In this document: piece by piece, positions 1-64,000 of the stretch
Position numbering within the stretch: the first letter of the stretch is position 1
Layout: every line of letters starts with the position of its first letter
NCBI GenBank assembly: GCA_043228905.1
Contig: JBHGNT010000014.1
Coordinates: forward strand, 15,934,001 to 15,998,000
Direction: 5' to 3'
DNA length: 64,000 bases
From: Azolla caroliniana
Lineage: Eukaryota > Plantae > Polypodiophyta
The notes under the pieces: model-generated
The model's database searches: none
What the model saw: the letters and a program-made list of their open reading frames with translations, nothing else
What the model was told of the DNA's origin: nothing
Made by a program: the position numbers and the translations under genes

Positions 1-235
1 TCTTTTTGCCCATGGGTGTTGTACAATGCATGTACAACAAATATTGCCTCTGAAAATTTATCTGCAGATCTAAACTTTTTTGTTTTTCCAATGTGGCTAT
101 ATATGGTTGGTTGGTACTTGTTTGTACCTTAGTTCACTTGTGTGAGAGTCTAGGTTTCCGTTTTTTTTTGCTTAAGTTTTGGTCCTCCTTTTGGGCTAAG
201 AAATCACGATTGGCAATAGTGATAGTAGCCATCTT

Positions 236-3200
236 ATGCACATCAAGAAGCTTGAGGGTGCACATAACTTAGCAGTATGGAAAAAGCAGTGTTACAACAT
301 CCTGCTGCAAAAGAAACATGCAAAGCCTATTAAAGTCAAAGGGGTAAAGCCTACAGATATAGACCATGATTGGCAAGAGATGAACAAGGTTGCATGCTCG
401 ACTATTGAGTTGTCAATTTCTGATGCCTTGCTGTTTAATATTGAAGGTTTGGACACTGCCTATTCTATATGGACTAGACTAGAGGAACTATATGCCCAAA
501 AGACAGTAGCTTGCAAAGTTTATTGGCTTAAGAAACTTATGGATTTGCGCATGACAGAGGGCACACCCATGTCAACTCACCTGAGTGAGTTCAATTCCAT
601 TTTCAGCCAACTGGTTGCCTTGAAATTCATCATTGATGATGAGTTTAAGGCCACGTTTTAACTTTGCACCTTGCCAGAAAGTTGGGATACTTTCAAGACT
701 GCTATGAGCAATTCAAATATGATGCTTCTTTATGCCGATGTAGAGAGTTTTGTACTCATGGAAGAGATGAGTCGGCAAAACAATGCATCCAATAAGTCCT
801 CTAGTGCGTTGCATACTAGGGGTAGGTCACAACAGAGAGGCAAATTTGATAGTTATGGGCGTAGTAAATCATGTGGTAAAGATGTAGAATGCCATCATTG
901 TGGCAAAAAGGGTTCAACATGGTTCAACATGGTTCTGCTTTCAGTTTCAGCATGGTTCTGCTTTCACACTTCAGCATGTACGGCATGTACCTCAGCTCAA
1001 GAAGAGCTTGATTAGCACCGGATAGCTAGATGACGATGGATTTCACACCACCTTTGGTGATGGGAAATGGAAGATTTGTAAGGGATCTAGAGTTATTGCC
1101 AAGGGTAGTAAAAGTGATACTTTATATCCTCTCCATGTATCTAGTGTCAGTGACCATGTTGTTACCATAACCGAGCAGCCAAGTGTTTCTTTGTGGCATG
1201 GCCGGTTGGGACACATGAGTGAAACTGGTATGAAAGTACTTTCTCGTTTGGGTTACTTGCCTTGTCTTCGTTATGCTGATTTTGAGCATTGTGATCATTG
1301 TAGTTATGGTAAACATGTACAAACATCTCATAAAAAGTCTCTTTCGCTGAAATCTTCACCTCGCCGCTCGAGTTAGTACATTCAGATTTATGTCAGATGC
1401 TAGGGCTATCATTAGGGGGAAAGAAATACTTAGTCACTTTTGTCGATGATGCTACACGAAAGGCATGGGTTTACCCTATTCGTAGCAAGGATAAAGTGCT
1501 TGACAAGTTTCGAACATTCTTGGCATTAGTTGAGAATCAAATTGATAAGACATTTAAGGGTCTTCGCTCTAACAATGGTGGGGAATATGTGTCCAAGGCC
1601 TTTCAAGCATTTTGTGATAGCAAAGGGATAAAGAGGGAACTCACTGCCCCTTATAATCCACCCCAGAATGGAGTTGCAGAGCGTATGAATCGGACTATTC
1701 AAGATAGGGTTCGTACTATGCTGTCTCATGCTACGTTACCCCATGGTTTTTGGGCAGAGGCTGTTATGACAGCTGCTCACTTGATTAATCGGTCACTTAA
1801 CAGGTCTTTGGGAGGGGGAAAACCTCAAGAAGCTTGGTCAGGCAAGCCACCTTCATATGCTCACTTGAGAGTGTTTGGCTGCAAGGCTTTTGTGCACATT
1901 CGTAAAGAAGAACACAACAAACTTGAGCCAAAGTCCTGCAAATGTATTTTCCTAGGATACAGTGACGAGGGTGAAATGAGGTATAGATTGTGGGATCCCG
2001 AGAAAAGAAAAATAGTACGCAGCAATGATGTTATCTTCCGGGAAAATCGCATGCATAAACAACCCGAAAAGACCGAGGAAGTATGTAGGGTTGTATTCCG
2101 AGAAGAAATACCTTTTAGACAGAAAAATGTGCCAGCTGTACAGCAGCAAACACCTGCTGCAAACTTACCTGCAAATGCAGAAAATGAGGCTGGAAATGAT
2201 CAGCCAACCTTTGCCCATAATGATGAGCCACCAAATGGGCAGGATCGGCTAGAACAGCAAGTTGAAAATGATGATTTGCAGGCTGAAATGCTGGACAGCA
2301 AGTTAAAAATGATGATTTGCAGGCTGAAATGCTGGACAGCAAGTTAAAAATGATGATTTGTAGGCTCAACAGCTACCAAACAATGAACATTGGGTTAGGA
2401 GATCGTCTAGAGTTATTAGACAGCCCAACAGATTTGTTCCTGATGCAAACAGTGTGGCTGATTATGTCATGGTGACTGATTGTGGTGAACCGTCTTGCTT
2501 CAAGGAAGCAATGGACAGACAGGACAACAAGAAATGGTATAAAGCCATGTTGTCAGAGATGGAATCTCTTGAGAAAAATGACACTTGGGATTTGGTGCAG
2601 TTGCCTAAAGGGCAGAAAACACTTCCATGCAAATGGGTTTATAAAATGAAGATCATTTCTGATTCCTCGCCAAAGTACAAAGCAAGATTGGTTGCAAAAG
2701 GATACAAGCAGGAATATGGAGTTGATTTTGATGAGATCTTCTCTCCTGTAGTCAAGATGACTGCATTAAGAACCATTTTGGGCTTAGTTGCAGCTGAAGA
2801 TATGGAGCTCATACAGATGAATGTGAAGACAGCCTTTTTACATGGCGATCTGCATGAAGACATAATATGCAGTAGCCTGAAGGTTTTGTGGCTAAAGGCA
2901 AAGAGAATATGGTTTGTAAGCTCAAAAGGAGTTTGTATGGGTTGAAACAAGCATCAAGCGAATGGTATCATAAATTTGATACATTTATGCAGTCTCAAGG
3001 TTTTCGTAGAAGTCAAGTGGACCATTGCTTGTACACCAAGAAGGCAGGAGATGGCAGCTTGATTATCTTGGTTTTGTATGTTGATGATATGTTGATTGTT
3101 GGCAAGGATATTCATGCCTTGGATTCATCGAAGCATAGCCTTCATGGCAGCTTTGATATGAAGGATCTTGGTGATGTAAATGACATCCTTGGCATGCAAA

Positions 3201-4310
3201 TACTCCGAAACCGGTTGAAAGGGGCACTCCTAGCTCAGCAAGAGTATATCGTTTTGCAGTGTTTCAATATGGAGGGGGGGAAAACAATTGGGTTTCCATT
3301 GCCTACATATTTGAGACTCAGTGCAGAAGACAGCCCTACATTTGATGATGAGAAGGCTGAAATGGATAAGGTTTCCATATGCCTCAGCCGTTGGCAGTTT
3401 GATATATGCGATGGTTGCTACACGCCTGATATTGCTTTTGCAATGGGAGTGTTTAGTAGGTACATGGCAAATCCTAGCAAAAAGCATTGGGAAGCAGTGA
3501 AAGGTATTATGAGATACCTCAAAGGCACAAAGGACTTGTGCATTTGCTTTGGAAAGTAGAAGGCATCTGTTGTTGGTTTTATGGATGCGGACTATGTTGG
3601 TCACGCGGACTGCAGAAAGTCTACTTCTGGGTATGTGGCTTACTTTCACAAGAGGAGCGGTCTCTTGGATCTCCAGGCTACAGAAGTGTGTTGCATTGTC
3701 TACTACAGAGGCAGAGTATGTTGCTGCCACTGAGGCATGCAAGGAGGCTTTATGGCTTTCACATCTAGTGAAAGATCTTGGCATTACAAAGTTACCTATT
3801 CTTCATTGTGACAATCAGAGTGTTATCATGCTAGCTCGGAATCCCATCTTTCATGCAAAGACAAAGCACATACAGGTGAAGTATCACTTCATCAGAGATG
3901 TACTTGACAGCAAGAACATTGAGCTTGTCAAAGTACATACAAATAATAATCCTGCAGATCTTCTCACGAAGGGTCTTCCAGCTGAGCGGTTTGCTCATTG
4001 TTGACAGATGATGGGAGTTGGACAGATGTATGTAGTTCAGCTTTGTACATACTTGGACTTAGGTGACTTTCTTTCTTTCTTTTTTCTCCTCACGGAACAT
4101 TGCCTTTAGGTGGGACATTGTTGGGAATAAAGGGCCATTGTGCCCTTTATTAGTGCACAGGTGTGAACGCACTCGTAGCACATTTTGACTTGTATATATA
4201 TATATCTAAAAACCAAAAAAAAGTGGTACACTCTTTGTACCCAAGACAACGTGCATCTCTCTCTCTCCTCCTTTGTCTCTCACTTAGACTCTCTCCCTCT
4301 CTGGTTGACC
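236..4310 (+). mobile_element. Degenerate Ty1/copia LTR retrotransposon (gag, integrase, RT, RNase H; truncated 3' LTR from ~4119)
   Basis: ORF pieces in copia order: gag/zinc knuckle (CHHCGKKG), GAG-pre-integrase (WHGRLGHMS), integrase (PPQNGVAERMNRT), RT (YKARLVAKG, LYVDDML), RNase H (STTEAEY, HCDNQS, NPADLLTK). Multiple stops and frameshifts; most of the protease region is missing. Purine tract aggtgggaca is followed by TGTTGGG at 4119. Confidence 0.93.
2255..2366 (+). repeat. 41-bp tandem repeat (~2.7 copies) in the integrase-RT linker
   Basis: cagcaagtt(g/a)aaaatgatgatttgcaggctgaaatgctgga starts at 2255, 2296 and 2337; the unit is not a multiple of 3 and frameshifts pol. Confidence 0.9.
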
Positions 4311-6185
4311 TAAACCCTAATCCTCATGCTACCCTTCACATAAAGATGGATGTGCACCAACTCCAAGATAGATGTTGCATAGTGAGTGGCTTCATGAGGG
4401 AAAGGCTTTGGATGTTGCTTGCCATGAAAACAAGCAACACATGGGGTATTGGGAGTTTTGAAAATAGGTAGACCCTCAACTAGTTGTGAAGAGGAGAGGT
4501 TTTGTAGAGAATAGTAGTTGAGGTGACCGAACCTAGCATGCCACAATGTGGGATCTTCTTATGCCACCAAGGCATGAGAGCTTTGAAGAAGATGAAGAAG
4601 ATGAGATTTGGATTTTCCCAAGGGGCTATGGGAACTTTTCAGGTGATTAAACTCCCATCTTGGTGTCACTAGCTACAATTTGTAGGTTGTTGGTGTCAAT
4701 GACTTCCAAAACTGAGCTATCAAAGTAGACTCCATAACCTTGCTTAGTGATTCGGTAGACCGAAATTAGGTTAGTAGAGATGCGAGGCACATGTAGCACA
4801 TCTTGAAGAACGGTAGGTTTTGTCATTTGAAGAAGTGTTAAGAAACACATTACCAACACACGAAGCCTCGATGCTTAAGGCATCTCCTATGGAGATTTGG
4901 GAGGAGCTAGGCTTCACATCATGCAAAATGGATTTGTAATAAGTCATGTGTGTAGTGGCACCACTGTCTACTAACCACTCATCAAGGGTTGAGGTAGTTG
5001 TTCCAGCCAATGTGAAGAATATTCCTCAATGCCAAGGGAAACTGTTTCTTTGGCTGAGTGGACCAAGTTTGATTTTGGTGTAGGTTGACTTTCGGTAGAA
5101 GAAGATTTCTTGGCATTGTCCCTTTTCTTTTTCCGACAGTTGGATTGAATGTGACCTTTGTAGCCACAATAATGACAGGTGAGCTCCTTGTAGGTTGGGT
5201 TGTTTGGCGGTCTTGGATTGGGTTTGTTGTAGGAGTTGCCATTTTCCTTCCACTTGCCTTTACTTTTCGCATGTAGAAGCGTGTCATTGGAAGTTTGTGC
5301 ACTTTTCTTCCTTGTTGCTCTATCTTGTAGCATGCCAAGAAATGTATTCATATCAAGTGTGTTGGGAAGAAGAGAAATTGTGTCACAAAAGGCTGAGAAT
5401 GACTCAAGCAACTTTATCATTAGACGATGCATAAACTCAACTTCAGTTGACTTGCTTCCCAAAGAAACTAGTTCCTTTTGGAGAGTGACAAATTGCGTTA
5501 TTTGATCCATGATGTTGGGAGTGTCATGAACCTTGAGATTTGCTAGTTGGCTCTCAATAGCTATCATTTGAGCATGATTAGCTCGATGATACCTCTTTTT
5601 GATGGCTGCCCATAGTTCATTGGCTGTCTCTTCATTTGTATCTTGAAATTGACGAGCGATGCTCGGTTTAATATTAAACATGAGGAAAGCATGGCCATGA
5701 GAATCCTTATCTAGCCAAGCTTCAATCTCAACATTAGATGAGCCAGCAACTGATTTGGTTGAAGAGGATGAAGTTACCGGTGGTTTCTTGTCACTACCAT
5801 TGACTACATTCCATAGACGATGGTATTGTAACAAGGTCTTTATTTACAATTCCCAATCCAAGTAATTGTTCCCATCCAAAATGGACTCTTTGGGGAGTTG
5901 AGGAATGGTTGATGAAACAATGGTGGCATGTGAGGCCATGGATATCCTCCTCTTGAGCTACAACTGGACAATTTGCAGCAGCTGTAAGTAGATGCTCAGG
6001 GTCTTTCTATTCCTCCCTAGATGCTAAGCGAGGCTCAAAAAGAAAAAAGAAGAGCCTCCTTTGTAGGTTGGGAGGGTGGCTGCTAAGAGAACCTCCTCTA
6101 TAGGGTTGGGAGGGAGGGATAAAAGAGGATAGGTCTGTGTGCTCTGTGGCGAAAAAAATCAGGTTGAGGATATGGAGACCTCATT

Positions 6186-6197
6186 GCTTTGATACCA
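6186..6197 (-). promoter_or_regulatory. Primer-binding site (tRNA-iMet type)
   Basis: Minus strand reads TGGTATCAAAGC immediately after the LTR-terminal CA. Confidence 0.85.
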
Positions 6198-6657
6198 TGT
6201 GAGAAAAGTTATTAATAGCAGCAGCGGAACAGTTGCAGGAACAAAATAGACACAGCCAAGATGTGAGAAGGCTGTTAGACAGCAGTAGAAAAAATGGTTA
6301 CAAAGAGTATAGACACAGCCAAAGACTAGAGCTTGTTTGTAAGTAGCAACAAAAATAGAAGTCTTTACAAAAGAGGCTGGTATAGCCTATTAAACTGGGA
6401 AAATGGGTGAAATGGTTGTTTGGCAATTAAGTGACTCTTGTACTACCAAACAGGTACAATAAACTAGGAATAAGAGGGAATATCTTGGAAAAAGTGGAAG
6501 AGAGAGAGAAGGCATTTAAAGCGTTGCAAATTCTAGAGAGAGAAGGCATATAAAGAGTTGCAGATTCTAGAGAGAGAAGAATCTACGAAGAGAGAGAATG
6601 TAAAAGAGCTAATAAAGATGAAAGAGAGTGCAGGTCTGGAGCTGCCACCCTCCAACA
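6198..6657 (-). repeat. 5' LTR of the minus-strand copia (~460 bp)
   Basis: On the minus strand it starts TGTTGGAGG at 6657 and ends CACA at 6198, adjacent to the PBS. Confidence 0.7.
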
Positions 6658-9233
6658 TGATATGGATCCAATCTCAACACACAAAGACCCATCTATCACA
6701 TTATTAGGACAATTGTTGCCATAGATAGTTTAAATCATACTTGTTATTCTATAACAAAGGGAAGGAGTTTTTTTTTTGAAAAAAAATAAATCATACTTGT
6801 TATAAAATTGTGAACTCTCCCAGCTATTTCTAAAGTTGACATTACTTTTATTATAACACCCTTACATTGAAACTTCCCTCTTTCATTAAGTTTTACTTTG
6901 ATTGATAATGTCTCATTATTAATGAATAATACAATCTGTGTTCATTAATTATCTAAATTACTACAAGGTATCAAGGTTTGGATGATGTATGAATTCAACC
7001 CTACAAATTACCTAATGAAAATTTCTCTTACTCAAGAAGTTCGAAAATGGGCAATCTATCTTGAGGTAAGAGTAACAAATTGAATTCGTTAATCTCTTCA
7101 TCATACTATAACTATAGTTGTTTAAAATTAAGTGTTTTAATTAATGAAGGCAATGATGAGTTTTAACAAAATTTACAATTTATAAACAATTTAAATCCCT
7201 GGTTCGAAGGATGAATGTTCCTTGGTTGACAGCCTGGTACTAAGTTTTAGCATTAAAATTTGAGACGAATGGAACGCAGGAACATAGCCAAAGAGAAGAT
7301 TATGTTGGAATCAAATAAGTTTAAGGAATATTGCACGTGCATTATGCAGCTTTCAGTTTGACACACGTTAACAAAATGTAACAGATCTCCCAAGATACAT
7401 AGAAACAGAATGAATCAAACATGAACTAAAATTCTTATGAGTCAATTCACATAGCACAATGGTGATCCTTCAAAAGAGATCATAGTTATCAATACATACG
7501 TGATGCCCCATTTGTAAAAGATCATTGGAGGATACTACAAGAGATGGAATGACTGAAAGCATGAAACGAAGGTTGCCAGTTACCAAAAAAGCCCATAACT
7601 AACAGCTCGTATAAAAGGAAGATTGTCAGTTAGCAAAAAGGCCATAACTATCGGCTCGTAAAAAATTAATAACAGGATAATAAAGAAATGTTCTAACGGA
7701 AGGCATTGGACACTTCTATGTTCTACGCCACCAGTTCATACACTTAATTTTGCTCCATATGTGCCTAGGTCAAGTAGAATTCACCTAGGTCATTTGGTTA
7801 TTTCAGAGGGGCTTTTGTGTTCAAACCATTAATAAAGCACGAAGACATACAGCCTATGGCAACAAGGATTTACAACCAGATGTGTCAAGCAGTGATTTTG
7901 GAGAATCTCAGGTGGAAGATTCTACCAAAAACACAAATTCCAATAAAAAATTGGTGCGCAATCAAAGAAGCTCATAATGGCAGATCTACAGTGCGATTCA
8001 TCACATTCAATAGACAAAATGATAAGCCTCAGCCACTCCCTTTATCCAAGATTAATGCAGCCTTTTCCCAATAGCAACTTCATAGAGGTATCCAAGATAT
8101 GTAAAGCACCATCCTTTCTCACCATCAGCGCACTTCAATTGTTCGTTGCCACTCCAACTTCAAGGTATAGATCCTATGAATTTTCTTTTCTCTGAGCTAA
8201 TTTTTGAATCTACTTTTTCTTTTAATCTGATTTAGCCATATCTTTTAACATTGTCATGACTGGATGGAATGGAGTACCAAGAATTACAGTAATATGGATA
8301 ATTACAACCAGAATTTTTTGGACACTTCCATTACTTATCTTATTGCCAGCTCATTGGCCAAGCAAGTGAGAATAATCCAATATTGTTGCAGTTTATCAAA
8401 AGAAAAAGGGATTTCTTCAGTAAAACTAAGGTGACATGTATAAACAGATTATTAAACATACATCTATTATGCCTGTGCTTTGCAGGCAGAACAGATGAAA
8501 ATTTTGAAAGAAACATAGGTTTTTGAAAATGAGTTTCTACCTTTGACAAAAGAATACTGGAAGAAAGAAAGAGTCATATCCCACAACAAACATTCTAGGT
8601 GTGAGGAGGAAGGGAAGATACTTGCAATGCCAACAACGATTTCCCACTTAAAATGCTTATTGCAAGGAACAACAAAAAACTTTGGATTGGGTTAGAGGAT
8701 GTGGGCTTGAAATTTTGCACATGAAACTTTTAATTGGTATCTCTGTCAACTTTCCGGCTTGAGTATTCTGCATGTTTCATGTCAAACCCTTTGGGTGGTT
8801 CGTGATTTTTCATGTATTAATCCACTTCATGCTTGTGTCATTCTCTAAAATCATGAACTCTTGGAGGAAAGAAGTTAATAATATGGTAGTGGCAAAGCTA
8901 AAGACATATATGCCTTGAATGAAAGGGGAAATGCAAACACACTTTCAAACTGCAGTGAACATATGGAAGTTATAAACACTGGACTGCAAAATAGACACAC
9001 ATGGCCAAGAATTTATTACATAAAATATTATCTTGAAAAACATAATGGATACTCTAAATTTTTGTAGACACATGAAGAAAACCAGGAACAGAAGATCTGA
9101 AGAATATGAGCATTTAAGCTCTTTGCCACAAACTTCCCCTATATACAAGAGGTTTCATTTGATATGAATATATACCACCCTTTAGAAGATTATGAAGGAC
9201 TCAGGATAAAGATGATGTTGATATTTAACTAAC

Positions 9234-9368
9234 CTGTGTATCCGCATTTTCATCAATTGATGCATCTACCAAAAGAGAGAGAAGAGCATGAAGGTGTCTT
9301 TGTACATACGACAGCATGTGTGCTTCCTCATCACCTTGAGCAGGTACATTCTTCTTACCCGTCCTTAC
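9234..9368 (-). CDS. TBCCD1: TBCC domain-containing protein 1-like, coding exon 2
   Basis: 135-bp phase-0 exon bounded by AG/GT; translates VRTGKKNVPAQGDEEAHMLSYVQRHLHALLSLLVDASIDENADTQ, matching the recalled plant TBCCD1 block SQADEEAHQLSYLQKH. Confidence 0.85.
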
Positions 9369-9590
9369 CTGTATTAAAACAGGATGCATTGATGATGAAT
9401 ACAATAAATAGTGGTGGGAAATTTGTGAGTTATCAGGTCACATAAATAATTATTGAAGCACAACACCTCTTTCCTTCTTTATCATTACCAAATCTATCAA
9501 AAATTTAAAACTTTAAATATTGAATAATAGTTTCATCATCAATTCAATAATTGAGGTTGTGATTCCCCAAAGGAGATCCAAATGACTCAC

Positions 9591-10220
9591 TTGGAGGGGT
9601 GATAATGTAGAGATCAGTCTATCAAAAGCTGAAGTAGATGGCCACACTTCAGCCACTGATGCTGCTGCAGCTTTATGAGGCCGAATTGGGGGCTTCTTAT
9701 AGCCCTGAATGTACAGGAACAGAATCAGATCATCCAAGCAGATTACTGGAGCAGGTTTTCCTACGGAAGAAGAAGTCGGGGTGCCTTTCTCAGAAAAAGG
9801 AGGAGTGTCAGGAAGCACGGAAGTTAGGGTTTCCAGAACGAGGAGAGCTTCCTCATCCGATAAGTCCAAGATGTGTGCTAATCCATCAGCATCTATGTGA
9901 TGTGGAGAAAGAGGAAGGTGATGTCCTAATTCTTCTTCCTCTTCTTCTTCTTCTTCTTCTGCTGCTGCTGCTTCAGAGATATCCGAGGAGATGAACTTTG
10001 AGCGAATCTCTCTCAGTGCAGTGGTGGGATCGGGAAAGATAAGCATAGGGAGGGGAAGCAAACCATACTCGAACGGCTCTCGTCTCACACGAAGGAGGCT
10101 GCTGCTGCTGTTTCTGGTGCGGTTCAAAGGAGCAGGAGGAGGCGATGGCTGCTGCTGCTGCTGCTGCTGGAGATGGAGATGGAGATTAGTGCTACTGCTG
10201 CAGATGGTTTCTGCACTCAT
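9591..10220 (-). CDS. TBCCD1: TBCC domain-containing protein 1-like, coding exon 1
   Basis: ATG at 10220; motifs RREPFEYGLLPLPMLIF, DLILFLYIQGYKK and VWPSTSAFD typical of plant C-CAP/cofactor C-like proteins; GTGAGT donor at 9590 after SPLQ (630 bp, phase 0). Downstream exons are not recognisable in the window. Confidence 0.88.
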
Positions 10221-10440
10221 CTTCTTCTAGGGTCCTTCTGTCGTCATCCACTGAGTACTCCAGGCATGAATCAGAATCAGAATCAGAATCAGGCGGGGGA
10301 GAGGGAGGAGGAGGAGCAAGAAGAAGAAGCTCCAGTGGCATTCAAAAGGGTCATCTACAGTAGAAATGGTGGAGGCGGGAGGAGTGCAGACAGTGGCACG
10401 GCCTGATCTAAGGCGCGCGCTCAATCGATCAATCCAGAGG

Positions 10441-10672
10441 CAGAAGCAGAGACAGAGACAGAGACAGAGAGACAGACTCTGACGCGTTGCAGAGGAGGTC
10501 TTCTTCTTCTTCTTCTTCTTCTTCTTCTTCTTCAGTACATATTTGTATGTACACATACATACATACATACATACATACATACATACATACATACATACAT
10601 ACATACAACAAAAAACAAAATAGAGAGAACCCAGAGGAGACTTCTTCTTCTTCTTCTTCTTCAGTACATACA
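10441..10672. repeat. Compound microsatellite cluster upstream of the TBCCD1-like gene: (GACAGA)n, (TTC)n, (CATA)n, (TTC)n
   Basis: Directly visible simple repeats. Confidence 0.9.
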
Positions 10673-11299
10673 TATCTCATATATGTACATTATGTACATA
10701 AGTAACAGAGTTTATTTCCTTGACAAGCTTTTTTAGGTTTAGGGTCTTTGATTCTGAATTCTTAGGTATGTACATATGTATGTACGTAAGTGATAGAGAA
10801 TTTTCTTTGATTCTGATTCTCAATTCTTAGGTATGTACATAAGTGATAGAGAATTTCCTGAGAAGCTTTTTTGAGGTTTAGGGCCTTTGATTCTTATTCT
10901 GATTCTGATTCTTAGTATGTACATATGTATGTGTGATGGTCTCTCCGAACACACATACGTATATATGTATGTTATATATGGTCATGTCATTGGTCCTGAC
11001 AAGTGCCCGCCTAAAAACCACCCATCGGCCTCGTGACGATAGGACCGATCACATTTGCCATCATTTGTTCCCTTCCCTCCCTGCTAGCTCCTCGCCTGCT
11101 AGCTCTTCCTAGCTCTCGATCTGGACATGACTTTTGGGTTCCTGGGTTAATGCCCATGAGTCATATTCTATTGAGAAACGGAATCTCAATTACTTGAAGT
11201 TTTTGGGGGGCCACGATCCCATAACTTTGTAAAACTTCAATTGACCCACTGTGAGTAGCACGTGTTCTTCTTCAAAAGCATTCATTCATTTGAGACTAG

Positions 11300-12690
11300 T
11301 GTTGAATGTTGAAGTTGATGTTGCACAATATTGAGGACCTATCAGTGAGTCTAGAAAACAATACAAGTTGCAAGCAAGATAGAGTTGTGCACTTACACAA
11401 GATTCAAGAAGATAAAACGATCAATGGCACACACACACACACACACACACACAGATGTTTAAGCTCAAAGAGAGTATGTTATATTAGTCGTCGTTGTTTC
11501 TTTACAAGGTCAGTTACCCACTTATATAGTTAGGTTAACAGTGTGTTCACGCTAGAGATACAAGGTGGGCGAAGTGGGACATTTATCCCAACAAACTCTC
11601 CTGTAAAAGGACTACTTTGTCTACATACAGTGATATGGGGTTATCTCCCCTATAAGCTTAAATTACAACTTAAATTTAAACTGTAGTGTATGTTACAAGC
11701 TAATCAGTTGGTGGCCGACTCAACAGAGGTAAAGTCGGCTCTAGCTGATCGGTTGCTTGCCGAGTCGGCTGATGTTCGAATTGGATAGTAGTCGATTCGA
11801 CTTTTGGTCTCTAGGCAGTCAGCTCCCCATGTATGCTGGTTCTCGTGCTCTCCAATGGATTGTCGATTGGTTTTCAGTTCCATTCGTCCCTCAATCATCT
11901 CTTATCCTTTTGGTTTCCTCACACTCAGTTGTGTCTACAGCCTTCAAGTTGTTTGGCTCCTTCGACTTCACCTTTTTTACTTGTCCAGTTGTGTCATTCT
12001 TTGACTTACCTTCTGCTCCTCATTCGGCTCTTCTTTGCTCACTCGCTTGTTGCAGTCCCATATGTCCTCTTAGTGTGTCGAAGCATTTATCTAGGAGTGG
12101 CTTTGTTAGACCGTCGGTGATGTTCAACTCAGTATCCACCTTTCGAACTTCGAACTTCTTGTTAGTGACAAGCTTCCAAATATGATGCTACCTCACCTCG
12201 ATGTGCTTCGTCTTAGCATGATATACCGGATTCCGGATGAGGTGTATTGCGCTTCAATAGTCACAATAGAGGATTTGCGCTTGATGGTCAATTCGGGTTT
12301 TTGCCGAAAAATCGATCGACAACCGGTGCAACCAGATTGCTTCCTTTGATGCCTCTGACACGGCTATGTACTTAGCCTCTGTGGTCGACATGCTCGTGCA
12401 CTCTTGCAATTTTGACCTCCATGATATGGCGCCACTGCCATAAGTGAATATATGGCCTAATGTCAACTTCTTATTGTCAGGATTGCTGGAGTTGGTGAAG
12501 CCTTCGACTTCGGTCGGATTGTCCAATCCAAATGTCAATTGCAGATCTTCGGTTCCTCATAGGTACCTGAAGATGTTCTTCACAACTTCCCAATGCTTCC
12601 GTCGGGATTGGACATGTGAAGATTGACAAACCCTATGGCATATGCAAGGTTGGGTCGGGTCGCCACCATTGTGTATGTTAGACTTCCTAT
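11300..12690 (-). mobile_element. Ty1/copia 3' fragment (RT end, RNase H, 3' UTR, 3' LTR ~11300-11593)
   Basis: Minus ORF GAISWRSKLQECTSMSTTEAKY...EAIWL; purine tract ggagag followed by TGTTGGGAT at 11593 on the minus strand. Confidence 0.8.
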
Positions 12691-12921
12691 TGTCTTAATA
12701 TAATTATTATAACATGTACGATGTATAGTTATAATAATTATATTATTGTTTGTTAGAAGATATTTAGCGTATTCTAGAACATTCTAGAATACTCCATAAG
12801 AACCTCTAAATAGGTGTTTACTCATTCATCAAAACTCATTTGGTTCAACACCAGTCTTTAGCCCCTTAGCCTACCTTTTGTAATTCTTCTTCTCTTATAA
12901 TATAAACTCATTTCCATTTCT

Positions 12922-12965
<44 letters not shown>

Positions 12966-13780
12966 GTAAAATCACACAATTATATTAATTGCATGTAAAA
13001 AAATCCCCTATTACAATTTGTTAGTCATCTTTACATACATAGAGAGATACATATTCATAACATTACCATGAATATGGACCTCTCAACATCCCCTAATTGT
13101 TCTAATTAGTAAAAGCATATTCAATCATGAAGAGAAACAAGTATGTAAGTTAGTTGGACATCACATTCGTCATTTGGTCTCTCTCTACATCCTATCTTCA
13201 CCTCTTTCTATTTTCTCTTTCTCTCATGCTCACAAGTCACGATAGTTTGAACCGAATCCTTTCTTCTCTTCCTCTTCCAGGAACCCTAGCAAACTTTCTT
13301 CTTTTTTCTTCATTCTTTTCCCCGATCCACATAAGTTATGGAGTCCATAAGCAAGCAAGAATATACGTGTGTCCTTTCTGAGCTCGACATGCTCACAACT
13401 AAGTTTGTGGCATTAGAGCAAGAAAATGAAAGGCTACTCGGGGACCTACAACAATTGAGTACCGAGAAAGCTCACCAATATGAAGAGTTATCAAATGGGT
13501 TCACCAACTTGAGGCTACTATATTGACATTACGAGAACAAGCGGTGGGGGTTCAGAACCCCCCTAGAGAACCAAAGATTAACCTCCCTACCAAATTTGAT
13601 AGTACAAGATCTTTGTTTCAAGGCTTTTTGAATCAAGTATGCTTGGTGATTCAATTACATCCCAATCGGTACCCAACTGAAGTTGCTCGTGTAGGATTAG
13701 TCGGAACCTTGCTAAGTGGTACAACATTAGCATGGTTTGCACCACTTCTCGAGAAGAAATCACCGTTGTTGGAGGAATTT
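12691..13780 (+). mobile_element. Truncated Ty3/gypsy element with PEG10/sushi/Tcn1-like gag (putative LTR 12691-~13160)
   Basis: Interrupts the copia RT at a TG. ORF REPKINLPTKFDSTRSLFQGFLNQVCLVIQLHPNRYPTEVARVGLVGTLLSGTTLAWFAPL is preceded by a coiled-coil piece and cut at 13780 by another LTR. Confidence 0.75.
12771..12790. promoter_or_regulatory. Perfect four-unit heat-shock element
   Basis: aTTCtaGAAcaTTCtaGAAt, ~15 bp upstream of a TATA-like ctctaaata. Confidence 0.6.
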
Positions 13781-14353
13781 TGTTACTCCTCCTAGAGAAA
13801 ACACCTTCAGTTACCCCTCTCGAGTAATCAGATCAAGGTATTGTGGTGCGAAGGAGAGTTGAGGTCACGACACCCTACCGAGACCGTTAGCCGAGCCATT
13901 ATGGGGTATATGACTTCCTAGTGCTTGTGATTGTTATTCAGGTTGTCCCACTTGGATGGAATTATGACCGCCGAGATAAGAAGGATATGTTGCGGGATCG
14001 GCTACAATAAATCCTTAGATATGTATTTTACACAAATTGAACTTATATATACCTACATATATATATAAGAATAAAGAGACTGAACACTGAAGTTGCCCAC
14101 AAAATATATTCGCTTAAAGTGTACACACACAGATACAAGTACCGAATACTCTCGGTAGACCACCCATAGTCTATCCCTGTATTTCTGGCCTAGTTCTCCA
14201 TCTTCATGTTCTCTACTACTCGATATATATAATTCTTGTGCTCAGCGTTTTCCCATTGTTCTTCCTAAATGTTCGGCTCCCTTTGTTTGGTTGCTAGTGC
14301 TTGGACTTCCTTGATTCGTTTCACACATTGTCCCACTTGTCCCACCGATAACA
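13781..14353 (-). repeat. Gypsy LTR 'A' (573 bp)
   Basis: Terminal inverted repeats TGTTA...TAACA; starts exactly where the upstream gag is cut. Orientation inferred by analogy with LTR B. Confidence 0.7.
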
Positions 14354-14401
14354 CCTGGCACATCCGTGGGACAGTGCCTTGCACGTTGAACCCAAACTCG
14401 A

Positions 14402-14884
14402 TGTTAATCATGGGCTGGACTTAGCCACAAACACAGGGTGTCCGTACCGGAACACTTCTCCAAAGGGGTGGTTAGGATATGGATGTTAACCAGTGTTTAT
14501 CCGATTCCAATCCGACTATTCCCGGATACCTTCCGGATTACTTAATGCGCAACCGATTACTTCTACCATGCGTAAGATTAATAGTAAAGGGCAGAACGAC
14601 AAGTACACAGACACAATATAATTAAGAACAATCGCTAATCTTGTATTACTTCCGTTAATCATTTACATTGATTCCGGATCCTTTTATAGGCATCCGATAG
14701 GGATTACAAAACGGTGCTTACCGGTTATCAACTATCAATCGGTGCAGATCTGGATCGGTACAACTATCTGGATCCGTCTGTTCCTATAATATTACTTAAC
14801 TAATAATTATGCTACTACTTATATTATTATACTCCGACTCGTGCCCATCCACATTACTCGTCCGGAACATACTCTAGACCAACA
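14402..14884 (-). repeat. Gypsy LTR 'B' (483 bp), terminal LTR of the 14402-20130 element
   Basis: TGTT...AACA termini; minus-strand TATA cctataaaagg at 14680-14690 followed by an aatacaag polyA-like signal. Confidence 0.7.
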
Positions 14885-14938
14885 CATGGCACGCCCGTGG
14901 GACAATGCATTGCATGTCGAACCAACGGGTTAGCTCCT

Positions 14939-17647
14939 TTAGTCTTCATCGAGTATGTCCAGTATACTCTGATCCAAGGGCTCGAGCGGTTCTTCTTCCA
15001 TCATCTATTGTTGTTGCTCTGGTTGTTGCTGTTGAGACGGTTGTTGCTCCCGTTGTTGAGACAATTGTTGCTCTAGTCTGGCGCCCTCTGTCTTTTCTGT
15101 TCTAGCTCCTTCTGTCTGCTCCATCCCGGTGCTTTCCATCTACTGATCTGACTGCGACTCTGGCTGTTGGGGCCTTGCCTCCACCAGCTATTCCTCATCA
15201 CTAATGTTGATTTGCTCCGCCCGCCGTGCAAATTCTTTCCTCCGACGCTCCCGCTCATATCCTTCCAACTACATTTGCACATCGAGTTGGTCATTTTCAA
15301 GTCCATTGACGAGCTTCCGAACCTCCTCTATCTATGTGTCGACCAAGGCATAAAAATCCTCTGCCAATTCCTCTTGGATGGTGACTATGCTTCCCTCATC
15401 CATCTTATAGAATTTGTCCTCGTCCTTCTTCCGGTTTGTCGCATCCGCTCGGAGCAGTTGGAGTTCCGCCACTTGTTTTGACCATTGATGTCAAACTAGC
15501 ACTGAACTATGGACTATTCTTGTTTTAATCCGGTCTCTCCATGTTCCTACCAACATCCGGATTCTTCCAATGCCCATTTTGACTTTGTCTTCCATGGCCG
15601 CCTTTTCGTTCTTTAGCTGTTTGATGAGGTCTATCGGTGTTGTTGCTTGCACTTCTTACTCCATTATTTTGGTTTTGTAGGTTATCTGTACCCTGTCCAA
15701 AACCACCTTTGCTCATTCCACCTCCTCGTAGTGCTTTGACACAATCCCCGTGCATTCTTTCGCAGCTTCCTCAAGCACCCTTGTCATTGCCTCAGCCATC
15801 ATCCGTCCCTGGTCCGTCAGCGCCTCCGTTTTCTCTTTCAACTCTGTCCCGACTACCTTGAGCTTCTCTTGCTACCGGTCATAATCCGACCCCGGCTTCT
15901 TATGTTCTGCCTCGAGCTGCTTATGGTCCCGTTACAACTTCTCGAAGTCCTTTGTTCTCCACTTTAGACTTTATCCTTCTGTTGTCAGACCTCCTCCTTC
16001 AGCCTTTCGATCTCTGTTTCCGCCATTCCCTGCAACTTATCCTTCTCTTGCAGTAGGCTATGCTTCTCATCCTTTAGCCGATCATAACTCCCTTGAATCT
16101 TCCGGAGACTCTCTTCGGTTCTCCCCTTCTCCTCCTCGGTTGTCTTCCTTAGTTCTCTCTCTTAATGCCTCCTGAGCGGCCAATTTGTCTTTGCGTTTGC
16201 ATTTCTTTCTCCCACTCATGTTCTTTTACCGGGGTTGTGATCGCCTCTGACTCTGCTTCTTTTTCCGGAGCTTTCTTCTATATATTTTTCAGTTCTACTG
16301 GCTTTATTTATGTATTGGTGCCCTAGCCCATGTGTGCCATGATTTTAACCAATTCCTTGGTCCTAGCTAACTCCTCCTCTAAACTTCAGATTTGGTTCCA
16401 GGCCTTTTTTAATTCCTCGATTGCTGATAACAACCGTTCGGCCTGCTTTGGCTCCTGCCTTTGTTCTGCATCCATGCGGTCAGCCACACCGGAAACCTGC
16501 TTTTCGAGCCGCTCCAACCATTGCCCGCAGGTTTTGTGTTGTGTGAGTGTAGCGAATTGCTGCACTGGCTCCGACATCCATCCTTGCTCCTCTTCGAACC
16601 TCGGTGTAACCCATTCTTCTTGTTCTGGTGTTCGTTTTGGTCGGTGCTCTTCATTCTAGAGTTGCGTCTGAAGACCGGTGAAGTATGTCATTCCTTCTCC
16701 GGTTCATGTTGAACCGTGCTCACCACTTCTGGCCTTTCTGTTGTCTTTGCCTCTGGTCTTGGCTCCACTGTTGAGCGGGAAATCAGTGTACTTTCCTTTC
16801 ACGGACTCGATCCTTCCCCATGTTGCTCATGTTCGCGTTGTTGCCTCAACCGACGTTGAAGGGTTTCTTCTTCTTCCTCCTCTTCCACAGTTTCCTGGTG
16901 GGCCTTTGGCACCGGTTCTAGATGTTCCCTAACATGTCAGTGCAACTTTATCTTAATTGGTTTTGTTGTTTTCTCCATAACTTTCTCCACCGTTGCTTCT
17001 CTCTGGGGCTCCGGAACTGCTTCTATCCGTTGGGAATCGGGATGCTTCCCTGACTGTCCATCTGGGGTTTATGTTTGGCCAGGAGCTACTGTCGTTTGGA
17101 TGCTTGGTTTGGTGTTGTGACCTGCCGTGCCCGTTTCTTTGGTTTGATGGCACTTGTCGATGAAAATAGCATAGTAAGCCACTGTGCTAATCCGACCCTA
17201 GCTTTCTTGCCATCCATCACGGCCGCAATCGCCGTTCATAAGGAATCATCCACTATTACCGACCAATCCACTTTTAGGCCTTCAAATGTTGTGATAATGA
17301 ATCCAGCCCTATTCTTGGGCATGGCGAGTGGCCGGGGATGAACAAATCTGTACTCGAGCAGCACCCGAGCCACTTCTCGGAATAGGGGGGTTTCACCGCC
17401 ATGTGTCTGGTATGCCTTGCTTGCGATCAAGAACTCCCCAAAGTATTCTGTCAGTATTTGGGTGGAGGGGTTCTCGATGGAGTACAGGCCTCCAGAAGGT
17501 AGTTCTATGGCCGCCTGCATTGTGCCTTCGTAGAGTTCGTCCAATCTATTGTAGCTACGACCTTCTTCGGTTCTTCATGCCGTGGTGCTTCTGCTACTCG
17601 GAGAAGTCCTTGATGACCTAGTCCCTTGCTTCTTTTGAGAGCGCCAT
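14939..17647 (-). pseudogene. Degenerate extra ORF downstream of gypsy pol (globular N-terminus, low-complexity linker, long coiled coil, acidic C-terminus)
   Basis: ATG at 17647; pieces ILTEYFGEF...LKVDWSVIV, QWLERLEKQV, LLSAIEELKK; ends ...LDQSILDILDED* at 14939. Many stops. Confidence 0.6.
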
Positions 17648-17999
17648 GGGTTATGTGCTTTCTTCATCGAGATCATTCTGGTGGTTGAGTGCCTGTGTTT
17701 TTTCGGAAGTCAGTGCGTTATGTGCTCATAAGATCTTTCTTTCACGAAATGAGACTCCCTCGTGTGTACATCGTATACCACCTCTTCTTAATTATCGCAC
17801 ATGCACGTCGTATACCATAATAACATGATCATGCCATGTGGCGCACTTAAAATAGGATGACGTCACTCCCTTCCACTCGCCTTTTCATTATGACCATTCA
17901 ATATCTCGAATCTCTCTTCTTCTTCTTCTTTTTTCCCATTCCACTACAACTTAGATTCCTGTTGTTCCGAGTGTCATCCAACACTTTCCTATTTACCGG

Positions 18000-18758
18000 T
18001 GTCGTGGAGAAAACCGTCAATAGTGAGAAATCGGAGAATGTTGGAAGGATCGTCAAGGTGCACCGTGTGCACCCACCCTTGTACAGAATTAGCATAGGGG
18101 CTAGGGGTTACCTTTGTGGCGCCGAATAGGCAATAACGTTGGGACAGAGGATCCCTTGTAATATGGGATTTATCCCACATTGTAACGTCTCTCCCTCCTT
18201 GGGCTATAAAAGGAAGGGAGGGGTCTCTTATATGGGGTTGCCCATTTTGTGTTAGGGGGTATACCGTTAGATTAGGGTTAGGCGGTTTTAACTTGGAAGT
18301 TTCTTTTCTTCTCCTTCTTCCTCGTCGTGAGGGTTGAGAGTTCATTTTTGTTTAGGGTTTGCTTCTACTCGGTCTCCTGTGCAAGACCTTGCTCAGCGTG
18401 ATGAGCCCACGAGTTCCCCGATTAGCGGCGTGGCAGCAGACTGCGGCTGTAACCTACCTTGGTCCGGCTCAAAGCCGGGTTGTAGCACTTCACTTGTAAT
18501 ATACATACTCATATCTATTTGTACATGTTGGCGTATTTGGTGGTGTCAGGAGCACAACCCCTTGCTTCTTGTGCATAAGAGTCAGTGTCGCACGCATGCT
18601 CTCTCTCTTCTCTCTCTTCTCTCTCTCTCTCTCTCTCTCTTGTGTTTAGTTGCATCCGGGTCATGCCCGGTGTCAGTTTTCTTGGCATCCCTTTTCTCCC
18701 TCATCCGAGACCCCCGTGGTCCCGCCCCTTCCACACGCACGCGCATAATAACGCGACA
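18000..18758 (+). mobile_element. Solo LTR (759 bp) with 4-bp TSD CCGG inserted in the pol C-terminus
   Basis: TGTCG...CGACA termini; ccgg at 17996-17999 and 18759-18762; TATA ctataaaagg at ~18204. Removing it rejoins the host frame ...PTTLEP|VNRKVLDD. Confidence 0.9.
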
Positions 18759-20899
18759 CCGGCTCTAGTGTTGTCGGGGTTGCGCCGATAATTTCTTCTT
18801 CGGCTACCACTTCTCCGATTGCCTGGTCCTTGCGCTCCTCCGATTCCTTGAATGGTTGCCGGAATCTATTTACCCATTTCTCGAGGAGCTCCCTTGCCAA
18901 CGTACCAAGCTGATAGGACCCTTTAAACTCCCGTGTGATCCAGAATGGTCCAGTCAATCGGAACCTCAGCTTCCTCGGCATGTTTCCCATCCGGGTCTGG
19001 AATACCAATACCGGTTTCCCGATTCAGAAGTCCTTCTCGTTGCCCTTCCGGTGTCGTGTCAACGAATGCCTTTTGTTGTTCCAGCTCTAGCTACATCAAG
19101 CCCAGTATCCGGTGTTCTTCCAATTCACATAATGTTTCTAACTGTATTTGTTCCGACTCTTTCTCACTCAACCGTTCCCGTACTTGTATCCATAGACTGG
19201 GAATCTGGAATTCCATCGGCATGACCGCTTCCAATCCGAAAGCCAGTTGGAACGGTGTCGACCTGATACTCATTTTGTATGTTGTCTGGTATGCCCACGA
19301 TGCACTGTGCAATTTCGTATCCCAATCCGTCCGGTTTTTGTTTACAATCTTCCAAAGGATATTTTGAAGTGTTTTATTCATTCATTTGGCTAGTTCATTC
19401 GCTTGTGGGTAGTATGGTGTGCTTCTTTTTTGGACCACTACATAGAATGTCATCAAGATTTCCACCACTTGTGTTATGAAGTGCCCACCTTGGTCGCTGA
19501 TAAGCTCAATCGGGCAACCATACTGGCACTAGATGTACTCATACAAGAACTTCGCCGTGGATGCCACGGTGTTATCCCGAAGTGCCTTTGTTTCGACCCA
19601 CTTGGTACAATAATCCGTGGCTACGATAATGTTCCGGTTTCCGGTACGCATTGTCGGTGTCTTGAATGGTCCGACAAAATCCAGGCCCCACTTTTGGAAT
19701 GGTTCCAACGGCATCACCGATTGATGTGGCATTCACGCCCGTTGTGTTGGTTGCCCCATCCTTTGGCATAGATCACATTCCTTGCATTACTTTATTGCAT
19801 CTTTGAGGGTGATTGGCCACTATAATCCGCTCCCAATCCGCTACGTTATATCTTTCAGGTTGTTGCGTCTCCGACATAGTGTCCTCTGGAAATCTCGTAG
19901 TGTGCCTCACATAATACCGCGCCCTTATCGTCACTCCGGACCGCTTGTCGCCAAATCCCATCGGCTCCCTTGTGGTACAGGCTGTCCTACAACAAACAAA
20001 AATGTCAGCTCTACACTGCCAACCGTTTCCGCTCATCCCGATTCAACTCTTCCGATGGTAAGCCGATACTCAGAAATTGATGCATATTGGTCATCCACTT
20101 ATCTTCGTCGGTCTTCGTTTGGGTTTACGTTGTCGTGATGTTTCTAACACATAGTATGAAACCACCCACGAAAAGAAGTAAAATAGTAGTTCAAATAAAC
20201 TAGTATTGTGAAGTCAACTTTATTGGTAGAAAAAATACTTTTTCATTTTCCAAAGATAATTCCTTATAAATAAATGGTCAAAGGATTGAACCTTACAATA
20301 AATAATGATGAATATTAAGTTAGAGGCGGTTTTCAAAAGTAGACAAGAGTAGGGAAAAAGATGGAGAGAAAAAAAACACACGTGGATATGAGCACAGTAG
20401 AGACAAAAGCTCATAATTTCCTCATCAAATGTCCAAATTAGAAAAGAAAAGATGCATAAGAAAGCTAACCCAAAGAGCTCTCCAAGAATATCTTGCATGT
20501 GAAATTTGGGGCTAGAAAACAAAAATAGTGAGGAAAAGAAAAGTCGACTCATATAGACAAGCTGTTTTTTAGGGGAAAATGGCAAGCAATCCTAAACCTA
20601 TAAATAAGAGCCTATTCTAGTGAAGAAGGGGAGGAGGGAGAAGGAACGTGGAAGCTCTACTCAATTGGAAAGTGGAAGAAGAAGGATCAACAACATCGAG
20701 AGGCATCATCAACAAAGAAACTCCTTCTATACGCCACTCTCTTCTTTCCTCTACCTCTCTTCCCCCATTAATTTATAAACAATCCTTCATATTCGCATCC
20801 AACCCATTGTAACATGATTCTTATATTATAAAAGAATCTATTATATTGATATAAACTAATGTTTTCTTTCATCTACTTGTCTTATGTGTAAATCTTGAA

Positions 20900-22000
20900 T
20901 GTGCTTATTTGTTATCGTCATTTGTGCTTATTTGTTTGTGTGTCTTGTGACAAGGGAGCGTTTCGGGCTTGCCCATGCACATCTCCTTTCACAAAGGCAT
21001 TCAAACGTAAATGTCTTATATGTTATCATTGTTTGTGCTTATTTGCTTGTGTGTCTTGTGACAAGGGAGTGTTTCGGGCTTGCCCATGCACCTCTCCTTT
21101 CACAAAGGCATTCAAACATACGTGCCTTGCGTGTTAGTGTAAATCTTGCTTGTGTGTTCGTGCGACTTGTGGCAAGGGAGCATTTGGGCTTGCCCATGCA
21201 CCTCTCCTTTCACAAAGGCGTTCGAAATCGTGTCTCCCGTGTGTAAACCTTTCTTGTGTGTTCGTGCGACTTGTGGCAAGGGAGCGTTTGAGCTTGCCCA
21301 TGCACCTCTCCTTTCACAAAGGCGTTCGAAATCGTGTCTCCCGTGTGTAAACCTTTCTTGTGTGTTCGTGCGACTTGTGGCAAAGGAGCGTTTGAGCTTG
21401 CCCATGCACCTCTCCTTTCACAAAGGCGTTCGAAATTGTGCCTCCCGTATGTAAACCTTTCTTGTGTGTTCGTGCGACTTGTGGCAAAGGAGCGTCCGGA
21501 CTTGCCCATGCACCTCTCCTTTCACAAAGGCGTTCAAAATTGTTTCTCCCGTGTGTGAACCTTGCTTGTGTGTTCTTGCGACTTGTGGCAAGGGAGCGTT
21601 CGGGCTTGCCCATGCACCTCTCCTTTCACAAAGGCATTCGAAATTGTTTCTCCCGTGTGTAAACCTTGCTTGTGTGTTCATGCGACTTGTGGAAAGGGAG
21701 CGTTCGGGCTTGCCCATGCACCTCTCCTTTCACAAAGGCATTCGAAATTGTCTCTCGTGTATAAACCTTGCTTGTGTGTTCGCATGTTTTGTAACAAGGG
21801 AGCGTTCGGGCTTGCCCATGCACCTCTCTTTTCACAAAGGCATTCGAAACTCTGTCTCTCATGTGTGTAAGTAAGCCTTTTCCTTGCGTGTCCATGTGTA
21901 AGCCTTCCTCACGTGCCTTCGTTCGCCTTGTGACTAGGGGTTGATTCGGGCTTGCCCATGCACCTCTCCTTTTCACAAACACGTTTGAATACTCGTGCCT
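20900..22000 (+). repeat. 104-bp tandem array (~10 copies) inside the LTR
   Basis: Core cttgcccatgcacctctcctttcacaaagg recurs at 104-bp spacing in the central copies; edge copies are more diverged. Confidence 0.95.
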
Positions 22001-22118
22001 TGTTTGTGTAAGTCTTCCTTGTGTTGTGTGTGTAAGCCCTATTTCCTTCCCGTCCATAACCCTGGCAGTTCCGCCTCACGATCCACACATAGTGACGGAT
22101 TTTCACAACATAATAAAG

Positions 22119-22135
22119 TGGTGAACCCGACGTGA
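22119..22135 (+). promoter_or_regulatory. Primer-binding site complementary to tRNA-Trp
   Basis: TGGTGAACCCGACGTGA, 8 nt after the LTR end; matches the recalled plant tRNA-Trp 3' end. Confidence 0.8.
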
Positions 22136-22454
22136 AGAGGTGGTAGGAAGGATCAAGTGCTTGCAATAAAGATTAGAAGATGGCTTCTTCGTCAAACACC
22201 CAAGCTGATTAAGTGACAAAGTTGGTGGCTATTGTCGAGCATATGATGAGAGCTCAAGATAATGATGCAAGCTTAGACAAGGCTATCGACTGAACCGTTG
22301 AGATAGCGGGCCAATTTGGTGGAAGAAACATTACGGATTTTCTCGCTACATACAAGATGGAGATGCAACAATGTGATGTCATTGAAGAGACACAAATATC
22401 AAGCTTCAAGCGTGTCGTAGCTATTGGGTTACAAGGTCGTATAAGGAAGATTCA

Positions 22455-22831
22455 TGTTAGGAAACAGGTCCCTTCGGATGGGAAGTGAGAAGAACAATGT
22501 TGATGAGCAACTCGGCCGAGGCCGAATCCGGATGTGGAGTACCCGACAACGGAAGACCCGGTGAGAACCGGATGTGGAGTACCCGGCAACAGAAGACCCG
22601 GTGAGAACCGGATGACGAGTACCCAGCAAGGAAGACCCGGTGAGAACCGGATGTTGCAAGCCCGGTGAGAACCTCTCATCGGATGGAAGGGACATATATG
22701 TAAATATGTTCCAGAGAGCCCATTGGGGCTATATTTGTAAATAGCCCGAAAGTCATATTAGTATAAATATGACCTAGGGCAAACTTAATAGTGAGGATGA
22801 TAGAGTTATTGGTGTAACCTTTGTATAGTGC

Positions 22832-22884
<53 letters not shown>

Positions 22885-23182
22885 AGAGAGAGAGAGAGCG
22901 ATATACAGAGATTGTGTCTCTGTTGTAACCGCCGCTAGGCGAAGATTGTGAGCAAGAGGTCGTTGCCTCTGTGCTCTCTGTTGTATTACTTTACAGAGTG
23001 ATAGTTTGGAGTCTGTGGACTCCCGTGGTTTTTCCCTCTCAGGGTTTTCCACATTAATATCCTGTGTATTCTCTTTCTGTTTTGTGTACTTACCTCCATT
23101 CCCATTTCGTCTGTGTTTTGATTGTCATCAAGTGATCTACGCTTCGGTTGTGGTCGGAGATTAATCCACGTATTTCACGTCA
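22455..23182 (+). mobile_element. Copia solo LTR (728 bp) with 5-bp TSD ATTCA, related to the intact copia LTR
   Basis: TG...CA; attca at 22450-22454 and 23183-23187; shares ggtcccttcggatggg and gtaaatagccc..aaagtcatat...tataaatatgac.tagggcaaac with the LTR at 27057; contains ~40-bp tandem repeats at 22528-22670. Confidence 0.92.
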
Positions 23183-24439
23183 ATTCAAGCCGCCCAAACA
23201 ACATGGGTGGGATTTGAAAGGGTGCTTTTGGCTGAATATATGCTTGAAGACGCGTCGAGGATGACTCGTCATACGTTGATGAAGTGGATCAAGAAGAAGG
23301 GGAAGAACATGAACACATCGGGAGTGTACACCGAATTTGACCAAATGTACAACCGTCTCACGAGAACCGACCAAACACTTCTCGAAGGAGATAAAGTTTT
23401 GTACTTCTTAAGGGCGGTGGATGCAAAAGATAGACAAGAACTAGGTAGTCTATTAGAGGATGAAGCACAACCCAATGGTCTCATAACGGATTGGGTTGCG
23501 GTAAGAAGAGCATGTGATCGATTTGACAAACGTCGTCGATGGCTAGATGATTCTGACATGGCGGGCCTGGTAGTCCAAAGAAGGAAGGCTCCAATAGCAA
23601 CTAAGATGACAAAGCAAAGCGAGCCAACCGAAAGAGCGATGGAGAACTCTGTCATTGAAGAGTTGGCACGAAAATTCGAAGCGGTTTTGTTAGCTAATAT
23701 GAGTCGTATAGGGCCGAAGGGGAAAGACCCATATAGATGTCTATGGTGTGATAGTGTTGATCATGCAAGGAAAGATTGTGCTAGCCTTCAAGAGGCAATT
23801 CGACAAAACCTTGTCTACATGGAAGGCAACATTATACACTCAAGTGAGACTCAAAAGCCCTTGCAAGTGAATTTCGGTAGGGGGGTCTAAAGAAAATCAT
23901 GGATGAGGCTGATGCGAGCCATGTTGAAGCATTCTCCTGGTGGGCTTCTCTTTCCGGTTGTGTTGGCACTAGTTCCCTCTGTGTTACTTGTATTTGGAGT
24001 TTCTTTGTCAGTTCCTTCTCTATCATTGTTCGTCTGGTCGTGTTTATGTTGCATCTTGCACCACACTTTTGGAAACGCGCACATTGTCGCTAACCGCACC
24101 CTCGCACAAACGTCGTTGCCATTCTTGTTCGCTCGCACATACTTTTGCCATTTCTCTTTCGCTCACACATACTATCGCCGCATATCATTCCGTCATTAGT
24201 CGCTCACCGTTGATTAGATTTTTTGCTCTCTGTATAATTTCATCGCATCTATCCATCGACTACTTCCAAACATCGTCACTGTCATTTGTACATTTCCGCC
24301 ATTTCTTGCACATCGTGCTACCACGTATTCTTCTTGGACTTTTTCTTCAAAGAGGGTTCACCGTTGTGGTCGCCAAAATAGTTTAGGGTTAGGGATAACG
24401 TTTATGATAATGATGATTGGTGATGGTGTTGACAATCAT

Positions 24440-26700
24440 TGCGGGGTGGGGTGGGGTGCCTAGAATGGCTCTGCCCCCCTCCCAAGGGGCTTCAACGTGA
24501 GAGAGAAGGAAGAGAAAGAAAACGAGATGACAAGAGAGAAAGATTGAGAGAGAACTATTCCTTATTCATTCATTCCCCATAAGGGGTTAAATAGTTACAA
24601 AAGGGTAGATACACAGGGGTGCAAGCCCCCTTGCCCATTCTCACTAATCACTCAATCACACCTCTTCGTATATGTCCCCATGCACACACTTGTGCATGTG
24701 TTCACATACGTATTGACTCACACTCACAATTACACTTGTGCACATCACATACACATACACATACACATCAACAACATTATAACATTCCACCCTCACTCAT
24801 CACACTTGACTCTCCGTACATCTTGTACGGTAACACTCAAAAAAGAATTGCAAAAGAGAAAAAACTAGAAAATCGAAAGAATCAGAGATGTATAATATAC
24901 ATTAGTCTTCTTCGTATACGTATTGACTCACACACATATAAAGAATCGAAGATGTGTTCACATACGTATTGACTCACACTCACTATTACACTTGTGCACA
25001 TTTACACATACACATACACATCAACAACATTATAACATTCCACCCACACTCATCACACTTGACTCTCCATACATCTCGTACGGTAACACTCGAAAAAGAA
25101 TTGAAAAAGAGAAAAAACTCGAAAATCGAAAGAATTGGATATGTATAATATACATTAGTCTTCTTCAAGAATGTGCAAGATGCTTGCCGACTGCTGCGAG
25201 TCATCTACTTTGGCAACTATTCCAGCTAGTTCGTGTGTCTTGCTCTTCGGTCCTTCGTTTCTTGGCTGACATTTCCTTAGACATGTTCTGCGGGGTTGGT
25301 TCGTTGAGTGCATCGTCCAGGGTGGTGTGTTGATTGATCGGGTCTCCTTGCTCCTGCTCCTTGCGTATCGGCTCCTCGTTTCTCAATGTTGCCACTTGCT
25401 CGGTCGAGCTTCCTCGTGGGGCTTCTTCTTCTCCTTTTGTTGGGGCATCGGTTACAATCTCAGCTTGGAGTCGCTCCCATTCGTAATGCTCTAAGTCGAG
25501 GGCGAGTTGCAGTTGCTTGTCCTCGAAGTCCTGGAGGAGTTTCTTGACTTCCTCGTTGTGTGTCTGGGCGAGGGAGGAGAATTCCTCGGTGAGGTCTTCT
25601 TAGAGCAGTTGGATGTTGTTCTTATCCATCTTGTAAAATCTTCAACCCTCCTTTTTGCGATTCTCGTGGTTTGTTCGGAATATTTGTAATTCGACCACTT
25701 ATCCCAACCATGTGTTCCATCTGTGCGATAGAGCTTCCTTGATCTACGAGTACAAATGTTGTCAATGCTTGGTTAGCAAAGCCTTAATCCGAGTTCTACA
25801 TATCTCACTTTGTGCTCAAAACTCCTGCATGTCCTTGGCCAAGTCAGCATGTTGGGCGTACATAGCTTCCATTTGAGTCCTCATTTCTTTAAGTCGGTCC
25901 TCATAGTGGTCATGTTCTTGTTCTAGTTGTCGCGCTAGTTGAAACTCAGCTGCCTTAATAGCGTTTCTAGAATAGGCGAGTTCGTGTTGATACGTCTCAA
26001 TTTCCTCGCTTTGCAGCCGATCATGAATTTGGAGGTCGAGCAACTATTGGTGGTGTCGGTTGAAATCGACCAACATCGAGTTGTGTTGGTGGTTCGTGGT
26101 GGGTGGGTGCTTAGATACAAAGAGGGAAGAGGTGAAGAGCTTAGGTAGAGAGTATGTGTTTTCTTCTTTGCATGAAATGACTCTAGGCCTTTGCAAAAAC
26201 GTTTTTTGTATCCCTTGTGATTTTCAAGGCGATGCGGTGTGCCCTAGATTTAGAATCCTTCTGGCCATGATGAGGGTTAATGTCATGCGTTGGGAACAAA
26301 CCTGTACTTGCTTTTCTTGAACTTGGTGCATGCGCATGCACTTTAAATACTGACTTGGTGGGCTTTTTTTTTTCATAATTAAACCTAATATATATGTTAG
26401 GGTAGGTTGGGTTGTTATTGTGATTGTGGTAAGGCGGAGTCGGTAGCCACTCTTTGACCTACCACCGACGATTCTTGTTTCCGTGTCTCATCGGAAAAGG
26501 GGTCCGACGGTGTGTCCACCATTGACCCATTTTGGCATGACGTCACCCACTAAAGTGTCGAGTTGGTATGTCTCGTTGAATTCATCAATGATCCAGAAGG
26601 GTCCGATCCAGCAGACCCGTAGATTATCCCTAGATTGGCCTTGGGCAAAGCATCCAACTAAAGATTTACAACAATTGTTTGGGTGATGCATGACAAAAGT
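24440..26700 (-). mobile_element. Second gypsy 3' fragment (integrase tail, coiled-coil extra ORF, duplicated 3' UTR, short LTR ~24440-24660)
   Basis: Minus ORF RVCWIGPFWIIDEFNETYQLDTLVGDVMPKWVNG is homologous to the integrase tail at 18860-18970; coiled-coil ORF pieces at 25200-26120; ~255-bp duplication at 24700-25165. Confidence 0.7.
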
Positions 26701-27056
26701 TTCCACCACTCTCAATATTGGGAGTCGGGGACATTATAGACATTCATGCATACTACATATCCCAATCATTTCTTAGTTTCTCATGTTGGCGTTGCACGTG
26801 GGGATGCAAGAATAAGCCATCCTCCTAGATCAATGGTGGGGTTGGGAATTTGGAGGCTTGATGCTCGTAGCCTTGTCACAAGCTTAGATGACATATTTAC
26901 ACTTTCTTATTATAAGGAAGTTGCATAAATTTTGGTCATCAATTTTAAATTTGGTATTCAATCTTCAAGTTCACACTAATGGTACAAGGTGTTAATTTGA
27001 AGGATGTAATCCCGTATAACTTATGTTTATTCTTTCCTAAAAGAGAAGAGTTGTTT

Positions 27057-27658
27057 TGTTGGGATTACGGTCCCTTCGGATGGGATGGTCGGATATCGGA
27101 GATGAATGCCGACAAGCCCGGTTTCGGTTTCGGAACCGGATGATGAAGACCCCGGCTTCGGAGCCGGATGACGAATGTACCCGGAGCGAGATCCGGATGC
27201 AGGGACATATCTGTGAATATGTTTGCCAAGGGCCCTTGAGGCTATAGTTGTAAATAGCCCCAAAGTCATATGTGTATAAATATGACTTAGGGCAAACAGT
27301 TTTGTTGTTGCTACTCATTTTTCTGTTTTTCCACTCAAGAGGAGTGAAGAGAGAGCAGCCGTGAGAGAGATAGAGCGTGAGAGAGGAGGAGGTCGACGCC
27401 TCTGTGTATTTCCGCCGCCTGTGGCGAGGACAACGAGCTCAAGGTCGTCGCCTTGCAGCTCGCCATTGTATATTTCTCTATGCATAGTTTTGGTTTGGAG
27501 TCTTGTACTCCCGTGGTTTTTCCCGTCTAGGGTTTTCCACGTTAATCCCTGTGTATTCGTGTTCTTTCTCTGTGGTTCCTATTTTCTGCTGCATTGATTC
27601 GTGCTTACTCGGTTGTGGCCGAGTGGTGAAGGTTAATCGGAGCGTCGATTTCTCTACA
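27057..27658 (+). repeat. 5' LTR (602 bp)
   Basis: TGTTGGGAT...CTCTACA; direct repeat of 31772-32373. Confidence 0.97.
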
Positions 27659-27661
27659 AAC

Positions 27662-27673
27662 TGGTATCAGAGC
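27662..27673 (+). promoter_or_regulatory. Primer-binding site (tRNA-iMet)
   Basis: TGGTATCAGAGC 3 nt after the LTR. Confidence 0.95.
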
Positions 27674-27687
27674 GACTGCTGCAGAAA

Positions 27688-30600
27688 ATGGAAGGCGGCG
27701 GCAGCGGGCAGCCGGGGATGATGGTGCTGAATGCGCAGAATTACGCCGACTGGAAGATCAAGATGGAGGATCTTCTGATTGTTCGGGACCTGTACGAACC
27801 GATCGACAGGTCGGAAATACCGAAGGGGGTACTTGAGTCGGAATGGAGGCTTCTGAACCGGAAAGTCGTAGCAACCATTCGGCAATACGTAGACGTGAGC
27901 GTTCTACAACATGTGGCGAACGACACCAACGCATATGAGATGTGGCGGAAGCTGTCGGGCCTCTACGAGAGGAAGAATGCGTTGAAGCGGACCTCCCTGA
28001 TGAGGAAGATAGTGAACCTCAAGTACCGGGACGGCGAGAGTATGGTGGAACACGTAAGCACGTTCATGGGATTCGTGAACCAGCTTGCGGCGATCAAGTT
28101 CCCGCTGGAGGATGCAATGCAAGCCATCATTCTGATGTGTACATTGCCGGAAAGCTGGGAGAACTTGGTGGTGACTCTCAGCACCTCCTGCACCGAAGAT
28201 AACTTGTCCCTACAAACGGTAAAGACAAGTATTTTGAACGAAGAAGCGCGTCGGAGAGATAAAGAACCGGCCTCCGATCCGAAGATGTTGTTTACCGAAT
28301 CGGATCGGGGAAGACAACGGAACCGGAGTCCGCAAAGACGGGAGAAGTCGGGGACCCGGTCGCAGTCAAGAGGAAGACCCACATGCTTCCACTGTGGGAA
28401 GCCGGGGCACTTCCGAAAGAATTGTCAGCATTACCGAAAAGACAACGGAGCCGACGACACCGATTCGAAGAAGTCTTCGGAACGGAACGGTGCTTACCGG
28501 GGAGCCACGGACCGGAATGGTTCGGATCGGCGAGGGCAGGACAGGAAAGGAACGACGGCACTCGCGGCAAGTGAGGAAGAAATCATGCTCATCACCGAAG
28601 AAGGTGAGCTAAACATTGCCGGCGATGAGACGACCTGGGTGGTCGATTCCGGAGCGTCGTTCCACCTGACCCCGAAAAGAAGATACTTCTCATCCTACAC
28701 AGCCGGTGAGCATGGCTGTGTTCGGATGGGAAATGAAGGTACGTGCCGGATCGCCGGCATAGGAGACGTGTGGTTGACAACCTCGACCGGATGTAAAATG
28801 CTGCTGAAGGATGTCCGACACGTTCCGGAGGTTCGATTGAACCTGATTTCGGCCGGGAGGCTAGACGATGAAGGCTACACAGGTAGCATCCGGAACGGCG
28901 TAATGAAGTTCAGCAAAGGGAGCCTGATAGTGGCTCGGGCCCGGAAGATCAACACACTGTACCTGATGAATGCCCGGTTATGTCCGGAAGAGCTGAATGT
29001 GGCAGTCGACACTGCCGGTGAGCTGTGGCACAAAAGACTGTGCCACATGAGTGAGAAGGGGATGAAGAGGCTTGCAGAAAACAACCTTATTCCAGTGAAG
29101 CATGTGCACCTGGAGAAGTGCACCGATTGCCTGGCCGGTAAACAGAACCGAACCTCCTTCCACTCAAGGCCACCGACGAGACGTAGCGCACCATTGGAGT
29201 TGGTGCACACCGATGTGTGTCAGGTAGAAACGAAGTCACATGGCGGAGCCCAGTACTTCGTAACATTCATAGATGATCATAGCCGAAGACTGTGGACGGC
29301 ACCGATGAAGACAAAGGACCAAGTGTTGTCCGTCTTCAAAGAACTCCACGCGAGAGTGGAAAGAGAATCCGGCAAGAAGCTGAAAGCGATACGAGCGGAT
29401 AACGGAGGGGAATACCGGGGACAGTTCCAGGAGTACTGTCGCTCGAAGGGAATCCGGCTCGAGTTTACTGTGCCGAAGACGCCGGAACTGAACGGGCTGG
29501 CCGAGAGGATGAATCGGACCATAATGGAGAGGGTCCGGAGTATGCTGGCGCATGCGGAATTACCCAAGGGGTTTTGGGCTGAGGCGATGTCGACGGCGAC
29601 ATACGTGATAAACAGATCACCCTCAGTACCTTTGGACGGAGACACGCCGCAGAGAGTGTGGACCGGTAGGGAAGTATCCTACCGGCATCTGAAGGTGTTC
29701 GGGTGTCTCGCATACGTGCATGTGGCAAAGGACCGGAGAGGAAAGCTAGATCCAAAGACCCGGCCATGCATATTCCTCGGTTACGGCGATGACGAGTTCG
29801 GCTACCGAGTATGGGACCCGGTCGACAAGAAGATATTCCGGAGTCGTGATATCATCTTCATGGAGAACAAGACACTCGCCGACTGGGAGTCGGAGAAGAA
29901 GATGAAGAGCTCCAAGTCGACCGGTGAGGATCAACTCTACGAGGAGCAGTCCCGACCGGCAAGGGACCGGTTAGCACTCGAGGATCCGGCCGAAGACGGT
30001 GAAGAAACAGAACCGGCCGAAGAAGATGAAAATGATACCGGAACCGGCCCCGATCCCGAAATAGATTCGGATGAAGAAGAATCGGAAGAACCGGTTACCG
30101 AAGCTCCGGAACGGAGATATCCTCTAAGAGAGAGAAGGGCCCCCCGGAGATTTCCGGAACCAGAGCACCTGTTGCTAACCGACGAGGGGGAGCCGGAGAG
30201 CTTTGAAGAAGCAAAGCATGACACCCAGAGCCGCAGGTGGTTGAGTGCCATGCAGGACGAGATGGATTCCCTGCATGAGAACCACACATATGAACTTGTG
30301 GAGTTGCCGAAAGGAAAGCGGGCACTTCGAAACAAGTGGGTGTTCAAGCTGAAACCGGGAGATGCCGGAAACCCCCCGAGATACAAAGCCAGGATCGTGG
30401 TGAAGGGGTTTCAGCAAAAGAAGGGCGTCGACTTCGACGAGATATTTACCCCGGTAGTGAAGATGACCTCCATCCGGACGGTGCTGAGCATAGCGGCAAG
30501 CATGGACCTCGAGGTAGAACAGATGGACGTGAAGACGGCATTCCTTTACGGTGACCTCGAAGAAGAAATCTACATGCAGCAACCGGAAGGATTCGAGAAG

Positions 30601-31761
30601 AAAGGGAAGGAGCACCTGGTATGCCGGTTGAAGAAGAGCCTTTACGGACTGAAGCAGGCTCCCCGGCAATGGTACCGGAAGTTCGACTCCTTCATGACCG
30701 ACGAAGGGTACCTCAAAACGCAGTTCGACCACTGCGTGTTTGTGAAGAAGTTCGAAGGAGGAGACTTTCTAGTACTCCTCCTGTACGTGGACGACATGTT
30801 GATCGTCGGACGAGACCAGGTCAAGATACGGATGCTGAAGAAGGCTCTCCACCGAACCTTCTCAATGAAGGACCAGGGTCCGGCGAGACAAATACTAGGG
30901 ATGCACATCATCCAGGACCGGAGCAAGAAGCAGTTGTGGCTGTCACAGGAAAAGTACGTGACAAAGGTGCTTAAACGGTTCAACATGTCGGAAGCAAGAC
31001 CGGTCGGATCGACCCTCCCGGCAAACTGCAAGCTGTCCAGCAAGCAAAGTCCCAAGACAAAGGCTGAGAAGGAGGACATGATGAAAGTGCCATATGCCTC
31101 TGCCGTCGGAAGCTTGATGTACGCAATGGTGTGTACCCGACCGGACATAGGATATGTAGTCGGAGTGGTGAGCCGGTACATGAGCAATCCCGGCAAAGAG
31201 CATTGGAACGCGGCCAAGTGGATACTCCGATACCTGAAGGGCACGGCAAACGTGTGCCTCCGATTCGGCTCCGGTAAGCCCGAACTCGACGGCTTTACCG
31301 ATTCGGATATGTCGGCTGATGCAGATACCAGCCGGTCCACATCAGGGTATGTGATGACGTATGCAGGGGGAGCTGTTTCATGGCAGTCGAGGCTGCAGAA
31401 GACGGTTGCGTTGTCAACCACGGAGGCGGAGTACATGGCAGCTGTTGAAGCCGGCAAGGAAATAATATGGATGAAGGACTTCATTAGAGAGCTCGGTATC
31501 CGGCAGGAGGAGTACCGACTCTACTACGACAGTCAGAGTGCAATCCACCTTGCAAAGAACGCGGCCTATCACTCCCGGACGAAGCACATCCAGCGAAGAT
31601 ATCACTGGATCCGGGAAAGGATAGAAGACAAGGAGTTCGTGCTGACGAAGGTCCACACGGACGAGAACGGATCGGATATGCTGACCAAGGTGCTCACGCC
31701 CGACAAGCTGGAAGCATGCCGGAAGAGGATCGGATTGGAGAGACATCCCATGCCGAAGTGA
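27688..31761 (+). CDS. Copia Gag-Pol polyprotein (1357 aa)
   Basis: Zinc knuckle CFHCGKPGHFRKNC, protease WVVDSGAS, HHCC/DDE integrase, RT YVDD, RNase H TTEAEY/SDMLTK. Confidence 0.97.
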   Translation: MEGGGSGQPGMMVLNAQNYADWKIKMEDLLIVRDLYEPIDRSEIPKGVLESEWRLLNRKVVATIRQYVDVSVLQHVANDTNAYEMWRKLSGLYERKNALKRTSLMRKIVNLKYRDGESMVEHVSTFMGFVNQLAAIKFPLEDAMQAIILMCTLPESWENLVVTLSTSCTEDNLSLQTVKTSILNEEARRRDKEPASDPKMLFTESDRGRQRNRSPQRREKSGTRSQSRGRPTCFHCGKPGHFRKNCQHYRKDNGADDTDSKKSSERNGAYRGATDRNGSDRRGQDRKGTTALAASEEEIMLITEEGELNIAGDETTWVVDSGASFHLTPKRRYFSSYTAGEHGCVRMGNEGTCRIAGIGDVWLTTSTGCKMLLKDVRHVPEVRLNLISAGRLDDEGYTGSIRNGVMKFSKGSLIVARARKINTLYLMNARLCPEELNVAVDTAGELWHKRLCHMSEKGMKRLAENNLIPVKHVHLEKCTDCLAGKQNRTSFHSRPPTRRSAPLELVHTDVCQVETKSHGGAQYFVTFIDDHSRRLWTAPMKTKDQVLSVFKELHARVERESGKKLKAIRADNGGEYRGQFQEYCRSKGIRLEFTVPKTPELNGLAERMNRTIMERVRSMLAHAELPKGFWAEAMSTATYVINRSPSVPLDGDTPQRVWTGREVSYRHLKVFGCLAYVHVAKDRRGKLDPKTRPCIFLGYGDDEFGYRVWDPVDKKIFRSRDIIFMENKTLADWESEKKMKSSKSTGEDQLYEEQSRPARDRLALEDPAEDGEETEPAEEDENDTGTGPDPEIDSDEEESEEPVTEAPERRYPLRERRAPRRFPEPEHLLLTDEGEPESFEEAKHDTQSRRWLSAMQDEMDSLHENHTYELVELPKGKRALRNKWVFKLKPGDAGNPPRYKARIVVKGFQQKKGVDFDEIFTPVVKMTSIRTVLSIAASMDLEVEQMDVKTAFLYGDLEEEIYMQQPEGFEKKGKEHLVCRLKKSLYGLKQAPRQWYRKFDSFMTDEGYLKTQFDHCVFVKKFEGGDFLVLLLYVDDMLIVGRDQVKIRMLKKALHRTFSMKDQGPARQILGMHIIQDRSKKQLWLSQEKYVTKVLKRFNMSEARPVGSTLPANCKLSSKQSPKTKAEKEDMMKVPYASAVGSLMYAMVCTRPDIGYVVGVVSRYMSNPGKEHWNAAKWILRYLKGTANVCLRFGSGKPELDGFTDSDMSADADTSRSTSGYVMTYAGGAVSWQSRLQKTVALSTTEAEYMAAVEAGKEIIWMKDFIRELGIRQEEYRLYYDSQSAIHLAKNAAYHSRTKHIQRRYHWIRERIEDKEFVLTKVHTDENGSDMLTKVLTPDKLEACRKRIGLERHPMPK

Positions 31762-31769
31762 AGGGGGAG
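31760..31769 (+). promoter_or_regulatory. Polypurine tract
   Basis: gaagggggag immediately before the 3' LTR. Confidence 0.9.
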
Positions 31770-31771
31770 TT

Positions 31772-32373
31772 TGTTGGGATTACGGTCCCTTCGGATGGGA
31801 TGGTTGGATATCGGAGATGAATGCCGACAAGCCCGGTTTCGGTTTCGGAACCGGATGATGAAGACCCCGGCTTCGGAGCCGGATGATGAATGTACCCGGA
31901 GCGAGATCCGGATGCAGGGACATATCTGTGAATATGTTTGCCAAGGGCCCTTGAGGCTATAGTTGTAAATAGCCCCAAAGTCATATGTGTATAAATATGA
32001 CTTAGGGCAAACAGTTTTGTTGTTGCTACTCATTTTTCTGTTTTTCCACTCAAGAGGAGTGAAGAGAGAGCAGCCGTGAGAGAGATAGAGCGTGAGAGAG
32101 GAGGAGGTCGACGCCTCTGTGTATTTCCGCCGCCTGTGGCGAGGACAACGAGCTCAAGGTCGTCGCCTTGCAGCTCGCCATTGTATATTTCTCTATGCAT
32201 AGTTTTGGTTTGGAGTCTTGTACTCCCGTGGTTTTTCCCGTCTAGGGTTTTCCACGTTAATCCCTGTGTATTCGTGTTCTTTCTCTGTGGTTCCTATTTT
32301 CTGCTGCATTGATTCGTGCTTACTCGGTTGTGGCCGAGTGGTGAAGGTTAATCGGAGCGTCGATTTCTCTACA
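31772..32373 (+). repeat. 3' LTR (602 bp)
   Basis: Identical to the 5' LTR except C>T at 31805 and 31887 (comparison by eye). Confidence 0.97.
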
Positions 32374-33124
32374 GTTCCATAGGGTTGCACTTGGCCCTTT
32401 GTCAAGCTATTTGTTTTAGGAAATCCTCCTTTATTTCTCTAAAGCTCATTGGTACCTCCTTGGGAAGTGTGAAACCATTTATTGGCTTGGTCATCAATGG
32501 TCAACCTAAAAGTTGCCTCTCTTGTGACATTATAATTTTTTTCATAAGCATTTAGGACTTGTTTGAGCCATTTGATATTGTTTGTTGCATTGCCTTGCCC
32601 AATATATGTCGACACCATCTTGGTAATAAGGGCAACGTTATGTGGTTGCCAATGAGCTATTGTGGTTGTGGTATAGTTTGTTGTTGGCCTTCGATCATCA
32701 GTGTTGCGAACGAATGCATAACAAAGCAAAATGTTGACATCATGTCCAGCTTGGCACTTCGTGGGTATTGGAGTGTTATCTCTAATGGATGGTGGGTTTC
32801 GATAGAACCTTGTGGTTTGATCCATTTAGCAATTGGGGAATCTCCTTTTGGAATGGTCGAAATGCTTTGTTATCCTTATCATATGCTTACTTTAGAGCAT
32901 ACCTCTAACAATTGATATCCGAGCCATGTTTCTAATGTTTCATTTGTTGATTGTTTTCTTTTGATGGATGACGATCAATCGGTGTGCGGTTGACCGTGAT
33001 TCAGAAAGGCATTAACAAGCAAACTTCGGTAACTCTTCTCCCAATCTAATCATGTGTAGTCAATATGTTTTTTGTTTATTGATTCAATGATGTTGTAGTG
33101 GTAATGGATTGGTTGTATAAAACA

Positions 33125-33385
33125 TATACGTATGTGTATGAGATCAATACCTCATTTGGCATATATTTGATATGTGATTTGTGTCATATGCACATGAGGC
33201 TAATACCTCAATTGCGTGTGACGTTCACATACATATGTTACGTATGCGTATGAGGTCAATACCTCAATTTGTATATAAATGATATGTGATTGGTGTCGTA
33301 TGTGTAAGAGGTCAATACCTCAATTTGTATATAAATGATATGTGATTGGTGTCATAGTGTAAGAGGTCAATACCTCAATTGCATA
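33125..33385. repeat. Degenerate ~56-bp tandem repeat (gaggtcaatacctcaatt core, ~5 copies)
   Basis: The core recurs near 33140, 33196, 33252, 33308 and 33363. Confidence 0.75.
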
Positions 33386-34534
33386 TTATGTTCACCCTTA
33401 TTTTAGGATGTTTTGGGTGCGTAGAGGCGAGACTATATGCCTCGATTACGTGTCTCGATTTCATCATTTTTTGGCTATTTTATGTTACGTTTTTTTTTTA
33501 CTATACGCATGTGTGGTCACATGTATACGTATATTAGTTATTACATGATCTATATATCAAACATTGTCCTTTTCGAGGAAAGGATCTTGGTGGCCGTCAT
33601 CACCATCCTTTTTTCAACAATTTTTTGTTGTCATCCCCGTTGGTCACTTTGATTTCGCTATGCGTTATAACAAAACGATCATAGCCACAATGATGTTGAG
33701 AGTGTAGGTCTTGACCCACTTCATGTGAGGTCGCTCCTATGACACACGTATCCAACATCCCTCCCTAGTTACATGGATACGATGCCACCATGAGATCATC
33801 ATTACGGAAGGCATTCGTAATGACGTACAACCATGTGATGGGCCATGTGGGCCTACTACGAAAAGAGGGCTATTTGGCTTGACCATTAGGTTGCACTTTG
33901 GTTTATGGCATCGTAATTATGAGGCTTGAGGTTAGGTAACATACCAACATAGTTTTGTCGTAAACGAGGGGGAAATAAGAACTCTCAACATATATGTTTT
34001 CTTTTAAAAAAACCTATATGGGCAAATTCCTTTGCATATCTCTTATCACATAAAATACTAAACCTTCACTACGAGGAACCTATTTGGTTAGCTTAAGTGT
34101 TTAATGCATTTGTTCGCGAGGTCTTGAGTTCAAATATGACCAAGACCATACAACATTGTTGATGCATATGACTATAAAACATGGGTGGGCATAGAGACAT
34201 AGTTGACAGTTAACATTTTTCGTGTTTAAACTATTCATGACCGAAACATACATGGTTGAGCCTTGGGGAGCCACCATGAAAAAATCAATATAGAGATCAG
34301 GTAAGGACATTCATTTGTCACTCCCATGGTTTTTAAAACACATTTGTGTTACCATAGTAACATGATCTTGAACCTCATCTCATACATCTAGAGGGTATTG
34401 ACGTGAGATCATGATATTGATTAATGTTTTCCCCGGATATGTTTACATCACGACATAATGTTATGACTATTTTTCTAACCTTATCCTATTTCTTTGCCAG
34501 AAATTATCATTCAAAGGCTCATAATAACGACCCG

Positions 34535-36765
34535 ATGGCATCTGCACAAGCGAAAGGAAATCAAGGAAATCCTCTTGGGCCAATCCAATCCCCATTGAGT
34601 CATATTTTTTACAAATACAAAATTTCCTTAATTCAACCTTGCATCAGATGACCGAACATCGGGAATCTCATAGTGCTCTCGAGGCACGTGTCATTAGTTT
34701 ACAACGTGATACTAATAGACCCGATGAGCGTCAAGGTGAACCATCATTTGTCATAGAGCCATTTACATACTAATAGACCCGATGAGCGTTAGTACGAATA
34801 TTGCATATGTTGGCCAAGAACTTGGGGGTAAGGCCGCCGCCTGGTGGCATGGGCTCCGAACTTTGGGGAAATTGCTTGATACCTGGACACATTTTGTCAC
34901 AGTTTTCAAGGGCCAATTTCTGCAACCTCCATCTTGAACCGAGGCAACACAAGCTTTAATGAACCTCTCTAGCATGAAGTTTTCCTCTCTAGAAGACTAT
35001 GTTCACCATGCTAGCTTGTTTTGTCAATGGAATCCCCAATTCGGACTATCATTGGATAATGCACGATAAGGATCTCAAATCCTTCGAAGAGGCCGTTGAA
35101 AAAGTTCTTCGCTATCAATGCACTTCGAAGAAGGACCATAACAAACCCAACAAAGCGCTAGGGACTAAGGAGTCGCAATTCGCTGGGAAACCCAAGACAC
35201 CCAACAAATTCATGGATCACAATTGTAAGTGACAACATCCTTTTTGCGTATTCTGCAAAAACAAGGGTCATACAAAAGAGCAATGTCGAAACCTCCAACG
35301 GAAAGAGCACGATAGCAAAACAAAAGTTGCAGACCATAAATGTTAGATTCCTAATGTCCTTCAGGTCTATACACATCATTTAAGTAATTGTAAATGTTCT
35401 TTCCCTCACTATGTATTGGGATCCAATGCTTTACTACGTGCAAACGAGTATATCAATGGATCTCCCGTACAATTTGTATTTGATTCAGGAAGCTCACACA
35501 ACTTTGTGAATGATTGTTTGGTTCAGATATGAGGAATCCAACCCACCATAAGTGATCACACCTATAAGGTGCACTTGGCTGATGGAAGAGTACAATACAT
35601 CAACGGGACGATTCATTCATTAGGAATTTCTATTGATACTTATATAGAGGAAGTAGACTTCCATGAATCTTTGTACCACTGAGGTAATACTGGGTTATCC
35701 TTGGTTTTATAATAAACACTCTTCTTTGTCTATTGATTGGGTTCGCCATTCCATTTCCTTTGTACTGAATGATTGTACTCATTTTATTCAATGTGTAAAT
35801 AAATAATCTCTTTTGATTGTTTCCTCTCCATCATTATCCGAGTTGTCTTGTTCTTCTTTATTTTTTTGTGTACTTGATCCGAACATTCACGTTTATAATA
35901 TCGATAATGTCTCAGGTCAATTATCATAGTTTGAACAACAACAACTTGATGAAATCTTTAATGATCTTCGTGATGTTTTTCCAAGTGAACTACCACATGG
36001 GTTACTTCCTAAACATAATATAGACCATCGTATAGATATTGTACCTAGTGTTGCACCAATAAGTATACCTCCTTATCGCTTAAGTCAATCCGAAGAGGAT
36101 GAGGTATCTCAGCAACTCAAGGACTATTTACGAATGGGTTATATAAGTTATAGTAAATCTCCATGGGGTGCACCTATTCTCTTGGTAAAAAAGAAAGAGA
36201 GCACATGGCGTATGTGTATTAATTACCGACGCTTGAATAAAGTGACGATCAAGAATTCATAGCCATTGCCCTGGGCTGACGATCTGATTTACTATCTCCA
36301 GGGAGCTCGATATTTTACGAAACTTGATCCTATACGGGCTAACATCAAATTCGTATAAGTGCGGAAGATGTTCCTAAAATGACATTTCGTACGCGCTATG
36401 GCCATTATGAGTTTTTGGTTATGCCTTTCGGTTTGACCAATGCTCTGGCCACATTTCAACAAGAAATGAATGACATTTTCCGAGAACAACTTGGAAAATT
36501 TGTCGTTATTTTCTTGGATGATATTCTAGTTTATAGTTGTACATTAGAAAAACATGCTAAACATGTCTACTTTGTTTTACAAACATTACGTGACAAACAA
36601 TTTTACGTGATGTTGTGAAGATTTTCGGCAACGGTGTGAAAATCACGTGGAAAGGAGACACCCGAGAAGGGTTCACTTTCGCACTTCTCTTACTGTTTTT
36701 TCTCAGTGAGTTATCCCACATATATATGAAGCTAATACAACTCTCTCAATATATATACTAACTTA

Positions 36766-36797
<32 letters not shown>

Positions 36798-38720
36798 TAC
36801 ACATATATATATGACTATGTATATATATGTATGTGTGTATTCGTCTGAACTTTTATTCGACCGAATCCCATTTCGGCTTTTTGGTCGATTTCGGCCAACC
36901 AACTCTCATTTTAGCTTTTTGGTCGATTTCAGCCAACCGACTCTCTTTTCGGCTTCCTGACCGATTTCGGCCAGCCGAACTCATTTCGGCTTTCCGGCCG
37001 ACTCCCCAACAAGGAGGGACAATCTTATATAACACAATTGACTTACCACTAAGCCAAGTCATTTCTTTAAAAGTTATATTTTCTATTATATTCTTCACAT
37101 GTAAAGACCCTAAAGGTCGTAAGGCACGATGGGCAAATCTCATCCAAGACTTTGATTTTTCCATAAGATATCGTAAAGGTTCCATGAACATTGTCGTTGA
37201 TGCACTAAGTCGCATCCGTGAAGTTAACATGCTTACCTTCACTAAAATAACACAAGATCTTTATGATCACCTTCAAGGAAAGTATCCTGATGACAGTTAT
37301 TTTGCGAAATACTGGGCAAGAGTTGAGTCTGGAACAGACATCACCACATCCTCGAAGGAATACTTCCACATTGCTAACAGTCTACTCTATCGTAATGGGA
37401 AGGTTTGTGTTCAAGATTTGCCTAAGGTAAAAAAGATAATTCTTTTTGAATGCCATGATGCACCCTTAGTAGGCACCTTGGAATACATCGTACACTCATT
37501 CTCATCTCCACTCAATTCTATTGGCCTAAGATGTGTCCTGGCATACATAGTTATGTGACTAAATGTCACCAGTGTCAAGTTAACAAAGTCAAGTGACTTA
37601 AAGCCGCAAGACTTTTACATCCCTTGGACATTCCCAATAATAAGTGGGAAAGTATATCAATGGATTTTATTGTTAGCCTTCCTTGCACCCAAAAAGGCTA
37701 TGATGCCATCTGGGTTGTGGTTGATTGACTAACTAAAATGACCATATTTATTGCTACTAAAACCACGGTAACAGTTCATGAATGGGCTTACTAATTTGTT
37801 GATGAGTTATTTCAATTTTATGGGTTACCGATGGATATCATGAGTGATCAAGATCCAAAGTTTACTAGCGACTTCTGGACGTAAGTCTTTAAGAAGTTAG
37901 AAACTACATTGAGCATGAGCTCCACGGATCATCCTCAATCCAATGGAAAGGCAGAACGAGTAAATCAAATTATTGAGGACATGCTCCGTGCATATGTTAG
38001 TACAAAACCAACAAAATGAGAACATTATCTCCCAATTTTGGAGTTTGTTTATAACAGCTCCAAGCATACGTCGACGGGATATAGTCCTTTTATGTTGATG
38101 TATGGTTTTCAACCACGAGCCCCAGTTGATGTTAATATACATCATGATGAGTTGCGAAGTACGCAAAACTTTCTTCGGGATATACAAGATATGTTGCATA
38201 TTGCACAAGATAATATAAAAACAGCTCAAGATAGAGCGCGTTTTTATGCCGATCATAATAGGCAACCTCGTGTATTCAACCCTAGACAAAAGGTATTTTC
38301 ACGTGTACCTCACAATTCTAAGGCACTATCTACGAGTAAGTGCGCTAAGTTAGCCCCACGGTTTGTGGAACTTTTACAGTCCTCAAACACATTGGTTCAT
38401 CAGCCTATCGTCTAACTCTTCCTGATGGCGTTGAAACTCATCTAGTTTTTCATGTAAGTCGTCTAAAAGAACTTCTAGGTTATGGTGACAATACAGTGAC
38501 AACTGAAACTCTGGTTACTTCTGAAGAATTATCTTCTAAACCACATGTGCCAAAAAGAATTCTCGATGTTAAAACAAAAAAATTGCGTTCTAAAATAATC
38601 AGAGAATTTAAAATTAAATGGATGGATAAGTCTATAAAAGATGCCACATGGGAACACGAAAATACTCTTAGAACTAACTTCCCTAAGTTTTCATTACAAG
38701 AGTGTAATGTTTTGACTACG
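34535..38720 (+). mobile_element. Degenerate chromovirus (Ty3/gypsy with chromodomain)
   Basis: gag/CCHC (CVFCKNKGHTKEQC), protease (FDSGSSHNFV), RT ([25 protein letters not shown]), RNase H tail (GRKARW...IRYRKG), integrase (EFVYNSSKHTSTGYSPF), chromodomain (PKRILDVK...IKW...DATWE). LTRs not identified. Confidence 0.9.
36611..37011. mobile_element. Solo-LTR-like insert (401 bp) without matching TSD
   Basis: TGTTG...CAACA termini; internal (CA)n and ~35-bp repeats; flanks cgtga and aggag differ. Confidence 0.7.
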
Positions 38721-39598
38721 TCGAGACTCTGACATTGTGGTGGGCCAACTCTTGTAGCTAAATTCAAGTCTACTTGGGTAAACTATATGGAACCCCCTTA
38801 CATGTCCCAATTGTTCGCACACTAGATTCTTTGAGTTATAGGCATAGTTTAGAGCCATCAATAGCCAAGTATTGTCACCAACAGGACTTTTATTTTCTTG
38901 GAGTACCAACCAAACATAACCATTTTAGACTACATATGTTATTGAACAAAGGTGGATGCAACATTATAACAAAAAGAAAACTTGTACATGCAATGGAATG
39001 TGGTACTTATAATTCATGAATGCTATCAAGATTGCATATCCCAAAATCATACAAATAATCATCCTTGATAATTGGCCAAGTCCGCTTTAAACCTTTAAAG
39101 TTTTGTTCCATAAAACAAGTTGAAAGAGTTGTCGTTGCTATTGTTCCATGCCGATTTCAAATTTCTTTTGTGCAATCTTTGGGCAATCCTTGTTATTTGT
39201 TTTGAGTGTGTAAATAAATGTACACTATTTGTTAGTTATAATCCTTTTTGCAGCATTTCATATCCGTTCCCTCTATGTTTTGTTTTAACCTTATTAACTT
39301 CATATTTAACCGGCATTATTGTTTACAGGATTGACTCATGAATTTGAAAGCTTTCCCACACTCGCAGACCATATAACTTCCCTTCAACCAATTCATAGAA
39401 TCCCTTTTCATATCTTTACTTCTTTAGTTGCATCCTTCAATGAGTTTTGTTGTCCAAGGGGCTACTACAGCTTTGGTAAATTCACAATTCCCCGATCCTT
39501 ATTTATTTGCAGCAGCATTGTCATCTAACCGTGGGTTTTGGACCGTACGCCATTGCGCTTTTCTTGTCTTATATAATTTTTCCCATTCTCGTAGCAAC

Positions 39599-39880
39599 TA
39601 GGAATCAGCAACAGTTCGGTTTCGGCTTAACCGGTTTGGCCTTGTCCACACCAAACAGGTTAAGTCTTAACCTGTTTGGGAGTTTCCACATTTGAACCTA
39701 GTCGGGTCCTAAAGTGGATAAGGCTAACAGGTTAAGCCTAAACCGGGGGTTTGGCCCAAATCGGTTCAGTTCGGCATGAGCCATCCCAAACCGGTTAAGG
39801 AAGCTCATGCCTAAACCGAACCACCAAACCGTTTTTAAACGGTTCGGTTCAAGCTTGCGCCGAGCCATTGCCAATTCCTG
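39599..39880. mobile_element. hAT-type MITE (282 bp)
   Basis: Imperfect TIRs taggaatcagcaa / ttgccaattcctg; 8-bp TSD gtagcaac / gtggcaac; subterminal aaccg/cggtt motifs. Confidence 0.8.
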
Positions 39881-39929
39881 GTGGCAACATCACCTAGCAT
39901 CACCATCTCCATCTCCATCATTGTCATAA

Positions 39930-42131
39930 TCATCTCAAAGGTATCCAGCTCTTCATGCACGACCACGCAAGCCTGCGTTTCTTGACATCATCTCCTGAGC
40001 TGCTGCATGATCTCAATGCCTCCAGCTCCCTTAAGCTCTTATGAAGCTTGCTCTGTGCACTCGAGCACGCAGCTCTAGCGTCTTTTGCTTCCGCCCGAGC
40101 CTCGAAAAGCTCTCTTCTCAGTTTCTCCAGTTCCTCCACCACAGCTTTGCCTACCTTCAATGACGATGATGATGATAGCGTTGTCGTGCAAAACATTCTA
40201 GTCTCTTTTTGCACTTCTAAATGGCCTTCCTCATCTCCATCTCCCTTCACTTCAATCTGAGCATCTTCCAGCTTGCCGTTAGTAGCTGCCATTGCAGCAC
40301 TATAATGTCCAACTTTAGTTACATCAAGAGTCTTATTGGCATTGTGTCCTTGCCGATTATAAGTGGCCAGAGCTTTTAAAGCCTCACCGAGGACCTGCAA
40401 TAGTTCAGAAACATCGGCAGCAAAACCTGTGAAATTAGCACATGAACCGTATACTTCCCTCGTCCTAAGCTCGATCAGATATCTTTCTTTCTTCGCAGAG
40501 AGCCCCAAAGTTAAGGCTCTAGCTTTCACCTCCATTTCTAACAATCTGCCATGGAGATCCACCAATTCAGCTTCCTTCTTTTCGAGTTCGCACATGAGAG
40601 TTGTTGTCGTCCTATTATTTCTACATACTTGGTCCTTGAGAGCTTGCAATTCCACTTGGTTTTCTTCGAGCTCCATAACCAGTGCAGCAAGCTTATGATC
40701 TGTACTTGATTGCTCTAGATTAAGCATACACCTACCACACTCTGTATCCCAATTAGCAGCCAATTTGCACTCAAGCGATGAAGAAGAAGAGCATTTGCTC
40801 GCTTGATCTTGCAACTCCCATCTGCTTTCTGTAACTTCAGCTTGTAGCAAATAAAGCTTCGCAACTGCAGAGGTTTCCCTTTCTTTGAGAGCCATTATTT
40901 CTGCTTGATTTCTCTCTGCCATTTCTACCAGGCTGGCAGTTAGCTCTGCTATTTTAGCCTTCGCATTCCATTCCCTGCGTTGTGATTCAAGGGCATCCAC
41001 TAGGTTTTGCTCAAGCTGAACTTTGAGAAACTCGAGGGAGGAAGATAAAACACTCCCTTGTAAAGCCATGGCCAATGCGATTTCGTGTGCACCCTCAAGG
41101 TCTTTGGAGGCCTTGTCAAGCAAACCAAGGGCTACAATTTCGGCATTTCTCGCCTCTTCTCTTTCAAAGAGTGCTGCTTCCAGCTTGGCTTGAGTATCTA
41201 CTACCACCACATCTAGAGCCTTCTTCCATTCGGCCTCAGCTTTCGCAGCTGCACTGAGTGAAGCTTCCAAAGAAGCTGTTCGATCTCTAAGAATATGTGC
41301 CTCTGAGGAGGCTTTCACCTCAGCAAGCTCCCTTGTGAGGATCTCAACTTCGGCCATTGCCCGAGCAGCTGACTCGGTTGCGTCTTTCAAACTGGCCTCT
41401 CGGTTAGCCAACTCGATTGCCGATTCCCGTGAAATCCTTTCGCAGGCCATGTTCGCCTCCATGAGGTTCTGCTTCGTAACCGCAAGTTCTTCCAGCAGCA
41501 GCTCTTCCATTGCTCCTGATCTACCAGAAGCATCACCAGCAGTAGTCCTAACCAGTTCCTTATCCATCTCAGTGGCAGCACTGGCAGTAGCAGATTCAAT
41601 CTTGGTTCGGAAGAGCTCAATCGAGAGCTCCTCGACGCGTTTGGCTGTAGACTCGGCTGCATTCATCGCCTCTCCAGCAAGCCTCACCGCTTCATCTTTG
41701 GCTTCCACACAAACTAGAAGCTCATACTTCAAACTTCCTAAGGCTTGCTTGTTAAGCTGCAGCTCAAAAAGTGCAACATCATACTGCTCCTTCATGCTAT
41801 CTAGCTTTGCCTTCCATTCCTCTGCGGCTGTGATCATCGTGCTAGTATAGCTTATAACATGGTCATGATTCACATCTAGCATCATCTCTCCATGTGCACA
41901 AGGAGATCGAAGGGCCTTATCTCGTAATTTGGAAGCTTCGTTCACCTCATTGTTAACTTTGATAGTGAGGTGATCCACATTCTTCTTTGCACGTGCGAGG
42001 TCGTGTGCCAAGCTTGACTTCGATTTCTCGAGTAATCCGAGTTGTTCCTTCGCTTTAGCGAGATCTTCCTGCACCTGCTGCAAGTCGAAATCCGAGACCT
42101 TCGCAGCTACTGTTGTTCTTTTCAGCAGCTG
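39930..42131 (-). CDS. WEB-family (DUF827-like) long coiled-coil protein, coding exon 2
   Basis: 2202-bp open exon after a pyrimidine tract and TAG acceptor; LQQVQEDLAKAKEQL, EEWKAKLDSMKEQY and AESTAKRVEELSIEL resemble the WEB1/PMI2-related family. Confidence 0.8.
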   Translation of the reverse strand, partial: QLLKRTTVAAKVSDFDLQQVQEDLAKAKEQLGLLEKSKSSLAHDLARAKKNVDHLTIKVNNEVNEASKLRDKALRSPCAHGEMMLDVNHDHVISYTSTMITAAEEWKAKLDSMKEQYDVALFELQLNKQALGSLKYELLVCVEAKDEAVRLAGEAMNAAESTAKRVEELSIELFRTKIESATASAATEMDKELVRTTAGDASGRSGAMEELLLEELAVTKQNLMEANMACERISRESAIELANREASLKDATESAARAMAEVEILTRELAEVKASSEAHILRDRTASLEASLSAAAKAEAEWKKALDVVVVDTQAKLEAALFEREEARNAEIVALGLLDKASKDLEGAHEIALAMALQGSVLSSSLEFLKVQLEQNLVDALESQRREWNAKAKIAELTASLVEMAERNQAEIMALKERETSAVAKLYLLQAEVTESRWELQDQASKCSSSSSLECKLAANWDTECGRCMLNLEQSSTDHKLAALVMELEENQVELQALKDQVCRNNRTTTTLMCELEKKEAELVDLHGRLLEMEVKARALTLGLSAKKERYLIELRTREVYGSCANFTGFAADVSELLQVLGEALKALATYNRQGHNANKTLDVTKVGHYSAAMAATNGKLEDAQIEVKGDGDEEGHLEVQKETRMFCTTTLSSSSSLKVGKAVVEELEKLRRELFEARAEAKDARAACSSAQSKLHKSLRELEALRSCSSSGDDVKKRRLAWSCMKSWIPLR

Positions 42132-42443
42132 CTAAGAAAAAGAAAACCAGCCATGGTTTTTTAGCATTAGAACAACACCATGTGAAATTTGGTTCCTTCC
42201 CTTCCATCATATGAATAAAATGAAAACAAAATGAGCTAGTCTCAGCTTTCTTGCTATTTTTCCCAAGATTGCATAGAATAGAATGAACAGCAAATTATTG
42301 GAAAATCAGAACTCAATTTCGCTTCCAGATTCCTTCATGATTCTTACAGAACTCAATTTAGGTTTCCAGATTCCTTCATGATTCTCGCAGAACTCAATTT
42401 AGGTTCCAGATACCTTCATGATTCTTACAATGGGAGTATATAC

Positions 42444-42497
42444 CTCTGCGCAGCTTGGAGTGCGGCCACCCGACCTGATTCTTGGAAAGCTCGCCAT
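42444..42497 (-). CDS. WEB-family protein, coding exon 1
   Basis: ATG at 42497, MASFPRIRSGGRTPSCAE, then a GT donor in phase 0 that matches exon 2; total ~751 aa. Confidence 0.7.
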
Positions 42498-42619
42498 GAA
42501 AATGAATTTACAGATTTGCAGCTCTGTTACATAAATACATTTTCAACTCCAAATTTTCTACTGCTCTGTCGTATTCCCACAAAAGTTGATCTCATGCACT
42601 CATTGGCGTATAAGCTCTG

Positions 42620-43710
42620 CTGTGATATAACCCCAAAACCTAGACCTGAATTGGGCCCAAATCTATGTTATAGCCCTAAACCTAAACCTGAATTCGGTAC
42701 GCAGGTGTGACATAACCCTAAACCTGAATTGGGCCCCGAGTTATATTGTAACCCTAACCATGTGTTGGGCCCAAAGAATCTTCCAACCTTAAACCTGGAT
42801 TGAGCCCAGAGCTATGTTATAACCCTTAACCTGGATTCAAGGATTGAACCCAGAACTATGTTAGAACCCTAAACCTTGATTGGGAGGTATGTTAATAACC
42901 TAAAGCTGAATTAGGGCCAGAGCTATGTTATAACCCTAAACCTGGATTGGGCACCGAGTTATGTTATAACCTTCAAGCTCAGTTGGAGCAAGACCAATGG
43001 TACAATCCTAAACCCCAGTTATCTTAAACCCTTAAACCTTAAGCCTGGATTGGATTCAGCGCTATGTTGCAAACCCTAAAACCTTCAAGCTCAGTTGGAG
43101 CAAGACCAATGGTACAACCCTAAACCCCAGTTATCTTAAACCCTTAAACCTTAAGCCTGGATTGGATTCAGCGCTATGTTGCAAACCCTAAAACCTTCAA
43201 GCTCAGTTGGAGCAAGACCAATGGTACAACCCTAAACCCCAGTTATCTTAAACCCTTAAACCTTAAGCCTGGATTGGATGCAGCGCTATGTTGCAAACCC
43301 TAAAACCCGGGTTGGGGTGAGAGCCCTAAAACCCCTGAAATCCTATAAGACCCTAAAACTCTTGAAATCCTATAAGACCCTAAAGCCCCTGAATTCCTAT
43401 AAGACCCTAAAACCCCTGAAATCCTATAGGACCCTAAAACCCCTGAAATCCTATAAAACCCTAAAATCCCTGAAATCCTATAAAACCTTAAAACCCCTGA
43501 AATCCTATTAAACCGTAAACCCCTGTAAAACATTAAAACCCCCTAAAATCCTGTAAAACCTTAAAACCCCCTGAAATCCTGTGAAACCCTAAAACCTCCT
43601 GAACTCCTGTGAAACCCTAAAACCCCCGAACTCCTGTGAAACCCTAAAACCCCCCTGAACTCCTGTAAAACCCTAAAACCCCCTGAACTCCTGCAAAACC
43701 CTAAAACCCA
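42620..43710 (+). repeat. Telomere-like (CCCTAAA-derived) compound satellite: ~40-bp units, 3x112-bp units, then ~14x27-bp units
   Basis: 112-bp copies start at 42969, 43081 and 43193; 27-bp unit ccctaaaacccctgaaatcctataaga from ~43324. Confidence 0.88.
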
Positions 43711-43787
43711 AAAAAAACCTGCACAGGAGTAAAAGCTCTTGAACCTAAGCAGGGGAAACTAAGGTCTTGCATGTAGAATAAGATTAA

Positions 43788-43819
<32 letters not shown>

Positions 43820-46800
43820 AAATTGGAATGATATGATAGAGAGACAAGACATACCAACTGGACACAGCAAAAACACATATGTATACAGTATATGTATTCA
43901 TAGCCAAATTGGACACACACAAACACACACATATGATGAGCTTTCTCTCGGCTTCTTTGATCGTTCTCTCGGTGTTCTTCCAAATGAATATCTCGCAAAT
44001 TTCGTGTCTCATATTTTTGTGCTGGGTTGTTGTATGAGTTCGATCAAAATTATCATTTTTTGGGGTGCTTTGTCCGTGTCTTTGTTCGGTAATCCGAGAA
44101 GCATGTGGAACCAACCTCATGAGTCATTGTTTCTTTCTTTTCGCCTTCGCAAGGCCCTATGCTAGCGAGGTGTTGTTCTTATTGAACGGCGGTACTTCAT
44201 TCTCTTTTTATTCTATGTCAAATGCGTGTGTTTGCAGTAAGGTGCGATTGAAGCTTCTCAATACTCTCACATTCTTGTAGCCTTGCAGTATACAACGTTA
44301 TTGAAACAATGAAAACTAAAGGCTAGTAGCCCATTCACGTTGAAATTATAATCGTACCTTATAACAAGCATGAGCAAAGCTTTTTGCCAATTTACAAAAA
44401 TGATATTAAGCACATTGAATCCAGCTTGCAATCTCTTTAAGCAATGACAGATTTATATATGAATGATCATGTGTTGATACGAACAATAATTTATACATTA
44501 TCAAATACACAGATATACATCCTCAACATGCAAGACATAGGATCAACACTCGTGTAGAATTGTAAATTCCCATTCAGAGATGCAAATATAGCTGATATAA
44601 AAACTCAAAACACAAGGCTTTGTCCATTAAAATAAGCACCATTACGATCCTAATTTCTCAAATTGACGTGCAATTTTAGTTATGGTAATAACTTCTTGCA
44701 AGGGAAAATAATAGAATTTGGCAAAAAAATTGGTGTCCCACACACGCATACACACACACACACACACATATATTCTAGCAAGGATATGGAATTCAGTATT
44801 ATACTCTAGTGAGCAAATAGAATTTATGAAATACAATGGTGGGATTAAGAAAGAAGGAAAAAAAAATTCAGAAGAATTTGAAGATGGATATTCCTTAGAT
44901 GAAGAAAATGTAGCTAGATGGTTCTTGTTAAGGAAATGGTTAATCTCTGTGGTTTTGTGATTTTGTGGTGAGTTCAGAGTTGAGTACAATACGTCCTCAC
45001 ACAAGGAGTATGAGTGATAAAAGAATAAAAGTAATCTCGATCGATGCAAAAGGCCTTCATACAAAGAGTGTGAGTACGAGAGCACAAGGATTTTGACACC
45101 AAGAGCATGATTGCGAGAGCTTAAAGAATGTGAATGATTAGAAATTAAGAGCGGATGCTTTGAACATTATAACTACACTACACAAATATTTATGAACTTA
45201 TATTATCGATGAGTAACTATGGAACTGAGTTAGCACGATTTTGCCACGGTTCTTGTAGTAAGTAAGTAGAACATTCGGAATCTACTCCAATTTCCCAAAT
45301 TCGACACGCACACCCGCATGTGTGTTGATGGTTGTGACTACAAAAGCTCTTGATTACTCAACGAGAAGGACTAGTAGAGACACAACCTTGAAATCCAAAT
45401 GTTCTTGGGAATAGCAATTTCTATGAAGCGCATTGTAATGCACATATGCATCTAGTCTAATGCACATATGCATCTAGTCATTTATTATTGGCATACTTAC
45501 ACCAACTCACTATATTCCCTCACTTGGACCATTCGTAAATAGGCTATGATGATATACCTTTTGGCGAAAGTATTATGACTGCAAATTATACAAAAATCAT
45601 GATTTTGGCTTCTTAAGTAGCTTATAAAATTTGTTCCTATGGTTTCAATGATAGTATTTGTACATTTTACCTCCAATTCCCACTTTGTTTGACTAAAATG
45701 CGATAACCGTATGACTTGGCAAATCAACATTACAAGAATGCAACTTTTACTTGTCCAAGTAACTTATATATTTGACATGACACGGTCCATCATAACACCA
45801 TACCCAATGTCAACTATCTTGCTAGTTTGTAGATGTAAACACCATACACTTCAAATGTCAAGGATACCTTCTAAGAAGCAACCTACAAATCCATGTTTAT
45901 TGTTATTGTAATTATTTTGTGGTTGTATTCATTCATTGAAATGCTCAAGTTTCTTGGAGCATCTTTGGGCTTTGTGGCAATCCAAACTTACATTTATGAT
46001 AGTCTCCATAGAAGGTCAAGGAACCTCAACTAATTTGAAATGCATGCATGGTTTTCAAACCCAAGCTTAGCCACTTCCATAAATCTCTTTATATGATCCT
46101 TGGGATTTTGCAACCAACAGTATGGGTCAATTGAAGCTTTGTTGTTTGATACTAAATCATAAGGGCCATATTTCAAGATTACACACAACCATTCATTAGT
46201 GAATTGGACCTTCCAAAAAATGTTGCATGAAGGCATCTTTGTTGGGATACATTTGTTTATGTTATAACTTTACAAGCTTGATGTTGTCACACATTCCATA
46301 ATACAAAATGTGAAAACAATAGATATTATTGCCCTTTAAAATAAAACATGAAAATATAGTACTAAAGGTCCTTGAAGAAACCCTAGCGTGAACAAGTTGT
46401 ACATATTTATTTGTTAGATTATGCACATACATCTAACAAGTGTGTATTGTTCTTAGCTCTAAAGCAAATTGGGAAGCATTGCCTTCATTTTGTACACAAT
46501 AGGACATTAGATACTTTACCCATATCTACCTCCATCTCACAATTTAATAATTTATAACCCTACATTATTAAACTAAATGATGGTATGGTGGCAAAGATTG
46601 TGCTTAAAGCTTAAAGTTGAGTGTTCAATATCGCATTCATTTTAATGTTTCTTAATTTGACATCATGTACACTAATAGTTTCTCCTAAAAATGACTTTAC
46701 ACAACCAAGAGTTGAAAATGGTAATATTGCCTCTAAATGAAAATGTTAATAAATTCATATTCATGGCCTTACATGAACTAATTTAAATACATGAAGTGAG

Positions 46801-48091
46801 CATATAGAGACAAAATGGCACTTTGTGAATGAATCTCTCTAAAATAAGTGAGAAATTAAGAAAACAAAAAAAAACATTTTAGCTCAACAAAAAGGACTCC
46901 AACATGCACATAAAAATCTTTCTAGTATCATAGTATGCACAAATTTCTAGATTAAAATCTTGAGGTCTAATATTAAAAAGGACCACATGCTCAACTACAA
47001 CTTACCCAAATTTCTTGAAACCCAAAACTAATAGAAACCCAAACAAGAATAGATCAAGGTTATGTCAACAAAATTCATCAAGCACAAATAACACCAATAA
47101 ATACACTGCAGGAATACTTGATATCCTACACCCACTATCACAATCCTATTCCTCTACAATGGGGAGATCTACATCCGAGTTACAACAATGTACCAACAAG
47201 AAAGCGCTAGAATACTTGTTGTGTGTTATTCATGTTCATAAATCAACTAGGGAGTACAAATAATGTGATAACTATCACAACACTGCCACTAGGTTAAGGT
47301 GCACTTCCCCTATCCCTTAAAATGGACAGCACTACTTTAACAACAGAGGTCGGTCAGCAATACGTGTTCGAAAAACTTCCTAATATAAACCCCCATGTTT
47401 CATTGAGGATGCTAAAGATCAATAAGCAAGTCACAGTGAAGACTTGCCAATCTAGCAGCAAAATTCTAGAGTTCCTATGTGCTTTTCATTATTTCTCAGT
47501 TTCGTACAAAAGATAAATCGCTCACTTGCTAAACTGGAACCCATAGAAGTCAAAACATCAAGTAAACTATGTATTCTACACTTTACAAATTTATACAAGA
47601 GTGCGATGTGATCAAATAAATAAATCAAAGCCATTAAAAAATTTCAACCTAAGATGCTTAAAATTGCAGAGTTTCTATTTGGTAACAAAGGTGTCTAGAT
47701 AAGAATGTCATGACAGCCCACAGCTCGAGTTCCACATAGGTTTTTTTCATCTATGCACATTAGCAAATCATGATGTCTCAAGCAACATCAGAGAATACAA
47801 TTACATAAACCTTGCTATACATGCACAAATATGCATTGGCTTTCCGATAAAAAGACAAAAAAAAAACTATAAAATCCAGCCTGGCTTTTGGGAGACTCAC
47901 ATCGTAAATGTCCCGGGCTCCATAACCTTCTGCTGATTATGTTTCCAAATTGCTAAAAATTATAAAGCCGATGTATCCTCACTTAAGAGGCACAATGCAA
48001 AGCAAGGATAACCAAAACAAAAAACAAGTTCATCACATTGCATTGCACCCCAGCTCAACTGATAGTTTTGCTATTTATCCACCCATATGAT

Positions 48092-49414
48092 TCACTGGGG
48101 CCAATGTTTTTGACTTCTGTAGAGTTCTGGCCTTGACATAGGAAGCATGCCCCTGTTAGATGCTAGATAAAACTGTGCTGCAGGAGTTGCTCCTGCATCC
48201 CCTCCTTCCAATGGTACTGGTGACGACAATAACAATGGTGCAGTCGGCGGCATACTTTGCCAGCTTCTATTGTTTCCCGGTGCCTGTGTACCAGGGTCAA
48301 TGGATGGTGTTTCTGGACACCACTCTGGCATATCATCATCATTCCAAAGTCTGCTTGCCCGTCCCCTATGTCCAGCACTCATGGTGGTAGATTCATCAGA
48401 AGACATATGAGGTCGCCCATACAAAGATGTGCCTGATAGCAGTCCTGGATGTTGACTAGACCCTACATGTATGTGACTTGTTTGTGCATGTAATGATAGA
48501 GGTCTTGTTTGCTCCAGTTGACCAGATGCATGAGAAAAAATTAGTCTTGGAAATGATGGCTGCAAGCCAGATATATTTGATGTTTCATGCTGGGAATTGA
48601 ACCTCCCAGCATGTTGCTGTGAAGGGTTCCCTACAGAATTCTGAATGTGAGGAGCTTGCATATGAAGGGGAAGAGTTCCAGGAGGAACTTCAGAATGTTG
48701 GGCACTACTATATGGCAAAATAGTCTGCGCAGAAAATTCATACTCTGGAAGATCGTCACTTTCGTCCATTGCAAACCTACGTTTCATAGCTTTTGGTCCA
48801 AATCCAGGCGGCAAATCATCGCCAATATTTAATTCTTGCTTCAAATCTTTCTCTAACCCTTCAGATTTGCCCCTGCCAGACCTAGAGCCTTGGAAGGATC
48901 TAGAAAACTCCAAGGGCTCACATGTGCGTTGCTCTCGTATGTTTGACGTGCACTTATTTGTCAGACTAATCATGCCACCTTCAACATTTTTATTAGGTAT
49001 TGAAACATCTTTTTGCAAGTTTACAAAAGACACTGGAGCATGATGATTTTCATACTCTTTGGAAGTTGGTAATGGAAGAAGAGGGGCTTTAGATCTAGCA
49101 ATAATATTTCCACTCCATTGGATTCCATTAGGGCGTGTTGGAGAATCCAGTTGTGCTGATAAAGCACTCTTGTTTGCATTGAAGTAGTGACCGGATGGTT
49201 TATGGGTAGTCGTCGATGGTATAAGGCTTCGTCTGCACACAACAAAACCAACTAGCAACCCTTCTTCCTCAACCAAAACCTGATCTACGGTAAGATATCC
49301 ATGATCAACGAGCAGCCTTAAAGAGTTACCACTTCCGGGAAACAGGTAAAGTTCATATCCTGGAAGTGGCTCGGCATAGCCTACTCTTTCTCCTCGTTGA
49401 TATTGGTTGGCAGC
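48092..49414 (-). CDS. TFIIS-central/SPOC domain (BORDER-like) protein, coding exon 5
   Basis: CAG acceptor; ERVGYAEPLPGYELYL...LVGFVVCRR (SPOC end), DDLPPGFGP, DDLPEYEF, DDDMPEW; TGA at 48092. Confidence 0.9.
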   Translation of the reverse strand, partial: AANQYQRGERVGYAEPLPGYELYLFPGSGNSLRLLVDHGYLTVDQVLVEEEGLLVGFVVCRRSLIPSTTTHKPSGHYFNANKSALSAQLDSPTRPNGIQWSGNIIARSKAPLLPLPTSKEYENHHAPVSFVNLQKDVSIPNKNVEGGMISLTNKCTSNIREQRTCEPLEFSRSFQGSRSGRGKSEGLEKDLKQELNIGDDLPPGFGPKAMKRRFAMDESDDLPEYEFSAQTILPYSSAQHSEVPPGTLPLHMQAPHIQNSVGNPSQQHAGRFNSQHETSNISGLQPSFPRLIFSHASGQLEQTRPLSLHAQTSHIHVGSSQHPGLLSGTSLYGRPHMSSDESTTMSAGHRGRASRLWNDDDMPEWCPETPSIDPGTQAPGNNRSWQSMPPTAPLLLSSPVPLEGGDAGATPAAQFYLASNRGMLPMSRPELYRSQKHWPQ

Positions 49415-49600
49415 CTGCAGTGGTTCATTATCCCACTATCAGAATACTTATAATCCATATTAACTTTCCTGACTATAAAAACAACTGATTTAGACATAGA
49501 AAATTCTGCCTAATTTAATCACCAATAGCATGAGTTTCTGAGACTACATAATGCATCATCACTCATGATAAATGAAGCTAGACAATCTTCTCACTCTCAC

Positions 49601-49666
49601 CTCTTTCAAAGCATTTATGGAAGCCACATGATCTGATTCTTTCCGATCTACTTGGCATGTTGTAAC
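49601..49666 (-). CDS. BORDER-like protein, coding exon 4
   Basis: 66-bp phase-0 exon VTTCQVDRKESDHVASINALKE with AG/GT boundaries. Confidence 0.85.
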
Positions 49667-49793
49667 CTGAAAGAAAATAATGCATAAAGTTTATATCAAA
49701 CAAGAAAATCATTTCATGAAATGCCTCATGCATCAGAGCAATAAATTAATGGAATTTCCAAAACGCATTTATCTTTTTGATGTGTTAGCTTAC

Positions 49794-49914
49794 CATAACA
49801 GCTCGTGCCCGAGACAGTCGAAGCTCTTGCAGAAACCTCTCAAGAGCATCTAGCTTTACTCTACCCTTGATCTCAATCTGCTTTGGCCAATTTTGCAATT
49901 CTATTGCATCACCA
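49794..49914 (-). CDS. BORDER-like protein, coding exon 3
   Basis: 121 bp; WPKQIEIKGRVKLDALERFLQELRLSRARAVM (SPOC signature); phases consistent with neighbouring exons. Confidence 0.9.
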
Positions 49915-52900
49915 CTGATGCAAAATGGAAAGGAACAGAACATTTTATTGAATGAACAAAAAAATAAAATTATATCGCACCAAAATCAGCGTCATAACCA
50001 AAACAAATATAGCAGATTACATCTTTAAGACCTTTCGGACCAATCAAATCAAAGTTCAAACAGTTCAAATTCAGAGTCCATATTGTAAGTTATACATCCT
50101 CGCTTTTATAAGTCCATACTTACATTAGGGTTCATGCTGTGGTCATGCAGATGCAAGTCCATATACACATTTGTAATGTTAGTAGATTAGCATTATTTGA
50201 AAACATAATGTCCAACTATTTTTGTCAAATGTGCTTGGCTGTATCAAGCATAATTTTTCATCGTGATTATATTTTTTGCTCACATGCTGTGGCTAGAGAT
50301 TGCTCACATAATGTATTGATACACTTTTAAACACAGGCATACGTGCACTCTGTTCTGTTAAATTCCTGTAAAAGCCTTTTGACTTCAACTCTCTTTAATT
50401 TAGAAAATTTAGATATCACTGACCACATCCTTGAATGTATGCCAAACACTCTCATTACTATTGCAGAAGTTCTTTTCGCGCTGCATATCTATGCATGCAT
50501 ACATGTATGCAGTATTTATTCGATGCATGTGTGTACACATGTCACACGCATCACTGATATAGATATATATGCATCCATATTGGTTGGTTGTGTTTTTCTT
50601 TACTGATTATCCAAGTTCCCTTTCGACATTTGAAAAATTGGCAACTATGAGAAAATACAGGAATACAGGAATTTAGTAAGTACTTCTGTCTGAATCCTGA
50701 TATTGTTGCCTTCATAAATATTTCACACCAGCCAATGCAGATGTATTTTAGTAAATGAAGGGGGGGCTTCTAATTATCAGAGGCACCTTTTATTTCATTT
50801 ATTAGGAAATATGAATGCATTTTGGCACTATATCAATGTGAGGAACATGAACCCTATTGCAATACAATCATAATGAAAAAAACCTCAAATCAGTTCCAAA
50901 ACTGGAAAGTGTTCCAGGATGTCTTAGGCCATCAGATAGCATGTTCCATAACAGATAAACAGCCACTTTTCACTGTTATTAAAGATTCCATGATCACAGG
51001 CTTTCAATTTATTCTCTTATTTGTAAATGCCTAGGACACTTAGTCTGCCACCAGGTGCAATCCCTATATTTCCCAAAACCTGTAGATCGAAGAAAGCTAC
51101 CACATTTATTTCTGTCCACAAAATCACATAGGAATTCTCCAGTCAGCATAAAGGGCAGGGTATCCCAACAGCACTTTCACAATCTTCTGTTTGCCTGGGT
51201 TGCAAAGCTTTAGTGGTAACTTGCCCCTCCATCTACTGCAACAATAGGTTTGCAACTTTATAGTAGAGCCCATATTGTGGCAGTCTGCTGTTGTGATTCA
51301 CTCTTACTTCACCAAGGATACTGTAATGGAAACCCTAATTGCAATATTCCCACAACAAAATCACTGAGTAACATTACAGTACAGAATTTCTGATGCTAGA
51401 AATAATCACCACAGAGTTCATAGCTTTGAGAAAATTGAAGGTAATGATTTATACACATTGGACATAGTTGCACTAATGGAAATGAGCTGTAAGGAGACAA
51501 ACTTAAGTGCAAAGATTACAGTAATCTAGATTTTTGTATTCAAGGGTGTAAAAGTAGGAGAAGAATGTGGTTACCAATGACCATCATTGAAGGCTATAAA
51601 CAGAAAAGTGGAAATGAACTTCCTATTCAATTTGACTTCAAAGTTTGTCTCAGCATGGCTGTAAACATTACAGCACAGGCAATCAGTAGAAGACTTCTCT
51701 GCAGGAAGTTTTGGAAATCAAATACATATCACCGTGATAGAAAGTAAATATCAAGTCACAAGGTGATACCTGTGGAATGGGAAAAAAAGCCAATTGCAAG
51801 CACAGCTGTTATGTGAAGCAAATCTATTTAGATACACAAGAACACATCATTATTGAAGTTTATGAGCCTCAGAAATAAGGGTTTTCTCTAACGATACAAG
51901 TTTACGTATGCCCCTTATTCAACCTCATGTAAATGTTGGTTTGGGCTTGTAAATAAAATGATTCAGAAAAATCTGACAGCTACTATAAAAATTCGTTTAT
52001 ATGCAGAAGTGCTAGCATTTACAAAACCTGACATGCAGAATGTGCCAGAGTCAAAACAGAAACCAAATCCAGTTTTCAAATTCTAGCATGACTGCAAAAA
52101 AAGCACTCTTAACAATGTCATATTGAATCCTGGCTACAAATCGTGGCGTACATGTACACTATGTATATATGTGTGTGAGAACTTGAACCAACGTAGCAGA
52201 AAAGTTGGTTGGGTATGAAAAACCCAAATCCAGTTTTCAAATTCTAGCATGAGAGCAAGAAAAGCACTCTTAACATTTTCCTATTGAAACCTGGCTACAA
52301 ATTGTGGCATACGTGTACACAACATATACAGGTATATCGTGTATATATGTGTGTGTGTGTGTGTGGTAATTTGAACCAGAGTAAGTAGCAGAGAAGTTGG
52401 GTATGTAGGCATCAAAGCCAAGATTTCTGACTGGCTGTGTTCTTGAATTATACCATGCATTTTTTACATCCAAGTTTCCTTTAGTTCCCCATCTTTGGAA
52501 TTTTTTAACTATTTGTCAAACTGGACAATATCAATGTCAGTCTAATATACTGCAGGGACCCAAAAGGTCTGTTCATCTGATACCAAATCATTGGACTTTT
52601 TAACTGTTTGTCAAAATAGAAGAAATCGATGTGAACTAACATACTGTGAGAGCCTAAAAATCCACACGCATCTGATATCCGAAATTCCCATATACTTCTG
52701 CCTCACATAAAATAGGCATGAAGAAGTTATGGTTCATTAATAACACGCTTCCTTTTGCCACAACCAGCTAAGCTAAGAATGTCTATTAGAAAAGTAATCA
52801 ATAGGTAGCAGTTAACTCAGAAGGAAAATAGCTAATTACTGACAGCACAGAGACTCGGTATCCTCCATCAAAGTCATCAAAAAGGAATCAGCACAAACAA

Positions 52901-53026
52901 AAAAGCAAGCACAAAACTCAGGTCAAACTTGCTCAAATATTGCATGAACAGAGTGATGGTGCCTTACCATGCAGGGTCAGGAAAATCCCACAAATTTCAT
53001 TCTAGTAAAAGGCAACAGAAATTTAC

Positions 53027-53279
53027 CTTTTATAAATGGCAAGGATCGGTGAAATTTCGCAACCTGACAGTTGGAAGCTCCCTTCCCAAAGCGTCTCATT
53101 GAAGTTATGCTCATTTTTTCTTTCCTTCAGAGACATTAACCCATTCTTGGTGACCCCAGACTCTTGAGAACTGTGATTTGGACTCTTAACAATCTTTTGA
53201 GGCGCCCTATCCTTTGAATTGCCAGAAACGATGTCCGAATCAGTATCACCAGAATCCACTGCAGACTCTTTCTTAATAC
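53027..53279 (-). CDS. BORDER-like protein, coding exon 2
   Basis: 253 bp; LWEGSFQLS (SPOC start); AG/GT boundaries, phase 1 in and phase 2 out. Confidence 0.85.
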
Positions 53280-53372
53280 CTAGGCATTCACCAAGGGCAA
53301 TAATCACAGAAAGGTTAATACTCACTTCCCTTTGAAAATCATTTTTTATTTTAGCTCCCCTTTATAAAATAC

Positions 53373-54429
53373 CTGCAAACATCTCAGAATTTAATTCTCT
53401 AATAGCCAATTTTGGTTGTTTCCCTCCATTTACATCAACTGTGGTATTGCCAGTTTCCTGAGTAACAGACGAAGACTCTGGCACATCTGCTGCTTCTTGT
53501 TTAATTGGCAATGCAACTCTCTGCTGTGAGCCAGCAGTAACCACTTCAGTAAGTACATCATCCTTTTCGACTGTCACTTCAAATTCACCCTTATGCGTCT
53601 TTTTCACCAATCTGGGTTGGCCTCCATCTGGCTCAGTAAGCACAATCATATGAGCAAATTCCTCAGCTTTGGCTATCCTCCATTCTGATAACTCTTTCGA
53701 AGCTAGTTGTTCGGCGTTCATGCTACACAAATTCTCAGGGGTTATCTCCCCAGAAAGAACACGTGCCCTGAGTTCTGGGTTAGAACGATCTTTCAAATTG
53801 AAAAGCAAGGAGCGAGCTTTCTCTTTATATTTCCTATTGACTCCGCCAAAATGCCTGTACATCTCTGATTCAACATCAAAGGCAACTCTCTCTGCAAGAT
53901 CAGGTGCTTTCTTGAAACTCTTATCTTCTACTTCTACGCTCTCTACTTCCAACTTCATTTTCTTGGAAGGGTTCTCCTCTACTTCTAATGAATCTGGATT
54001 TTCCTCATTTACAAAGTTGCTTTCATCTTCAATCTTACTCTGACCTTCTTTACTGATCTTCTCCTCATCTAAGGCTACAGAACCTAGAGTTTCCTGTTCC
54101 TTATTTGTCGTTTCTTGCACAATTTCCCTGGGCTGGGAAACTGCATTTGTACGATTTTCTGTTTCTGAAATTAAATTTTGACCCTTATCATCGTCACCTA
54201 CAGTAAGTGTGGAGGAAATAATTCGATCCTTGTCATCAATTAACCGAAGTGCTGCAGCTAAAGAATCCCGTAACTTACACCTTACAGTGTCATCACTCTC
54301 ATTGATCTTGGGGGATGGCAATTGAGCAGTGTCTGCTGCCCTTCTGCTCTGTGTCCGCTTCATGCTCACTTCTGTCTTTGGATATTTCGGATTCAGCATG
54401 GGTCCCTTCATGTACTGGTGATTATCCAT
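53373..54429 (-). CDS. BORDER-like protein, coding exon 1 (TFIIS central domain)
   Basis: ATG at 54429 with an in-frame upstream stop; VRCKLRDSLAAAL, YKEKARSLLFNLKDRSNPELRARVLSGEI, LVKKTHKGEFEV. The five exons sum to 2820 nt (939 aa). Confidence 0.9.
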
Positions 54430-54539
54430 GGGAGGTTGCAGCAAGTGCACATTAAAAAAGCTTGGTGAAAACTAATCTGCATCTTCCCTCTCTTGAATTT
54501 GCTTGTTTCTTTGGTTTCCTTCTTCGTTCACCTGGAGTT

Positions 54540-54725
54540 TTTCAAAGACAACCGTAGGTCAATCTCTTCACTATTAAACATGCTGAAAATTTACAGACAG
54601 AAAGCACATACTGTACATATGCATACATAGAGTTTTTCACAGACAAGCGTAGGTCAATCTCTTCACTATTAAAAATGCTGAAATTTTACAGACAGAAAGC
54701 ACATACCGTACATATGCATACATAC
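54540..54725. repeat. 95-bp tandem duplication covering a predicted 5' UTR splice acceptor
   Basis: cgtaggtcaatctcttcactattaaa at 54553 and 54648. Confidence 0.85.
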
Positions 54726-55502
54726 ACACACACACACACACATATGTAGAGAAAGCGAGAGAATGAGAATGAGGACAATTTCACGCTTTTATTCAATCTT
54801 GCCGCCACAAATCAAAAGCAGTCCTCTGGAAGAAAGGCCTAAGAGCACAAACACACAGGAATACAGGTAAAGAAGAAAGGGAGATACACAAAAACACATA
54901 CGATAATACACTACAGACAAGCTCCACTACAAGAAGAAGAAGAAGAAGAAGAAGAAATAAAAGGGCAGGGAAGATCCCCCTCCACACACACACAAACACA
55001 CACACAAGCACAAGCACACATACTCTCTCTCTCTATGTCTCTCTCTCTCTCTCACACACACATACACCGTGTTATGCTTACCTGTGCTGGCAAGAAAAAA
55101 GATCGGATATGTATGGTGGGTAGGAGCAGTAGACCCTCTCTGTCTTCCTGGCTGCTGATGCTTCTTCTTCTTCTTCTTCTTCTTGGAGGAGGAGGAGGAG
55201 GAGGAGGGGGGAGGGGGAGGAACTGATGATGGGTTATTTCCTGATTTCTTGCTTTCTTAGCGGCGATGGAAATCTGCAGCAGAGCAGAGATGATGGATGG
55301 ATGGACGGATGGATGGGTCGAGGGAGAAGGAGGGAGGAGAAGAGAGGCGGTGGGGGCGGCAGAGTTCATTCAGATTGGGCGGACAAAAGAAAAACGAAAG
55401 AGCAGACAGAGCTTGGCCGCCCAAAGACATTATTATGTATTCCTTATGGACTCTGGGACTCTCTCTGCAAAGAGAGAGAGAGAGAGAGAGAAAGAAAGAG
55501 AG

Positions 55503-55822
55503 AACATTAGAGTTAGTAAGGGAGCTAGGCACTCTCTCGCGTATATGATGTGTTCTGCTCGCAATCCTGTGTGGTCCATGGACTTCCTATGTTGTAATTT
55601 CTTTATGACCTTCGTGACCCTAGAGGTCGTGAAGAGTGTCCCCACAGTAGGTCGGGGTGTGGAAGGCATTGGAATGGGTGGTTGGTTTGGGATGTGGTAA
55701 AGTCTCTCTGTATAAGTGTGCCAAGTTTTGGGATCTTCGATGGGTGTTTGTGGTCTTGGTTCCCGTAATCTCTTCCATGCAGATCTTCGTGAAAAACCCC
55801 TCATCAACAAGACTATCGCTCT
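55503..55822 (-). mobile_element. LINE ORF2 fragment (region just before the RT domain)
   Basis: FTTSRVTKVIKKLQHRKSMDHTGLRAEHI...LAPLLTLMF fits the non-LTR motif T..EV..AI..L...K..G.DG..AEH....L..LFN. Confidence 0.7.
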
Positions 55823-55949
55823 CGAAGAAGAAGAAGAAGAAGAAGAAGAAGTCGAGAGAGTAGCAATAGGCATATACCATCGACAAATTCGAGACCAATA
55901 TCCTCGACACAACAAACACAGAAGGACTTCCTCCGGATCACGCGGCCGT

Positions 55950-56355
55950 TAACAATCGGTAACGGTTCAGTTCGAGAGGGTCAAAACCGAACCGGTTTAG
56001 ACCCGAACCATTTAAAATTTTTGAAACCTGAACCGAACCACGAAACCGTTAAACTATTAAACCGTTACCACCGTGGTTCGGTTTCGGTCTTCAACTTAGG
56101 TCAATTTTTAATTTTTTTAATTTTTTAGATTTATAATATTTCATTATTTTAAAATTTTAAAGATGTTCCTAAAATGTGAGAATAAGTCTAAAAATGAAAA
56201 GATAGTTTTTAAACAAAAAAAATTTAATTTTAAAAATAAAAAACTGTTAAACCGTTTAAACCACGGTTTTTGACTATTGAAACCGAACCGAACCGTTGAA
56301 ACCATTAATTCGTTAAGTTGCGTTTTCGTGGTTCGAGAACCATTGCCGATTGTTA
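55950..56355. mobile_element. hAT-type MITE (406 bp)
   Basis: TIRs taacaatcggtaacggttc / gaaccattgccgattgtta; 8-bp TSD gcggccgt / gcggctgt; AT-rich core with aaccg motifs. Confidence 0.85.
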
Positions 56356-59300
56356 GCGGCTGTGTTTTTTTTTATTCTTCCAAGCAAAGCAGCTTGAGGA
56401 TGGAACAAACATATGGGCAGATCGATTACAACATTTGCACTCCTTTCTTCTATCTTGGGAGTATTGAACCTTCCCTCGTGGCTTTAGGCTTCGGCAAGGA
56501 AATACAATAAAAAAAAGATGAGTTGTCGCAAGCGCCATGCTCATATATCATCCACATGTTGGCAATTTCAGGAAGAAGCAGCGTGGACATAATCTCTAGC
56601 TTTGTCCTAGAAAGAAGATCAAATTGACCCATCCTTCGGTCATCGTTAAAATAGACATTGGAATATTTTGTAGCATTTTAGCGAGAACGTTGATTACCTT
56701 GAGGCTTGCTTTTGACACTTGTAATGAAAACTCTCATGAGTCTGAGAATTTTGTCTCAAAAAAGAAGAAATGACATTCTTTCTCCTATGTGTGTTTGTGT
56801 ATGTATGTTTGTGTGTGTGTTTATGGCCACTGGCCACTGGTCACTCACCATCACGCTTGCCCACCTATGGGGCAGTAATGGCCACCCTAAACCCTACATC
56901 TAGCTTCCTCACCCACACACTCATGCATCTCCATTACCTTTGACATATGTACATATGGATGACCTGATGACAACCACCCCCCCCTCCTCTCATGCATCAA
57001 TCAAGATGGATCCTCAAGAAGTTGTATAGATAGATAGATATATTTTTAACATCCAAGAGACATTGAATGTGTTCTACGAGAGAGAGAGAGAGAGACATAC
57101 TCCTCTTCGTTTGTAGTTGTCTCTACTCGATCGTAGTGTGATTATTGGTAAGTCGTTGCAATAAGGGATCGTTCTCTTTATCCAGGTGTCCCCAACAATT
57201 AACCAATATGCTCAAAAGAATAATGCTTGTGATGGTGTTTTCCAATCATCGTGCCCATATATTCTTATTCATGTATTCCCTTCTGGAGGATCAATTATTT
57301 GTCATACATTTATCGATTACAGTTAAAAATGAACCTCTCTCAAGTATTTATTCATAGGAATAGTGCAATGAGCGGTTCAATATACCTCTTTGTCACAACT
57401 TATAAGGTGAAGGTCACGCCAAGATTTCCTAACAATTTCTCACCAATGGAAACACGTAATGGATTGTTCTAGAATATCTTCTCGTGTTGCCTTATCAATG
57501 ATCAAGCAAAGTCATCTATGACCAAATATATATTTGGAGAGGCTTTCCTAGATTACTAATAGATAAGTCTTATTGTTGTTGTATTCTCCACCCAGTTTTA
57601 GTGGGGTCATTGTGAAATGCACTCTCTAGTTACAAGAATCACCTAAAACAAAAAATGACGACGACACTATCTACGTGTGGCATGGATGTCAACAACTATA
57701 TTTAAATGTTTAACTCTATGTCCTCCACCTCATACAATCAACTAAAACAGTGTATATTGTGGCCAAACATATCACGCTTTATTTTGAAACACATGTAAAT
57801 TCTTAATTCGACTAAGGGTATATGACAAATCATAATTAGTAAAGTTTAAGAGCTAATACCTAAATAATTACAAGTTTGGAGAGATTAAATTAGATGACAT
57901 GGTCTAAAAGTCTCTCTCTTTTGTTGCAACTTATATAGTGGGTGTAGCATAGTGAAGTCCAATGGATTTTGGTTCATCGAGGGTTATCTTATCACTCGTG
58001 CCATGTCATAGTAGTTTGAATTTTTCCAAAAGGTACTTATTTCCTAACAATTCTTAGGCTTTCCTTTAGGGTCTATCTAGTTACTCTCAAATAGACCCTA
58101 GTGAACTTGGCATTTTGCAATATTATACACCTCACCGTGCTCTTGAACAACTTCCAGAAAGTGAATGACCGAATATGTTTTTCTTTGCCAATGTTACACT
58201 ACCATCAGAATTGTCAAGAGAGGTTCAAATGACCAAGGTTGCAAATCCGCATAACAATAATTGATTTTCCTCTGATTTTTCGGATGGCGGACATTTGGCC
58301 ATATATGTTAATGTTGCATGGACTAGATTCGATGTCCACTTTTTGAGACACTTTGATATTCTTGGATAAGATCCTCCTTCCTATGTCATTTGACATATCC
58401 AACCAATGCCAGATCTCTTCCAAAACTTCCCTAATCCACTATCTAATATGAAAGAATGTTGTTAGGAAATTTTGCAAGTAGGTTTGCAAATGAAGTACTT
58501 GTTTGTAAAGAAGTATTATTTACTAGTTTAGTATTACATGTATTGGTTTGATATGCATTCTAACAATTAGGAATTAAAAACATCCCTAAACTTGGGTTGT
58601 GCCATCTAGTCTTCAAGAAGTTTTTTAGTGTGGTCATTGATCCAAGATAATAAGGCATCTTTCTACAATCAATTTTTAAGGGAAAGTCCTTTTAGAATCC
58701 CCCTTTGATTGCATAGGTGGCTCTCCTTTATCAATAAGTCTAGTATCAAATCTTCAAACAACTTGCATTGTTCTTCATATGCTTCATTGAACCCATTCTC
58801 ATTCTCATTCTCATACTCATCAACCTTTGCCCACTCAAGGACGAGAGTGGATTGTAGAGCGAGGATGAAGATGTCAGATGAGTCAATAAGAAATGGGGAA
58901 GAGGTTTAGTGTTGATGACATCATGTTGTTCTCATATATTTTGATGATATGCATCACTTACTTAGTGTATCGGAAACATATCGCCCAATGAACGGGCTAT
59001 CTGCTAATGTGGAAACAAAACAATACAACAAAAACCCTAACTCAATTTTTACATATAGAACTAATACGAATGATGCAAAGCTTCAAAAAACTTGGTGTTA
59101 ATGTCCCATTGACAAATATGTGGAATTCATGTTATGAGTTACGAATCTATAATTCACGTAGGTTGTAATAGTTATTATACATATGTTTGAGAATCAATAA
59201 ATCCAAAGTGATACTTGGAGATGAGAAGTGAGGTTGACGTTATTCAATGCTATGGTGGTCCAACTGATGCTTTATGAAAGTGGAATTGGGGGGTGGCACT

Positions 59301-60363
59301 TATATTCACTTAGTGCATGGAATGAAATAGAGAAAATTCAAAAATTATATGCACGTACACAATTGGGAGTTAATTTCTCGTCATCCTATCAGGCCATGCT
59401 ATAAGAAACAAGTGTGTTGCCCATAAAGGTGTACGCCATGCAAAGAGTAAACACTATGTATATCACAAAAGTCAAGAATATACCTTATCACTGATTACGA
59501 AAACAAGCTTGGAACAAAGGGATGCAAAGTACAAAATAAGTAATAAGAACAAAATTCTCTCAAATGGTTGGGTACAAGATATATTAAAGCTCTTAGGTGA
59601 TGCCTATGAGGTATGTGATCACCAAGGACAAATTACAAGCGGCATCGAGGATCGAATGGCAAGATGCAACAATGTCAAAACTAGAAATATTATGTTTACA
59701 AATGTTAACCCTCTGATGTTGGCATGGAATACACAGTCAACATGGCATGTAACATTCCAACCACATCTTATAACTACCTCCAAGGGCCCCGGGGTGTTGG
59801 AGAGCCCGAGATTGCTTTATCCAAGAAACTCATGCACACAAATGAGGAATCGAGGGAGCATCATGGCGTCATTGCCCAGGAACCGAAGATATGCAAGGGT
59901 ACGAACTGAGAACCTAGTGGAGGAAGAGCAACATCCCTTACATCTCTCGTTGGCATCAACATACATACATACATATGTAAGTGTGCGATTCACACGATTC
60001 GAATTGGCGCTAATTTTTATGATGTTGAGAGTTTCTGGTGTCCGATATGTCGAGATTGGCATATGCTCGGACAACAAAAGAAATTCCCGTTCCATTCCAC
60101 TTAAGAAATTCCCATTCCATTGTCTTATGTCTCTCATTCTCACAAAATAACAAGAATAGTTACTCCGTAAATATTCTTCTTAGACATGTATATGTGTGTG
60201 TGTGTGTAAATCTTCTTCTTCTTCTTCTTCTTCTTATTAGTTCTTCTTCTTCTTCTTCTTATTAGTTCTTCTTCTTCTTCTTCTTCTTCTGTATGTTGAT
60301 TTTCTGTGGAAAAAAGGAAGCAGAGCATATCATTAGCAGGCTGCAGCAGAGCAAGCTCTGTTC

Positions 60364-60463
60364 NNNNNNNNNNNNNNNNNNNNNNNNNNNNNNNNNNNNN
60401 NNNNNNNNNNNNNNNNNNNNNNNNNNNNNNNNNNNNNNNNNNNNNNNNNNNNNNNNNNNNNNN
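60364..60463. other. Assembly gap (100 N)
   Basis: Run of N. Confidence 1.
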
Positions 60464-62316
60464 ACGGAAACTAAAAGCAATCCGAGTGGATAATGGAGGA
60501 GAATACCAAGGACAGTTCGAAGAATACTGTCGAGCGAAGGGAATCCGACTTGAGTACACCGTACCGAAGACGCCAGAGCTCAACGGGTTGGCCGAGAGGA
60601 TGAACCGGACCATCATGGAGAGGGTCCGAAGTATGTTAGCATATGCCAAGCTGTCCAAGACGTTCTGGGCTGAGGCGCTGATGACGGCGGTGTACGTGAT
60701 AAACAGATCACCCTCAATGCCCTTAGACGGAGATATTCCACAAAGGGTGTGGATCGGCAAAGACGTCTCCTACCGACATCTGAGGGTGTTTGACTATCTT
60801 GCCTACGTGCATGTGGCAAAGGACCAAAGGGGAAAACTGGATCTGAAGACGTGGCCATGTATATTTCTCGGATACAGCGATGACGAGTTCGGCTACCGGC
60901 TGTGGGAATTAGCCGACAAGGTCATTCGAAGCCGAGGCATAGTCTTCATGGAGGAGAAGACTATTGCCGACTGGTAGATTTTGACGAAATATTTGACCCA
61001 GTAGTGAAGATAACATCCATTCAAACTGTGCTGAGCATAGCGGCCAATATGGACCTTGAAATCAAACAGCTGGACGTCAAGATGGCATTTCTGCATGGAG
61101 ACCTCGAAGACGAAATCTATATGCAACAACCAAAAGGATTCGTCAAGAAGGGAAGAAGAACCTAGTATTCCAGTTGAAGAAGAGTTTGTATGGACTGAAG
61201 CAGGCTCCCCAGCAGTGGTACCGAAAGTTTGAATCCTTCATGGCCGACCATGGATACCACAAGGCGCAGGCCCACCACTACGTGTTCGTGAGGAAGTTCG
61301 ACGGAGGAGATTTCCTCATACTCCTGTTGTACTTGGACGACATGCTGATTGTCGGACAGAACCATATCAAGATCTGAATGCTGAAGAAGGCCTTGAGCAG
61401 ATCATTCTCAATGAAGGATATGGGTCCAGCAAGATAGATCCTAGGGATGCACATTGTCTGGGACCAGACAAAGAAGTTATTGTGGCTGTCACAAGAGAAG
61501 TATGTGACAAAGGTGCTCCAAAGGTTCAATATGGAAAACGCGAAGCCAGTCAGTTTGACACTGCCGACAAACAGCAAGTTGTCCGGGAGACAAAGCCCAA
61601 AGACGAAGGCGGAAAAGGTTGAGATGATGAAGGTACCCTACGCCTCAGCAGCCAGAAGCCTTATGTATGCGATGGTTTGCACCAGAACAAACATCGGATA
61701 TGCTATCGGAGTCGTCAGCCGATTCATGAGCAATCCAGGCAGAGAGCATTGGACAGCAGTGAAGTGGATACTTCGGTACCTAAGAGGCACCTCGAGCATG
61801 TGCCTTTGATTCGGTTCAGGTAATCCCCTATTAGAAGGTTTTACCGACTCGGACATGTCCATTGATGCAGATACCATCCAATCCACGTCCGGGTATGTAA
61901 TGACTTATGCAGGGGGAGCCGTTTCATGGTAGTCGAGGCTGCAGAAGGCCGTGGCGTTGTCAACCACAGAAGTGGAGTATATGGCCGCAACGGAAGCCGG
62001 CAAGGAGATAATCTGGATGAAGGAGTTAATCGGAGAGTTGGGGATTCGGCAAGAAGAATTCCCACTCTACTGCGACAACCAAAGCGCCATCCACCTTGTG
62101 AAGAATGTCGCCTACCACTCGAGGACCAAGCACATCCAGAGGAGATACCATTGGCTCCAGGAGAGGGTAGAAGAAAAGGAGTTTGCTCTGATGAAGATCC
62201 ACACAACGAAGAACGGATCGGACATGCTGACGACGGTGTTGTCGGCAGAAAAGCTGAACGCATATCGAAGTTGGGTCGTATTGACGAACCATCCCATCCC
62301 AAAGTAAAGGGGGAGT
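60464..62316 (+). mobile_element. Degenerate copia pol fragment, same family as the intact element
   Basis: KLKAIRVDNGGEYQGQFEEYCR through HPIPK* closely parallels 29379-31761; stops, frameshifts, an internal deletion and a PPT at 62306-62315. Confidence 0.93.
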
Positions 62317-64000
62317 GACTAAAATTTCATGACGAGTAAAAACTTGAGAATTATGGTTGGACATGTATGTGCTAAGCTTAATGATTTCACAAGAGCTTGA
62401 CAGTTAGCTATCTATTTTTACTGCAAGAGTTCTTATCAACTGTGATTTTATATAAGGTAGATTGACAAACAACAATCGCCATCCTATGAATAATTATGCC
62501 TCTCCAAGTCAACGCATAAAGTCTGCATCATCTTTTGTTCGGGGAAAAAAATGCAAAAAGACCATGTATCCTGAAGTGGTTGTTAGTGTGCAGTGAGGAA
62601 TCCTTAATTTTTGAGAGCAACGTACTAACCTAGAGTGAGAATGAGCAGGCATGCAACTATCTTTGCCAAAAGGAGGAAATCAATGACCCGAGCAATGAGC
62701 ATATCAACTTGGACTTCTATGAACCTCACATCCTTTGTGTGTAAGTATGATGTTTGACTGGTGAAGAGGTTTCACGGATGAAATGGTGTAAATGGAGGTG
62801 AATCACGATGTTAGATGACAAGGCAGCATGTGACCATGATAGTGAGGTGCATCATATGTGCCTAATTTCTCAGGGCATTTGAAGATCAGATATCTAAGAT
62901 CAAGAAAATAGCTCCGTCAAAATTCCACCGCATAGTAAACCGGCAATTTCGACAAGCTGCATTCCCAAAGTATGTGATCTTCATGCTCCCTGAACATAGC
63001 TTACTTGAATCTACTATTTAACACAATGTCATGTACAAGAAACATGCACATCATAATGTCAACTTCAAAAATTCCAATCAGTTATAATAATGCAAATGAT
63101 GGCATATATCAGGAGTCTCCCTCATGGCCATATATGGGTGTCGCCAGCACTCAAAGAATAATCACAGCTTTCTTTAGCTTCATCACTCCTCATACTATAA
63201 GCCAATAGAGGGCTACACAAATGAGCTCACAACCAGGACATTGCAAAGGAGTTACAATAGATCGGGCAATAACAATTTGTCGTGCACATAGGCCCTAGCC
63301 TAATCTCACCATCCTTGTCATCGACAAAATTGCAGAGCTTCCCTCATTTCCTCGACCCCTCCAATCTGGATTGACCTATGCTAGAGATCTTTCACAGACA
63401 AAAAGTACAATAAATCTGACTAGAGAATCTTACATGTATAAATGAAGAGATTCTTTTGTCATGTCATAGTTCTATTTCTATTTACTTTTTTACTTGGTTA
63501 TATTTATTTTGGTTTGCGATTTTTCAAAGATGAGATAATGTTTTAAGATGTAATCTCTTGTTTGGTCTTATAGCCATTTTGGCCTCTTAAAAGAAGTTAA
63601 TATATCTTTCTTTCTTGAAGGTTAAAAAATCTAAAAATAGAGATGCTTCCTGAGGAAAACGCTAGACAGATTTTATAACAAATATTACCGTTGATAATCA
63701 AATGTTGGTGGTCGCCCAAAGAAGTGAAGAAAGGCTGTTTGCACATGGGGAGAACAAAGCCATGGGGTTGGCCAATACCTGCATTTAAAAGATATCCCCA
63801 AATCATTTAAAGTTGTTTTCAATTCAAAGACTTATTCTTTCTAAAGGTACATCAGAGGTCCACAGAATCAGAGTTAACGTGAAGATCTATTCTCCAGAAA
63901 GTGATAATCTGCAGAGAAGATTTAACCCAACAATTGCTGAATTTGTGTTTAGCGTCCATGATAACCAAATCCATTAAGAGGCTATTCTACTATATGCGTA

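What the first reader, a model, noticed from the sequence alone, without database searches (positions are those of the whole stretch)
14354..14941. Gypsy family with an extended tRNA-Arg binding site on the 'wrong' strand, at the position of the polypurine tract
Seen: the integrase, extra ORF and LTR B TATA box (cctataaaagg) all read on the minus strand, so LTR B is the 3' LTR and should be preceded by a PPT, but no purine tract is present. Instead, 2 nt inside the LTR, the PLUS strand reads TGGCACGCCC-GTGGGAC (14887-14903), a 13-nt insert, then TCGAACCA. The same layout sits 2 nt inside the diverged LTR A: TGGCACATCC-GTGGGAC (14356-14372), 13 nt, TTGAACCCA. The insert is a 4-bp hairpin with a compensatory change (gtgc/gcac in A, atgc/gcat in B). 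Knowledge: TGGCACGCCCAGTGGGACTCGAACCCA is, as I recall it, the complement of the plant tRNA-Arg(UCU) acceptor stem plus T-arm. Inference: either (i) a tRNA anneals to first-strand cDNA and primes second-strand synthesis instead of a PPT, (ii) the packaged RNA is antisense to gag-pol, or (iii) the element RNA carries a tRNA-3'-half mimic ending in CCA just before U3. I know of no description of this in LTR elements, but cannot exclude prior reports.
Basis: partly seen in the sequence, partly recalled or inferred. Interest (0 to 1): 0.85.

Follow-up and report, generated by a model that had tools for sequence, protein, structure and literature searches.

The report
tRNA site replaces retrotransposon purine tract
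A lineage of plant jumping genes lacks the purine-rich signal that such elements normally use to start their second DNA strand and carries at that spot a conserved, hairpin-split match to the end of an arginine tRNA, so a host tRNA likely starts both DNA strands.

Summary
Observation confirmed, with one correction: LTR A (13781-14353) and LTR B (14402-14884) are the 3' LTRs of two different, nested Gypsy families. Both lack a polypurine tract and carry, 2 nt before U3, a three-part copy of a tRNA-Arg 3' end split by a hairpin. The site recurs in 60 plant-like metagenome loci with many different LTRs. In 24 of 25 loci with an extra-ORF hit the ORF runs towards the site, as here, so this is no local inversion. 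Tandem junctions show an ordinary sense PBS behind the LTR, once directly before gag, which rules out an antisense genome. The hairpin covaries and falls exactly at tRNA position 58/59 (m1A58); pairing resumes at 57-49. Best reading (0.6, inferred, untested): tRNA-Arg anneals to the first-strand cDNA and primes the second strand. Main rival (0.25): the element's own CCA-ending RNA fragment primes. The host tRNA was not available, and one related copy in the window lacks the site. Literature searches found no description. The scan reported this feature before on other pieces of this genome.

The parts
13781..14353 (-). LTR A, 3' LTR of element A (573 bp, TG...CA), inserted in an unrelated + strand gag
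   Evidence: blastn to L024 over the whole length, 70%; boundaries; gag DUF4939 at 13484-13795
14356..14394 (+). Site A: complement of a tRNA-Arg 3' end (nt 76-67, 65-59, hairpin insert, 57-50), 2 nt from U3 of LTR A
14402..14884 (-). LTR B, 3' LTR of element B (483 bp), TATA box at 14690-14680; inserted 7 nt beyond site A
14887..14926 (+). Site B: same three-part tRNA-Arg complement; hairpin ATGC/GCAT at 14905-14915; A at 14924 is a private change (other copies read C)
14939..17700 (-). Decayed extra ORF (start approximate): N-terminal globular domain, low-complexity middle, coiled coil, conserved C-terminal SILxILED motif
   Evidence: tblastn with intact relatives P0001/P0002; fold of the relative's N-domain resembles VANC21, Z 6.0
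18000..18758 (+). Unrelated solo LTR (TGTCG...CGACA) with CCGG target duplication, interrupting element B
   Evidence: high read depth
18835..20109 (-). Gypsy integrase remnant of element B (stops, two frameshifts), cut off on the right by another LTR element
24366..24375 (-). Sense PBS TGGCGACCAC behind the LTR of a third, related element whose 3' junction lacks the tRNA-end site

Best explanation
These Athila-like Gypsy elements have no polypurine tract and carry a conserved tRNA-Arg site 2 nt before U3, and they likely prime both DNA strands with host tRNAs. Shown: an ordinary 10-nt sense PBS follows the LTR; the 3' site, on the first (minus) DNA strand, is complementary to tRNA nt 76-67, 65-59 and 57-49, with nt 66 unpaired and a 4-5 bp hairpin looped out at position 58/59. 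Inferred: after minus-strand synthesis passes the site and RNase H clears the RNA, a mature tRNA-Arg (anticodon UCU by similarity and recall) anneals through acceptor and T arms in a three-way junction, its 3' CCA points into U3 two bases from the TG, and RT extends it as the plus-strand primer. RNase H would later remove it as it removes the first primer, leaving the same 2-nt overhang at both ends. The longer, split match would be needed because the target is DNA, and the breaks would keep each hybrid stretch at 7-10 bp, which may protect the primer from RNase H (speculative).
For: Site in 60 of 66 metagenome loci (6 dropped as bacterial chance hits), 65 sites with the two window copies, under many unrelated LTR starts. 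CA lies exactly 2 nt from TGG in 52 of 65, 4 nt in 7, TA at 2 nt in 4, other or too short in 2. Extra ORF runs towards the site in 24 of 25 loci with a hit on the internal side; its stop lies 52-143 nt before the CCA in the 14 sites where the end motif was found. No adjacent purine tract in 61 of 61. Sense PBS: 13 sites in 11 loci read AACA-C(A/T)-TGGCACRCCC behind the LTR; L021 has TGGCGACCAC; L053 shows site-LTR-decayed PBS-gag on the coding strand and L059 the same PBS; 6 of the 24 loose-end rows shown at the U5 end of LTR B in 4 DNA runs contain the complement of the TGGCGACC-type PBS. Positions not fixed by the search pattern still pair with the tRNA: 51 in 63, 50 in 58, 49 in 51 of 65, while the base opposite position 58 is free (T43 A9 C8 G5); copying of primer tRNAs stops before m1A58 (PMC8599865, passages). 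Hairpin: 88.5% of cells paired, 14 cells with changes on both sides in 3 pairs, 0 of 500 shuffles as high on cells and score; a hairpin cannot form in a full RNA:DNA hybrid, so it points to a single-stranded target. At position 51 ten sites have T, which keeps a G.T pair with tRNA but breaks a T-stem in the sense RNA. The hairpin-free motif hit 17 tRNA genes among 26 loci, 16 of them tRNA-Arg. Cofolding with a fetched tRNA-Arg(UCU) 3' 30-mer gives the three-way junction for 9 of 9 sites.
Against: No biochemical or cDNA-end data. The host tRNA is not in hand; the tRNA used is a stand-in from a prokaryotic assembly, folded with RNA parameters. A tRNA:DNA hybrid is an RNase H substrate, and how the primer survives is unexplained. 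19 of 65 sites have A opposite C70 and 10 of 65 opposite C65; CpG decay or an isodecoder could explain this, untested. The T at 51 reflects only one or two lineage events. For the counts of pairs and pair types the shuffles reach the observed value often (182 and 211 of 500), and rows are related. A related element in the window (25164-24366) has neither the site nor a PPT at its LTR start. 11 of 61 sites have a 14-nt purine run within 100 nt upstream, though not abutting U3. No full-length single element was seen; both-end evidence comes from tandem junctions and low-agreement loose ends (0.48-0.71). Nearly all loci come from one series of assemblies. The loci were selected by the motif, so they cannot show how many relatives lack it.
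Confidence: 0.6

Rival explanations
1. The element's own RNA supplies the primer: RNase H spares the tRNA-like fragment and cuts after CCA, using the same recognition by which it removes the tRNA primer, so the site is a non-purine PPT.
For: The site ends in CCA at PPT distance from U3. Ty3 RT cuts at tRNA-DNA and PPT-DNA junctions, and each RT fits its own PPT (PMC5371799, passages). Needs no new annealing step.
Against: Does not explain the conserved match to nt 57-49, the free position 58, the missing nt 66, or a covarying hairpin that cannot form in a full hybrid. The sense RNA gives no common fold in 9 sites tested. The T at 51 breaks a T-stem mimic in 10 of 65 sites.
Confidence: 0.25
2. 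The site acts in the RNA before reverse transcription (end-to-end pairing with the 5' PBS, packaging or a cleavage signal), and plus-strand priming uses some other unnoticed primer.
For: In the L004 and L053 families the 3' site is the exact 10-nt complement of the 5' PBS. Ty1 uses CYC5/CYC3 end pairing (PMC7969010, passages). One window relative lacks the site.
Against: In L021 and in family B the 5' PBS is TGGCGACCAC, which pairs with the site over 4 nt only. Leaves the exact 2-nt spacing and the absence of a PPT unexplained.
Confidence: 0.08
3. The packaged RNA is antisense to gag-pol and the site is its only PBS.
For: The site looks like an extended PBS on the + strand.
Against: A sense PBS follows the LTR and precedes gag; the TATA box is on the coding strand; the purine runs first seen on the + strand proved to lie inside U5, not at an LTR edge.
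Confidence: 0.03
4. Local inversion, misassembly, or chance juxtaposition of separate elements.
For: The region is a pile of nested insertions and element B has no 5' half here.
Against: The LTR-site-ORF junction aligns continuously with L025 (14402-15017, 73%) and recurs in 24 loci; the one insert between integrase and ORF has a clean target duplication; a contig of another run shows ORF then site in the same order (X13 record 1).
Confidence: 0.02

Closest known systems
Canonical PBS + PPT replication (yeast Ty3, retroviruses; PMC5371799 passages; PMC8599865 passages)
   Same: tRNA-primed minus strand from a short PBS; a primer site just upstream of U3; LTRs with TG...CA ends.
   Different: Plus strand starts from an RNase H-resistant purine RNA there; here there is no purine tract and a tRNA complement lies on the minus DNA strand.
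Bipartite PBS of Ty1 and Ty3 (PMC5371799, PMC7969010, passages)
   Same: Split sites that pair with acceptor stem and T arm of one tRNA, with a looped-out spacer; in Ty3 one part lies at the 3' end of the RNA.
   Different: Those sites are complementary to the tRNA in the genomic RNA and serve minus-strand priming; this one is identical to the tRNA in the RNA, includes the CCA end, and replaces the PPT.
Plant non-chromovirus Ty3/gypsy, OTA/Athila (Neumann et al. 2019, PMC6317226; passages, section 13, Additional file 5)
   Same: No chromodomain, no aRH, large extra ORF 3' of pol; its domain is weakly like Athila ORF-1 and folds like VANC21.
   Different: Athila PBS is mostly tRNA-Asp, Asn or Ala; here Arg-type. 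No second tRNA site is mentioned in the parts read. Short LTRs (330-570 bp).
Tat/Ogre/Retand (PMC6317226; PMC11963269 passages)
   Same: tRNA-Arg PBS is common; extra ORFs between pol and the 3' LTR.
   Different: They carry aRH and (Retand) antisense ORFs; here no aRH was detected and the ORF is sense to pol.
tRNA-like 3' ends of Mauriceville/Varkud retroplasmids (recalled, no call)
   Same: A CCA-ending tRNA-like RNA end tied to reverse transcription.
   Different: There the CCA end is a template start in a non-LTR plasmid RNA; here no full tRNA fold and the site is internal.

Membership tests
Ty3/gypsy LTR retrotransposon | Gag-PR-RT-RH-INT order and Gypsy integrase | tested here: met
   Window integrase 65-73% identical to P0013, which has gag, RT, RH, INT in that order; starred 4-row clade with P0013
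Ty3/gypsy LTR retrotransposon | PBS just inside the 5' LTR | tested here: met
   Sense PBS behind the LTR in tandem junctions and loose ends; not seen in one full-length element
Ty3/gypsy LTR retrotransposon | Polypurine tract abutting the 3' LTR | tested here: not met
   Longest purine run 3-7 nt in the last 30 nt, 61 of 61 sites
Chromovirus | C-terminal chromodomain | tested here: not met
   No Chromo hit in P0013 or P0007, whereas the window's own chromovirus gives one
Tat (TatI-III, Ogre, Retand) | Additional aRH domain | tested here: not met
   One RNase H region only in P0013 and P0007; feature from PMC6317226 section 13
Athila | Non-chromovirus without aRH, with 3' extra ORF | tested here: met
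Athila | Extra ORF of Athila ORF-1 (PF03078) type | tested here: inconclusive
   No Pfam hit for the domain or 77 relatives; atlas score 0.86 for a PF03078 cluster; VANC21 fold Z 6.0, rmsd 3.8, 160 aligned
Athila | PBS for tRNA-Asp, Asn or Ala | tested here: not met
   PBS is Arg-like against Additional file 5
Athila | Clusters with reference Athila RT/RH/INT | not testable with these tools
   The REXdb fasta was too large to read; the tree has no lineage-labelled references
Phygy | Short, no extra ORF, tRNA-Trp PBS | tested here: not met
   Large extra ORF, Arg-type PBS
Any LTR lineage | Target-site duplication length | not testable with these tools
   Only one end of elements A and B is present

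The most novel reading that the evidence does not exclude
A whole lineage of plant Gypsy elements has dropped PPT priming and starts both strands from host tRNA-Arg molecules, in some families two different isoacceptors, with a purpose-built DNA docking site shaped around m1A58: a second, undescribed solution to plus-strand initiation in LTR retroelements.
Probability: 0.6. Interest if true: 0.9.

Novelty: new variant of a known kind. Interest (0 to 1): 0.8.

Why it matters
PPT priming of the second strand is treated as a shared feature of LTR retrotransposons and retroviruses (PMC5371799, PMC6317226, passages). A natural, high-copy lineage without it shows that RT and RNase H can be rewired to another primer, and offers a short defined substrate to test how RNase H spares or removes a primer. 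It also matters for annotation: tools that orient elements by PBS and PPT would read these on the wrong strand or miss them. Either main mechanism would be new to my searches.

Tried and rejected
No whole genome was held, so no full-length copy census and no host tRNA set. ARAGORN: 0 tRNA genes in the window. Rfam on 13000-16000: nothing above a gathering score. Viral collection: 0 hits for the site, no relative of P0013, 0 hits for a motif aimed at the tRNA behind the second PBS type, so the Arg(UCG) label for TGGCGACCAC is recalled only. My early idea that AGGATA|TG purine runs on the + strand were PPTs of an antisense genome was rejected once the true LTR ends were mapped. No RNA holder listed; X13 is only a guessed RNA run kept as contigs and says nothing on strand or expression. 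Paper searches for a plant tRNA sequence or PBS text gave nothing usable. Searches for prior descriptions: searches gave 0 papers, one unrelated, two listings not read, fourteen listings of which two were opened; subscription journals are mostly outside the library, and Additional files 1 and 3 of PMC6317226 could not be read and may list such elements. Foldseek found no match at E 0.001 for the extra-ORF domain in PDB or viral models. The integrase tree is the quick version (78 of 120 hits kept for length, plus two window pieces); the careful search did not finish. Six loci (L022, L035, L044, L048, L054, L062) were dropped before all counts: no LTR edge or hairpin, bacterial Pfam hits in L022 and L048, three share L048's flanks.

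Full report
Observation. Integrase, extra ORF and the TATA box of LTR B read on the minus strand. No tRNA gene or Rfam family lies here.

Anatomy. Relatives fix the LTR ends: LTR A is 13781-14353 and LTR B 14402-14884. They are not alike. The region is a nest: a + strand gag was hit by element A, and element B landed 7 nt beyond site A. Element B reads integrase (20109-18835), a foreign solo LTR (18000-18758, CCGG on both sides), extra ORF (stop at 14941-14939), site B, LTR B. Its 5' half is cut off by another element at about 20140. The window therefore holds the 3' ends of two families that share the site. The host was not identified; named integrase relatives are from a fern (up to about 55% over the full query), pine and a liverwort, and the closest are unnamed.

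Family. One metagenome scan gave 69 rows in 66 loci; six bacterial chance hits were dropped, leaving 63 sites plus the two window sites. They stand under many unrelated LTR starts, nearly all from one series of assemblies. CA lies 2 nt from TGG in 52 of 65. In 25 of 60 loci an extra-ORF relative lies on the internal side, and in 24 it runs towards the site. No purine tract abuts U3 in 61 of 61 sites. This removes inversion and misassembly.

The other LTR end. Tandem junctions show both sides of one LTR. In a non-autonomous family the LTR is preceded by the site and followed by AACA-C(A/T)-TGGCACRCCC, 13 sites in 11 loci. L053 has site, LTR, a decayed PBS of that type and gag on one strand, and L059 has the same PBS. 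L021 has a different PBS, TGGCGACCAC, also found in the window at 24375 and, as its complement, in 6 of 24 loose-end rows shown at the U5 end of LTR B (147 rows hidden, agreement 0.48-0.71). So minus-strand priming is ordinary, the antisense-genome idea fails, and pairing between the two ends cannot be general because the two sites differ in some families.

What the site matches. With the insert removed, the motif hit 26 prokaryotic or phage loci; ARAGORN of them tRNA genes at the match, 16 tRNA-Arg and one tRNA-Glu. My notebook gives this count as 15 of 17; the table gives 16. By standard numbering the site pairs with nt 76-67, skips 66, pairs with 65-59, loops out the insert, and resumes at 57. 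The first two parts span the 18 nt of a retroviral PBS, which ends before m1A58 (PMC8599865, passages). The base opposite 58 is free, whereas positions 51, 50 and 49, not fixed by my pattern, pair in 63, 58 and 51 of 65 sites. The insert hairpin shows 14 compensatory cells in 3 pairs among 40 distinct sites, above all 500 shuffles for cells and score but not for pair or type counts. Cofolding with a stand-in tRNA gives a three-way junction in 9 of 9 sites; the sense RNA alone gives no shared fold.

Mechanism. Shown: layout, conservation, absence of a PPT, presence of a sense PBS, hairpin covariation. Inferred: a mature tRNA-Arg docks on the freed minus-strand DNA and primes the plus strand 2 nt from U3 (0.6). 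The rival, a spared genomic fragment ending in CCA (0.25), fits the spacing equally and builds on known junction cleavage by Ty3 RT (PMC5371799, passages), but has no use for the third segment, the free position 58 or a hairpin. The open weakness of the best reading is RNase H attack on a tRNA:DNA hybrid. Against both, a related element in the window has lost the site at its LTR start and has no PPT; a single copy cannot show whether it moved in that state.

Classification. The nearest intact Gag-Pol proteins have neither chromodomain nor aRH, and the window integrase groups with them (quick tree). With a sense 3' extra ORF this works like an Athila-type element (PMC6317226: passages, section 13, Additional file 5), but the PBS type differs and no labelled references could be placed, so I do not file it as Athila. 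The ORF's N-terminal domain folds confidently (pLDDT 94.7) and its only clear match is the anti-silencing protein VANC21 (Z 6.0, rmsd 3.8, 160 aligned; next Z 2.7), a middling score.

Novelty. Searches found no paper describing tRNA priming of the plus strand or a second, inverted PBS in place of the PPT; the library lacks most subscription journals. Earlier notes of this scan report the same feature on other pieces of this genome; they are unreviewed, and the evidence above was gathered here. Verdict: a real, conserved, lineage-wide departure from PPT priming; new variant of a known kind; interest 0.8.

Noticed in passing
window 26640-23930, minus strand: Third related element: integrase tail, shortened extra ORF ending 25164, then an LTR start with neither tRNA site nor PPT (looks like a clean loss compared with L024), a 218-bp partial duplication, LTR, and sense PBS at 24375.
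   Followed up: partly
L003:171-704; window about 17170-17540: The extra ORF's N-terminal domain has 144 relatives, no Pfam hit, and a fold like VANC21, a transposon anti-silencing DNA-binding protein (Z 6.0). It may be an anti-silencing factor.
   Followed up: partly
L002, L004, L009, L020, L023, L036, L045, L047, L058, L060, L066: Non-autonomous family with 330-490 bp LTRs, often in tandem, keeping both tRNA sites; a conserved (T/A)ACGG and a CTTGA(A/G)-purine stretch follow the 10-nt PBS, also in L021 and at window 24365.
   Followed up: partly
L016:1008-1608: Two U3 halves fused head to head with a tRNA site at each end, a palindromic unit.
   Followed up: no
window 20140-23920: + strand Gypsy with a 2-kb LTR holding 104-111 bp tandem repeats, PBS at 22119 (tRNA-Trp by recall) and a gag interrupted by a solo LTR.
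   Followed up: no
window 18000-18758 and 14398-14401: Solo LTR with CCGG duplication; element B is preceded by TCGA. Both fit the NCGN target preference reported for Phygy (PMC6317226).
   Followed up: partly
window 27055-32373: Young Copia: LTRs 99.7% identical, one 1374-aa ORF, normal PPT; used as the PPT control.
   Followed up: partly
window 42636-43709: Arrays of 27-, 36- and 112-bp units built on CCCTAAA-like motifs, upstream of a WEMBL-family gene (39930-42131).
   Followed up: no
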